Shown here: in pieces, positions 1 through 64,000 of the stretch
Position numbering within the stretch: the first letter of the stretch is position 1
How the letters are laid out: each line of letters begins with the position of its first letter
NCBI GenBank assembly: GCA_964016885.1
Contig: OZ024743.1
Location: forward strand, 90,148,001-90,212,000
DNA length: 64,000 nt
Origin: Eledone cirrhosa
Lineage: Eukaryota
Direction: 5' to 3'
Notes under the pieces: model-generated
What the model was told of the DNA's origin: nothing
The model's database searches: none
Seen by the model: the letters and a program-made list of their open reading frames with translations, nothing else
Made by a program: the position numbers and the translations under genes

Positions 1-3000
1 GCCAGCTAAACACTCTAACCACTCCACCCTTCACACCACTCATGACCTTACAATTGCCAGCTAAACACTCTAACCACTCCACCCTTCACACCACTTATGA
101 CCTTACAATTGCCAGCTAAACATTCTAACCACTCCACCCTTCACACCACTCATGACTTACAATTGCCAGCTAAACACTCTAACCATTCTACCCTCCACAC
201 CACTTATGACCTTACAATTGCCAGCTAAACACTCTAACCACTCTACCCTCCACACCACTTATGACCTTACAATTGCCAGCTAAACACTCTAACCACTCCA
301 CCCTTCACACCACTCATGACCTTACAATTGCCAGCTAAACACTCTAACCACTCCACCCTTCACACCACTTATGACCTTACAATTGCCAGCTAAACACTCT
401 AACCACTCCACTCATGACCTTACAATTGTCAGCCAAACACTCTAACCACTCCACCCTTCACACCACTTATGACCTTACAATTGCCAGCTAAACACTCTAA
501 CCACTCCACCCTTCACACCACTCATGACCTTACAATTGCCAGCTAAACACTCTAACCACTCCACCCTTCACACCACTTATGATCTTACAATTGCCAGCTA
601 AACACTCTAACCACTCCACCCTTCACACCACTTATGACCTTACAATTGCCAGCTAAACACTCTAACCACTCCACCCTTCACACCACTCATGACCTTACAA
701 TTGCCAGCTAAACACTCTAACCACTCCAACCTTCACACCACTTATGACCTTACAATTGCCAGCTAAACACTCTAACCACTCCACCCTTCACACCACTTAT
801 GACCTTACAATTGCCAGCTAAACACTCTAACCACTCCACCCTTCACACCACTCATGACCTTACAATTGCCAGCTAAACACTCTAACCACTCCACCCTTCA
901 CACCAGTTATGACCTTACAATTGCCAGCTAAACATTCTAACCACTCCACCCTTCACACCACTCATGACTTACAATTGCCAGCTAAACACTCTAACCACTC
1001 TACCCTCCACACCACTTATGACCTTACAATTGCCAGCTAAACACTCTAACCACTCTACCCTTCACACCACTTATGACCTTACAATTGCCAGCTAAACACT
1101 CTAACCACTCCACCCTTCACACCACTTATGACCTTACAATTGCCAGCCAAACACTCTAACCACTCCACCCTTCACACCACTTATGACCTTACAATTGCCA
1201 GCCAAACACTGTAACCACTCCACCCTTCACACCACTTATGACCTTACAATTGCCAGCTAAACACTCTAACCCCTCCACCCTTCACACCACTTATGACCTT
1301 ACAATTGCCAGCTAAACACTCTAACCACTCCACCCTTCACACCACTTATGACCTTCAATTGCCAGCCAAACACTCTAACCACTCCACCCTTCACACCACT
1401 CATGACCTTACAATTGCCAGCCAAACACTCTAACCACTCCACCCTTCACACCACTCATGACCTTACAATTGCCAGCCAAACACTCTAACCACTCCACCCT
1501 TCACACCACTCATGACCTTACAATTGCCAGCCAAACACTCTAACCACTCCACCCTTCACACCACTTATGACCTTACAATTGCCAGCCAAACACTCTAACC
1601 ACTCCACCCTTCACACCACTTATGACCTTACAATTGTCAGCCAAACACTCTAACCACTCCACCCTTCACACCACTTATGACCTTACAATTGTCAGCCAAA
1701 CACTCTAACCACTCCACCCTTCACACCACTTATGACCTTACAATTGCCAGCTAAACACTCTAACCACTCCACCCTTCACACCACTTATGACCTTACAATT
1801 GTCAGCCAAACACTCTAACCACTCCACCCTTCACACCACTTATGACCTTACAATTGCCAGCCAAACACTCTAACCACTCCACCCTTCACACCACTTATGA
1901 CCTTACAATTGTCAGCCAAACACTCTAACCACTCCACCCTTCACACTACTTATGACCTTACAATTGCCAGCCAAACACTCTAACCACTCCACCCTTCACA
2001 CCACTTATGACCTTACAATTGCCAGCCAAACACTCTAACCACTCCACCCTTCACACCACTTATGACCTTACAATTGCCAGCTAAACACTCTAACCACTCC
2101 ACCCTTCACACCACTTATGACCTTACAATTGCCAGCCAAACACTCTAACCACTCCACCCTTCACACCACTTATGACCTTACAATTGTCAGCCAAACACTC
2201 TAACCACTCCACCCTTCACACCACTTATGACCTTACAATTGTCAGCCAAACACTCTAACCACTCCACCCTTCACACCACTTATGACCTTACAATTGCCAG
2301 CTAAACACTCTAACCACTCCACCCTTCACACCACTTATGACCTTACAATTGTCAGCCAAACACTCTAACCACTCCACCCTTCACACCACTTATGACCTTA
2401 CAATTGCCAGCCAAACACTCTAACCACTCCACCCTTCACACCACTTATGACCTTACAATTGTCAGCCAAACACTCTAACCACTCCACCCTTCACACCACT
2501 TATGACATTACAATTGCCAGCTAAACACTCTAACCACTCCACCCTTCACACCACTTATGACCTTACAATTGCCAGCCAAACACTCTAACCACTCCACCCT
2601 TCACATCACTCATGACCTTACAATTGTCAGCCAAACACTCTAACCACTCCACTCTTCACACCACTCATGACCTTACAATTGCCAGCCAAACAATCTAACC
2701 ACTCTACCCTTCACACCACTTATGACCTTACAATTGCCAGCCAAACACTCTAACCACTCCACCCTTCACACCACTCATGACCTTACAATTGCCAGCTAAA
2801 CACTCTAACCACTCCACCATTCACACCACTTATGACCTTACAATTGCCAGCTAAACACTCTAACCACTCCACCCTTCACACCACTTATGACCTTACAATT
2901 GCCAGCTAAACACTCTAACCACTCCACCCTTCACACCACTTATGACCTTACAATTGCCAGCCAAACACTCTAACCACTCCACCCTTCACACCACTCATGA

Positions 3001-6000
3001 CCTTACAATTGCCAGCTAAACACTCTAACCACTCCACCCTTCACACCACTTATGACCTTACAATTGCCAGCCAAACCTCTAACCACTCCACCCTTCACAC
3101 CACTCATGACCTTACAATTGCCAGCAAAACACTCTAACCACTCCACCCTTCACACCACTCATGACCTTACAATTGCCAGCTAAACACTCTAACCACTCCA
3201 CCCTTCACACCACTTATGACCTTACGATTGCCAGCTAAACACTCTAACCACTCCACCCTTCACACCACACATGACCTTACAATTGCCAGCCAAACACTCT
3301 AACCACTCCACCCTTCACACCACTTATGACCTTACAATTGCCAGCCAAACCTCTAACCACTCCACCCTTCACACCACTCATGACCTTACAATTGCCAGCA
3401 AAACACTCTAACCACTCCACCCTTCACACCACTCATGACCTTACAATTGCCAGCTAAACACTCTAACCACTCCACCCTTCACACCACTTATGACCTTACA
3501 ATTGCCAGCCAAACCTCTAACCACTCCACCCTTCACACCACTCATGACCTTACAATTGCCAGCAAAACACTCTAACCACTCCACCCTTCACACCACTCAT
3601 GACCTTACAATTGCCAGCTAAACACTCTAACCACTCAATCCTTCACACCACTTATGACCTTACAATTGCCAGCTAAACACTCTAACCACTCCACCCTTCA
3701 CACCACTCATGACCTTACAATTGCCAGCTAAACACTCTAACCACTCCACCCTTCACACCACTTATGACCTTACAATTGCCAGCCAAACCTCTAACCACTC
3801 CACCCTTCACACCACTCATGACCTTACAATTGCCAGCCAAACACTCTAACCACTCCACCCTTCACACCACTCATGACCTTACAATTGCCAGCCAAACACT
3901 CTAACCACTCCACCCTTCACACCACTTATGACCTTACAATTGCCAGCCAAACCTCTAACCACTCCACCCTTCACACCACTCATGACCTTACAATTGCCAG
4001 CAAAACACTCTAACAACTCCACCCTTCACACCACACATGACCTTACAATTGCCAGCCAAACACTCTAACCACTCCACCCTTCACACCACTTATGACCTTA
4101 CAATTGCCAGCCAAACCTCTAACCACTCCACCCTTCACACCACTCATGACCTTACAATTGCCAGCAAAACACTCTAACCACTCCACCCTTCACACCACTC
4201 ATGACCTTACAATTGCCAGCTAAACACTCTAACCACTCCACCCTTCACACCACTTATGACCTTACAATTGCCAGCCAAACCTCTAACCACTCCACCCTTC
4301 ACACAACTCATGACCTTACAATTGCCAGCCAAACACTCTAACCACTCCACCCTTCACACCACTTATGACCTTACAATTGCCAGCCAAACACTCTAACCAC
4401 TCCACCCTTCACACCACTTATGACCTTACAATTGCCAGCTAAACACTCTAACCACTCCACCCTTCACACCACTTATGACCTTACAATTGCCAGCCAAACA
4501 CTCTAACCACTCCACCCTTCACATCACTCATGACTTTACAATTGCCAGCCAAGCACTCTAACCACTCCACCCTTCACACCACTTATGACCTTACAATTGC
4601 CAGCCAAACACTCTAACCACTCCACCCTTCACATCACTCATGACCTTACAATTGCCAGCCAAACACTCTAACCACTCCACCCTTCACACCACTGATGACC
4701 TTACAATTGCAGGCTAAACACTCTAACCACTCCACCCTTCACACCACTTATGACCTTAAAATTGCCAGCTAAACACTCTAACCACTCCACCCTTCACATC
4801 ACTCATGACCTTACAATTGCCAGCCAAACACTCTAACCACTCCACCCTTCACACCACTTATGACCTTACAATTGCCAGCTAAACACTCTAACCACTCCAC
4901 CCTTCACACCACTCATGACCTTACAATTGCCAGCTAAACACTCTAACCACTCCACCCTTCACACCACTTATGACCTTACAATTGCCAGCTAAACACTCTA
5001 ACCACTCCACCCTTCACACCACTTATGACCTTACAATTGCCAGCTAAACACTCTAACCACTCCACCCTTCACACCACTTATGACCTTACAATTGCCAGCC
5101 AAACACTCTAACCACTCCACCCTTCACATCACTCATGACCTTACAATTGTCAGCCAAACACTCTAACCACTCCACCCTTCACACCACTCATGACCTTACA
5201 ATTGCCAGCTAAACACTCTAACCCCTCCACCCTTCACACCACTTATGACATTACAATTGCCAGCTAAACACTCTAACCACTCCACCCTTCACACCACTCA
5301 TGACCTTACAATTGCCAGCTAAACACTCTAACCATTCCACCCTTCACACCACTCATGACCTTACAATTGCCAGCCAAACACTCTAACCACTCCACCCTTC
5401 ACATCACTCATGACCTTACAATTGTCAGCCAAACACTCTAACCACTCCACTCTTCACACCACTCATGACCTTACAATTGCCAGCCAAACAATCTAACCAC
5501 TCTACCCTTCACACCACTTATGACCTTACAATTGCCAGACAAACACTCTAACCACTCCACCCTTCACACCACTCATGACCTTACAATTGCCAGCCAAACA
5601 ATCTAACCACTCTACCCTTCACACCACTTATGACCTTACAATTGCCAGCCAAACACTCTAACCACTCCACCCTTCACACCACTCATGACCTTACAATTGC
5701 CAGCTAAACACTCTAACCACTCCACCCTTCACACCACTCATGACCTTACAATTGCCAGCTAAACACTCTAACCACTCCACTCTTCACACCACTCATGACC
5801 TTACAATTGCCAGCTAAACACTCTAACCACTCCACTCTTCACACCACTCATGACCTTACAATTGCCAGCCAAACACTCTAACCACTCCACCCTTCACACC
5901 ACTCATGACCTTACAATTGCCAGCCAAACACTCTAACCACTCCACCCTTCACACCACTAATGACCTTACAATTGCCAGCTAAACACTCTAACCACTCCAC

Positions 6001-8706
6001 CCTTCACACCACTTATGACCTTACAATTGCCAGCCAAACCTCTAACCACTCCACCCTTCACACCACTTATGACCTTACAATTGCCAGCTAAACACTCTAA
6101 CCACTTCACCCTTCACACCACTTATGACCTTACAATTGCCAGCCAAACACTCTAACCACTCCACCATTCACACCACTTATGACCTTACAATTGCCAGCTA
6201 AACACTCTAACCACTTCACCCTTCACACCACTTATGACCTTACAATTGCCAGCCAAACACTCTAACCACTCCACCATTCACACAACTTATGACCTTACAA
6301 TTGCCAGCTAAACACTCTAACCACTTCACCCTTCACACCACTCATGACCTTACAATTGCCAGCTAAACACTCTAACCATTGCACCCTTCACACCACTCAT
6401 GACCTTACAATTGCCAGCCAAACCTCTAACCACTCCACCCTTTACACCACTCATGACCTTACAATTGCCAGCTAAACACTCTAACCACTTCACCCTTCAC
6501 ACCACTCATGACCATACAATTGCCAGCCAAACCTCTAACCACTCCACCCTTCACACCACTCATTACCTTACAATTGCCAGCTAAACACTCTAACCATTCC
6601 ACCCTTCACACCACTCATGACCTTACAATTGCCAGCCAAACACTCTAACCACTCCACCCTTCACACCACTTATGACCTTACAATTGCCAGCCAAACCTCT
6701 AACCACTCCACCCTTTACACCACTCATGACCTTACAATTGCCAGCTAAACACTCTAACCACTCCACCCTTCACACCACTTATGACCTTACAATTGCCAGC
6801 TAAACACTCTAACCATTCCACCCTTCACACCACTTATGACCTTACAATTGCCAGCTAAACACTCTAACCACTCCACCCTTCACACCACTTATGACCTTAC
6901 AATTGCCAGCTAAACACTCTAACCACTCCATCCTTCACACCACTTATGATCTTACAATTGCCAGCTAAACACTCTAACCACTCTAGCCTTCACACCACTC
7001 ATGACCTTACAATTGCCAGCCAAACACTCTAACCACTCCATCCTTCACACCACTTATGACCTTACAATTGCAGGCTAAACACTCTAACCACTCCACCCTT
7101 CAGACCACTTATGACCTTACAATTGCCAGCTAAACACTCTAACCACTCCACCCTTCACACCACTTATGACCTTACAATTGCCAGCCAAACACTCTAACCA
7201 CTCCACCCTTCACACCACTTATGACCTTAAAATTGCCAGCTAAACAATCTAACCACTCCACCCTTCACACCACTCATGACCTTACAATTGCCAGCTAAAC
7301 ACTCTAACCACTCCACCCTTCACACCACTCATGACCTTACAATTGCCAGCTAAACACTCTAACCACTCCACTCTTCACACCACTCATGACCTTACAATTG
7401 CCAGCTAAACACTCTAACCACTCCACTCTTCACACCACTCATGACCTTACAATTGCCAGCCAAACACTCTAACCACTCCACCCTTCACACCACTTATGAC
7501 CTGACAATTGCCAGCCAAACACTCTAACCACTCCACCCTTCACACCACTCATGACCTGACAATTGCCAGCCAAACACTCTAACCACTCCACCCTTCACAC
7601 CACTCATGACCTTACAATTGCCAGCTAAACACTCTAACCACTCCACCCTTCACACCACTTATGACCTTACAATTGCCAGCCAAACACTCTAACCACTCCA
7701 CCCTTCACACCACTTATGACCTTACAATTGCAGGCTAAACACTCTAACCACTCCACCCTTCACACCACTCATGACCTTACAATTGCCAGCTAAACACTCT
7801 AACCACTCCACCCTTCACACCACTTATGACCTTACAATTGCCAGCTAAACACTCTAACCACTCCACCCTTCACACCACTTATGACCTTACAATTGCCAGC
7901 TAAACACTCTAACCACTCCACCCTTCACACCACTTATGACCTTACAATTGCCAGCTAAACACTCTAACCACTCCTCCCTTCACACCACTTATGACCTGAC
8001 AATTGCCAGCCAAACACTCTAACCCCTCCACCCTTCACACCACTTATGACCTTACAATTGCCAGCTAAACACTCTAACCACTCTACCCTTCACACCACTT
8101 ATGACCTTACAATTGCCAGCTAAACACTCTAACCACTCCACCCTTCACACCACTCATGACCTTACAATTGCCAGCTAAACACTCTAACCACTCCACCCTT
8201 CACACCACTCATGACCTTACAATTGCCAGCCAAACCTCTAACCACTCCACCCTTCACACCACTCATGACCTTACAATTGCCAGCTAAACACTCTAACCAC
8301 TCCACTCTTCACACCACTCATGACCTTACAATTGCCAGCCAAACACTCTAACCACTCCACTCTTCACACCACTCATGACCTTACAATTGCCAGCTAAACA
8401 CTCTAACCACTCCACCCTTCACACCACTCATGACCTTACAATTGCAGGCTAAACACTCTAACCACTCCACCCTTCACACCACTTATGACCTGACAATTGC
8501 CAGCCAAACACTCTAACCACTCCACCCTTCACACCACTTATGACCTTACAATTGCCAGCTAAACACTCTAACCACTCCACCTTTCACACCACTCATGACC
8601 TTACAATTGCCAGCCAAACACTCTAGCCACTCCACCCTTCACACCACTTATGACCTTACAATTGCCAGCCAAACACTCTAACCACTCTACCCTTCACACC
8701 ACTTAT
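1..8706. repeat. 55-bp minisatellite, ~158 tandem units (GCCAGCYAAACACTCTAACCACTCCACCCTTCACACCACTYATGACCTTACAATT), runs off the 5' window edge
   Basis: Direct 55-nt periodicity with recurrent SNP and 1-nt deletion variants. Confidence 0.98.
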
Positions 8707-8799
8707 GGTTTATGGTTTGTTATTTACTTAAAAGATCCATCAACCATCTTCCCAATGGAGAACAACCATTTCTTACAATCCCTGCGATACACAATGTCT

Positions 8800-11700
8800 T
8801 CTTGTCTTTCTGTCAATCAGTCAGTCTGTCTGTCTGTCTTTCAGTCTGTCTATCTTCCTGTCTATCAGCTTGTCAGACTGTCTTTCAGTCTGTCTCTCTC
8901 TCTATCTTCCTGTCTCTCTCTCTTAGTCAATCTGTCTATTTGCCTTCCTTTCTTTCTATCCATCACTCTCTCTATCTGTCTGTCAGTCTGTCAGTCTGTA
9001 TGTTATTCTTTCTATCTGTCAGTCTCTCTGTTTGGCAGTATCTCAGTCTCTCAGTCTCTCAGTCTCTCAGTCTGTCCATCTGTCAGTCTCTCAGTCTCTC
9101 AGTCTCTCAGTCTCTCAGTCTCTCTGTTTCTCAGTCTGTCTGTCTCTCAGTCTCTCAGTCTGTCCATCTGTCTGTCTCTCAGTCTCTCTGTCTCTCTGTC
9201 TCTCCGTCTCTCAGTCTCTCAGTCTCTCTGTCTCTCTGTCTCTCTGTCTCTCAATCTCTTAGTCTGTCAGTCTGTCCATCTGTCAGTCTCTCTGTCTCTC
9301 TGTCTCTCAGTCTCTCTGTCTCTCTGTCTCTCAATCTCTCAGTCTCTCAGTCTCTCAGTCTCTCTGTTTCTCAATCTCTCAGTCTCTCAGTCTCTCAGTC
9401 TGTCAGTCTGTCCATCTGTCAGTCTCTCAGTCTCGCCATCTCTCAGTCTCTCCGTCTCTCAGTCTCTCTGTCTCTCTGACTCTCTGTCTCTCAATCTCTC
9501 AGTCTGTCAGTCTGTCCATCTGTCAGTCTCTCTGTCTCTCTGTCTCTCTGTCTCTCTGTCACACAATCTCTCAGTCTCTCTGTCTCTCAATCTCTCCGTC
9601 TCTCTGTCTCTCTGTCTCTCAATCTCTCAGTCTCTCAGTCTCTCAATCTCTCAGTTTCTCAGTCTCTCAATCTCTCAGTCTCTCAGTCTGTCCATCTGTC
9701 AGTCTCTCAGTCTCTCCGTCTCTCAGTCTCTCAGTCTCTCAGTCTCTCTGTCTCTCAATCTCTCAGTCTGTCAGTCTGTCCATCTGTCAGTCTCTCTGTC
9801 TCTCAGTCTCTCAGTCTCTCTGTCTCTCTATCTCTCTGTCTCTCAATCTCTCAGTCTCTCAGTCTCTCTGTCTCTCAATCTCTCAGTCTCTCAGTCTCTC
9901 AGTCTCTCAGTCTCTCAGTCTGTCAGTCTGTCCATCTGTCAGTCTCTCAGTCTCTCCGTCTCTCAGTCTCTCAGTCTCTCAGTCTCTCAGTCTCTCTGTC
10001 TCTCAATCTCTCAGTCTCTCAGTCTCTCAGTCTCTCAGTCTCTCAATCTCTCTGTCTCTCTGTCTCTCTGTCTCTCAATCTCTCAGTCTGTCAGTCTGTC
10101 CATCTGTCAGTCTCTCTGTCTCTCAGTCTCTCAGTCTCTCTGTCTCTCTGTCTCTCTGTCTCTCAATCTCTCAGTCTCTCAGTCTCTCTGTCTCTCTGTC
10201 TCTCAATCTCTCAGTCTCTCAGTCTGTCAGTCTGTCCATCTGTCAGTCTCTCTGTCTCTGTCTCTGTCTCTCCGTCTCTCAGTCTCTCAGTCTCTCTGTC
10301 TCTCTGTCTCTCTGTCTCTCAATCTCTCAGTCTGTCAGTCTGTCCATCTGTCAGTCTCTCTGTCTCTCTGTCTCTCTGTCTCTCAATCTCTTAGTCTCTC
10401 TGTCTCTCAATCTCTCCGTCTTTCTGTCTCTCTGTCTCTCAATCTCTCAGTCTCTCAGCCTCTCAGTCTCTCAATCTCTCAGTTTCTCAGTCTCTCAGTG
10501 TCTCAGTCTCTCAGTCTGTCCATCTGTCAGTCTCTCAGTCTCTCCGTCTCTCAGTCTCTCAGTCTCTCAGTCTCTCTGTCTCTCAATCTCTCAGTCTGTC
10601 AGCCTGTCCATCTGTCAGTCTCTCTGTCTCTCAGTCTCTCAGTCTCTCTGTCTCTCTGTCTCTCTGTCTCTCAATCTCTCAGTCTCTCAGTCTCTCACTC
10701 TCTCTGTCTCTCTGTCTCTCAATCTCTCAGTCTCTCTGTCTCTCAGTCTCTCAGTCTGTCAGTCTGTCCATCTGTCAGTCTCTCAGTCTCTCCGTCTCTC
10801 TGTCTCTCAGTCTCTCAGTCTCTCAGTCTCTCTGTCTCTCTGTCTCTCAATCTCTCAGTCTCTCAGTCTCTCAGTCTCTCAGTCTGTCAGTCTGTCCATC
10901 TGTCAGTCTCTCAGTCTCTCAGTCTCTCCGTCTCTCAGTCTCTCAGTCTCTCTGTCTCTCTGTCTCTCTGTCTCTCAATCTCTCAGTCTGTCAGTCTGTC
11001 CATCTGTCAGTCTCTCTGTCTCTCAGTCTCTCTGTCTCTCTGTCTCTCTGTCTCTCAATCTCTCAGTCTCTCAGTCTCTCTGTCTCTCTGTCTCTCAATC
11101 TCTCAGTCTCTCAGTCTCTCAGTCTCTCAGTCTCTCCGTCTCTCAGTCTCTCAGTCTCTCTGTCTCTCTGTCTCTCAATCTTTCAGTCTGTCAGTCTGTC
11201 CATCTGTCAGTCTCTCTGTCTCTCTGTCTCTCTGTCTCTCTGTCTCTCAATCTCTCAGTCTCTCTGTCTCTCAATCTCTCCGTCTCTCTGTCTCTCTGTC
11301 TCTCAATCTCTCAGTCTCTCAGTCTCTCAGTCTCTCAATCTCTCTGTCTCTCAGTCTCTCAGTCTCTCTGTCTCTGTCTCTCTGTCCCTCTGTCCCTCTG
11401 TCTCTCGGTCTCTCAATCTCTCAGTCTCTCAGTCTCTCAGTCTCTCAGTTTCTCAGTCTCTCAGTCTCTCAGTCTCTCAGTCTCTCTGTCTCTCAATCTC
11501 TCAGTCTGTCCATCTGTCAGTCTCTCTGTCTCTCTGTCTCTCAGTCTCTCAGTCTCTCTGTCTCTGTCTCTCTGTCCCTCTGTCCCTCTGTCCCTCTGTC
11601 TCTCGGTCTCTCAGTCTCTCTGTCTCTCAGTCTCTCAGTCTCTCTGTCTCTCAGTCTCTCAGTCTCTCAGTCTCTCTGTCTCTCAGTCTGTCTGTCTGTC

Positions 11701-11941
11701 TGTCCGTCTGTCCATCTGTCCGTCTGTCTGTATATCAGTCTGTCTGTCTCTCAGTCTCTCAGTCTCTCAGTCTGTCCATCTGTCAGTCTCTCTGTCTCTC
11801 AGTCTGTCCGTCTGTCTGTCTATCAGTCTGTCTCTCTGTCAGTCTGTCCATCTGTCCGTCTGTCCATCTGTCCGTCTGTCTGTCTATAAGTCTGTCTGTC
11901 TCTCAGTCTGTCCGTCTGTCCATCTGTCCGTCTGTCTGTCT
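8800..11941. repeat. Compound TCTG/TCTCTCAG/TCTGTCCA microsatellite array upstream of Tx1 copy 1
   Basis: 4- and 8-nt pyrimidine-rich units; source of the spurious poly-SL ORFs. Confidence 0.95.
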
Positions 11942-12116
11942 GAGGATAGTAGACGTGTGTCATATCGCTCTGTGATTTGGATTTTTACCTGCTATTTTTG
12001 TGAGTGGAATTTTTTGAATTCTTTTGTATAATTAACTGTAACCCCTAGTCTGGGACTCTAGACGTCGGGTAAATATATTTTCACCCCTTTTGGGGTGAAA
12101 AATAAATATTTCAGAA

Positions 12117-13871
12117 ATGTTTATCGATATCGTTGATAACGATATCGTCGAAAACGATATCGCCATATTGGAAGCGAACGCCACGCCGACCAAAAAAACA
12201 AGCGGGAAAGAGGGAACAACAGTTCAAACTGTTGAACAACCCCTCCTCTCCAATGAAAAAAAGAATTTCAATTCAAATGAAAAAATTAATTTTCAAGAGA
12301 AAAATAACACCACAAATAAGGAAACCAACAACATTACAACAACAAACAAAGACAAAATTTCTTTTGCCCAAACACTCAGGAGAGCCACGGAATACAAAGC
12401 CATTGACATCACGAACGCCAAGGAAAATTTGCTAGAGGCTAGAAAATACGTATCTTTTGGGGAGGATGGTTCTTTTACGATCAACTCCCCAGAAGAAGTG
12501 CGTGAACAGATTTACAAGAATACCGTAAGCTACAGAACCATAACCAACGAAACGAGAAAGCCAGCGCAATTGACCGAAAGTCAAATCGAGCTGGTTCTGA
12601 AAGAAATTAAAAATGACATACTCTTTATTCAAAGAGGAAAGCTGTATGCCAGCATTATGGTCCGAATGAAGGACGAAATGCTGGCTCAGAAATATTCGGT
12701 GGCACCTATAGTGTCACCACAATACACCTTCTTCCCCACATATAAAGGAAGAAGAACACAAAGGATAAGAATGTGGAGCCCTACGCCAGAAATTAACATC
12801 TGGTCCGTCCTAACAGGATTTACCGACCTAGATAAGGACATACTAATTTCAGCAGGGGAGTCCACCAGTGGACTGTTCGGAGGGAAAAGTCTGGAGGTTC
12901 TCTTACAGATGACACCTGAGAGAATCTCCGGAATACCCGACCGAGTGCTACTGGATGGGCGAACCTACATAAATATCACAGTGGAAGGCAGGAGACCCTC
13001 ATGTTACCACTGCGCTGGCAGAGGTCACCTGAGGACGGCCTGCCCTCTACTAACAACTAAAAAATCACTGCTACAAACACCACAACAACAACAAAAACAA
13101 CCAGCACCACCATCACAAAAACAACAAAATACACTACCATCTCCACCAGAACAACAAAAACCAACAACACCACCACCACAACAACAACAACAACAACAAC
13201 ATCAACAACAGCTCAAGAAAACAACCCAAAACACGGTCCCACCCAGCCCCACCCCACAGAACACAAATACAAAAACAGTTCATACACAACCCGGAGATAT
13301 ACCCCTCCCCTCCAATACGGAAGAGGAGCTCATATCGTCGGAAGACGAGGGGGCTCCCTTCCAAAAAGTGAAAAGAAAAAAACGTACACACACCACAACA
13401 ACAAAAATAACCCCACCTGACAACACAACACAGACAATAAAACGCAAACTCACTCAACAACAACAAGCAAAAACAAACACAACACAAAAACTCTACACAT
13501 ACATAAACAAAAACAATGAAAACCTAACTTTAAAAATAGAAACCAACCCTTCGATACAAACCGAAGGGCCGATTTTCGTAACGGCAATGGGGCTCCCTAA
13601 CCTGAAAATGGTGAAAATCCCACTTGACATTTTTAAAACTTTAAAAGACATGTACCCTGAGGACGTGGGCCCACCCTGCACCAGGCCACTCAACCGCGTC
13701 CTCCTGAAAGGTTTTCCCCTCCCCTCCTCAAACACCCACACAACTCCAAAGATCCCAACCCCTCCACACACCAATACCCCCACACCACCACAAACCACCA
13801 CCCCACCCATCAACCCCGCCACCAGCCCCATGGAAACTGAGCGACCCGAACCCCGGGACGCAGAGAGGTAA
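12117..13871 (+). CDS. Tx1-like ORF1 nucleic-acid-binding protein, 584 aa
   Basis: CCHC knuckle CYHCAGRGHLRTAC; Q/T/P-rich C-terminus; lies 23 nt upstream of ORF2. Confidence 0.9.
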   Translation: MFIDIVDNDIVENDIAILEANATPTKKTSGKEGTTVQTVEQPLLSNEKKNFNSNEKINFQEKNNTTNKETNNITTTNKDKISFAQTLRRATEYKAIDITNAKENLLEARKYVSFGEDGSFTINSPEEVREQIYKNTVSYRTITNETRKPAQLTESQIELVLKEIKNDILFIQRGKLYASIMVRMKDEMLAQKYSVAPIVSPQYTFFPTYKGRRTQRIRMWSPTPEINIWSVLTGFTDLDKDILISAGESTSGLFGGKSLEVLLQMTPERISGIPDRVLLDGRTYINITVEGRRPSCYHCAGRGHLRTACPLLTTKKSLLQTPQQQQKQPAPPSQKQQNTLPSPPEQQKPTTPPPQQQQQQQHQQQLKKTTQNTVPPSPTPQNTNTKTVHTQPGDIPLPSNTEEELISSEDEGAPFQKVKRKKRTHTTTTKITPPDNTTQTIKRKLTQQQQAKTNTTQKLYTYINKNNENLTLKIETNPSIQTEGPIFVTAMGLPNLKMVKIPLDIFKTLKDMYPEDVGPPCTRPLNRVLLKGFPLPSSNTHTTPKIPTPPHTNTPTPPQTTTPPINPATSPMETERPEPRDAER

Positions 13872-13894
13872 GTGCCTCTTTCTTTGCCACCAAC

Positions 13895-16800
13895 ATGGCT
13901 GTCTTAAGAGTGGGTTGTCTAAATGCGCGTGGCCTGGGCTCACCTTGGAAGCAAGCTAAACTTCTAAGTGACCTCAGGTCACAATGTGTAAATGTGATGG
14001 TTATTTGCGAGGCCCGGATCAGCAGCATGCGACAGCTAACCCCCACCTTTGATGACTTTGAGATGCACGCATCTCTCTGTCAGCCCGGAGGTGGGGGTGG
14101 GGTTGTCGTTCTGCTGCAAAAACATCTGGGTCTCGCTACACGGACGGTACACTTGGACCCGGAGGGTCGACTCGTGGTTCTGGACCTTGGCAATGGTGAA
14201 GGCGAAGCTTTTAGGCTTGTCGCCGTATACGCCCCTTTTGGGGCAATGCGGTCGGACTTCTTCCATCGTCTGGAGACTTTTCTAGGGACGTCCCACTCCT
14301 TGCTTTTAGTGGGGGACTGGAATGGTATCCTAGATGCACGTTGGGACTATGTAGGGGCATGTCCCGATAGAGGGGGGTGTAACAGCCTTAAGGGGTTAAT
14401 CGGCCGATTCGACCTGGCCGATAGATACCGACTAGATTTTCCGACTGTACCAACCTGGACCTGGTCAAATAACAGTGGTCAATCTAGATCGTACCTAGAT
14501 AGGTTCTTAGTTAGAATTAAGGATAGGGACTTTTTAAGTTGTCCAGAAATGCTCATGGTGGGCTATTCAGACCACAAGTTAGTGACCTGCGTAGTCCACC
14601 TTGATAGAACGCATAGGCAGGGGCCCGGTTACTGGAAGCTCAACTTGTCCTTACCGGCAAGTAGAGCTTACAGGGACCAGATTAGAACCTTAGTTAAGGA
14701 GCAGTTGACGGGCGCCATCGTCAACAACAGGTGGTGGGGCTCTCTAAAAAGAGAGATTAGAGTAGTTTCAATAGGAGTTAGTAAGGAGTTAGCCTCAGAT
14801 AGAAATAGGAAGGAAAGGGAGTTGGTAGTTAATGTTGAAGAGGCAATGAGAAGCGGCAACGTGGCCAGAGTGCAAGCGTCGAGAACGGTCTTGAACCAGT
14901 TCTTCGACGCGAAACACGAAGGCTGCGTTGTCCGAAGCAAAATACGTGCTCTGGGAAACGAGGGGACCAAAGCTGTTAGCTGGGCCCGCGTGACAGAAGC
15001 GAAAAGTGGGATTAAATCCACTATCCGGTCTTTGCGAGACCAGGATGGACGGCTGATCCTTGAACCTAAGCAAATGTGCGAGGCCTTTCAAAGGCACTTT
15101 GCCCAATTGTTCGGGAGGGGCGGGGAGCCGGTTGGAGATGTGGATTTCGGTCCATACCTCGACGGCCTGCCGCGTCTTTCAGACGGGGAGGCAAGGTCCT
15201 GCGACGGGCCGATCTCAGCTGCTGAAATAGGGGACGTGCTGAGCCTATGCGGCAAACGCAAATCTCCAGGACTCGATGGTCTGCCCTAAGAAACTATATA
15301 TTAATATGCCGGACTTGTTCCCCGATCTCCTCGAGGCGGTCTACTGCAACTGGCAACAGAACGGGAGAATTCCCTGTTCTGTGACCAAGGGCGTAGTCTC
15401 GCTAGTGAGGAAGGACGAGAACAAGGGGGATGACATTAGTAATTTTAGGCCCATAACTCTGCTAAATGCAGAGTTAAAGATTTTGGCGAAGGTGTTAGCG
15501 AAGAGGTTGGCGCTTGTCGTGGGGGGCCTGGTGGGAGATGCGCAGACATGCGCTATCCCGTCCAGGTCCATCCACGACAACCTCCACCTCATGCGATACA
15601 TCATAGAGAGGGTTGGGAACGAACCCGGCTTTGCTGGGGCCCTGATAAATTTAGATCAGTCTAAAGCGTTCGATAGGGTGGACCATGGTTACCTGGATGC
15701 GGTGCTAGCGGCGGCTGGGTTCGGACCCGTTTTCAGGGGCTGGATCACTGCCATGCACAGCAGCCGCATCTGCTCTAGAATCAAGGTGAACGGCTACCTT
15801 TCGGAGCCGTTCGAAATCACCCGCTCCATCCGACAGGGGTGCCCTCTCTCCTCCCTTCTGTATGTGTTGACTCTCGAGCCATTACTGCGGAAGTTGGAGT
15901 TGTTGCAGGGCATTCCTTTGGAACCGGGATTGCGCAAAGCGGTGTCGGCCTACGCCGATGACGTAACAGTAATGGTGTCGACCGCCTCGGAAATCGAGGC
16001 AATCGGCACCTTACTAGAGGAGTACGAAAGGTTGACAGGGGCTAAGCTGAACCGGGACAAGTCAGTCGCTTTGCAACTCGGCGAGTGGAGGGGCAAAGCG
16101 ATGTCGTGAGACGGTATCGTCGGACGGTGGACGGAGGGCCCGGTGAAGTTGCTTGGGGTCTGGTTCGGACCGGACCTCCAGGTGGAGAAAAACTGGGGTG
16201 AGGTGACGAATAGGGTGTTTGCACTGACCCAGAAGTGGGCCGAGTGCAAACTATCCCTAAAAGGTCGGGCGGAGGTGGCGAACGCTTACGTAGCGTCCGT
16301 CATCTATTACCGCTTGACTGTCGTGCCTTGCCCGGGTGAGATCCTCGCCAAAATGGAGCGCGCCCTCTTTTATTTCCTTTGGAAGAAGAGGTCTCCTCTA
16401 GTGAGGAGATCCATCTGCTGTCAACACCCTTTGAAAGGAGGGCTGGGGATGCCGTGGCTAAAAATGCGTAAACACGCATTGAGGCTAAGGCACCTCCACG
16501 TATTCCTCACCGGTCAACCGGTGTGGGCCCCGTTTGTGAGGCGAGCCTTCCCGAGGCTCGTCTCGCTCACCGAGCTGCAGTCCTGGGTGAAGCAAAGACC
16601 GAAAAAACTGGGCGACTGGCACACCGAGTGTGCCCAGGCGCTCACGGCTCTCTGGCAGGCGGACCCGGCTATCGACGGAAACTCCACCTCGTCATTCTAT
16701 AGAGGGCTGGTGGTTAGCGGGTGCGACGACGCCCTCGGAGAAGCACTAGGCATGGAGGAGTTCGAACTGGCCAGTCTATTCGGTAGGACTTTCGGCCCGG

Positions 16801-17333
16801 GACCTATGGACAACTTCCAGAAGTCCTTGGCCTGGCAGTGCTACCGAGGGGCTCTGCCCGTTCGGGATAAGCTCTACAGACACGGGCGCCCGGGTAGGGA
16901 CCCCTCGAAAAAGATCTGTCCCAGATGCGTGCGCGACGAGGAAACCGTCGCGCACGCATTGGTGCACTGCCCGGGCGTTGCCGATCTGTGGGGCTATGTT
17001 GAACAACTGCTGTCACGGGTGGGACCAATTAGGTTGACCACCGAGTCCATTGTAACGATCAAGCCGCCTCCCCCCTTCAGAAATGAAGGAGAGGCGGTAT
17101 TCCTCTGTGTAATAGCCATGGTAAAAGAGGCTATATGGTGGACGCGTCTGAAAGGGCTGAGGTCGGACACCTTTCTCTCCGGCCAACAACTGGTCCTTTT
17201 CTTCCGATACCATTTCGGAAGAAGGATCAGGATGGAGAGAGAGGTGCTCCACTCCAGCAAGTTTTATGAAAGGTGGGTGAAAGTTGCGAGAATGGCCCGT
17301 GTGAATGGGCCTTCTCTCTACCTCAGCCTGTAG
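13895..17333 (+). pseudogene. Tx1-like ORF2 (APE endonuclease-RT-zinc finger) broken by stop + frameshift near 15288 and TGA at 16107-16109
   Basis: Versus copy 2: CCCTAAGAAACT vs CCCTACGAACT, and TGA vs TGC; motifs LNARG, GDWN, SDH, QGCPLS, YADD present. Confidence 0.92.
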
Positions 17334-17557
17334 GTGGAACAGAAAGAGGGGAGCACCCTCTCTTTGTGCTCCCGTGGAGAAGGGTCGCACACTTTTTTTC
17401 GGGGGTGTGTGTGACCCCAAAACGATCCCTCCCTATTGAGGACCTTCTTGTTATTATTTTGTTTGTTATATTTTTCTTACTCGATTTTTATGTAAACTCC
17501 CCCCACCCATGTACATGTCCCTTTCTTTTGTGCCCTAGTGGCAAATAAACAGAAATT

Positions 17558-18898
17558 AGTCTGTCCATCTGTCCGTCTGTCCATCTGTCCGTCTGTCTGT
17601 CTATCAGTCTGTCTGTCTCTCAGTCTGTCTGTCTGTCCCTCTGTCCGTCTGTCTGTCTATCAGTCTGTCCATCTGTCAGTCTGTCCATCTGTCAGTCTCT
17701 CTGTCTCTCTGTCTCTCTGTCTCTCAATCTCTCAGTCTCTCTGTCTCTCAATCTCTCCGTCTTTCTGTCTCTCTGTCTCTCAATCTCTCAGTCTCTCAGT
17801 CTCTCAGTCTCTCAATCTCTCAGTTTCTCAGTCTCTCAGTCTCTCAGTCTCTCAGTCTGTCCATCTGTCAGTCTCTCAGTCTCTCCGTCTCTCAGTCTCT
17901 CAGTCTCTATGTCTCTCAATCTCTCAGTCTGTCAGCCTGTCCATCTGTCAGTCTCTCTGTCTCTCAGTCTCTCAGTCTCTCTGTCTCTCTGTCTCTCTGT
18001 CTCTCAATCTCTCAGTCTCTCAGTCTCTCACTCTCTCTGTCTCTCTGTCTCTCAATCTCTCAGTCTCTCAGTCTCTCAGTCTGTCAGTCTGTCCATCTGT
18101 CAGTCTCTCAGTCTCTCCGTCTCTCAGTCTCTCTGTCTCTCTGTCTCTCTGTCTCTCAATCTTTCAGTCTGTCAGTCTGTCCATCTGTCAGTCTCTCTGT
18201 CTCTCTGTCTCTCTGTCTCTCTGTCTCTCAATCTCTCAGTCTCTCTGTCTCTCAATCTCTCCGTCTCTCTGTCTCTCTGTCTCTCAATCTCTCAGTCTCT
18301 CAGTCTCTCAGTCTCTCAATCTCTCTGTCTCTCAGTCTCTCTGTCTCTGTCTCTCTGTCCCTCTGTCCCTCTGTCTCTCGGTCTCTCAATCTCTCAGTCT
18401 CTCAGTCTCTCAGTCTCTCAGTTTCTCAGTCTCTCAGTCTCTCAGTCTCTCTGTCTCTCAATCTCTCAGTCTGTCCATCTGTCTGTCTCTCTGTCTCTCT
18501 GTCTCTCAGTCTCTCAGTCTCTCTGTCTCTGTCTCTCTGTCCCTCTGTCCCTCTGTCTCTCGGTCTCTCAGTCTCTCAGTCTCTCTGTCTCTCAGTCTCT
18601 CAGTCTCTCAGTCTCTCAGTCTCTCAGTCTCTCAGTCTGTCTGTCTGTCTGTCCGTCTGTCCATCTGTCCGTCTGTCTGTATATCAGTCTGTCTGTCTCT
18701 CAGTCTCTCAGTCTCTCAGTCTGTCCATCTGTCAGTCTCTCTGTCTCTCAGTCTGTCCGTCTGTCTGTCTATCAGTCTGTCTCTCTGTCAGTCTGTCCAT
18801 CTGTCCGTCTGTCCATCTGTCCGTCTGTCTGTCTATAAGTCTGTCTGTCTCTCAGTCTGTCCGTCTGTCCATCTGTCCGTCTGTCTGTCTGTCTGTCT
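17558..18898. repeat. TCTG/TCTCTCAG microsatellite spacer between the two Tx1 copies
   Basis: Same units and the same rare variants as ~10330-11941. Confidence 0.95.
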
Positions 18899-19073
18899 GA
18901 GGATAGTAGACGTGTGTCATATCGCTCTGTGATTTGGATTTTTACCTGCTATTTTTGTGAGTGGAATTTTTTGAATTCTTTTGTATAATTAACTGTAACC
19001 CCTAGTCTGGGACTCTAGACGTCGGGTAAATATATTTTCACCCCTTTTGGGGTGAAAAATAAATATTTCAGAA

Positions 19074-20834
19074 ATGTTTATCGATATCGTTGATAACGAT
19101 ATCGTCGAAAACGATATCGCCATATTGGAAGCGAACGCCACGCCGACCAAAAAAACAAGCGGGAAAGAGGGAACAACAGTTCAAACTGTTGAACAACCCC
19201 TCCTCTCCAATGAAAAAAAGAATTTCAATTCAAATGAAAAAATTAATTTTCAAGAGAAAAATAACACCACAAATAAGGAAACCAACAACATTACAACAAC
19301 AAACAAAGACAAAATTTCTTTTGCCCAAACACTCAGGAGAGCCACGGAATACAAAGCCATTGACATCACGAACGCCAAGGAAAATTTGCTAGAGGCTAGA
19401 AAATACGTATCTTTTGGGGAGGATGGTTCTTTTACGATCAACTCCCCAGAAGAAGTGCGTGAACAGATTTACAAGAATACCGTAAGCTACAGAGCCATAA
19501 CCAACGAAACGAGAAAGCCAGCGCAATTGACCGAAAGTCAAATCGAGCTGGTTCTGAAAGAAATTAAAAATGACATACTCTTTATTCAAAGAGGAAAGCT
19601 GTATGCCAGCATTATGGTCCGAATGAAGGACGAAATGCTGGCTCAGAAATATTCGGTGGCACCTATAGTGTCACCACAATACACCTTCTTCCCCACATAT
19701 AAAGGAAGAAGAACACAAAGGATAAGAATGTGGAGCCCTACGCCAGAAATTAACATCTGGTCCGTCCTAACAGGATTTACCGACCTAGATAAGGACATAC
19801 TAATTTCAGCAGGGGAGTCTACCAGTGGACTGTTCGGGGGGAAAAGTCTGGAGGTTCTCTTACAGATGACACCTGAGAGAATCTCCGGAATACCCGACCG
19901 AGTGCTACTGGATGGGCGAACCTACATAAATATCACAGTGGAAGGCAGGAGACCCTCATGTTACCACTGCGCTGGCAGAGGTCACCTGAGGACGGCCTGC
20001 CCTCTACTAACAACTAAAAAACCACTGCTACAAACACCACAACAACAACAAAAACAACCAGCACCACCATCACAAAAACAACAAAATACACTACCATCTC
20101 CACCAGAACAACAAAAACCAACAACACCACCACCACCACAACAACAACAACAACAACAACATCAACAACAGCTCAAGAAAACAACCCAAAACACGGTCCC
20201 ACCCAGCCCCACCCCACAGAACACAAATACAAAAACAGTTCATACACAACCCGGAGATATACCCCTCCCCTCCAATACGGAAGAGGAGCTCATATCGTCG
20301 GAAGACGAGGGGGCTCCCTTCCAAAAAGTGAAAAGAAAAAAACGTACACACACCACAACAACAAAAATAACCCCACCTGACAACACAACACAGACAATAA
20401 AACGCAAACTCACTCAACAACAACAAGCAAAAACAAACACAACAACACAAAAACTCTACACATACATAAACAAAAACAATGAAAACCTAACTTTAAAAAT
20501 AGAAACCAACCCTTCGATACAAACCGAAGGGCCGATTTTCGTAACGGCAATGGGGCTCCCTAACCTGAAAATGGTGAAAATCCCACTTGACATTTTTAAA
20601 ACTTTAAAAGACATGTACCCTGAGGACGTGGGCCCACCCTGCACCAGGCCACTCAACCGCGTCCTCCTGAAAGGTTTTCCCCTCCCCTCCTCAAACACCC
20701 ACACAACTCCAAAGATCCCAACCCCTCCACACACCAATACCCCCACACCACCACAAACCACCACCCCACCCATCAACCCCGCCACCAGCCCCATGGGAAC
20801 TGAGCGACCCGAACCCCGGGACGCAGAGAGGTAA
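19074..20834 (+). CDS. Tx1-like ORF1 protein, 586 aa
   Basis: CCHC zinc knuckle; near-identical to 12117-13871. Confidence 0.9.
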   Translation: MFIDIVDNDIVENDIAILEANATPTKKTSGKEGTTVQTVEQPLLSNEKKNFNSNEKINFQEKNNTTNKETNNITTTNKDKISFAQTLRRATEYKAIDITNAKENLLEARKYVSFGEDGSFTINSPEEVREQIYKNTVSYRAITNETRKPAQLTESQIELVLKEIKNDILFIQRGKLYASIMVRMKDEMLAQKYSVAPIVSPQYTFFPTYKGRRTQRIRMWSPTPEINIWSVLTGFTDLDKDILISAGESTSGLFGGKSLEVLLQMTPERISGIPDRVLLDGRTYINITVEGRRPSCYHCAGRGHLRTACPLLTTKKPLLQTPQQQQKQPAPPSQKQQNTLPSPPEQQKPTTPPPPQQQQQQQHQQQLKKTTQNTVPPSPTPQNTNTKTVHTQPGDIPLPSNTEEELISSEDEGAPFQKVKRKKRTHTTTTKITPPDNTTQTIKRKLTQQQQAKTNTTTQKLYTYINKNNENLTLKIETNPSIQTEGPIFVTAMGLPNLKMVKIPLDIFKTLKDMYPEDVGPPCTRPLNRVLLKGFPLPSSNTHTTPKIPTPPHTNTPTPPQTTTPPINPATSPMGTERPEPRDAER

Positions 20835-20857
20835 GTGCCTCTTTCTTTGCCACCAAC

Positions 20858-23800
20858 ATGGCTGTCTTAAGAGTGGGTTGTCTAAATGCGCGTGGCCTGG
20901 GCTCACCTTGGAAGCAAGCTAAACTTCTAAGTGACCTCAGGTCACAATGTGTAAATGTGATGGTTATTTGCGAGGCCCGGATCAGCAGCATGCGACAGCT
21001 AACCCCCACCTTTGATGACTTTGAGATGCACGCATCTCTCTGTCAGCCCGGAGGTGGGGGTGGGGTTGTCGTTCTGCTGCAAAAACATCTGGGTCTCGCT
21101 ACACAGACGGTACACTTGGACCCGGAGGGTCGACTCGTGGTTCTGGACCTTGGCAATGGCGAAGGCGAAGCTTTTAGGCTTGTCGCCGTATACGCCCCTT
21201 TTGGGGCAATGCGGTCGGACTTCTTCCATCGTCTGGAGACTTTTCTAGGGACGTCCCGCTCCTTGCTTTTAGTGGGGGACTGGAATGGTATCCTAGATGC
21301 ACGTTGGGACTATGTAGGGGCATGTCCCGATAGAGGGGGGTGTAACAGCCTTAAGGGGTTAATCGGCCGATTCGACCTGGCCGATAGATACCGACTAGAT
21401 TTTCCGACTGTACCAACCTGGACCTGGTCAAATAACAGTGGTCAATCTAGATCGTACCTAGATAGGTTCTTAGTTAGAATTAAGGATAGGGACTTTTTAA
21501 GTTGTCCAGAAATGCTCATGGTGGGCTATTCAGACCACAAGTTAGTGACCTGCGTAGTCCACCTTGATAGAACGCATAGGCAGGGGCCCGGTTACTGGAA
21601 GCTCAACTTGTCCTTACCGGCAAGTAGAGCTTACAGGGACCGGATTAGAACCTTAGTTAAGGAGCAGTTGACGGGCGCCATCGTCAACAACAGGTGGTGG
21701 GGCTCTCTAAAAAGAGAGATTAGAGTAGTTTCAATAGGAGTTAGTAAGGAGTTAGCCTCAGATAGAAATAGGAAGGAAAGGGAGTTGGTAGTTAATGTTG
21801 AAGAGGCAATGAGAAGCGGCAACGTGGCCAGAGTTCAAGCGTCGAGAACGGTCTTGAACCAGTTCTTCGACGCGAAACACGAAGGCTGCGTTGTCCGAAG
21901 CAAAATACGTGCTCTGGGAAACGAGGGGACCAAAGCTGTTAGCTGGGCCCGCGTGACAGAAGCGAAAAGTGGGATTAAATCCACTATCCGGTCTTTGCGA
22001 GACCAGGATGGACGGCTGATCCTTGAACCTAAGCAAATGTGCGAGGCCTTTCAAAGGCACTTTGCCCAATTGTTCGGGAGGGGCGGGGAGCCGGTTGGAG
22101 ATGTGGATTTCGGTCCATACCTCGACGGCCTGCCGCGTCTTTCGGACGGGGAGGCGAGGTCCTGCGACGGGCCGATCTCAGCTGCTGAAATAGGGGACGT
22201 GCTGAGCCTATGCGGCAAACGCAAATCTCCAGGACTCGATGGTCTGCCCTACGAACTATATATTAATATGCCGGACTTGTTCCCCGATCTCCTCGAGGCG
22301 GTCTACTGCAACTGGCAACAGAACGGGAGAATTCCCTGTTCTGTGACCAAGGGCGTAGTCTCGCTAGTGAGGAAGGACGAGAACAAGGGGGATGACATTA
22401 GTAATTTTAGGCCCATAACTCTGCTAAATGCAGAGTTAAAGATTTTGGCGAAGGTGTTAGCGAAGAGGTTGGCGCTTGTCGTGGGGGGCCTGGTGGGAGA
22501 TGCGCAGACATGCGCTATCCCGTCCAGGTCCATCCACGACAACCTCCACCTCATGCGATACATCATAGAGAGGGTTGGGAACGAACCCGGCTTTGCTGGG
22601 GCCCTGATAAATTTAGATCAGTCTAAAGCGTTCGATAGGGTGGACCATGGTTACCTGGATGCGGTGCTAGCGGCGGCTGGGTTCGGACCCGTTTTCAGGG
22701 GCTGGATCACTGCCATGCACAGCAGCCGCATCTGCTCTAGAATCAAGGTGAACGGCTACCTTTCGGAGCCGTTCGAAATCACCCGCTCCATCCGACAGGG
22801 GTGCCCTCTCTCCTCCCTTCTGTATGTATTGACTCTCGAGCCATTACTGCGGAAGTTGGAGTTGTTGCAGGGCATTCCTTTGGAACCGGGATTGCGCAAA
22901 GCGGTGTCGGCCTACGCCGATGACGTAACAGTAATGGTGTCGACCGCCTCGGAAATCGAGGCAATCGGCACCTTACTAGAGGAGTACGAAAGGTTGACAG
23001 GGGCTAAGCTGAACCGGGACAAGTCAGTCGCTTTGCAACTCGGCGAGTGGAGGGGCAAAGCGATGTCGTGCGACGGTATCGTCGGACGGTGGACGGAGGG
23101 CCCGGTGAAGTTGCTTGGGGTCTGGTTCGGACCGGACCTCCAGGTGGAGAAAAACTGGGGTGAGGTGACGAATAGGGTGTTTGCACTGACCCAGAAGTGG
23201 GCCGAGTGCAAACTATCCCTAAAAGGTCGGGCGGAGGTGGCGAACGCTTACATAGCGTCCGTCATCTATTACCGCTTGACTGTCGTGCCTTGCCCGGGTG
23301 AGATCCTCGCCAAAATGGAGCGCGCCCTCTTTTATTTCCTTTGGAAGAAGAGGTCTCCTCTAGTGAGGAGATCCATCTGCTGTCAACACCCTTTGAAAGG
23401 AGGGCTGGGGATGCCGTGGCTAAAAATGCGTAAACACGCATTGAGGCTAAGGCACCTCCACGTATTCCTCACCGGTCAACCGGTGTGGGCCCCGTTTGTG
23501 AGGCGAGCCTTCCCGAGGCTCGTCTCGCTCACCGAGCTGCAGTCCTGGGTGAAGCAAAGACCGAGAAAACTGGGCGACTGGCACACCGAGTGTGCCCAGG
23601 CGCTCACGGCTCTCTGGCAGGCGAACCCGGCTATCGACGGAGACTCCACCTCGTCATTCTATAGAGGGCTGGTGGTTAGCGGGTGCGACGACGCCCTCGG
23701 AGAAGCCCTAGGCATGGAGGAGGACGAACTGGCCAGTCTATTCGGTAGGACTTTCGGCCCGGGACCTATGGACAACTTCCAGAAGTCCTTGGCCTGGCAG

Positions 23801-24295
23801 TGCTACCGAGGGGCTCTGCCCGTTCGGGATAAGCTCTACAGACACGGGCGCCCGGGTAGGGACCCCTCGAAAAAGATCTGTCCCAGATGCGTGCGCGACG
23901 AGGAAACCGTCGCGCACGCATTGGTGCACTGCCCGGGCGTTGCCGATCTGTGGGGCTATGTTGAACAACTGCTGTCACGGGTGGGACCAATTAGGTTGAC
24001 CACCGAGTCCATTGTAACGATCAAGCCGCCTCCCCCCTTCAAAAATGAAGGAGAGGCGGTCTTCCTCTGTGTAATAGCCATGGTAAAAGAGGCTATATGG
24101 TGGACGCGTCTGAAAGGGCTGAGGTCGGACACCTTTCTCTCCGGCCAACAACTGGTCCTTTTCTTCCGATACCATTTCGGAAGAAGGATCAGGATGGAGA
24201 GAGAGGTGCTCCACTCCAGCCAGTTTTATGAAAGGTGGGTGAAAGTTGCGAGAATGGCCCGTGTGAATGGGCCTTCTCTCTACCTCAGCCTGTAG
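20858..24295 (+). CDS. Tx1-like ORF2: APE endonuclease + reverse transcriptase + C-terminal CCHC finger, 1145 aa
   Basis: LNARG, VYAP, GDWN, YLDRF, SDHK (APE); GPGYWKLN; KSPGLDGLP, FRPITLLN, LDQSKAFDRV, QGCPLS, YADD (RT); CPRC...HALVHC. Confidence 0.96.
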   Translation: MAVLRVGCLNARGLGSPWKQAKLLSDLRSQCVNVMVICEARISSMRQLTPTFDDFEMHASLCQPGGGGGVVVLLQKHLGLATQTVHLDPEGRLVVLDLGNGEGEAFRLVAVYAPFGAMRSDFFHRLETFLGTSRSLLLVGDWNGILDARWDYVGACPDRGGCNSLKGLIGRFDLADRYRLDFPTVPTWTWSNNSGQSRSYLDRFLVRIKDRDFLSCPEMLMVGYSDHKLVTCVVHLDRTHRQGPGYWKLNLSLPASRAYRDRIRTLVKEQLTGAIVNNRWWGSLKREIRVVSIGVSKELASDRNRKERELVVNVEEAMRSGNVARVQASRTVLNQFFDAKHEGCVVRSKIRALGNEGTKAVSWARVTEAKSGIKSTIRSLRDQDGRLILEPKQMCEAFQRHFAQLFGRGGEPVGDVDFGPYLDGLPRLSDGEARSCDGPISAAEIGDVLSLCGKRKSPGLDGLPYELYINMPDLFPDLLEAVYCNWQQNGRIPCSVTKGVVSLVRKDENKGDDISNFRPITLLNAELKILAKVLAKRLALVVGGLVGDAQTCAIPSRSIHDNLHLMRYIIERVGNEPGFAGALINLDQSKAFDRVDHGYLDAVLAAAGFGPVFRGWITAMHSSRICSRIKVNGYLSEPFEITRSIRQGCPLSSLLYVLTLEPLLRKLELLQGIPLEPGLRKAVSAYADDVTVMVSTASEIEAIGTLLEEYERLTGAKLNRDKSVALQLGEWRGKAMSCDGIVGRWTEGPVKLLGVWFGPDLQVEKNWGEVTNRVFALTQKWAECKLSLKGRAEVANAYIASVIYYRLTVVPCPGEILAKMERALFYFLWKKRSPLVRRSICCQHPLKGGLGMPWLKMRKHALRLRHLHVFLTGQPVWAPFVRRAFPRLVSLTELQSWVKQRPRKLGDWHTECAQALTALWQANPAIDGDSTSSFYRGLVVSGCDDALGEALGMEEDELASLFGRTFGPGPMDNFQKSLAWQCYRGALPVRDKLYRHGRPGRDPSKKICPRCVRDEETVAHALVHCPGVADLWGYVEQLLSRVGPIRLTTESIVTIKPPPPFKNEGEAVFLCVIAMVKEAIWWTRLKGLRSDTFLSGQQLVLFFRYHFGRRIRMEREVLHSSQFYERWVKVARMARVNGPSLYLSL

Positions 24296-24518
24296 GTGGA
24301 ACAGAAAGGAGGGAGCACCCTCTCTTTGTGCTCCCGTGGAGAAGGGTCGCACACTTTTTTCGGGGTTGTGTGTGACCCCAAAACGATCCCTCCCTATTGA
24401 GGATCTTCTTGTTATTATTTTGTTTGTTATATTTTTCTTACTCGATTTTTATGTAAACTCCCCCCACCCATGTACATGTCCCTTTCTTTTGTGCCCTAGT
24501 GGCAAATAAACAGAAATT

Positions 24519-24695
24519 TGTCTATCAGTCTGTCCGTCTCTCAGTCTGTCCGTCTGTCTGTCTCTCAGTCTGTCCGTCTGTCCATCTGTCCATCTGTCTG
24601 TCTATCAGTCTGTCCGTCTCTCAGTCTGTCCGTCTGTCTGTCTATCAGTCTGTCCGTCTCTGTCTGTCCGTCTGTCTGTCTATCAGTCTGTCTGT
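24519..24695. repeat. TCTG/TCCG microsatellite downstream of Tx1 copy 2
   Basis: Direct repeat reading. Confidence 0.9.
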
Positions 24696-25402
24696 ATAGC
24701 AATGTTTGGTGAAGATATCAACAAAAAATGTATCTTTCCTTCCTTAAAAGCTAAGTGAGGAAACCATTTAACATGTTAACATATCACCACTTGTTGCTCC
24801 TGGGCACACAATTTTATCATTGTATGCGTGGGAAACGAAATTCTCTGGGTGACCTTTGACCCCACAAGAAATTAACATTTAGATGTTGTCACAATATAAC
24901 TATTTATACTTCAAATCTCCAATTTCAAGAAAAAAGGGAACGAGGTCGGTCCCTTTTCCCTTGTATTTTTCAGTTAAACTTAAAACTAAAACAAAATCTT
25001 TCCCTAAACTAAAGAAGGGCTTGTTAAGGGATTTTTTGTGGGGTGGGTGAGGGAATTTATCCATAGACGGAAGCAGAATATCTACCATCATCATCATCAT
25101 AGCCATAATTATTATCATCATCATCATCTCATCATGATTGCTACCATAATCATAAGCATCATCATCATCATTACCATCATTGTCACCAGCATCATCAGTA
25201 TCTTCATCACCACCACCACTACCATCATCATCATCATCCACTGCCACACAGCCAGCCCGATCCGCTGGGTCATCCCCACCAACACCACACCTTGCACACT
25301 GCTGATAATAATGATGATGATGATGATGTTTAAAGCTAATATAGACTAATATAAAAAAGACTAGCTGACTTCCCTGGAAATTTCACAGTTTATTTATTAA
25401 AA

Positions 25403-25592
25403 GAGCGGTGGACTGGCAGATCGGTAGAGCGTCAGACACCATGCATTGCAGCATAGAGTTGTGGCCCTTCACGTTCTGAGATCAAATCCCACCAAGGTTA
25501 ACTTTGCCTTTCATCCTTACCGGGTTGATAAAATAAAGTACCAGTAATGCGCTAGGTAATTGCTGGCCTTGTGCCAAAAGTAGAAACAATTA
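25403..25592 (+). mobile_element. tRNA-derived SINE family 1 copy
   Basis: A/B-box-like head and conserved core GCCTTTCATCCTTACGGGGTCGATAAAATAAAGTACCAG, present in >10 copies in the window. Confidence 0.85.
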
Positions 25593-25701
25593 TTAAGCGC
25601 CACCAAGTATTAAAGATCAATATGGCATTTTAAGTGTTATATATATATATATGTATATATATGTATGTATATGTATATGTATTTATATATGTATGTATAT
25701 G

Positions 25702-25736
<35 letters not shown>

Positions 25737-25829
25737 ATGTATGTAAAAGTAATAAGAAAAATAACAAAAGAAATTGAACAGTACATAGAAGAAATATATA
25801 AGTTTAACGCTTGAAATAGCCGGAAGAGA

Positions 25830-25866
25830 GTTTTAACGTTTCGGATACTACTCCTTCTTCAGAAGA
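25830..25866 (-). ncRNA. Minimal type-I hammerhead ribozyme motif (family A, degenerate stem I)
   Basis: Reverse complement: tctt-CTGAAGA-a-ggagtagtatcc-GAAA-cg-TT. Confidence 0.55.
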
Positions 25867-25949
25867 TAGAGTTAGAAATAGAAGATAAATAGAAAGTAAA
25901 GAGTGATGAACGAAAGGAACGGGGAAAATGAGAAAAAAATATATATATA

Positions 25950-26088
25950 TATTTATATATATAGTACTTAAGTACATATATACGACAACAAAATATATAT
26001 ATATATATACAGTACTTAAGTACATATATACGACACAACAAAATATATATATATATATACAGTACTTAAGTACAGATATACGACACAA

Positions 26089-26127
<39 letters not shown>

Positions 26128-26198
26128 AAGTACATATATACGACACAACAAAATATATATATATATATATATATAGTACTTAAGTACATATATACAAC

Positions 26199-26242
<44 letters not shown>

Positions 26243-26264
26243 TACTTAAGTACATATATACAAC

Positions 26265-26295
<31 letters not shown>

Positions 26296-26372
26296 CAGTA
26301 CTTAAGTACATATATACGACACAACAATATATATATATATATATAGTACTTAAGTACATATATACGACACAA

Positions 26373-26408
<36 letters not shown>

Positions 26409-26434
26409 TACTTAAGTACATATATACGACACAA

Positions 26435-26470
<36 letters not shown>

Positions 26471-26544
26471 TACTTAAGTACATATATACGACACAACAAT
26501 ATATATATATATATATAGTACTTAAGTACATATATACGACACAA

Positions 26545-26575
<31 letters not shown>

Positions 26576-26704
26576 CAGTACTTAAGTACATATATACGAC
26601 ACAACAATATATATATATATATAGTACTTAAGTACATATATACGACACAACAAAATATATATATATATATATATATATACAGTACTTAAGTACATATATA
26701 CGAC

Positions 26705-26735
<31 letters not shown>

Positions 26736-27120
26736 CAGTATTTAAGTACATATATACGACACAACAAAATATATATATATACAGTACTTAAGTACATATA
26801 TACGACACAACAATATATATATATATATATATATACAGTATTTAAGTACATATATACGACACAACAAAATATATATATATACAGTACTTAAGTACATATA
26901 TACGACACAACAATATATATATATATATATATATACAGTATTTAAGTACATATATACGACACAACAAAATATATATATATACAGTACTTAAGTACATATA
27001 TACGACACAACAATATATATATATATATATATATACAGTATTTAAGTACATATATACGACACAACAAAATATATATATATACAGTACTTAAGTACATATA
27101 TACGACACAACAAAATATAT
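25950..27120. repeat. Compound minisatellite: AGTACTTAAGTACATATATACGACACAACAA + variable (TA)n, >20 units
   Basis: Direct reading; core GTACTTAAGTAC is a perfect palindrome. Confidence 0.93.
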
Positions 27121-27589
27121 CAAATAAATTTAATAAATGGTTGAAACTATTTTCAAAGTGGAATATTTGAGGTTAAACAATATTTTTTGTATAATTTATG
27201 TTTAAATATAAAATGTTGGCACCAACACCACTGCAGTGTTGCTACTCTCTCTCTCTCTCCCCTAAACATAAACACTCACTCTCATACCACCCCCTTTCCA
27301 GAAGATGACAGACAATTTACACCACAGATACACCCACAACAATTATACAGAAAGCCATCTGTTCACTTGTCAAGTTCAGTTGATTTACTTGTTTTGTTTT
27401 TGTTTCTTTCTTTCTTTTAAAAAGTTAACTCTTTCAAGAGGAATTTTTATACAGTCAATGGAGGATGGTGTGTAAGAGGGGGAGAAGAAGAAGAAGAAGA
27501 AGAAGGAAGTAGAGGAGAAGGGGTAAGAAGAAGTGGAGGAGGAGGAGGAGGAGGAGCTACACTACAGTAAAACACACTTCATTGCACCA

Positions 27590-27780
27590 GGGCGGTGGAT
27601 TGGCAGTATCGGTAGGCAGTCGGACGCTATGCTTTGCAGTATAGAGTTACGCCCTTTTACGGTATGAGTTCAAATACCGCCGAGGTTAACTTTGCTTTTC
27701 ATCCTTACAGAGTCGATAAAACAAAGTACCAGTAATGCACTGGGTAATTACTGACCTTGTGCCAAAAGTAGAAACAATTA
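27590..27780 (+). mobile_element. SINE family 1 copy
   Basis: Matches the family consensus. Confidence 0.85.
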
Positions 27781-27819
27781 AATTACACTATACATCACCA
27801 CACTACACTACATCACACT

Positions 27820-28478
27820 ATACTATTTCATATTGCAACATTAGCATCACTCAGCAAGACCTTTGTCAGCAGCTCTCCAGCTATCTATTTAAAGCTGTAT
27901 ATAGCTATGGTGCACCCACACTTACAATTTGATTCACCAGTCTGGAACCCCTTATCTTGCTCAGAATATTGATCTCCTGGAAACTGTTCAGAGGGAGCAA
28001 CCAAATGAACACCTTGCTTCCCTGGACATGGATACATTAAAGCTCTGATGTCTGGCAACTGACTTGGTAGACACCCACAAGATTATTAACCATCTTTCCA
28101 ACAACAACCCTGAGCATCTTTTTGAATTCCATGTGTCTAACACCTGTGGACATGCTTACAAAATCAGAAAACAGTATAGCTGCCATGACTTTCGGAAGCA
28201 TTTTTTCACGTTCAGAATTGCTGAAGCATGGAGCAAGCCACCTGCATCAGTTGTTAGCTGTCAGGACACTGTATCCTATATTACTTCCATGTTTCCTGAA
28301 ATTTTGCCAACACTACTCCTGATACACCCCTTCCAGACACACATGTGTGTGTCTGTGTGTATATCATGACTCATACACTGTTCACTTTCCTGACATTTGT
28401 ACATTATTTCATGTACTATACATGCACCTTTGATGAGTTGCAGTGCACTGAGCACTGTACACAATAATTTTCATTATT
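27820..28478 (+). mobile_element. Degraded 3' end of a CR1/L2-like LINE
   Basis: Translated fragments SPVWNP, IDLLETVQR, TCGHAYKIRKQ...FRKHFF..RIAEAW resemble the CR1-group RT C-terminus. Confidence 0.7.
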
Positions 28479-28487
28479 ATTCATAAA

Positions 28488-28680
28488 GGGCGGTGGATTG
28501 GCAGTATTGGTAAAGAGTCGGAGGCCATGCTTTGAAGCATAAAGTTACGGCCCTTTATGGTCTGAGTTCAAATCCTGCCGAGGATAACTTTTCCTTTCAT
28601 CCTTACGGGGTTGATAAAATAAAGTACCAGTAATGTACTGGGATAATTGCTGGCCTTGTGCCAAAAGTAGAAACAATTAT
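28488..28680 (+). mobile_element. SINE family 1 copy
   Basis: Matches the family consensus. Confidence 0.85.
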
Positions 28681-28808
28681 TATTCATCCTTTCTCTCTTT
28701 TTTCTTTCTTCACCCTTTCTTTCTTTTTTCTTTTGTTTTTCATCTCTACCAGTTTTCCAAGACAAAGGTAATAACCCATTAACATTAATATAGTAACCAA
28801 CTACTTAC

Positions 28809-28918
28809 CCCTCTCACGAATGCTATGTAGAAACAAGAACTGTAGGAGTTGACAAAATGGAAAGCAAATAGTTTGATGATAAGAGCATCATCAAAACTGG
28901 ACTTGGTTCGGTGGTTTT
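28809..28918 (-). CDS. ANO: Anoctamin/TMEM16 exon: (E)NHRTKSSFDDALIIKLFAFHFVNSYSSCFYIAFVRG
   Basis: ttcttgtag acceptor, GTAAGT donor; hallmark ENHRT...KLFxFxFVNSYxxxFYIAF motif; phase 1 to 0. Confidence 0.95.
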
Positions 28919-29254
28919 CTACAAGAAAAAAAACAATAAGACATTAGACAGGAACTTTCAGGGTCTCGAATAATCATTGCTCCCTCCCCTGTTTATTAAT
29001 TTTTCAGATTTTTTTCAACCTCTTGCTCATATTTCAACTCCTCACCATCCTTGCTGCTTATTAAATTTTGTTAATATATCCCCAGCAAAATTGTATTTTA
29101 AGTGGTAGCATTCCTGCAACAATTAATTTTCTTTATACATTAAGGTGGTCGAGATGGTGACATGACAGAAAGCACCCAGTCTATCCTGTCTAGTGGTTGT
29201 GTTGAGGATGCAACAAAAATAGTTCACACTATAAAGTGTTTGTTTTGGTGCCAC

Positions 29255-29443
29255 AACAAAAAGTACCCAGTCCACACTGTAAATATGGTTGGTGTTAGGA
29301 AAGGCATCCATCTATAGAAACCAAGCTAGAAACAGTTCTGTATGAGCAAGACACAGTCATCTGATCTGACTTGTCTCACAATGAGACAACTCGTCTATCC
29401 CATGTTAGCATGGAAAATGGATGTTAAACAGTGATGATGATGA
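29255..29443 (+). mobile_element. RTE 3'-tail-derived short element
   Basis: Matches the reverse complement of the RTE 3' end at 55241-55430 (GGTTGGTGTTAGGAA.GGCATCCA...AGCATGGAA.ATGGATGTTAAAC, GAT repeats). Confidence 0.7.
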
Positions 29444-29570
29444 TATATCATGTGACCACATTTAGCCCCATCTACCACATGATAGACACTACACTATTGA
29501 TCTCTGGGTCATCTTATTCATGTAAGAATAAATAAAGAATTGATAAATTATACTGAAATAAAATACTCAC

Positions 29571-29607
29571 CCCAACAGGTGAGTTTGTTGGCCAACTTTG
29601 TGTAAAT
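29571..29607 (-). CDS. ANO: Anoctamin exon: IYTKLANKLTCW(E), 37 nt
   Basis: cttttccag acceptor, GTGAGT donor; phase 0 to 1 links both neighbouring exons; Y..LA..LT.WE motif. Confidence 0.92.
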
Positions 29608-29807
29608 CTGGAAAAGAAATAAAACTGCATGACATTATCAGCAAAATCTTCATTATATAATAATAACAAAATGAACTAGAAATGTAAGACCAAAAAATTG
29701 AAGAGGTACAAAAAATTGATAGTCATTAAGGAGGTCACAGATTGATGTGATGAAAGAGCTTTGGCAGAAGAATAAAGATAAAGTGAAAGTTATATGGTGT
29801 GTGTATT

Positions 29808-30486
29808 CAACACTATGACCACCACCCACATCACACACCCAACACAATGACCACCACCACCACCCAACCAACACTATGACTACCACCACCACCCAACCAA
29901 CACTATGACAACCACCACCACCACCACCCAACCAACACTATAACAACAACCACCACCACCCAACCAACATTATAACCACCACCACCACCACCCAACCAAC
30001 ACTATAACCACCACCACCACCAGCACCCAACCAACACTATAACCACCACCACCACCACCACCCAACCAACACTATAACCACCACCACCACCCAACCAACA
30101 CTATAACCACCACCACCACCACCCAACCAACACTATAACCACCACCACCACCACCACCCAACCAACACTATAACCACCACCACCCAACCAACACTATAAC
30201 CACCACCACCACCACCACCCAACCAACACTATAACCACCACCACCACCACCACCACCCAACCAACACTATAACCACCACCACCCAACCAACATTATGACC
30301 ACCACCACCACCACCACCACCACAACCACTACCACCACCCAACCAACACTACGACCACCACCACCACCACCCAGCCAACACTAGGACCATCACCACCACC
30401 CAACCAACACTATGACCACCACCACCACTACCACCACCACCACCACCACCACCACAACCACTACCACCACCCAGGCAACACTAGGA
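29808..30486. repeat. VNTR of CACCCAACCAACACTATAA + (CCA)n
   Basis: Direct reading. Confidence 0.9.
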
Positions 30487-30531
30487 CCTCAATGCAATAG
30501 TCAAAAAATAAATATCATGAAAGATCCTTAC

Positions 30532-30687
30532 AATTCCCAGCAGAAGAATGGAAACAGCATTAAGAAAGGAGGAGATAATGGTGGTTAACAGGAAACCGTG
30601 TATCTCTGAGACATTGTCACTGTAGTCAATGGATACTATGACGCGGTAGACAATCACACCTATGACACTGGCTCCGACTAAACAAAC
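30532..30687 (-). CDS. ANO: Anoctamin exon (TM3-TM4): VCLVGASVIGVIVYRVIVSIDYSDNVSEIHGFLLTTIISSFLNAVSILLLGI
   Basis: ttttcag acceptor, GTAAGG donor; 156 nt, phase 0-0; VIVYR and LNAVSI motifs. Confidence 0.93.
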
Positions 30688-30775
30688 CTGAAAATATATA
30701 ACAAAATAACAGACTAGCATCTTTTGGTCTTTGGTCTTTCACAGGAAGAAATTAACTACATTATCTTTTTGGAAA

Positions 30776-30948
30776 GTATGGGTAGAGGGTCGGACGCCAT
30801 GCTTTCTAGCATAGTTACGTCTCTTTACAGTCTGAGTTCAAATCCCGCCGAGGTTAACTTTGCCTTTCATCCTTACGGGGTCGATAAAATAAAGTACCAG
30901 TAATGTACTGGGTGATTGCTGGCCTTGTGCCTAAAGTAGAAACAATTA
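30776..30948 (+). mobile_element. SINE family 1 copy (5'-truncated)
   Basis: Matches the family consensus. Confidence 0.85.
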
Positions 30949-31293
30949 TCTTTATATATATAAAAGCGAGGATGTGTGTGTGTCTGTGTACAACTTTGCA
31001 TACTTAAGGCTTTTATAATTACCAACTGAATTTGACCAAATTTTCTGTGCACGTTGCACAGGTCGCTAAGATTGTCACATCACAAACATTTTTCAAATTG
31101 ACCAACATTGAGCAATAAAAAATCGATATCAAAATTATCGGTAGCAAAATTGATGTAAGAGAGATAACCAACTTTATTGACCGAAATATAAACATCAGAT
31201 TCATTTGAAGATAAATCACTAATATTATCGTTTGTTTCTTGTTTATTCTTTGTTGCATTTCAAACCCCGGGCAACGCCAGGTAAATCTGCTAG
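30949..31293 (+). mobile_element. Non-autonomous Helitron
   Basis: 5' TC(TTTATATATATAAAAGCG); subterminal GC-rich hairpin CCCGGGCAACGCCAGG; 3' CTAG; inserted between A and T with no TSD. Confidence 0.8.
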
Positions 31294-31372
31294 TATATTC
31301 GATACATAGATATATGTAGATATTTATATATACACACACACACAGATATATCATTATTATCATCATCAGTGA

Positions 31373-31592
31373 GGGCGGTGGATTGGCAGTATCGGTAGAG
31401 GGTCGGACGCCATGCTTTCCAGCATAAAGTTACGGCTCTTTATGATCTGAGCTCAAATCCCACCGAGGTTAACTTTGCCTTTCATCCTTATTGGGTCGAT
31501 AAAATAAAGTACCAGTCACGCACTGGGGTCGATTTAATCGACTTTCCCCTCTCCCCCAAATTACTGGCCTTGTGCCTATATAAGAAACCATT
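31373..31592 (+). mobile_element. SINE family 1 copy (long variant with GTCGATTTAATCGAC segment)
   Basis: Family consensus plus ~30 extra nt also seen at ~61020. Confidence 0.85.
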
Positions 31593-31607
31593 ATTATCAT
31601 CATCAGT

Positions 31608-31797
31608 GGACGGTGGATTGGCAGTATCGGTAGAAGGTCGGACGCCATGCTTTCCAGCATAGTTTCGCCCCTTTACGGTCTGAGTTCAAATCCTGCCGAG
31701 GTTCACTTTGCCTTTCATCCTTACGGGGTCGATAAAATAAAGTACCAGTAATGTACTGGGTAATTGCTGGCCTTGTGCCAAAAGTAGAAACAATTAT
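31608..31797 (+). mobile_element. SINE family 1 copy
   Basis: Matches the family consensus. Confidence 0.85.
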
Positions 31798-32543
31798 TAT
31801 CATCATCATTATCATCACCGTTTAACGTCCATTTCCATGCTTGCATGGATTAGACCGGTCGTCCATGTCGTGAAACAAGTCTGGCCAAACTTGGCCAAAA
31901 CGGTTAATTATATTACATTTTAATAACGTTTTAATAAATTAACGCATGTTTCATCCACATTTTTGAGCTGTAATAATTCATTCTTCGCCTATATCTATCT
32001 GTTTTCTTTTTCTTGTTCGAAAACGATCTTTTATAAACTATATCTATATGTGTGTGTGTTAAGTATTTCCGTGGAATAGGTAAAGGAAAGATGAATGCCC
32101 TATGTATAGTATAGAACTATTTAAATATATATATATAGAACTGCTGGATTTTCTAATCTACCAGTCTCTTCTTAGCGCTGAGGGAGACCATCACTAATCT
32201 ATTAATGTCGATATAATTCTTATATCGATATTATTTGGGCATCCACTGGCGAGTTTATATGAGCCCGCTTGTGTATAAAACTATGGATTATATACAAGTT
32301 TCTACATAACCTGGAAATTATTTATCCCAAATTGTAGAAATCTTATAACGAAAGGGCCGTCTGGAAGGAAAGAGATATTTATTTAATAATGTCTCATATA
32401 AAATAATACAACCAGCTATCCACGAAATACTGATTAGTTAGCACCCCAAACACTAAATTGGGATAATACTTAGGTATATCCTAATGTTTGTTGAGTGAGA
32501 TGGAGTTGGTCGGAGTGTCGCTTAAGGCTTTCTCTGTTTATGT

Positions 32544-32589
<46 letters not shown>

Positions 32590-32793
32590 TGGAAAGCAGG
32601 GCATGCAGTTCAATTGCCAGCCATGGCGGAAAGTGGGGCTGTGCAGCCTTCACCCACCCCCACCCCCTAATTCGCTCTAAATGACCCTCCCGGTCAAAGC
32701 CGCATGTAGTGTTATCTTGTGTGTGTGTGTGTTATCTTTTTATGTGTCTACGATTTAGCAAGCAGCCAAAATTCTGCTTCCTTCAACCGACGC

Positions 32794-32876
<83 letters not shown>

Positions 32877-33017
32877 TATCTTTTTATGTGTCTACAATTT
32901 GTATACACAAATTCTCAGGTTACGTTCTTACATAAAATTAGGATAAAATATTTTTCATAAATATAAACGAGGATTCAGGCAGTGCTATATCAAAAGGGTT
33001 AAACTACTTATACTCAC

Positions 33018-33089
33018 CATAAATAGAACCACAGATCCTGAACAGAGATATTTGAACACACGATTCCACATTGGATAATAATAGGACTT
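33018..33089 (-). CDS. ANO: Anoctamin exon: KSYYYPMWNRVFKYLCSGSVVLFM
   Basis: AAG-AAG tandem acceptor, GTGAGT donor; 72 nt, phase 0-0; continues in frame into VCLVG. Confidence 0.88.
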
Positions 33090-33683
33090 CTTGATGACAT
33101 GAAAATATAAGTTACAAAATATTATTTCTTTGTTAGCATTAATATCTTTATAATATACAACAAATAGTAAAAATAAAATAAAATCATTTTATTCCTTACT
33201 ATTGTTTTTAACAACATTCTTTAATAACATCTAACTCTTATTTATCACATCTATATGAATTAATATAAATGTATCCCTATAAGTATACCTATCAATTAAA
33301 TTAATTTAATTTCTTTTTATAGATCTAAATTCCTTATGTTTTAAATAAGATTGGTATTTCTCACTAACACATTTATCCTAAAATTTTATTCTCCTTCGAT
33401 TTTAACATTAGCATTATTCTTTAATAACATCAAATTTTCGTGTACCTTTCACCGGCTTGACCTTTTTTCATCCCCAAAGTAATCTTTACATTCAAAGTAT
33501 TTTTTCCATTCAAAACTGAAGTCTGCATTCCTCTACCCCTAAATTAAATTTCTACTACTACTATTCTATCAACTTGACCACTTACTACCTTTCTATTGGT
33601 CAACTCAAAACCTGTTCCCAAACAGACCTATTATATTAAATCTTTGTTGGTTTTTTTCAATAAACAAATATCATTATTTCTGA

Positions 33684-33782
33684 GAGGTTGACTTTGCCTT
33701 TCATCCTTACGGGGTCGATAAAATAAAGTACCAGTAATGCACTGGGTGATTGCTGGCCTTGTGCCTAAAGTAGAAACAATTA
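33684..33782 (+). mobile_element. SINE family 1, 3' half
   Basis: Core and tail match the consensus. Confidence 0.8.
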
Positions 33783-34092
33783 TTTCTGAAGACAGCATAT
33801 ATATGTGTAGGTATGTATATTCCCTCTGATAGTTTGTTTACATAGATGTATATGATATGCATACCAACACACACATATATATCCTAGAAACGATCGTAAA
33901 ATGATGAATTTTTTAATATAAGGAACTGTTTCTTTGTTTTTATTCATTGTTTTTATTAATTTATCTTGACTCTGTTTTCCTGTGATTTTCATCGAAAAAA
34001 ATTTTGAATAGATCTTCTCTTTTCATGATATTTGGATTACACTGAGTTCTTCATACGGATTGGACACTACCGTATATTTTGGTAGATTTATC

Positions 34093-34131
<39 letters not shown>

Positions 34132-34610
34132 CGAAGGAGTTGTGGTAAGGGACCAGATGGACCATAATGCACCAGAGTACTTAATACTTAGGGTAGTAGA
34201 GTGGGTAATAGGAAAATGTATGACCCCGACGGCAGAGCTCAAGCATTTTCCTATATATATGTATATGTATGTATATATATATGTGTCTGTATATATATGT
34301 ATGTATATATATGTGTGTGTGTGTGTGTGCGAAACGGAAACAACGCAGTACAGTGGTGAAATATATGAGTGAAAAAATAGGAAAACTGTCTTAAGGATTT
34401 GGACACTAATCAAAGAAAATTAAAAGATGAAATAGAACGATAGAGAATGAGAAGAGGGGGTAACGGCAAAACAAATGCAGAAATAACACACGTGCATATT
34501 CACTCAGCCATATATATATATGTGCAAAAGGTAAACGGAAACAACAAAGTAAACAACACAGTACAGTGAAGAGATATATTAGTTTAACGCTTGAAGTAAT
34601 AGGAAAAGAG

Positions 34611-34645
34611 TCTTGACATTTCGGACACTAGTCCTTCATCGGGAG
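34611..34645 (-). ncRNA. Minimal type-I hammerhead motif (family A, CCGATGA variant)
   Basis: Reverse complement: tctc-CCGATGA-a-ggac tagt gtcc-GAAA-tg-TC-aaga. Confidence 0.5.
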
Positions 34646-34820
34646 ATAGAAAGAGAAATAAAAGATGAAATAGAAAGATAGAGAGTCAGAAAAGGAAGAA
34701 GCGGAAAAAAAAACAGAAAAAAAAACACATGCGTATTCACTCAGCCATATATATATATATGCCCCAGCATGGCCTCAGCCGGATGGCTGGAACAGGTAAA
34801 AGAGTAAAAGAGTGAAAGAG

Positions 34821-34881
<61 letters not shown>

Positions 34882-34883
34882 AT

Positions 34884-35278
34884 ATATTGTTATACTTTGG
34901 GAGGGTCATGTTGCCAATAAGAAACACACGCACCAGTTGTTTCACTTCAATTTATTATAAATTTCCGGTTGGTTGGTTGGTTCCACAACCGGATGGTTTT
35001 TCATATATTGTCAAAGTTCTTTCGTCACACATTCTGTGACCTCTTCAGTGACTGGGGATTTTTTTCTTTAGGACAGAACAAAGGAGAGGCACAAAACAAA
35101 GAAAAGAATCCCCAGTCACTGAAGAGGTCACAACGTGTGACGAAAGAACTTTGACAATATATGAAAAACCATCCGGTTGTGGAACCAACCAACCGGAAAT
35201 TTATAATAAATTGAAGTGAAAGTAAATGGTGCGTGTGTTTCTTATTGGCAACATGACCCTCCCAAAGTATAACAATAT
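34884..35278. mobile_element. Palindromic Penelope-LTR-derived element with a hammerhead motif in each arm
   Basis: ~185-nt inverted arms; + strand core gtca-CTGAAGA-g-gtcaca acg tgtgac-GAAA-gaac-TT-tgac at 35115-35155; homologous to 36380-36600. Confidence 0.8.
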
Positions 35279-35644
35279 CGGTTTCAACACACGTTTTCAG
35301 GTAAAGAATCTTGCTAAACAAATTCAGAAAAGATATATATATATATATATATATATATATGGAATAGAATGAAACAAAATTTCATTTCTCACTCTTAGTA
35401 CAGCACTTACTTAAATGTAAGTATGTATGTATGTATACGTACATACATATATGTATACAGACGTACAGTAGTATGTATATATATATATATATACACACAC
35501 ATGTGTGCATGTATGTATATATATACATACTACTGTACGTCTGTATACATATATGTATGTACGTATACATACATACATACTTATATATATATATGTATAT
35601 TTATATATTTATATATATATATATGTATATTTATATATTTATAT

Positions 35645-35690
<46 letters not shown>

Positions 35691-35715
35691 AATTATATAT
35701 ATATATATATATGTA

Positions 35716-35830
<115 letters not shown>

Positions 35831-35831
35831 T

Positions 35832-36374
<543 letters not shown>

Positions 36375-36379
36375 TTATA

Positions 36380-37890
36380 TATTGTTATACTTTGGGAGGG
36401 TCATGTTTACAATAAGAAACACACGCACCAGTCGTTTCACTTCAATTTATTATATATTTATAAATTTATAAATTTACAAATCTACAAACTTATAAATTTC
36501 TGGTTGGTTGGTTGGTTCCACAACCAGATAGTTGTTTATATATAGTCATAGTCCTTTCGTCACACACTCTGTGACCTCTTCAGTGACTGGGGATTCCCAT
36601 CTTTGTTTCTGTGCCTTTCCTTTCTTCTGTCCTACGCCATTTTGTTTCTGTGTGTGTGTTGTGTGCTCAGTTTGCGCATGTGCCACATCCGGGTGTCTGT
36701 GTGTGTTTGTGTTCATTTATCTATTTGTTTATTTATTTACATGTTGTTGGTTGGTTGTTTGTTCTATGTGTGTGTGTGTTTTCATTTTGTCCTTAATTGT
36801 AAGTTGTGATGTTGCTGTTCCACTCATATTTTCTATTTAATTTTGGTTGTAATTCTTTTATGCTTACTGCCTCTGTAATTTGCCTAAACATTGCATCTTT
36901 TCTGTGTGTGGATTCTATTTTTTTTATTTCTGTTCTCTAATTTACCCTGTGTTCTATCTTAGCATGTTGGTAGAGTACAGATGATTCTTTATTATCTTGA
37001 AGGTCTCGCCAGTGTTCATTTATTCGTTCCCCTATACTACGAGCTGTCTCACCTATGTACACTATATTTTTGTTTCTACATTGTCCTTCAGTACATCTTA
37101 TGCTATACACTACATTTCTAGTTTTACAGTTAATATGGGGGCTTATTTTACAGGTTATACATTTCTTATTTATACATTAGGGTCTTTGGAACGGGTATGT
37201 CTTGCTAATAAGTGTTTTTACGGAGGTACCTGGTCTTTCTACTATCTTAATATTGAGTTTATGTTTATTTAGGGCCCTTCTAAATTTGTAGGCTAGTTCG
37301 CCTCTAGGGGTTGTATTGATGAACATTACACTCTGGTATTTATTGCTATCATACCATGAGTTTATTCTATTGGCCTTGTTCCTAGTTCTTTCTATTCTAT
37401 TCCAAAATTTGCTCCTATACAAGGGGCAGGTCCCATTTATGTCATTATTTACCATTTTTTCCCATTTGGTTCTGGCTCCTCTATACACTCTGATTCTATC
37501 TCTCTGATTGTAGCCAGAGAACTGCATACGGTGGATGAAGTGATGTATGTGTCTCTCTAGTTCTTCGGGGTTGCACATGCGGGACACATTTCTCATCACC
37601 CGTACCAAATCCGCAATCAGTATGTTGATTTTGGTATGGTCCGAAATGGCCGAGTTTCGGTGGATCAGATGTTTGGAATTCATGGGTTTGGCATAATGGG
37701 AATGAAGGATTTGTTTTTGGTTGTTAATGTATCTAACCAGAGCTCTGTGTCTAGTACAGGTAATCGATGGTTGGGGTGTCTACTTGGGTAGTCTATAGTA
37801 ACTCTAATGCTCTGGTGGATGGAGTTTGCTATTTGCTGGATGCTTTCCATTGTGTTTTTCTCTAGTTCCTGACTGTTCTTTAGTGGAATT
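36380..37890 (-). mobile_element. 5'-truncated Penelope-like element (RT thumb + GIY-YIG + 3' pLTR), degraded, within (TA)n
   Basis: Minus-strand translation RLPVLD, HYAKPMNSK, MQFSGY, TTPRGELA, NVVYSIRC...VYIGETARSIGERINEH with stops and frameshifts. Confidence 0.85.
36544..36588 (-). ncRNA. Type-I hammerhead ribozyme in the PLE 3' LTR
   Basis: Reverse complement: agtca-CTGAAGA-g-gtcaca gagtg tgtgac-GAAA-ggac-TA-tgact; canonical core, stems I and II paired. Confidence 0.8.
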
Positions 37891-38165
37891 ATATTTATAT
37901 ATTTATATATATATATGTATATTTATATATTTATATATATATGTATAATATATATATATAAATATATATACATTTATATATATATATTTATATATATATA
38001 TATGTATATTTATATATTTTATATATATATGTATATATATATATATGTATATTTATATATATAGATATATATATATATGTATATTTATATATATATATAT
38101 ATGTATATTTATATATATATATTTATATATATATATATGTATATTTATATATATATATGTATATT

Positions 38166-38237
<72 letters not shown>

Positions 38238-38300
38238 ATTTATATATTTATATATATATATATATGTATATTTATATATTTATATGTATATTTATATATT

Positions 38301-38331
<31 letters not shown>

Positions 38332-38470
38332 GTATATTTATATATATATGTGTGTATATTTATATATGTGTATATTTATATATGTATATTTATATATTTA
38401 TATATTTATATGTGTATATTTATATGTGTATATTTATATATTTATATATGTGTATATTTATATATGTGTA

Positions 38471-38515
<45 letters not shown>

Positions 38516-39219
38516 TTATATATTTATATATGTATATATAGTAATAATAATAAAATTGAAGACTAAAATCGAAAGAGGGCTCGATAAGGAAAAGTAAGGT
38601 TTTGCGTTTGCTTGTATATGTACGTATCTGTTTGCGTGTATGTATTTATTTGTTTCTATTACTTCTGTATTGTATTTATTTACTTTGTTCTTAACTCCGT
38701 AGCGGAGATTCATTTGGTCTCCTAGTTAGAATTTTAGTCTACGATTTCTGCTATACCATTTACGTGGTTTTGTCTTTGCGTGCTATTGTTCTCTACGCTC
38801 CACATATGACTTATTATCTTCGTTTTTTCGTTCATTGCCAGAGAACGTCTCTATGCACCACCTAAGAGAACATTAGTCTACGACCTCTTTTATACCATGA
38901 ACGTGGTTTTATCTTTGCGTGTAATTGTTTTTCACCGCTCCTATTAATGACGTATTATTCGTTTTTTCCCGTTCTTTGCCAGCGAACGTTACCACGAACC
39001 AAAGTATCGTCTTCCTGTCTTCCTCCGGTTGCAACGTTTTTTGAAATATCCAGTTCTGCGTTTACAGATTGACTTTGTTAGTTTCAGAAGATCCCGTTTA
39101 GGGTGAAAGCAGCGATTCTTTGCTTAAACTTTAATCTGTTATTTTAATAAATATATGTATATATATATATTTATATATATATATATTTATATATATATAT
39201 ATTTATTTATATATATATA

Positions 39220-39298
<79 letters not shown>

Positions 39299-39393
39299 TT
39301 ATATATATATATATTTATATATATACATATATATATATATATATTTATTTATATATATATATATATATTTATATATATTTATATATATATTTA

Positions 39394-39479
<86 letters not shown>

Positions 39480-39485
39480 TATGTA

Positions 39486-39524
<39 letters not shown>

Positions 39525-39569
39525 TTATTTATATATATATATATTTATTTATATATATATATATTTATT

Positions 39570-39628
<59 letters not shown>

Positions 39629-39633
39629 ATATA

Positions 39634-39710
<77 letters not shown>

Positions 39711-39733
39711 TTTTATATATATATATATATATA

Positions 39734-40023
<290 letters not shown>

Positions 40024-40032
40024 ATATTTATA

Positions 40033-40088
<56 letters not shown>

Positions 40089-40093
<5 letters not shown>

Positions 40094-40456
40094 GATATTA
40101 ACAAATGGAAACTATATTTATAAGACCATATCTATTTTATTATACATATTTCAAGGATACCATGTTAAATTATGGTATGCTTTCATCAGACAAAATACAA
40201 TATATTTCAGTTTTATAAATGAATATGGACATACCCTTTCAAAATGCTACCGTTACTTTTGGAAGACATCAGGATAGTCTTCCAAAAGTAACGGTAGCAT
40301 TTTGAAAGGGTATGTCAATATTTATTTATAAAACTGGTATATATTGTATTTTGTCTGATGAAAGCATACCATAATTTAACATGGTATCCTTGAAATATGT
40401 ATAATAAAATAGATATGGTTTTATAAATATAGTTTCCATTTCTAAAATATCGTATA
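40089..40456. repeat. ~175-bp-arm palindrome carrying hammerhead motifs on both strands
   Basis: Centre GGAAGAC-atcaggata-GTCTTCC; arms are reverse-complementary. Confidence 0.9.
40347..40411 (+). ncRNA. Type-I hammerhead ribozyme (mirror copy on - strand at ~40133-40198)
   Basis: tattttgt-CTGATGA-aagcataccat aatttaac atggtatcctt-GAAA-tatgta-TA-ataaaata; 8-bp stem I. Confidence 0.78.
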
Positions 40457-40927
40457 TTTACTCCAAATACTTGTCGAGTGCTTTATATCAGTTATAAAAA
40501 TATTTGCTTGTTGTATACCAACAATTTAAATAGAACTTTTGCATATATATATATATATATATTTATTAAAATAACAGATTAAAGTTTAAGCAAAAAATCG
40601 CTGCTTAAACTTTAAATACGTGGTTCTGTCTTTGCGCGTAATTGTTTTTCACCGCTCCTATTAATGACGTATTATATTCGTTTTTTCCCGTTCTTTGCCA
40701 GCGAACGTTTCCACGAACCAAAGTATCGTCTTCCTGTCTTCCTCCGGTTGCAACGTTTTTTTGAAATATCCAGTTCTGCGTTTACGGATTGACTTTGTTA
40801 GTTTCAGAAGATCCCGTTAAGGGTGAAAGCAGCGATTCTTTGCTTAAACTTTAATCTGTTATTTTAATAAATATATGTATATATATATATTTATATATAT
40901 ATATATTCATATATATATATATTTATT

Positions 40928-41022
<95 letters not shown>

Positions 41023-41189
41023 TTATATATTTATATATATTTATTTATATATATATATTTATATATATTTATTTATATATATATATTTATATATATTTAT
41101 TTATATATATATATATATTTATATATATTTATATATATATATATTTATATATATTTATTTATATATATATATTTATATATATATATATA

Positions 41190-41232
<43 letters not shown>

Positions 41233-41313
41233 TTATATATATATATATTTATTTATATATATTTATTTATATATATATATTTATTTATATATATATATTT
41301 ATTTATATATATA

Positions 41314-41394
<81 letters not shown>

Positions 41395-41399
41395 TTATT

Positions 41400-41476
<77 letters not shown>

Positions 41477-41493
41477 TTATATATATATTTATT

Positions 41494-41676
<183 letters not shown>

Positions 41677-41700
41677 TTTTATATATATATATATATATAT

Positions 41701-41757
<57 letters not shown>

Positions 41758-41759
41758 TA

Positions 41760-42126
41760 TATACGATATTAACAAATGGAAACTATATTTATAAGACCAT
41801 ATCTATTTTATTATACATATTTCAAGGATACCATGTTAAATTATGGTATGCTTTCATCAGACAAAATACAATATATTTCAGTTTTATAAATGAATATGGA
41901 CATACCCTTTCAAAATGCTACCGTTACTTTTGGAAGACATCAGGATAGTCTTCCAAAAGTAACGGTAGCATTTTGAAAGGGTATGTCAATATTTATTTAT
42001 AAAACTGGTATATATTGTATTTTGTCTGATGAAAGCATACCATAATTTAACATGGTATCCTTGAAATATGTATAATAAAATAGATATGGTTTTATTAATA
42101 TAGTTTCCATTTCTAAAATATCGTAT
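41760..42126. repeat. Second copy of the hammerhead-bearing palindrome (+ strand core 42018-42082)
   Basis: Near-identical to 40089-40456. Confidence 0.9.
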
Positions 42127-42616
42127 ATTTACTCCAAATACTTGTCGAGTGCTTTATATCAGTTATAAAAATATTTGCTTGTTGTATACCAACAATTTAA
42201 ATAGAACTTTTGCATATATGTATATATATATATTTATTAAAATAACAGATTAAAGTTTAAGCAAAAAATCGCTGCTTAAACTTTAAATACGTGGTTCTGT
42301 CTTTGCGCGTAATTGTTTTTCACCGCTCCTATTAATGACGTATTATATTCGTTTTTTCCCGTTCTTTGCCAGCGAACGTTTCCACGAACCAAAGTATCGT
42401 CTTCCTGTCTTCCTCCGGTTGCAACGTTTTTTGAAATATCCAGTTCTGCGTTTACAGATTGATTTTGTTAGTTTCAGAAGATCCCGTTAAGGGTGAAAGC
42501 AGCGATTCTTTGCTTAAACTTTAATCTGTTATTTTAATAAATATTTGCTCTACGGTTCTTATATATTTATCCTTATCTTTGGATTTTAGTCAAATTTAGT
42601 CAAATTTATTATTATA

Positions 42617-42691
<75 letters not shown>

Positions 42692-42845
42692 TATGCAAAA
42701 GTTTTATTTAAGATTGCTGGGTTACAACGAGTAAATATTTTATAACTGATATAAAAGCACTCAGTTTCCATTTGTTTAATATTATAATATATATATATAT
42801 TTATATATATATAAATTTATATATATTATATATATATATATATAA

Positions 42846-42907
<62 letters not shown>

Positions 42908-42929
42908 TTATATATAATAGGAACGATCG

Positions 42930-43121
42930 ACTTTCGTCAAATCGGACCGAGGGAACAATGTTTCCGTCGGTCTTTCCAATTGCTAATACTATCTATCGGT
43001 CGCAACTCCAGGTAGAAGGAGCAACGTGAAATAAAGTGTCTTGCTCAAGGACATAACGTATCACCTGGTCCAGGAATCGAACTCACAACCTTAGGATTGC
43101 GAATCCAATTCTCTAACCACT

Positions 43122-43122
<1 letters not shown>
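42930..43122 (-). mobile_element. tRNA-derived SINE family 2
   Basis: Reverse complement: AGTGGTTAGAG (A box)...GAGTTCGATTCC (B box)...GTCCTTGAGCAAGACACTT central domain. Confidence 0.75.
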
Positions 43123-43191
<69 letters not shown>

Positions 43192-43783
43192 GTATGTATA
43201 TTTATATATTTATATATATATATATATGTATATTTATATATATATATATATGTATGAATGAAGTAATTCCGTCGGAAAAGGCAATTATTTCAAACGTGTG
43301 TTTGTTCATTTATTTGTTGCCTGTATCGCGGTCAACATTATAATAGTCTTTATATTCATGTTTATGTTTTTTATTATTATATATTTTTTCTTATAATTAT
43401 TTGCGTGTGTGAGTATGTAGAGGTGTGTGTATATATTTCTATTTTTGTGCATGCGTATGTATGCGTCTATATATATATGTGTATGTATGTGTATGTATGT
43501 ACGTGTGTATATACGTATGATTGTGTGTATGTATGTATGTATGTATGTATGTATGTATGTATGTATGTATGTATGTATGTATGTATGTATGTATGTGTAT
43601 GTATATGTGTATGTATATGTATGTGTATGTGTATAGATATATATATATATGTGTGTGGGTGTATATATGTATGTGTATGTATGGATATGTTGATATTTGT
43701 GTGGTTGTATGTATGTGTATGTATATATATACACATATATATGTGCGTGTGTGTATATGTGTGTGTGTATGTATGTGTGTATG

Positions 43784-43840
<57 letters not shown>

Positions 43841-44080
43841 ATGTATATACTTGTGTGTGTGTGTGTGTGTGTGTGTGTGCTTCCATGTGTCTTTATATTT
43901 TATTTTTCCTTTCCTTCTTCCTTTTCCAGCCTCACTTTCATATAGATTATATTTTTGGTTTTTAAAATCCAACGTCAATAAATACACCACGAATTTTTCT
44001 TTCTGATGATTGAAAGCAAAATTTTTTTTGCTTTTAAGAAACCACTGGTAAATGAAATAATTGCCTTGTTGTTTATTACA

Positions 44081-44182
<102 letters not shown>

Positions 44183-44198
44183 TGTATATTTATATATT

Positions 44199-44238
<40 letters not shown>

Positions 44239-44254
44239 AATATATAAATATACA

Positions 44255-44306
<52 letters not shown>

Positions 44307-44778
44307 AATATATAAATATACATATATGTATATATATATATGTATACAGACGTACAGTAGTATGTATATATATATACATACATGCACACATATATATATG
44401 TACGTATGGATTCACAGAACATTTATTATAATGCTCGGTGTGTTTGTAAACAAACATCCTGTATTAAGCCGTAGTGTCTAGCAACCATCGTTGCTTGTTT
44501 GTTCAACACTGACACAGGAACGCTCTACTAGTTTCAATCTTATTAGCTATCCTCAGCAACGTATACCTTCCTGTCAGATTGTTGAACGTATATACTTACC
44601 TTATGCATATTAACAGCTGAGTAGCCCAATTTGCATGTCGAGTGGGTTAATCGGCCGGGTGCACCGAAAACGATAAACGGAAAAAATGAAACGAAATTTC
44701 CTTTCCCACTCTTAGTACGGCTGTTACTTAAATATAAGTATGTACACGTACATACATATATGTATACAGAGGTACAGT

Positions 44779-44839
<61 letters not shown>

Positions 44840-44943
44840 GATACTTGTCGAGTGCTTTATATCAGTTATAAAAATATTTGCTTGTTGTATCCCAACAATT
44901 TAAATAGAACTTTTGCATATATATATATATATATATATATACA

Positions 44944-45239
<296 letters not shown>

Positions 45240-45500
45240 TAAACGAAATAGAAAATGCTGACAAATTGTTCACAGTGAAAAATAGTTTAATTAGGAATAA
45301 GTGAGAATTAATAATTGTATTGGTTAGTATTCAATTTTGGTTTTAAGTTTTACCGGTTGTACATTTCTAATGCTTTTCAAAAATAATTTTGTGATAGAGC
45401 GTCCGTGATGTTTGCTCTGTATATATATATATATATATATTAGAAAGTGAGGTTTTTTTACAAAATGAAAAATAACCGAGGTGTCCTACACGAGTGAAAG

Positions 45501-45777
45501 TATAAAGAAAAGAGATGAAATCGAAAATGCAACTGGAGTCTTATTTTTTTTTAAAATATATATATTTATTTGGTTCCTTTATCGGTTTCGCAGTTCTTCT
45601 GCTTTTCAAAAGGTGAGTTGAGATGGAGGGTCTGTGGTTTTTCTCACAGACCCTCCATCTCAACTCACCTTTTGAAAAGCAGAAGAACTGCAAAACCGGT
45701 AAAGGAATCAAATAAATATATATATTTTTTTTTTAAATTTGACTCCAGTTGCATTTTCGATTTCATCTCTTTTTCTT

Positions 45778-45781
<4 letters not shown>
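45501..45781. repeat. Long inverted repeat (~135-nt arms, loop GTTTTTCT)
   Basis: ...GAGATGGAGGGTCTGTG / CACAGACCCTCCATCTC... Confidence 0.9.
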
Positions 45782-45814
<33 letters not shown>

Positions 45815-45880
45815 ATAAATAAATATATATATATATAAATATATATATAAATATAAATATATATATATATAAATATATAT

Positions 45881-45937
<57 letters not shown>

Positions 45938-46058
45938 AATATATATATATATAAATATATATATATATAAATATATATATAAATATATATATATATAAAT
46001 ATATATATATATAAATATATGAATTATAAGAATCAAAGAACTGTTCAAAACATTTTTA

Positions 46059-46105
46059 TGCTTACAACTGTTTCCTCCAAACCGAGGTTTGGATTCTTCG
46101 GAGCA
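46059..46105 (-). ncRNA. Type-I hammerhead motif (CCGAAGA variant) upstream of and antisense to the PLE ORF
   Basis: Reverse complement: tgct-CCGAAGA-a-tccaaac ctcg gtttgga-g-GAAA-cagttg-TA-agca. Confidence 0.65.
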
Positions 46106-46507
46106 ATTTATTATTGAATGAACACTTATATGACCTCCTTTTCACCCAAGAGACATACAGATACATATGCAAATATTGTGGGTCAACATTCATTACAGCA
46201 TTTAGTGTGGCAGTACACATTTAGAGATTACATTCATATTAAAAGATACAATCAAAAATACAGGTTAAAATACAACATTAAATTAAGCGGTTATAGAGTG
46301 CAATGCTTATATGTGTGGCAAGCACGTGCGTCTTGTTTATATAGTGTGGCAGAGAGTTACGTGTAATAGAAGCACTTAAGCAGGTAATCAAGAGTGTTAA
46401 GAGGGTTGATCTGGTAATGAATTCTTTATATGATTGTTATAGCCTGTGTGTGGAGAAATAATATAAGTATTAAAAATAATGTAACCACACCGACACACGG
46501 CATTAAT

Positions 46508-48834
46508 ATGGAAAGGCATCATATAGGTATGTCACTTAAAAACATACCTATACCTAACAAAAGGGAATATATTCTTAGTATGATTCAACGCAATAACGAC
46601 TTCCTTCGGCGTGTACGATGGAAAGCTTTCCATTTTGATAAAGGATGCGCCAGTCACTCGTCTGAATCATATGGTTTTAAATCATGTAAAAACCCACCCA
46701 CAAACCCTCATCTCGATGCTTTCGAACAAGATTTAATGAAAACAACCATGAACATTAAGTTCAACAAACATAGAAATAATGAGCTGCAGAGCAACATGAA
46801 AGCACTACTCCGAAGATTGCAAAATACCAATGGAATTGTTGTGAAAGCTGACAAGACCTCTAACGTGTATACCATGGATATCGATACGTACAATAACTTC
46901 ATACGCAACGAACTACACAAAAAATATAGAAAAACAAATGAAACTATGCTAGCAAATATTAACAACGAGGCATACAAAGTGGTGAAGAATCTCAAGATAG
47001 ACGATAGAACCAAGCCGATTATACCCGCTACCCCCACCTTCAACCTGAAGGACCATAAGGTAAATTTTGACTCTAACCCTAAGATTAGACTTATATGCCC
47101 TTCTAAATCAGACATAGGAAAAATTAGCAAACATATACTTGACAGAGTAATAACTCAAGTGAAACAGAAAATTTAAATTAAATTATGGGGCAACACTAGC
47201 GAAGCAATTCGCTGGTTTAATAACGTTAAGAATAAGAATAAATCTAAGTTTATACAATTTGACATAGACGAATACTACTCTTCCATCTCACCAAGCACTT
47301 TACGTAAGGCCCTATCGTTTGCTAAGGTCAATTCCGACCTAACAGAGGACGAAATTAATATTATTCTCGAGGCTAGAAAAACCATTATTAAGTTTGATAA
47401 CTGCTACTGGGAACGTAAGGACAGACCCACAAATTTCGACATTACCATGGGTTCCAACGACTCAGCGGAGGTCACGGATCTCGTGGGAATTTACATAGCC
47501 CACATATTACATAGTAAATTTAGTAATCTACAGGGGGGATATACAGAGATGACGGGCTCTTATTAGTTAATAACTTGAATAACCAAAATCTTGAAAGGCT
47601 ACGGAAAAATATTAGAAAATCTTTTAGTGAACTGGGTCTAAAAATAACATACGAATACAATCTTAAAGTAGTAAACTTTCTGGACGTAACTCTTAATTTA
47701 AATACCGGACAGATACGACCCTTCCACAAGATGAATGTGAACCTTACGTATATTAACTTTAACTCAAACCACCCACTCTCCATGATCAAATCAGTTCCCC
47801 GGAGTATTTCTCTTAGAATCTCTCGCCTATCGTCAAACTCTGATATTTTTAGTGAACACGCTGAATACTACAATAATGCATTAAGGAAAGCCGACCTCCG
47901 GGATACAATAGAATACATTGATAGGAATTTCCATAACACACATAGCTCTACACGAAATCAAGGAATACGTAACCGGGGGACTAAAATACAAGCGCACACA
48001 CACAGTACTACCAGACATACTAATAATAGAAAATCACCACCAAATAAATCACATTGTAGAAAGTATATCTGGTACAATCCTATTTTTAATGCCTCGATTA
48101 GTACAAAACTATCTCTATCATTCTTTAAGTTAATCAACAAACATTTCCCTAGTTCCCATAAATACAGCAAAATTCTGAACTCTAAAACTATTAGACTATC
48201 ATACTCCACGGCACCAAACCTTGAAGCATACATAAAAAAACTTAACTTAAGGCAATTAAACAACTCTACAAAACAAAACATTTTAGTAACAGATGGGCAG
48301 AACGTAATATCTGCCTCCCAACTACTAAATGGGAGACGGGTATTACACAATCCACCTGTACCGCTATCACAACCTATCCATGGTATACCCGCTACCCACA
48401 ACAAAGAATGTAACTGCCATCTACCTGAAAGATGTCCATTGAAGAATGAATGCCTAAAGTCCAACATTGTTTACCAATGCACGGTTGAATCGAACGACCA
48501 GAAATGGTATTATATCGGATCTACCACCACCTCGTTTAAATCTCGCTGGTACCGTCATCGATTCTCAATCAAACATCCTAATCACCGTTTTGTGACCACG
48601 CTCGCCAACAAGACCTGGCAACTCCGTGAACGCAACCAACAGTTCACCTTAAATTGGGATATACTTTCCAGCGCAAGTGCATATCGGAGTGGATTGAAAT
48701 ACTGCAGGTTATGTAACCTTGAACTCTTTTACATATTAAAATCCAAAAACAAACTACTTAACGATAGAATTGAACGATCATTATACTGCAACCACAAACT
48801 ACAAGCTAAATTCTCTCACTATAAAATAACTTAA
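46508..48834 (+). pseudogene. PLE polyprotein (RT + GIY-YIG) with in-frame TAA at 47174-47176 and a frameshift in the G-run near 47533
   Basis: SLKNIP, VKADKT, FIQFDIDEYY, FDITMGSNDSAEV, YRDDGL, VNFLDVTL, CNC..CPL..CL, IVYQ...YYIG, CRLC, CNH. Confidence 0.9.
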
Positions 48835-49320
48835 CATTCGAACCCGTAACTATAACATCGCTTTCTAGCTAACCACCTTCTCTTCCCCCACACTACAAGA
48901 CAATACCCTGCTTATCACTATAAATGGTTACTCAGTGCAATTCACAGATTACTACTACAAACCCAAAGTTCACTCACCACGTAAACTTCGTCTGTCCCCT
49001 CTCTACCTCTCTCTCTACATCCATTACACTCTCTCTCTCTCTCGCCTTTGGCCTACATCCCTCTCCACATCTATGAACCTGCCCTCTGGGGCAATAAATA
49101 ATTCCGACCTTAACTATCAACGCATCTCTCCAAAAGTAACCAGTATAATAAAACCCCTACCATAACATTTTGATTAAGATATCTACAAACCACTCTCTCC
49201 TACTTCTCCAACCCCTGCATATCTTTCTCTCTCTCTCCCCTACTTTTCTCTCTTCCTTTTCTACTCTATCTTCCCCAACAACCCCACTTAAGGGTATTTA
49301 CATTGTACATTTTACCATTC

Positions 49321-49432
49321 TGCTCTGAGGATACAATGGTCACAGCATTGGATATTTGAGTTCTGCAAATTCTTGTAAATTTGCACATAGCATAACTAGG
49401 CTGTAGTACCACGGTGGAAACATTTGTAAGCA
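49321..49432 (+). ncRNA. Type-I hammerhead ribozyme with a greatly extended stem II in the PLE 3' end
   Basis: tgct-CTGAGGA-[~85 nt foldable]-GAAA-catttg-TA-agca. Confidence 0.7.
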
Positions 49433-49482
49433 CACGGAATAAATTACCTTTTTATGATGTCTACCTGTTATTATTCATTCTT

Positions 49483-49517
<35 letters not shown>

Positions 49518-49585
49518 AAATATATAAATATACATATATATATATATATACATTTATATTTATATATATATATATAAATATATAA

Positions 49586-49641
<56 letters not shown>

Positions 49642-49689
49642 AAATATATACATATATATATATATATTTATATTTATATATATATATAA

Positions 49690-49722
<33 letters not shown>

Positions 49723-49723
49723 A

Positions 49724-49756
<33 letters not shown>

Positions 49757-49757
49757 A

Positions 49758-49988
<231 letters not shown>

Positions 49989-50017
49989 AATATATACATA
50001 TATATATATATATATAA

Positions 50018-50088
<71 letters not shown>

Positions 50089-50116
50089 TATACATATATA
50101 TATATATATTTATATT

Positions 50117-50147
<31 letters not shown>

Positions 50148-50161
50148 TTATATTTATATAT

Positions 50162-50334
<173 letters not shown>

Positions 50335-50422
50335 AAACAAAAGGTAAACGGAAACAACAAACCAAACAACACAATACAGTGAAGAAATGTATTAGTTTAA
50401 AGCTTGATATAGTAGGATAAGA

Positions 50423-50459
50423 ATCTTTACATTTCGGACAATAGTCCTTCATCAGAGAT
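50423..50459 (-). ncRNA. Minimal type-I hammerhead motif (family A)
   Basis: Reverse complement: atct-CTGATGA-a-ggac tatt gtcc-GAAA-tg-TA-aagat. Confidence 0.62.
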
Positions 50460-50635
50460 AGAAAGAGAAACAAAAGATGATATAGAATGATAGAGGGTGA
50501 GGAGAGGAAGAAACAGAAAAAAAAAATTTTCTTTTAGAAAAAGCAATTGTGTGTTCTGTCAGACATTTTGTGATGAAAACCTGATTTGTGATTCGAGTAA
50601 TATTTGTATCATTGTTAAAAAGAATCATTTCTTAC

Positions 50636-50647
50636 ATTGACAGGAAT
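50636..50647 (-). CDS. ANO: Candidate 12-nt anoctamin microexon: IPVN
   Basis: U-rich tract + aag acceptor, GTAAGA donor; phase 0-0; fills the expected xPVx position between RPEF...KIYE and KSYYYP. Confidence 0.5.
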
Positions 50648-50745
50648 CTTTGAATGTAGATAAAAAAATTAAAAAAGTAAAATAAAAAAAAAAAACATTA
50701 AGAAACACATTTTTTATAAAGTAGATCATTATAGAGTTACCTAGA

Positions 50746-50935
50746 GGGCGGTGGATTGGCACTATCGGTAGAGGGTCGGACGCCATGCTTTGACGCAAAA
50801 AGTTACGGCCCTTGCCATTCTGAGTTCAAATCCCGCCGAGGTTAACTTTGCCTTTCATCCTTACGGGGTCGATAAAATAAAGTACCAGTAATACACTGAA
50901 TAATTGCTGGCCTTGTGCCAAAAGTAGAAACAATT
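50746..50935 (+). mobile_element. SINE family 1 copy
   Basis: Matches the family consensus. Confidence 0.85.
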
Positions 50936-51025
50936 ATAGAGTTACCTCCCTCGTGTTTACTAACAGTTATTTCCCTTGTATTTATACTATTGTAAATCAA
51001 TCGTCAATTAAAAAATGGGGAAATA

Positions 51026-51125
51026 CAGGGTGTTCCAAAAAATGTATACACACTTTGATTACCTGTACAGGCAATATTTATTAGAATGCTGTTGAAGTGT
51101 GTATACAGTTTTTGGGGAGACCCTG
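51026..51125. mobile_element. Tc1/mariner-like MITE (100 bp)
   Basis: TA|CAGGGTG...AAAAATGTATACACACTT ... AAGTGTGTATACAGTTTTTGG...ACCCTG|TA: TIRs with TA TSD. Confidence 0.8.
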
Positions 51126-51441
51126 TATATAAAATAATGATTTTAATTGAATGGAATGATAGATCGATTATTGATTAGTTTATCACTATAACTGCTAGTA
51201 ATTCTGTTTATTGGTATCAGCTGATGTGGAGCTTTTGAAGGATATAAAACACAGAAAGACAGTAGAGTGATGATGGTGGGGGGAGTAGGAAGAGCGGGAT
51301 GAAGGGAGCAGGAGGGGGATGAGAGAGGAGGAGGAAGAGAGGGTAGGGGGAATTACAAGAATGATAAACACAGTAAATAAGAATTATTGATTGATTGATT
51401 TCTGCAAATAAAAAAAAAATAGCATTTGTTTAAGAACTTAC

Positions 51442-51563
51442 TTCATATATTTTGGGGGCATTGAACTCTGGTCTGTTAGGTTCAAGGAACTCGTAGTTAT
51501 AGACGTCCCATTGGTGGGCCAACTCACAAGACTTTCTCTTCCATGCTTCCAAGAATATTGTGC
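51442..51563 (-). CDS. ANO: Anoctamin exon: (G)TIFLEAWKRKSCELAHQWDVYNYEFLEPNRPEFNAPKIYE
   Basis: tatttcag acceptor, GTAAGT donor; FLExWKR...LAxxWD...RPEF hallmark; phase 1 to 0. Confidence 0.95.
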
Positions 51564-51946
51564 CTGAAATATAAGGATTTCTAATTAGGCTCTTCTCTCT
51601 CTCCTTCATTTTTCTCCTTCATTCTCTTTCATTCCTCCCTCTCTTTCATTCCTCCCCTTCTTTCATTCCTCCCTCTCTTTCATTCCTCCCTCTCTTTCAT
51701 TCCTCCCCCTCTTTCATTCCTCCCTCTCTCCTTCCTTCCTCTCTCTCCTTATCTTCTCTCCCTTTTCTTCTCTCCCCCTTCCCTTTGACCTTCCTCTCTC
51801 TCCTCTGTTTTACTCTCTCTCCCTTCTTTTTCTCCCTCCACTCTCTCCCCTTCCTCTCTTTCTCTCTCCAACATCTCTCTCTCTCCCCTTCCTCTCCCCA
51901 ACCAATCCTTACAGAACAATTTAGTATTTTTTCCTAAACAGGACAG

Positions 51947-52351
51947 GATTATGTACCCTGTGGTAGAATTATGTACCCTGTGGTAGAATTATGTAGCCTG
52001 TGGTAGAATTATGTACCCTGTGGTAGAATTATGTACCTTCTGGTAGAATTATGTACCCTGTGGTAGAAGTATATGCCCTGTGGTAGAATTATGTAGCCTG
52101 TGGTAGATTTATGTACCATGTGTTTGAATTATTGACCTTGGGGTAGAATTATTGACCTTGGGGTAGAATGATATGCCCTGTGGTAGAATTATGTACCCTG
52201 TGGTGGAATTATATGCCCTGTGGTAGAATTATGTACCCTGTGGTAGAATGATATGCCCTGTGGTAGAATTATATGCCCTGTGGTAGAATTATATGCCCTG
52301 TGGTAGAATTATATGCCCTGGTGTAGGATTATATAATGATTGGTAGAATTA
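51947..52351. repeat. 20-bp minisatellite GAATTATGTACCCTGTGGTA (~20 units)
   Basis: Direct periodicity. Confidence 0.93.
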
Positions 52352-52427
52352 ATTAATTAACAATGGACAGTATTAATCAGTGATAGATATACCTGTGTGC
52401 CATACAAACAGAATCAGTAATACTTAC

Positions 52428-52522
52428 CCCACAAACATATGATTAAGGCAAAGTAAGGTGTGATGTTGTTATCAAAAGATTCCCGGATTACAAATAGGAC
52501 ATCATTCATTGTTCTTTTGATC
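52428..52522 (-). CDS. ANO: Anoctamin exon: IKRTMNDVLFVIRESFDNNITPYFALIICLW(G)
   Basis: cttcag acceptor, GTAAGT donor; FDNxxTPxFAxxxxxW motif (TM2); phase 2 to 1. Confidence 0.93.
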
Positions 52523-52677
52523 CTGAAGTGTGAAAAAGAAACGATGAGAAATTCAGCCATACATTGGCCAAACCGGTCTGGACACTAGTATTACTAATTA
52601 AACATATGGTTTCTTGAAAACAGACGATTTCTCCCAGAGACAGAGAAAGAGAAAGTAAGAGATAGAGAGGAGAGTCG

Positions 52678-52826
52678 ACCCCAGTACAGGACTGGTATTT
52701 ATTTATCAACATCAACAGGATAGAAAGTAAAGTTGACCTCAGCAGAGATTTGAACTCAGAGCCCAGTGGGCCATCTCAAATACCAAAGCATTTTTATTCT
52801 GATGCCCTAACCACACTGTCAATTGG
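52678..52826 (-). mobile_element. Diverged SINE family 1 copy
   Basis: Reverse complement resembles the family core (CTGAGTTCAAATC...GAGGTCAACTTT...GATAAATAAATACCAG). Confidence 0.65.
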
Positions 52827-53627
52827 CTGTCTTCTTTACCCTAAAAAAGGATAAATAAAATACAGTGCAGTTTGAGATAGATATTTGTTAAAGGCCATCT
52901 CAGGGAGCTAGTCTACTTGATTAAATGTTGGCCTTCAAAAGGGAATGAATCAAATACTGTGCAGTTTAAGGAGGGGTGAGGTTGTGGTGGTAATGGTGGT
53001 GGGCTAAGTACCAAGTAGGAGGTGAGGTGGTGGTGGTCGTGATGGTCGTGGTGGTAGGCTGGTGGTGGCGGTGGTGGTGGTGGTGGTGCTGGTGCTGGTG
53101 GTGCTGGTGGACTAAGTAGCAAACACACTGTAGAATTGTTTAAAACCATCTTGGGATGGGGATTTAGCCTAATTGATTAAAAGCTGACACTAAAATAGAA
53201 TAAATCAGGAGTCAGTTACCAGGCACCCTCTAGATAATGGATGGTTGTCAAAGACCATGCCAACAATCTATGGATAGTTGAGGGATCATGTCTTATATGA
53301 TATGAGGTCCTTCATGGCATGGATATTGAACAATTCCAAAGCATCCAGTTTGAAGAAAGTAATCGTGAGTTGGGAGGTGAAAGATAGTTTTGAAGTGCCC
53401 TCAGCTTATCTAGATGACAGGTCCTTAGCCCTCTGTAGGAGACTTCCCTTTAGTTTTGTGTATCAAATTTTTCATTTATCATATGTTGTATTATAAACCT
53501 CACTCACTCTTTTTACTATATATATATATGTGTGTGTGTACATAGATATATATAAATACATACATACATACAAACCTATATATAGAGATAGATATATATA
53601 TATACATACATACATACATATATATAG

Positions 53628-53658
<31 letters not shown>

Positions 53659-53687
53659 CATACATATATATATAGATATATATATAT

Positions 53688-53726
<39 letters not shown>

Positions 53727-53813
53727 CATACATATATATATATATATAGATATAGATATATATATACATACATACATACATATATATATATATATAGAGA
53801 TATAGATATATAT

Positions 53814-53860
<47 letters not shown>

Positions 53861-53983
53861 CATACATACATATACATACATACATATATATATATATACA
53901 TATATACATATATATATATACATACATACATATATATATACATACATACATATATATATATACATACATACATATATATATAT

Positions 53984-54018
<35 letters not shown>

Positions 54019-54081
54019 CATACATACATATATATATACATACATACATATATATATATACATACATACATACATATATAT

Positions 54082-54119
<38 letters not shown>

Positions 54120-54365
54120 ATACATACATATATATATATATCTACATATATACATATACATATATATATATATGTACATATATACATATAGATATATATA
54201 TATACATATACATACATTTATACATACACATACACACACACATATATATGCAACTAATATATATCTTCAGTATATAGAAGATACAATGTCCCACAATGAT
54301 TGTTTCATTCCTAATCAATACAAAATACAAGTTGTAAGACATTGCGCCGTCTATACACTCAACAT

Positions 54366-54544
54366 GGCAGTATCGGTAGAGGGTCGGACGCAATGCTTTG
54401 CAGCAAAGAGTTACGTCCCTTTATGGTCTGAGTTCAAATCTCGCCGAGGTTAACTTTGCCTTTCATCCTTACGGGGTCGATAAAATAAAGTACCAGTAAT
54501 ACACTGAGATAATTGCTGGCCTTGTGCCAAATATAGAAACAATT
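54366..54544 (+). mobile_element. SINE family 1 copy
   Basis: Matches the family consensus. Confidence 0.85.
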
Positions 54545-54633
54545 ATATATATATATATATCATCATCACCTTTTAACGTTCATTTTAACGTTCATTTTTC
54601 CACCCTACCATAGCTTAGACAAACACACACAGG

Positions 54634-54680
<47 letters not shown>

Positions 54681-54686
<6 letters not shown>

Positions 54687-54781
54687 TAAAAAACGAAAAA
54701 TCAGTGATGCATCTGGACTCAATTTATTGCGCAATAAATTGAGTCCAGATGCATCACTGATTTTTCGTTTTTTTATACTAT
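54681..54781. repeat. Near-perfect spacerless 101-bp palindrome
   Basis: Centre TTATTGC|GCAATAA; arms differ only by one A/T in a homopolymer. Confidence 0.95.
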
Positions 54782-55052
54782 CCACACTCTACTCTGTTGA
54801 ATATTGAGTGCTAATTTTGGCATACCGCCTATGGAAGCACCATAGCTACCATTATACACAAGTATATATATATATATATATGAGTATGTGTATAGAACAA
54901 TGAAAACACAACAGAAGTCAGTGATAGGTAGTTAATTAGTTCATTGTTTTACACTCGTTTCAGAAGGTCGATTGATCGTGGAAGAGTGATATATCGGCTA
55001 GCATTGAGTTCTAACAATGTTATTGGCTCCACCACAAACATATAAAAACCTT

Positions 55053-55091
<39 letters not shown>

Positions 55092-55240
55092 TCAATACTT
55101 AGGGTAGTAGAGTGGGTAATAGGAAAAGAGTCAGGACCCCAACAGCTGAGCTCCAACTGTTGGCTTAGTTCGGATCTAGCTATTGAAACGCCTAGAGCTC
55201 AGCCGTCGGGGTCCTGACTCTTTTCCTATATATATATATA

Positions 55241-58200
55241 TCATCATCATCATCTTCGTTTAACATCCATCTTCCATGCTAGCATGGGTTACACGGGAGT
55301 TGTCCCACTTGAGGCAAGGCTGGTCGGGTGACCGTGTCTCGCTCATATACGACTATCTGGCAGGTTTTCTACGGCTGGATGCCCTTCCTAACACCAACCA
55401 CATTTATAGTGTGGAACTGGGAACTTTTTACTGTGTTACCTACACGACCACACTGCAGCGTGGACTGAGTTTTTTTGTTTTTTTTTGTGTCATAACACCT
55501 ACACGATCTCGATCTCATTATCTCATTTATTTGGACTGGCTGTTGTGATACCAACTTTACAGAGAGAGGGTGGTGTTGGTGGGAGTGGGAGGATAGGGTA
55601 GGAGTAGTGGATTGGGGTGTATATTTGGTTAAGAGGTGCCTGCTGACTGTAGGTTTCACTTTGTACTTAGGCAAGGCGGGTCTTCTGTATTACTGCGTAG
55701 CACCAAAGATCTCGGTCCAGTGACATTGTCTTAGAGAGATGTAAGCGTGTAAAGTCGGAATTTATCAAATCGTCCCAGGGTTTTCTGGGTCTACCTACTC
55801 TGTAACTTCCATCAATTTTGATCGCCCTGCACTTTTTTATACAGCTGTCGTCTTTCATGCGCATCACGTGACCATACCAATGTAGTCTTCTCTCAAGTAA
55901 ATAGCATCTGATCCCTCTTATTCCTAATTTCTCACTTAGTTCATTTATACTTTGCCATTCAAGTATATTACTATTACACATCCAACGGTGCATGCATGCT
56001 TTGTTCCTTTCCAGTCTGCGCAGGTCCTCTGCATGCAATGCCCATGTCTCACTGCCATGTAGCATTGCTGTTCATATACAGGCATCATACAATCTACCTA
56101 TCATTTTTAGAGAGAAACCTTTTGTGGCCAACAGCGGTATAAGCTCTCTGAACTTTTTCCATCCTGTTCTGACTCTAGCTACTGTACTTTCAGAGCACCA
56201 TCCATCACTGCTGATTTTGTCACCCAGGTAACGGAAAGTGTCCACTATTTCTATAAAACCATCTGGGCAATAAAAGGAGCTAGTATCCTGTGGGCACTTG
56301 CTACTTATTGCACCTGAGCATCAGCCACATATAAAATCTACGTTCTTAGATAGTTTACCTGTGATCCCACTACATCTTTTATGTACCCATAGTCTGCATT
56401 TGGGACATAAAATGGAATTTCTGCCTACTCCTTTCCTATACACTGAGCATGGCCATTTCTCTGAGAGCACCTGTACCCTATTTTCCTTTCTACAAACTAG
56501 AACTTTAGTCTTAGACAAGTTAACTTTAAGGCCTTTTGATTCTAGGCCATGCTTACATGTTTGGAATTTCTTCTCTAGTTCAGCCATAGATTCAGCTATG
56601 AGAATTGCCTGAAGGGCAATAATAAATAGGAGGGGGCTAAGGACAGAGCCTTGATGAACACCAACTTTTACACTAAATTCTTCACAATATTCATTGTTAA
56701 TTCTAACCTTACTGACTGTTTCTTTATACATAGCTTGTATAGCTCTCACAAGCCATTCATCTACACCTAGTTTTCTAAGAGCCCACCAGATAATGGAGCA
56801 GGGGACTCTGTCAAAGGCTTTCTCCAGGTCTACAAAATCTAAGTAGAGGGGTTTACTTTTAGCTTGGTACTTCTCCTGTAGTTGCCGTAGAAGGAAAAGA
56901 GCATCTGTGGTACTTTTACCTGACACAAACCCAAACTGCATTTCATCGAGATCAATTCACTCTCTGATTAGTTGCGCTATAACTCTTTCTGTGACCTTCA
57001 TGACCTGGTCAACTAACTTAATGCCTCTATAGTTTCTTCTATCTAGAGCATCCCCTTTACTCTTGTAGCAGTTAATGATGATGCTGCAATGCCAGTCTTT
57101 TGGTATGACCCCATTCTGTATTACTTGGTTTACTATACAGGTGACCATAGTATGTCCCACCATTCCAGATGCCTTCAACATTTCAGCAACTATCTCCGAA
57201 GACCCGGCTGCCTTGCCTGTCTTCATATCTTTGATTGCCTTACTTATTATACTACCTTTAATTTGCACCGCTGGGGCAGACTATCTTTTTCCCATTTATT
57301 CTCCTCATTTAATAGTCTCTCGTAGTGACACTGCCAGGCTATCTTCTTATCAGCATCAGTGAGGGCAAGTATACTGTTATCATTATGGACACACTTCTCC
57401 CCAACAATATCACGGTTTTCCTTGACACATTGTCTAGCAATCCTGAACACCTCACGTTTTTGGTCCTCACGTTATAAAACATGCTTGAACTTTCTATCCT
57501 CTGCTTCCTTTTTTGCAAGGTACACTTGTCTCCTAGCTTCTCTCCTGGTTACTTGATAGTGCTCTCTACTTCCCCCATCCTGCCATACTTTCCAAGCCTG
57601 CTTTTTGGCCTTGATTGTCTCTTCTACCTTATTGTTCTACCACCAAGTTACTCTCTTCCTGCCAATAGGTCTGCTCCAGCCACAGATTTCATCCATTGCT
57701 TTCAGCAGGTTCACTTTCAAGAATTGCCACTGTTTCTCTATATCGCACGTCTCTAATTGCTCTTCCTTATTGTAAAAGCCATCAAGTAATAAGCTTTTAA
57801 ATTTGTCACTGGCTATGGGGTCCTTCAACTTCCATATTCTTCTCCTCAAGGTAGGCCTCCTTTGTCGTCGAGTACATCTATTCCTGACTATGAGGTCACT
57901 AACTACTAGGCTATGTTGGTAGGTGCATTCTTCACGGGGGAAGACAAACACTTTGTCCCGTCTTCTAGTAAGGATATAATCTATCTGGCTGGCGTGTTCC
58001 CCTGATCTATAGGTGATCAAGTGGTTTTCTCGTTTTTTGAAGTTTGTGTTACAGATAGTTAGGTTATTAGTGTCACAGAATTCCAGGATTCTGAAGCCTT
58101 CCTCATTTCTATTTCCAAACCCATAGCCTCCATGGATTCCATCATAGCCATCACTATGCTGTCCAACGTGTCCGTTTAGGTCGCCAGCAATAATTAAGTT

Positions 58201-58830
58201 GTCGCTGTCGGTTATTTGGGAGGTAGTGTGCATTAGCGTCTTATAGAACCTGTCCTTTACAACGTCAGGTAGACCAGATTGGGGTTCATAAGCGGATATT
58301 ATTGTCACAGTAGTTCTATTTAGAACTAGTCTTATTTTAATTATTCTGTCATTCACTCTATTTACGTCAATTACCTTATCTACCCATTTTTCAGCTAACA
58401 TAATTCCTACACCACCCAGTCCATTGTCATTTCCCACTCAGAAAAGTTAATAGCATCGTTTTTTAACCACAATGAATCTGGCAGACCCCCTCTCCACCTA
58501 GTCTCTTGAACACAACAAAGATCAACTTCTTTACGTTCAAGCATCTCTACAACCTCATTTGAGCGACCTTTCAATGTGCTTATGTTCATGGTACCAACTG
58601 TGAAGTTGGGAGGGTGAGATGGATGGGTTGGAGGGGCAGGGTGGGGTATGGGAGATAGAATTATGTTGGTCATCCGTGTCTGAAATAAAGAGGGGTCCTT
58701 GTATTCTCGTCCTGCGGCGGGAGGTGAATTTATCTTTATCTGTGACATTGTCATTGAATGTTCAGACTTTCCAAATTCCGCAGTCCACCTAGCAAACCGA
58801 AAATCAACCAGGTCTAAACTTAAGGAGTTC
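55241..58830 (-). mobile_element. Degraded RTE-clade LINE (APE + RT), near full length
   Basis: VGTMNISTLKGR..CCVQETRW, GDLNGHVG, QIDYIL, YRGIKL, QFGF, FVDLEKAFDRV, GVHQGSVLSPLLF, RRLHWYGHVMR; multiple frameshifts; (GAT)n 3' tail. Confidence 0.92.
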
Positions 58831-58988
58831 ACTTGTAGTTCGTATTGTATAATAATTCAATTTTATAATTTTACAATTTTATCATTTTGCTCGGTAGATG
58901 GTTTTTCTTTCTACATAGCAAAATTATAAAATTATAAAATTGTAAAATTATAAAATTGAATTATTATAGAATACCAACTACAAGTGAA
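58828..58988. repeat. Imperfect inverted repeat abutting the RTE 5' end
   Basis: TTCACTTGTAGTT...TATAATAATTCAATTTTATAATTTTACAA / reverse complement. Confidence 0.85.
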
Positions 58989-59126
58989 GTCATTCTTTTC
59001 CCTTTTTCAAATATATATATGTGTGTGTGTGTGTGTGTGGTAGTGGGGGGGGGGGGCAGAAAGGATATACAGAAGATGGCAAGACAATAACAGCAACAAC
59101 AACAACAATTCTATGAATGTACTTAC

Positions 59127-59180
59127 TGTTCAATGGTAGATGTTTCATTATAAGCACCACTACTGTTATTTAGGCCAACA
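59127..59180 (-). CDS. ANO: Anoctamin exon (extracellular loop): VGLNNSSGAYNETSTIE(Q), 54 nt
   Basis: ttttatttccag acceptor, GTAAGT donor; phase 2-2 joins 52428-52522 in frame; N-glycosylation sequons. Confidence 0.72.
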
Positions 59181-59246
59181 CTGGAAATAAAAATTATTCT
59201 TAATTAGATAAAAATTAATTAGACAGCTATTTAGAATTCAACTTAA

Positions 59247-59432
59247 CCCTTTAGCATTTAAACTGGTCATATCCAGTCAGAATTCTCTCACCTATTTCTG
59301 TTCAAACTGGCTGTAACTGGCCACTCATACTGACATTAAGGTATTATTCTCAAAATAAATAATATCAAAATCTTATATATTCAATATTATGTGAGATAAT
59401 TGTATATATAGAGTAATGTAAATGCTAAAGGG
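59247..59432. mobile_element. piggyBac-like MITE
   Basis: TTAA|CCCTTTAGCATTTA ... TAAATGCTAAAGGG|TTAA: 14-bp TIRs with TTAA TSD. Confidence 0.82.
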
Positions 59433-59816
59433 TTAAACATCTTATTTATTTGTTCTTCTTCTATGATTCTATTCACTCAAATTCACATTTTAAAAAAAAT
59501 TATTTTTCTTAATATATAAAAAAATTATTACATGAAACATCAGGCTGCTACTTTTGGGGAAAAGCAAAACATCAACATTGTTACTGATATTGTCTTAATG
59601 GGGAACATGTTTAAGATCTGAGTATCTGAGCTCTTTCAAACACTGTCACAATAAAAAAAATATTACATTACTCATGAAAAAATAGAGGTGAGTATACTGA
59701 CATTTTGTGGTCTATCATACATAGACAGAGTCCAGTCATACGATAATAGTTCAAAACAGTGACATTTATGTTTGACTGAGAAATAACATATCATAAACCA
59801 CACCTCACCAACAATG

Positions 59817-60805
59817 ATTTCTTTATCCACCACAAAGGGTTCACATTAAGAAAACATAAGGATGGGACAGAGCGAAAACATAGAGTATGTGTATGTGTAT
59901 GTGTGTTGGTGTGTGGGTTTTGCATGTAAATATGTTTAAATAATAGTAAAAAGAAAGGTAACAATAATAAATTTTAACAGTGAGAATTCCTCAATAGCAA
60001 GATGTTTGAGGGCTGCTCATAGAAAAAAAATCCCTAAAACCATGGGTGCCCTGATCTCTAGGGCAAGTGCTCTGACTCAGTTGTCCTCTTCCAATCCACA
60101 CGTATACACTCAGTGTGGGTTCATTCACTCTGGCCATGCCCACCTCTCTCACCCACCTTTCAACAAACTGCTTCGAATGCAGCACTTCCCTCTCTTTCTT
60201 GATTTTCCTCTTCAAGTGAAATCTGAAAAAGTTAATCAGGGCTTCACTGAAGAGGAAAGTGCTTGTCTTCAACCCTTTCAGACATGTCCACCATACGACC
60301 TCTTTCACCATAGCCACCAGACAGATAAAAACAGCCTGCCCTTCTTGACTAAAGGAAGGCTGCAGGCAATCTTCACAATGGACTCAGCTGATAGCTAGAT
60401 TCATCCTACATGTGACAGCAAGTGATTGACATAAACCCACAAGTCAGCAATGCTCAGACACTCAAAGATTGCATGGAAGATGGTTTTGTTGCCCTGTGCA
60501 CATTTCAGACAGACCTAGCTGATGGCACTTCCATGCCTGAAGAGTTTATCCCAAACTGGCAAAGCTCCCCAGTAGCACTGCCAGACAAGCGATTTCTGGA
60601 AATTATCCATGGACTCTGGACCAAAAGTCCTCCCAAAAAGAGTGGCTAGTTGATTTTCGTCAATGTCCAGAAATTTCCCTAAGAATGTTGTCACTTTTTT
60701 CTGCCACTAACCCTTTATACAATGCCAAGCACTCCCTCTCGGTCACATCTTGACCCAGGACTACAGCTCTAACAAGGAGATGAGCTGCGGAAACATGTGT
60801 CTAGA
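59817..60805 (-). mobile_element. Old 5'-truncated Tx1 relative (ORF2 C-terminus + 3' UTR)
   Basis: AMVKEVVWWTCLKGLK...EREVLHSKQFVERWV...MARVN aligns to the C-terminus of ORF2 at 20858-24295; similar 3' end CCCTTTGTGGTGGATAAAGAAAT. Confidence 0.88.
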
Positions 60806-60889
60806 GAACAACAATAATGAAGAGAAAGGCAGATATAATGTCAACTTAAAAACACAGGATTATTATTATTATTATTATTATTCTAATCT

Positions 60890-61083
60890 ATTGACCCCGT
60901 AAGGCAAAGCTAACTTTGGCGGGATTTGAACTTTATGTTCTGAGTTCAAATCCTGCTGAGGTTAGCTTTGCCTTTCATCCTTACGAGGTCGATGAAATAA
61001 AGCACCAGTAATGCACTGGGGTCAATTTAATCGACTTTCCCCTCCCTCAAAATTGCTGGCCTTGTGCCTAGAGTAGAAATCAT
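60890..61083. mobile_element. SINE family 1: inverted fragment (60890-60932, -) fused to a forward long-variant copy (60933-61083, +)
   Basis: GACCCCGTAAGGCAAAGCTAACTTTGGCGGGATTTGAAC followed by GTTCTGAGTTCAAATCCTGCTGAGGTTAGCTTTGCC. Confidence 0.75.
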
Positions 61084-61745
61084 TATTATTATTGTTATTC
61101 ATACTTTTAATAATTGGCACAGAAATATAAGGAAATAAAAATTTTCAAAGACAAACATTTTTAAAGAAATATTTTTGTCCAATTTAAAAATAAAAGAAAC
61201 ATGGAAAAAACACAGAAGTAGAACATGCCATAATGCAGAGAGAAAGGGAGTAGAATCTTTATCTCAATAATAATCTAAAAGTATTTCCATTGTGAAATTA
61301 AAATAGCATTCTTATTCTACACATTGCAAATATAGTGAGGAGGAGATGAAGACAAAACAGTAAGCATTTCATGGTCATTTTCCCTGCAAAACCAGGGGTT
61401 AAACTCACACACCCCATGATAAATATCACCATTTTACCCTATAATCTACATCCTTCATCACCAAGCCCCTGTCTTCCAATACCTCCTCCATCACATTCAG
61501 TCATATCTTTCTTGATCTTCTCCTTCCTCTACTTTCTTCCACATTCATTCTCATCATTCTTCTCACCCAGTCACTTTCATCCTTCCTCAGCACATGACTC
61601 AACCATCTCATTTCATTTCTTTCACCACATTCATTACTGGCTCTATTCTCATCACTCCTCACCCCTAATCACTTTCCTTCTTGAATGTTGTGAAAAACAA
61701 ACAGTACAAGGAAGAAATATATTAGTTTAACACTTTAAAAAAGTG

Positions 61746-61781
61746 TCTTAATGTTTCAGACACTAGTCCTTCATCAGAAGA
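61746..61781 (-). ncRNA. Minimal type-I hammerhead motif (family A)
   Basis: Reverse complement: tctt-CTGATGA-a-ggac tagt gtct-GAAA-ca-TT-aaga. Confidence 0.62.
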
Positions 61782-62260
61782 TAGAGTTAGAAATAGAAGA
61801 TGAATAGAAAGCAAAGAGTGATAAGAGGAGGGAACGGGGAAAATGAGGGAAAAAAGGAGAAAAAAAACACACGTGCATATTCAGTTGGCCCTATTCAAAA
61901 TAGTGGGTGCATAGAACAAAGACAATGGAAAAAAACAACAGAAAGATAGATAGTCCCATCTCAGTCAATCTCTGGAAATCACTATGGTTTCTGTACATTA
62001 AGGTCGATACCATTTGTTCCAGTGCACATTGGGACATAACAAAACAGTTAAAATATAAGTTATGCCTTTAGGCAAATTACACAAATAGAGAATGTGCAAG
62101 GAGAAAAAAGTATAGAAAGGAGCGAAATAGTAAAAGAAGAGAATAATAAGAACTGTAGTTCAGCGTGCAGATAAAGAAGAAGGACACTGGGGCATAGAAA
62201 ATGTAGGAAGAGAGATTAGAGGAAAACAGGCCAGGCAATTATATATATATATATATATAT

Positions 62261-62303
<43 letters not shown>

Positions 62304-62715
62304 AGTAGTGATCAGATTTTGTTAGGGGAAGACTTTATCAATATGCAATGGTTTTAGACTCGACAAGTGAATGTTTCATCCTAGAGTTTCCATGGTGATT
62401 AACTGTGGGTACATTGAAGGTAAGTCCAGGAGTATTTATATATAATATAATAAGTAACATGAATATAACAACTTCACAGTTAGAGGATCAACATTTATTC
62501 TATAAATGACACGTGTTTTGCCAACTATATATATATATATCATCTTTATCCTCATCATCATTTTTGCATCCACTTTTCCATGTTGGTACGGGTTGAACAG
62601 GATATTTTGAAACAATGTTTTACAACTGGATATCCTTCCAGATGCCAACCCTTTCAGTCACCTCATACAACACACAGGGATATGGTGTATCTATTCTAAA
62701 AACAAGGATACAAAC

Positions 62716-62794
<79 letters not shown>

Positions 62795-62850
62795 TGTGTA
62801 TATTGATTCAGGAACTCAAAATAGTTTCTTACATATATCATCATCATCAT

Positions 62851-62900
<50 letters not shown>

Positions 62901-62989
62901 CAATAACAGGAGGCTGGACTGGTGTAAATCCTTGAAAGGTTTATTATACTATGATCATTTCAATGACCGGGTTCCATATGAATCCGGTG

Positions 62990-63145
62990 GTAGTGCAGTT
63001 CACCCGTCTTCGTTTGTGTAGTTGGTGGTGCGAATACGGAGTTAATTATAAATAAAAATAGAAAAGCCTCCTGTTATTTTTATTTATAATTAACTCCGTA
63101 TTCGCACCACCAACTACACAAACGAAGACGGGTGAACTGCACTAC
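62990..63145. repeat. Inverted repeat with ~71-nt arms and a 14-nt loop
   Basis: GTAGTGCAGTTCACCCGTCTTCGTTTG... / ...CAAACGAAGACGGGTGAACTGCACTAC. Confidence 0.93.
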
Positions 63146-63227
63146 GTTGAGTACTCTCCACAATATTACACCAAGATTGACCATACAGAATGACCAAATC
63201 TATCCAGTGGTGAACCAACAAACCTAA

Positions 63228-63268
<41 letters not shown>

Positions 63269-63684
63269 ATGCTAGCATGGAAGATAGACGTTAAACGATA
63301 ATGATGATGATGATATATATAAATCAAGATGGATACAATAAGAAACTGGTTAGACCATTACTCACCAGAGTACTCGATACTTGGGGTAGTAGAGTATGGT
63401 TACATGAAAGAGTTAGGACCCTGACTGCTGAGCTCTTGCTGTTTCAACAGAGCTCGTTCCAGTCTGGAAGAGCTCAGCCATTGGGGTCCCGACCCTTTCA
63501 TATATAAATATATATGTATACACAGACATACATATATATATAAATATAGAGTGATCATTTAATATATATTTATCTAAAACAGATAAAGGTAGGAAAAATA
63601 ACACAACATGCAATGAAAAGTAAAGAGAGAACAACAAACATCACTAAATTCTAATTTTCATGAACCTGAAAGAAACTTACTTAC

Positions 63685-63705
63685 CAGTTTTCATTCTGAA
63701 AACAC
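63685..63705 (-). CDS. ANO: Candidate 21-nt anoctamin microexon: CFQNEN(C)
   Basis: ctaatttttgtccatcag acceptor, GTAAGT donor; phase 2-2 compatible with 59127-59180. Confidence 0.55.
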
Positions 63706-63749
63706 CTGATGGACAAAAATTAGTTTGAGTATTAAACCTATTTTACCAC

Positions 63750-63884
63750 AATGTAGTACCTACATCTGTTATAAAATAGTATCTCTAAGTATTGTCTACA
63801 TTTACTATAAAGTAGTACCTACATTTGTTATAAAGTAGTACCTACATTTACTATAAAGTAGTAGCTCTACATTTGTTATAAAAT
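63750..63884. repeat. ~23-bp degenerate tandem repeat (AAGTAGTACCTACATTTRYTATA)
   Basis: Direct reading. Confidence 0.7.
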
Positions 63885-63885
63885 A

Positions 63886-64000
63886 ATTGTTTCTACTTTA
63901 GGCACAAGGCCAGCAATTACCCAGTACATTACTGGTACTTTATTTTATCGACCCCGTAAGGATGAAAGGCAAAGTTAACCTCGGCGGGATTTGAACTCAG
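63886..64000 (-). mobile_element. SINE family 1 copy, cut by the window end
   Basis: Reverse complement of the family consensus. Confidence 0.85.

Follow-up and report, generated by a model that had tools for sequence, protein, structure and literature searches.

A young L1-group LINE family inserted in (GTCT)n microsatellites, likely derived from (ATCT)n-targeting relatives

The window, a stretch of 64,000 nucleotides, contains two near-identical LINE copies of about 5.6 kb in one orientation within a GTCT-type repeat (Table 1), as the preliminary description had claimed and as coordinates, alignment, and flanks confirm. The copies differ by 29 substitutions and 4 small indels. They had been described as a head-to-tail array; the shared orientation holds, but they lie 1,343 bp apart and do not abut. 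Similarly, the repeat precedes both 5' ends as reported, but copy 2 has two extra GTCT units after GTCCGTCTGTCTGTCT. The 101-bp stretches on either side of copy 1 are identical at 98/101 positions and are a candidate long target duplication, ambiguous inside the repeat. The body of the spacer and its last ~300 bp copy the array 5' of copy 1 (1301 matches, 28 mismatches, and gaps of up to 216 bp), and the spacer's 3' end is near-identical to the 300 bp upstream of copy 1. A poly(A) tail was absent from the 3' end of copy 2 and from the 99 family ends described below.

Table 1. Features of the two LINE copies and their surroundings (window positions).
Feature	Position	Strand	Evidence or remark
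Upstream GTCT-derived complex microsatellite, the target array	8803..11941	.	TRF period-4 array and sequence
101-bp stretch 5' of copy 1	11841..11941	+	recurs directly 3' of copy 1, 17558-17658
Copy 1, full-length LINE	11942..17557	+	11942-17555 plus terminal TT; 5614 bp without TT
Copy 1 ORF1, 584 aa, open	12117..13871	+	
Copy 1 ORF2, broken	13895..17333	+	stop 15289, 1-nt insertion 15291, stop 16109
Repeat spacer between copies, 1,343 bp	17556..18898	.	
Copy 2, full-length LINE, both ORFs intact	18899..24518	+	18899-24516 plus terminal TT; 5618 bp without TT
Copy 2 ORF1, 586 aa, one CCHC knuckle	19074..20834	+	weak Pfam match
Copy 2 ORF2, 1145 aa: APE endonuclease, RT (YADD), C-terminal zinc finger	20858..24295	+	
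Copy 2 APE endonuclease domain	20858..21580	+	
Codons of copy 2 residues T189-S199	21422..21454	+	aligned to L1 betaB6-betaB5 hairpin (T192-S202)
Copy 2 3' UTR, ends AATAAA-CAGAAATT	24296..24518	+	sequence and 99 family ends
Downstream GTCT-type repeat, unique DNA beyond	24517..24692	.	

Regarding the encoded proteins, the claim that copy 2 carries an intact APE-RT was borne out, as its ORF2 matched the Pfam domains Exo_endo_phos, RVT_1, and zf-RVT. The model of its APE domain (pLDDT 94.6) had the LINE-1 endonuclease as its top fold match (TM 0.82-0.84). In the PDB, ORF2 was closer to human L1 ORF2p (E 2.7e-50, residues 7-858) than to R2 (2e-18), a coarse comparison in which L1 and R2 were the only full proteins matched. 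Together with a separate upstream ORF1, the lack of LTRs, and the existence of 5'-truncated copies, these features identify the family, hereafter the GTCT family, as an autonomous non-LTR retrotransposon of the L1 group. Tx1 elements have an ORF1 with an RRM-type domain and a CCHC knuckle, unlike the ORF1 of vertebrate L1. In the present ORF1, zf-CCHC scored below the Pfam cut-off (E 0.027-0.067), and Atlas look-alikes, serving as a lead only, were zf-CCHC proteins (0.90-0.92) and the ZCCHC3 RBD (0.89). Membership of the Tx1 clade is likely, and the homologue searches returned no named Tx1 sequence among their matches. ORF2 was intact in 48 of the 98 full-length copies examined, and the family is probably still active. 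Public sequencing runs listed no RNA entry for these elements; contigs from four such runs contained many relatives at 85-95% and no piece spanning the element or its junctions.

Exact 3' ends of this family number at least 207 in the genome, and exact 5' ends at least 65. On the four largest contigs we tabulated the flanks of every exact 3' end, 99 in total, and the TCTG-repeat specificity proposed earlier proved to be genome-wide, the flanks being anything but random. [GA]TCT followed next, in one phase and on one strand, at 96/99 ends; 93/99 were GTCT-rich and 2/99 ATCT-rich. At least two GTCT units stood within 40 nt of 86/99 ends and at least two AGAC units at 1/99. The 86/99 exceeds the threshold of Kojima for target specificity, under which a single sequence type must be common to more than 20% of the flanks (PMC4494074). 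Three or more GTCT units in 40 nt were found at 76/99 ends versus 0.13% of random positions in a background of 200 kb of arbitrary genome stretches, in which (GTCT)3+ made up 0.03% and (AT)n 4.7%. On the other side, 61/61 5' ends were preceded by TCT and 58/61 by GTCT. The upstream and downstream flanks of one copy had a median of 10 non-canonical 8-mers in common, against 1 for flanks taken from different loci (p=3e-16, 54 loci), and since such locus-specific variants are common to both flanks of one copy, the repeat is the target and not a tail. The target is thus (GTCT)n, equivalent to TCTG. The junction read TTGTCT at 66/99 3' ends and one of the variants TAGTCT, TTATCT, or CTATCT at 15/99; ATCT started 10% of the junctions, and the specificity is therefore not strict. 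The preferred site GTCTGTCT^ATCAG of the preliminary description fits the window locus, but a position table showed ATCAG not to be conserved at other copies, and we rejected it as a target component.

Beside the GTCT family, the same genome contains four sister families (B-E) in (ATCT)n, and this coexistence is the new observation. Among their ends, 95/110 were ATCT-rich and 2/110 GTCT-rich, and G at position +4 was present at 90% of GTCT-family ends versus 0/110 in the sisters. Family B has an 89% identical ORF2, intact in 8/8 chosen copies, and ATCT on both sides of six full-length copies. In a quick APE tree, a method that misplaced three short fragments, the GTCT copies were nested within ATCT lineages (SH-aLRT 99 and 89). 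A recent one-base change of specificity in (ATCT)n-targeting relatives likely gave rise to the GTCT family.

With respect to the cause of this switch, the two groups differ at six nearly fixed APE positions, two of them in the DNA-reading hairpin, where S191 and N193 are unlike the ATCT families. N193 was present in 91/92 GTCT-family APEs and 0/21 ATCT-family APEs, a sample in which one family is represented by a single copy. Residue 193 aligns to the L1 hairpin whose alteration changes nicking (PMC1950540, PMC1919474). N193 and S191 are the first candidate determinants; one GTCT-family copy has T191/H193, and ATCT families differ from each other in the hairpin with no change of target. Q196 and P17 were rejected as determinants because they are common to the ATCT families. 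While we lean towards the endonuclease as the main cause, a less probable but substantial alternative is that the RNA sets the switch: transcripts would extend into the adjoining repeat, and insertion would require their 3' (and 5') repeat sequence to pair with the nicked target. A lineage once in GTCT would then stay there, with an endonuclease that cuts both repeats. This would suit element ends that lack poly(A) and run straight into the repeat, the frequent TTGTCT junction, and the RNA-target pairing known for R1 and SART1 (PMC2718515, PMC7265360). The last bases contain ACAGA in the GTCT family and ATAGA in family E, in either case antisense to the respective target unit, a one-base covariation that may be due to chance, and the divergence from family B is no higher in APE (23/240) than in RT (29/340). 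However, the junction bases track the local target variant in the 15/99 variant cases, so that the repeat of the RNA frequently goes uncopied, the six APE positions are nearly fixed, and in TRAS1/SART1 the target shifted when endonucleases were swapped (cited in PMC4494074, PMC1919474).

We consider it probable that this is a young L1-group LINE family whose (GTCT)n insertions keep to a single strand and phase, likely through a nick of the AGAC strand that primes reverse transcription, and that it likely descended from (ATCT)n relatives by a one-base change. The endonuclease would nick the AGAC strand of the repeat, presumably at or beside C^TGTCT because AGAAAT(T) forms the end of the element and the following bases match the local target variant, and the nick would prime reverse transcription. 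Insertion appears to duplicate the target, the few duplications that could be read being about 12-21 bp long; in most solo copies they were unreadable, and automated TSD calls there were mostly ambiguous. Such duplication would regenerate the site, with new copies arriving just upstream of old ones, and unequal exchange may afterwards enlarge the arrays. Where a copy is already resident next to the site, its 5' part may often serve as template for the new cDNA or for a subsequent repair event, which would generate neighbours alike in their 5' parts and duplications of 57 to 1,149 bp.

The family also forms arrays in the genome, the largest with nine copies, and their spacers measure 6-1,673 bp (36 measured), the short ones of which (7-23 bp) behave as regenerated targets. 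Other spacers copy the flank that lies 5' of the leading element, which they match at 1149/1149, 122/122, 168/169, 110/111, 72/73, and 56/57 positions. Neighbours were alike in their 5' parts in 9/27 adjacent pairs versus 15/150 random pairs, the adjacent pairs not being independent, as three of the nine came from one array; 4/27 were alike in their 3' parts, and random pairs were also often mosaic. Certain short or truncated copies have a unique 5' flank without duplication. A 106-bp 'duplication' on contig C12 was rejected as a readable TSD because it corresponds to a single unit of a satellite present locally.

The two window copies are sisters (support 0.975 in a tree of 56 full-length copies) and have in common two variants absent from 101 other copies. 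They may, as an improbable alternative that would extend to some arrays, represent a false or plain tandem duplication, i.e., two alleles assembled side by side or a crossover within the repeat. Besides the sister relationship, the near-identical upstream 300 bp, a 0.5% divergence with repeat-length differences that look allelic, and one array elsewhere that holds two copies with 0 substitutions are in accordance with this. On the other hand, the first base after the element differs (AGTCTGTCC vs TGTCTATCA), which a breakpoint inside the repeat would not yield, and the 3' kilobase differs at 13/1018 positions versus 15/4366 (p=8e-4), at the rate of unrelated copies and at family-polymorphic sites; many arrays also unite clearly independent copies. 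Because the 3' junctions differ, we read the pair as two priming events with the 5' ~4 kb in common and a spacer that would have been reshaped later by repeat recombination. The two insertions are not simply independent of each other. An origin of the repeat as a microsatellite tail of the element itself, or its role as a passive refuge with no targeting, is very hard to maintain, despite the tails of CR1/L2/RTE, the frequency of such 3' tails in LINEs (PMC6007223), and the passive accumulation suggested for Drosophila Waldo-A/B (PMC3812793), because the repeat also lies on the 5' side (61/61), both flanks have locus-specific variants in common, much commoner repeats are unused, and strand and phase are fixed.

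The GTCT family is a further member of the already known class of microsatellite-specific LINEs. Waldo, Mino, Dong, SART1, and TRAS1 belong to other clades, R1 and R4, whereas the GTCT-family ORF2 is nearest L1 among solved structures. They resemble it in repeat-specific insertion, into ACAY (Waldo), AC (Mino), and TAA (Dong) (PMC3812793) or telomeric repeats (SART1/TRAS1; PMC7265360), and both endonuclease and RNA-target pairing are discussed as determinants in these sources. Among Tx1 elements, Kibi in (TC)n and Koshi in (TTC)n of teleosts, together with families of crocodilians in (TTCC)n/(TTTC)n, are likewise L1-group APE-RT LINEs specific to a microsatellite, 4-bp units included (PMC4494074). 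The GTCT family in (GTCT)n and its sisters in (ATCT)n are set apart from these by their targets, and the available part of that source (PMC4494074) describes no sister pair one target base apart. R1 arrays in 28S rDNA and TE dimers from double insertion similarly involve a regenerated target, upstream insertion, and unequal exchange (PMC2718515, PMC5932611). R1 spacers are, however, a fixed 14-bp (or 33-nt) duplication in these accounts, in contrast to the variable GTCT-family spacers, with their 5'-alike neighbours and exact flank copies that reach 1,149 bp.

Should the host be an octopod, as we presume, the GTCT family may be among the L1-Tx1 families of Octopus vulgaris. These comprise 13 recently active families with 421 insertions, and 80 families in the supplement, and are similarly young in a similar-sized genome; the annotation, in the portion available, contains no target analysis (PMC13282606).

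Sequence reading by APE-type LINE endonucleases is only partly known, and when L1 was given an entire foreign hairpin, the specificity did not move with it (PMC1950540). The GTCT family and family B provide a natural pair with intact, 89%-identical ORF2s and preferred repeats one base apart, and a few residue swaps could therefore separate the enzyme from the RNA as the target determinant. The GTCT family is also a candidate tool for insertion at safe sites, and its arrays illustrate how site-specific LINEs convert microsatellites into retrotransposon satellites. A more far-reaching and rather doubtful reading is that more than 9,000 microsatellite-homing LINE copies form a radiation within one animal genome, in which the endonuclease of one lineage recently shifted its aim away from (ATCT)n and onto (GTCT)n via one or two hairpin residues (N193, S191), with arrays growing by copying back through the resident copy and up to 1.15 kb of target duplicated per insertion. 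If true, this would represent a code, natural and close to minimal, for the specificity of LINE endonucleases.

In the present study, the two full-length elements of the window were found to belong to a LINE family of Eledone cirrhosa (hereafter the window family), with at least 65 exact matches to its 5' 25-mer and at least 207 to its 3' 27-mer in the genome. ORF2 was intact in 48 of 98 full-length copies and both ORFs in 42, in a sample that leans young because it was collected from the best hits. The specificity for TCTG repeats proposed in the preliminary description, written here as GTCT, held when flanks were tabulated genome-wide. The 5' ends in a first sample followed TCT in 61/61 and GTCT in 58/61 cases. 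As an unbiased test, every exact 3' end on the four largest contigs was used (C1 to C4; n = 99); the next bases were [GA]TCT, in a single phase, in 96, and the following 40 nt contained at least two GTCT in 86 and three in 76, with two of the opposite-strand AGAC in 1/99. As a background, 20 arbitrarily chosen stretches of 10 kb had three GTCT per 40 nt at 0.13% of positions; (GTCT)3+ covered 0.03% of that DNA, (AT)n 4.7%, and (GT)n 1.4%. Since the repeat variants of a locus recur on both sides of the inserted copy (median of 10 shared 8-mers versus 1 between loci, 54 loci), the GTCT repeat is part of the insertion site rather than of the element. A continuation of the preferred site as ATCAG had also been proposed; it was rejected as a target component, being unconserved across family ends at other loci. 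Target duplications are ambiguous for most copies. Where readable, they measured 12 bp for a truncated copy inserted where an older copy has its 5' junction, approximately 17 bp where a lone CTATCTGT site received a 98-bp copy, and 17-21 bp elsewhere; several truncated copies had no trace of a duplication.

Features of the window
Feature	Position	Strand
55-bp satellite	1-8707	
Copy 1, full-length element	11942-17557	+
Copy 2, full-length element	18899-24518	+
ORF1 of copy 2	19074-20834	
Old 5'-truncated relative	59818-60808	-

As previously described, the two elements are near-identical (29 substitutions and four small indels), share one orientation, and are surrounded by GTCT-derived repeat (3.1 kb upstream, 1,343 bp in between, approximately 175 bp downstream). 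The intact ORF2 of copy 2 was also confirmed: its 1145 aa comprise an endonuclease domain (APE), a reverse transcriptase domain (RT), and a C-terminal zinc finger, downstream of an ORF1 of 586 aa; the ORF2 of copy 1 is disrupted by two stops and one frameshift. The closest solved structure to ORF2 was human L1 ORF2p (E 2.7e-50; R2, E 2e-18), and the top fold match of the predicted APE model (pLDDT 94.6) was LINE-1 endonuclease. The window elements have no poly(A) tail. As a lead only, the N-terminal half of ORF1 looks similar to clusters carrying RNA-binding domains of the ZCCHC3 type (Atlas score 0.89). Copy 1 shows approximately 21 departures from the family's common letters versus approximately 8 in copy 2, many being changes to A, and this excess is possibly assembly error. 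The satellite (approximately 159 copies, 95% identity) stops some 95 bp short of the GTCT array, and the old relative of the lineage (45-60% amino acid identity) has no tetranucleotide repeat after its 3' end.

An APE search recovered family B, the ORF2 of which is 89% identical to that of the window family and open in eight copies, picked for open frames. By pattern count, B and the other sister families of this genome, C, D, and E, have 1,932, 5,752, 1,386, and 722 exact 3' ends, respectively. Among the first 30 (B, C, D) or 20 (E) ends on C1, ATCT outnumbered GTCT in 22/30, 29/30, 24/30, and 20/20, and the reverse applied to 1/30, 0/30, 1/30, and 0/20; some B and D ends sit in (AT)n. The window family had 93 GTCT-rich versus 2 ATCT-rich ends of 99 (p ~1e-49, though copies are non-independent), and the first purine was G in 90% versus 0/110 in families B to E. 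Six full-length B copies had ATCT on both sides. ATCT families were also seen stacked on one another within shared repeat tracts, several 3' ends being followed by a few repeat units and then another family's 5' end.

GTCT targeting is likely to be the derived state, as GTCT copies nest within ATCT lineages in a rapid APE tree (support values of 99 and 89, with three short fragments out of place). Six APE residues differ almost fixedly between 92 GTCT-family and 21 ATCT-family domains (N100, E104, S120, S191, N193, and H235, numbered on copy 2), and S191 and N193 align to the L1 hairpin spanning T192 to S202, which is described as a probe of the minor groove, the alteration of which changes nicking (PMC1950540, PMC1919474). 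The main rival explanation is that read-through RNA sets the target by pairing with it, as described for R1 and SART1 (PMC2718515, PMC7265360). Against an APE-based switch, APE has not changed faster than RT (23/240 versus 29/340, relative to family B), the hairpin is variable among ATCT families as well, and one GTCT-family copy has T191/H193. The terminal ACAGA of the window family and ATAGA of family E are each antisense to their own target unit; together with read-through RNA they could form a short hairpin, and the match may also be chance.

At least two full-length copies occurred at 16 of 72 loci examined (47 of 103 copies), figures inflated since arrays were sought. The largest array, of nine copies (C3:358729418-358781089), contains a flank duplicated exactly over 1,149 bp, and two of its copies have a 78-bp deletion in common. 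Spacers ranged from 6 to 1,673 bp (n = 36 measured). Short ones join unrelated copies, resembling R1 double insertions (PMC2718515, PMC5932611). Longer ones are near-exact copies of the flank upstream of the first element of the array (1149/1149, 122/122, 168/169, 110/111, 72/73, and 56/57), and in the 1,149-bp case what precedes the copied stretch is unique DNA with a short run of repeat rather than another element. The 5' part was more alike than the 3' part in 9/27 adjacent versus 15/150 random pairs, and the converse in 4/27 and 41/150. In our reading, reverse transcription would be primed anew on the upstream side of a resident copy, and either a template jump onto that copy or gene conversion begun at the 5' junction would follow; such chimeras were reportedly obtained for L1 in cell culture by Gilbert in 2005. 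Where array neighbours are near-identical, unequal exchange or assembly error is also at work.

Copies 1 and 2 are sisters in a tree of 56 full-length copies (support 0.975) and share two variants absent from 101 other copies. They differ at 15/4,366 sites up to position 4600 and at 13/1,018 beyond (p = 8e-4, for the best of many breakpoints tried), and their 3' junctions are unlike from the first base on. The sequence before copy 1 is repeated directly after it (98/101 identical), and the remaining spacer is the upstream array copied, with deletions. The pair is best explained by two priming events, with 5' parts shared and the repeat recombined later; it may alternatively represent a false duplication of alleles.

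By architecture and behaviour rather than by a tree, the window family likely belongs to the Tx1 clade, of which Kibi, Koshi, and crocodilian (TTCC)n and (TTTC)n families are microsatellite-specific (PMC4494074), as are Waldo, Mino, and Dong among other elements (PMC3812793). Octopus L1-Tx1 families have been annotated, with no target analysis in the available portions of those papers (PMC13282606, PMC8967140). We found no literature report of GTCT- or ATCT-targeting LINEs, which may be recorded in Repbase, Dfam, or Kojima and Fujiwara 2004. Three clusters on long contigs, with 732, 435, and 352 members, comprise relatives at approximately 40% identity and represent large families in other genomes. 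The interest of the present system lies in its paired families, the targets of which are one base apart.

Follow-up and report, generated by a model that had tools for sequence, protein, structure and literature searches.

Tandem LINE copies in Eledone cirrhosa are separated by a copy of their upstream (GTCT)n-type microsatellite: a local duplication private to one locus

Organization of the locus

The window, i.e. the 64-kb stretch of DNA that was analysed, corresponds to 90.15-90.21 Mb of a 379-Mb contig of Eledone cirrhosa (assembly size, 3.0 Gb). It contains two full-length copies of a LINE, designated E1 and E2, which are arranged head-to-tail and embedded in microsatellite DNA. The parts of the locus are listed in Table 1 together with the designations used in this work.

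Table 1. Parts of the locus (positions are those of the 64-kb window).
Part	Position	Strand	Description
Satellite	1-8707		55-bp satellite
Unique DNA	about 8708-8802		roughly 95 nt
U	8803-11941	+	upstream microsatellite with 8-nt GTCTCTCA / GTCTGTCC unit kinds and a higher-order pattern
A	8803-10332	+	part of U without a duplicate copy
C'	10333-11840	+	microsatellite segment with a copy in the spacer; colinear with 17675-18789, about 99.2%
X	11841-11941	+	101 nt adjoining the E1 5' end; ends ...GTCTGTCTGTCT
E1	11942-17557	+	full-length LINE copy, 5616 bp
S	17558-18898	+	spacer, 1341 nt
X'	17558-17658	+	direct repeat of X adjoining the E1 3' end; resembles a target-site duplication
d16	17659-17674	+	ATCAGTCTGTCCATCT, downstream-array type
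C	17675-18789	+	copy of C'; novel junction at its left edge, where 3 nt of microhomology (TCT) are present
X''	18790-18898	+	copy of X plus one extra GTCTGTCT, 0 mismatches to X; adjoins the E2 5' end
E2	18899-24518	+	full-length LINE copy, 5620 bp
21-nt repeat	24519-24539	+	repeats 17654-17674 at 20/21; possible target-site duplication around [C + X'' + E2]
D	24519-24697 (end approximate)	+	downstream microsatellite built of TGTCTATCAG... units; unique DNA comes next

Identity and coding capacity of the element

ORF1 of E1 is open (584 aa) and ORF2 is interrupted, which leaves ORFs of 464, 277 and 326 aa. E2 carries an ORF1 of 586 aa (19074-20834) and an ORF2 of 1145 aa (20858-24295) with APE, RT and zf-RVT domains. 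The corresponding Pfam matches in ORF2 were Exo_endo_phos (residues 61-207; E = 1.5e-6), RVT_1 (residues 512-756; E = 7e-27) and zf-RVT (residues 976-1032), the last of these scoring 26.3 bits and thus slightly below its cut-off of 27.5. No Pfam match was obtained for ORF1. Human L1 ORF2p is colinear with ORF2 over residues 7-858 (E = 2.7e-50). With a length of 5.6 kb, the element is an APE-type non-LTR retrotransposon (LINE) of the L1 group that resides in (GTCT)n-type microsatellites.

A search for homologues returned 83 matches at E <= 1e-20 and three clusters, none of which was informatively named; the atlas clusters are annotated as 'hypothetical protein'. When the 5' end was searched for a ribozyme, the presence of which would prove co-transcription (Rfam, E <= 1), only a chance match to a CRISPR repeat was found (E = 0.4). 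The 5' UTR folds stably (z = -3.5), from which nothing specific follows.

The element family in its own genome

The best 40 matches to the 5' end of the element were each at least 99% identical, and all 38 copies fetched from outside the window were full length and 98.1-99.5% identical to E2. As the sampled copies are 98-99.5% identical, the family appears to be young. A first look gave 3656 candidates for the 3'-terminal 400 nt and 268 for the 5'-terminal 402 nt; these are raw counts, of which 40 of each were scored.

Insertion of the family is target-specific. GTCT or CTCT precedes the element at all 40 of the 5' junctions examined. The form AAATT/TGTC (the slash marks the end of the element) was present at 23 of 30 sampled 3' ends, and /TGTC in any context at 26 of them. 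The form /AGTC, as found in E1, occurred once among the 30 and was also seen in one other array. In clean cases apparent target-site duplications measured from <8 to 16 nt, and repeats of 53-74 nt flank the element at some loci; the exact-prefix scan behind these lengths is confounded by the periodicity of the repeat. A short inherited 5' leader, represented by a junction variant (CTCTGTCT versus GTCTCTCT) that tracks the element tree, was tried and rejected: the six labelled among 29 loci need five changes on the tree and do not cluster.

A head-to-tail neighbour was detected for 21 of the 38 other full-length copies within the 8 kb fetched. The arrays comprise up to at least four copies, some of them identical, and the spacers between copies are 5, 17, 29, 33, 57, 73, 110-111, 122, 133, 169 and 211 nt long.

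E1 and E2 share an upstream haplotype

According to the initial annotation, rare microsatellite variants follow one another in an identical order ahead of each copy. All six marker motifs were found again and their order is conserved: TCCGTCTTTC at 10415 (before E1) and 17756 (before E2), CAGCCTGTCC at 10600 and 17933, CTCACTCTC at 10694 and 18027, CAATCTTTCAG at 11176 and 18157, CCCTCTGTCTCTCGG, which is present twice per side, at 11394 and 11592 and at 18367 and 18549, and CTATAAG at 11884 and 18833. The remaining matches to these motifs in the 64-kb window were two unrelated ones (27275 and 33277).

In a chained alignment, 10331-11941 was placed onto 17672-18890 in seven solid blocks covering 1219 nt with 10 mismatches (99.2% identity). 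About three of these mismatches trace to a single misplaced 8-nt indel, which leaves about seven. The two microsatellite copies are distinguished by six indels of 8, 136, 216, 8, 8 and 16 nt, every one a multiple of 8. As all other diagonals of the same microsatellite reach 83-86% identity, the haplotype match far exceeds what is expected by chance when one repeat is aligned with another. The start of the shared haplotype, previously placed at 17558, had to be moved to about 17675, because colinearity with the upstream array is lacking in the initial 117 nt of the spacer (17558-17674). From there on, the 5' extension of E2 (17675-18898) is colinear with 10333-11941 and thus with DNA that is contiguous with the upstream flank of E1.

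E1 and E2 are sister copies

When 40 full-length copies were placed in a maximum-likelihood tree, E1 paired with E2 at a support of 100/96. Three alignment columns are common to E1 and E2 and occur in none of the other sampled copies, and the 29-mers at two of these three variants are found in E1 and E2 only in the whole assembly. E1 and E2 are therefore exclusive sisters, which means either that one copy gave rise to the other or that a single insertion was ancestral to both. Between them, 29 substitutions in 5616 nt and four indel events were counted. The divergence of the microsatellite equals that of the element (about 0.5-0.8%), so that both were most likely copied together. It is established that the pair, each copy with 1.2 kb of upstream microsatellite, represents a one-off local duplication private to this locus.

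Changes are unevenly distributed between the two units. Among the 40 copies, E1 has 20 private columns and E2 has five; counted as private substitutions the numbers are 19 and 5, and derived changes in the microsatellite amount to three in the upstream unit versus one in the other. Such an asymmetry is predicted neither by a parent-copy relationship nor by a duplication at the DNA level. The private substitutions of E1 include seven G>A versus two C>T changes, with four of the former and one of the latter located at CpG, a pattern that is not decisive for hypermutation of E1 by cDNA editing.

The haplotype is a property of the locus

Diagnostic upstream variants were looked for at unrelated loci, a check that the initial annotation had suggested. 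The first search provided 28 other 5' flanks; one of them, in which the element has a variant 5' end whose location was not found, was left out of the count. The haplotype was absent from all 27 readable flanks, two of which contained a single chance match to the 9-mer CTCACTCTC. Of two haplotype motifs, the one of 30 nt was found four times and the one of 31 nt twice in the 3.0-Gb assembly, in each case inside U and S. When the 5' flanks of 40 copies were compared, no unlinked pair shared more than 33 nt, and the longest shared stretch was pure (GTCT)n. The variant of the microsatellite differs locus by locus. The 1.2-kb haplotype is thus a property of the locus and not of the element.

These data refute the earlier proposal of an element family whose 5' leader, a kilobase of target microsatellite, would rebuild the target and extend an array in the manner of HeT-A/TART at every insertion. 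The local pair and the (GTCT)n that always adjoins the 5' end are all that speaks for it, and with a haplotype confined to one locus, a microsatellite variant of its own at each insertion site, an internal position (90 Mb of the 379-Mb contig) and an endonuclease encoded by the element, this model is virtually untenable.

Structure of the spacer

The 117 nt that separate E1 from the start of the duplicated microsatellite consist of X' and d16. X (11841-11941) and X' (17558-17658) match ungapped at 98 of 101 positions; this is the best register in the array, with the next best reaching 90. Their homology begins at the first base 3' of E1. An exact match of 47 nt is found at 11841, 17558 and 18790 only. 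The 17-mer TGTCTATCAGTCTGTCC at 17654 occurs otherwise three times, namely in the downstream array (24519, 24599 and 24639). As X' is followed by 16 nt of the downstream type, X' plus d16 reads like an unoccupied target site.

The two edges of the duplicated segment differ in character. At the 17674/17675 junction, the 23-mer 17669-17691 has no second occurrence in the microsatellites that were scanned (8800-24700). The 10332/10333 junction looks native, with the 41-mer over 10320-10360 occurring five times in the array. At the far side of E2, 17654-17674 matches 24519-24539 at 20 of 21 positions, but there are 10 local places that match this 21-mer with at most one mismatch.

The 3' junctions of the two copies differ, as had been noted before: E1 ends AGAAATT/AGTCTGTCC and E2 ends AGAAATT/TGTCTATCAG. 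E2 thus has the canonical AAATT/TGTC junction of the family and E1 the minority /AGTC form. The argument that a simple unequal crossover would keep the 3' junction is valid. If D and U had undergone such a crossover, identical 3' flanks of E1 and E2 would be predicted; this history fails to reproduce the anatomy of the locus and was rejected. A breakpoint that is flush with the last base of the element cannot arise by a homology-driven exchange.

Other arrays of the family

Spacers in other arrays reproduce exactly the end of the flank that lies upstream of the first copy, and they start flush at the preceding 3' end. Spacers of this kind measure 122 nt (twice), 133 nt, 73 nt, and 56 and 169 nt in a nested arrangement. 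The array at C2:50.65 Mb contains the two exact 122-nt spacers, both flush at the preceding 3' end. The 3' flank of its last copy differs from the first base on, and a 16-nt identity is located 8 nt away. Homologous exchange should have used this identity. In the array at C2:276.72 Mb, which has the nested 56- and 169-nt spacers, unique DNA begins about 9 nt after the last copy, so that there is no homology for a crossover.

Members of an array are mostly sisters. Support was 100/99 for C2_50 and 98/98 for C2_276, the members of C2_402 are identical, and three of the four copies of C2_103 group together; the members of C2_18 are not sisters, and C1_393 is unresolved in the tree. The tree of C2_50, ((652,658),663), has its 3'-most copy at the base. 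For C2_103, the nesting of the three upstream copies follows their position, (456,(450,444)), and the 3'-most copy (461) falls outside this trio in another clade. The tree order of both arrays suggests growth in the upstream direction, opposite to the direction inferred in the window. A pair of copies located 13.9 kb apart on C19 was uninformative as a control for DNA-level duplicates, both of its flanks being one very large microsatellite.

Origin of the second unit

The order of events in the window would be from E1 to E2, given that the 10332/10333 junction is native and the 17674/17675 junction unique, that the 17 nt preceding the latter are of the downstream type, and that X' is flush with the end of E1. 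The most parsimonious history, we infer, is one local event in which a retro-copy took along about 1.2-1.6 kb of the microsatellite upstream. In detail, E1 would have inserted first into the empty site, with a target duplication of 101 nt. A read-through RNA (or cDNA) of 10333-17557 may then have been primed at the canonical nick GTC/TGTCTATC within the 3' repeat X', and its 5' end may have been joined through the 3-nt microhomology to give [C + X'' + E2]. We assign a probability of about 0.45 to this local 5' transduction, in which the second unit would derive from a transcript that started at least 1.6 kb upstream of E1 and was reverse-transcribed roughly 100 nt downstream of it.

The read-through route is favoured because it explains the whole structure by one event after the insertion of E1. 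The exclusive sister relationship of E1 and E2 and the equal divergence of element and microsatellite also speak for it, and R1 and Tx1-mobilised elements provide precedents for co-transcription with flanking sequence (see below). The separate 3' junctions, with the canonical form in E2, support a retro-copy over an exchange driven by homology, and the flush flank-copy spacers in other arrays carry the same signature. Several observations weaken it. A landing site 117 nt from the source would require the element to re-insert preferentially nearby, a behaviour that LINEs are not known to show. An event at the DNA level is inherently local. A dispersed 5' transduction was found in none of the unlinked pairs (more than 33 nt of flank, 40 copies). 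Parent and copy are expected to have equal numbers of private substitutions, not 19 and 5. X and X' differ at three of 101 positions, with about 0.7 expected from the short branch they share. The 21-nt flanking repeat is weak as a target-site duplication because the motif is recurrent (10 near-matches). Finally, the tree order in two other arrays suggests upstream growth.

It is doubtful whether the arrays of the family in general grow as composites of target microsatellite and element by retrotransposition, not by recombination, with read-through transcripts bringing up to kilobases of upstream target back into the same repeat and the landing pad thereby being regenerated and lengthened.

The strongest rival is a tandem duplication at the DNA level. 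The initial annotation had offered as an alternative a tandem duplication followed by a deletion of about 40 nt at the 3' end of copy 2; the duplication survives as a rival, but the best alignment puts the deletion at 96 nt. In its present form it calls first for a 7.34-kb unit (10333-17674) to be duplicated, as might happen through unequal joining of sister chromatids, and then for deletion of the 101-nt repeat on the E2 side flush with the end of E2. An intermediate allele with E2 followed by AGTCTGTCCATC... would be expected. A duplication of this kind is local by nature, yields sister copies and accounts for the equal divergence of element and microsatellite. The microsatellite is prone to indels, as seen from the six that are multiples of 8, and 96 is likewise a multiple of 8. 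The endonuclease of the element could moreover re-cut the element/flank junction and GTC/TGTC sites, and flush breakpoints would then be less improbable.

Nevertheless, two events are required. Duplication alone leaves one feature unexplained, namely the absence of the first 96 nt of X' after E2, and the deletion must start at the first base past E2 and restore AAATT/TGTC. A direct repeat of at most 1 nt at the ends of the deletion indicates neither slippage nor a homologous event. The 40-nt version also demands an indel of 24 nt and four or more substitutions in 77 nt. Flush junctions are present in other arrays too, including cases in which the 3' flank has no homology to offer. On balance, we consider a DNA-level duplication unlikely.

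Less credible is a microsatellite that had been duplicated beforehand. Here the segment [C-X-d16] would have been present twice, and each unit would have been hit at the homologous (GTCT)n site, the second one by a short hop without carried flank. Large internal duplications are common in microsatellites, and the strict site specificity (40 of 40 5' junctions ending in GTCT or CTCT) fits such a scenario, as do the differing 3' junctions and the 101-nt versus short target duplications. The unequal numbers of private mutations would be explained if E1 were older. However, no other diagonal in the array exceeds 86%, so that an internal duplicate of 99.2% would be unique; its divergence would equal that of the elements by coincidence only; and the variants exclusive to E1 and E2 would still demand a hop from the first copy to the site next door.

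The opposite direction is improbable. In this case E2 would be the founder, and [C' + X + E1], derived from a transcript of spacer plus E2, would have been inserted upstream of it at 10332/17558. Such growth agrees with the tree order in C2_50 and C2_103 and with the exact identity of X and X'', from which X' differs at three positions, and the excess of changes in the E1 unit (19 versus 5 in the element, 3 versus 1 in the microsatellite) could be explained by copying errors. However, about 14 excess changes in 5.6 kb lie far above the error rates of reverse transcriptases. Further, the exact limits of the 117-nt X' plus d16, i.e. the 3' end of E1 and the start of the duplicated segment, are left as coincidences, and its tail belongs to a type that is otherwise seen in the downstream array only.

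An assembly artefact in which two haplotypes of one locus were set in tandem is still less probable: a divergence of 0.5-0.8% with microsatellite length differences looks allelic and the novel junction lies within a microsatellite, where overlaps are error-prone, but the window contains no N, the presumed alleles would still be a 96-nt indel apart flush with the element end, and head-to-tail arrays are common in the family (21 of 38).

If the read-through route is true, the locus is a natural example of a LINE that copied a kilobase of its own target and landed beside its source. It would link co-transcription of the target by site-specific LINEs, 5' transduction and the birth of tandem arrays, and it would imply a local re-insertion bias outside the standard LINE cycle. 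Should the DNA route be the true one, what is seen is a segmental duplication of the ordinary kind within an unstable repeat, and its flush breakpoints would still point to local rearrangement driven by the endonuclease of the element.

Comparison with known systems

In the 5' transduction known from LINE and SVA elements, read-through from an upstream start carries along the upstream flank of the source. The pair described here resembles it in the carried flank that is contiguous upstream, in the separate 3' junction and in the microhomology at the 5' join. It would differ in that 1.2-1.6 kb of the element's own target repeat were carried and in that the copy landed 117 nt away instead of at an unlinked site.

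HeT-A/TART elements form head-to-tail arrays by repeated retrotransposition and are added to chromosome ends. The head-to-tail arrangement is the feature in common with the arrays of the present family. The array in the window is internal (90.1 Mb of a 378.8-Mb contig) and bounded by unique DNA, which also follows its last part, and the element has an endonuclease of the APE type.

Target-specific APE-type LINEs fall into the Tx1 and R1 clades (PMC4640811, PMC4494074). For R1, which is specific for rDNA, transcripts that include upstream 28S sequence have been described, among them ESTs with extensive upstream 28S or from tandem arrays, and truncated R1 copies show microhomologies of 1-5 nt at their 5' junctions (PMC2718515). 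In R1 arrays of Drosophila rDNA a fixed target-site duplication lies between copies, which is thought to reflect re-insertion into this duplication followed by unequal exchange; joining of the top strand by R1 is described as flexible (PMC2718515, bioRxiv 10.1101/158386). The family studied here likewise is a site-specific APE-type LINE that forms head-to-tail arrays with duplicated target between copies. As far as these sources describe R1, however, its spacers are a fixed target duplication of 14 bp (or 33 nt), whereas the spacers found here vary from 5 to 211 nt and reach 1341 nt in the window, so that they lack the constancy of an R1-type double insertion. Further, new R1 copies need not be sisters, in contrast to the array members found here, which are mostly closest relatives with spacers that copy the upstream flank.

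Among Tx1 elements, Kibi targets (TC)n, Koshi (TTC)n and crocodilian families (TTCC)n/(TTTC)n; co-transcription with flanking sequence is discussed for elements mobilised by Tx1, and tandem SINEs mobilised by Tx1 are reported as 'sandwiching a TSD' of 16 bp (PMC4494074). The present family shares with these microsatellite-specific LINEs the APE and RT domains, the L1-group architecture and the strict restriction to one kind of microsatellite; the raw counts of 3'-end and 5'-end candidates suggest that it may also have many 5'-truncated copies. Its (GTCT)n target lies outside those named in PMC4494074, and its target specificity would fit the Tx1 label of the initial annotation. Both R1 arrays and Tx1-mobilised SINE tandems, as documented in these reports, differ from the present case, in which local sisters are separated by a long, variable duplicated flank that is a copy of the upstream array. 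By either route of duplication, the well-defined (GTCT)n-specific LINE, with its many full-length copies and arrays, is good material for studying how such arrays originate.

Target sharing and copy junctions

Diverged relatives of the element (L067, L072, L081, L091 and L095; 79-91% identity) were found in the same microsatellites as young copies of this L1-like LINE family and adjoining them; the target is therefore common to several subfamilies. The sister copies L076 and L077 (C19:1.63-1.65 Mb) are 13.9 kb from each other within a single, very large microsatellite whose unit is 16 nt long. At least 400 nt of their 5' flanks are identical, and the 3' junction is common to both.

The shortest spacers between tandem copies consist of just TGTCT (5 nt) or of 17 nt, as seen at L070 (C2:7.39 Mb) and also at L080 and L085, and perhaps represent a minimal target duplication. 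At three other copies (L061, L068 and L075, the last with a tandem neighbour 211 nt downstream) 53-74 nt of the 5' flank recur in the 3' flank. Between element and match there are 5-8 nt at L061 and L075, but 146 nt at L068. These repeats resemble target duplications but are confounded by local periodicity.

Substitution patterns and 5' UTR folding

Despite being exclusive sisters, the two neighbouring full-length copies in the window, E1 and E2, differ in their private substitutions (19 and 5, respectively), five of the 19 in E1 being CpG transitions. This asymmetry was accounted for by none of the models tested. Among private changes across the 40-copy alignment (E1, E2 and the 38 outside copies L061-L098), sense-strand G>A (76) was more frequent than C>T (46), possibly a trace of cDNA-strand mutation during copying.

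The 5' UTR of E2 matched no family in Rfam. Its predicted fold (-49.4 kcal/mol; z -3.5) is more stable than those of its own shuffles.

Surroundings of the LINE pair

The satellite at the start of the window directly precedes, on the 5' side, the microsatellite upstream of E1, and its + strand is C-rich. The second half of the window is AT-rich.

Features of the window
Feature	Position	Remarks
55-bp satellite	1-8707	158.8 copies, 95% matches
E1	11942-17557	
E2	18899-24518	
E2 5' UTR	18899-19075	
AT-rich segment	39001-42000	stretches at 6-7% G+C
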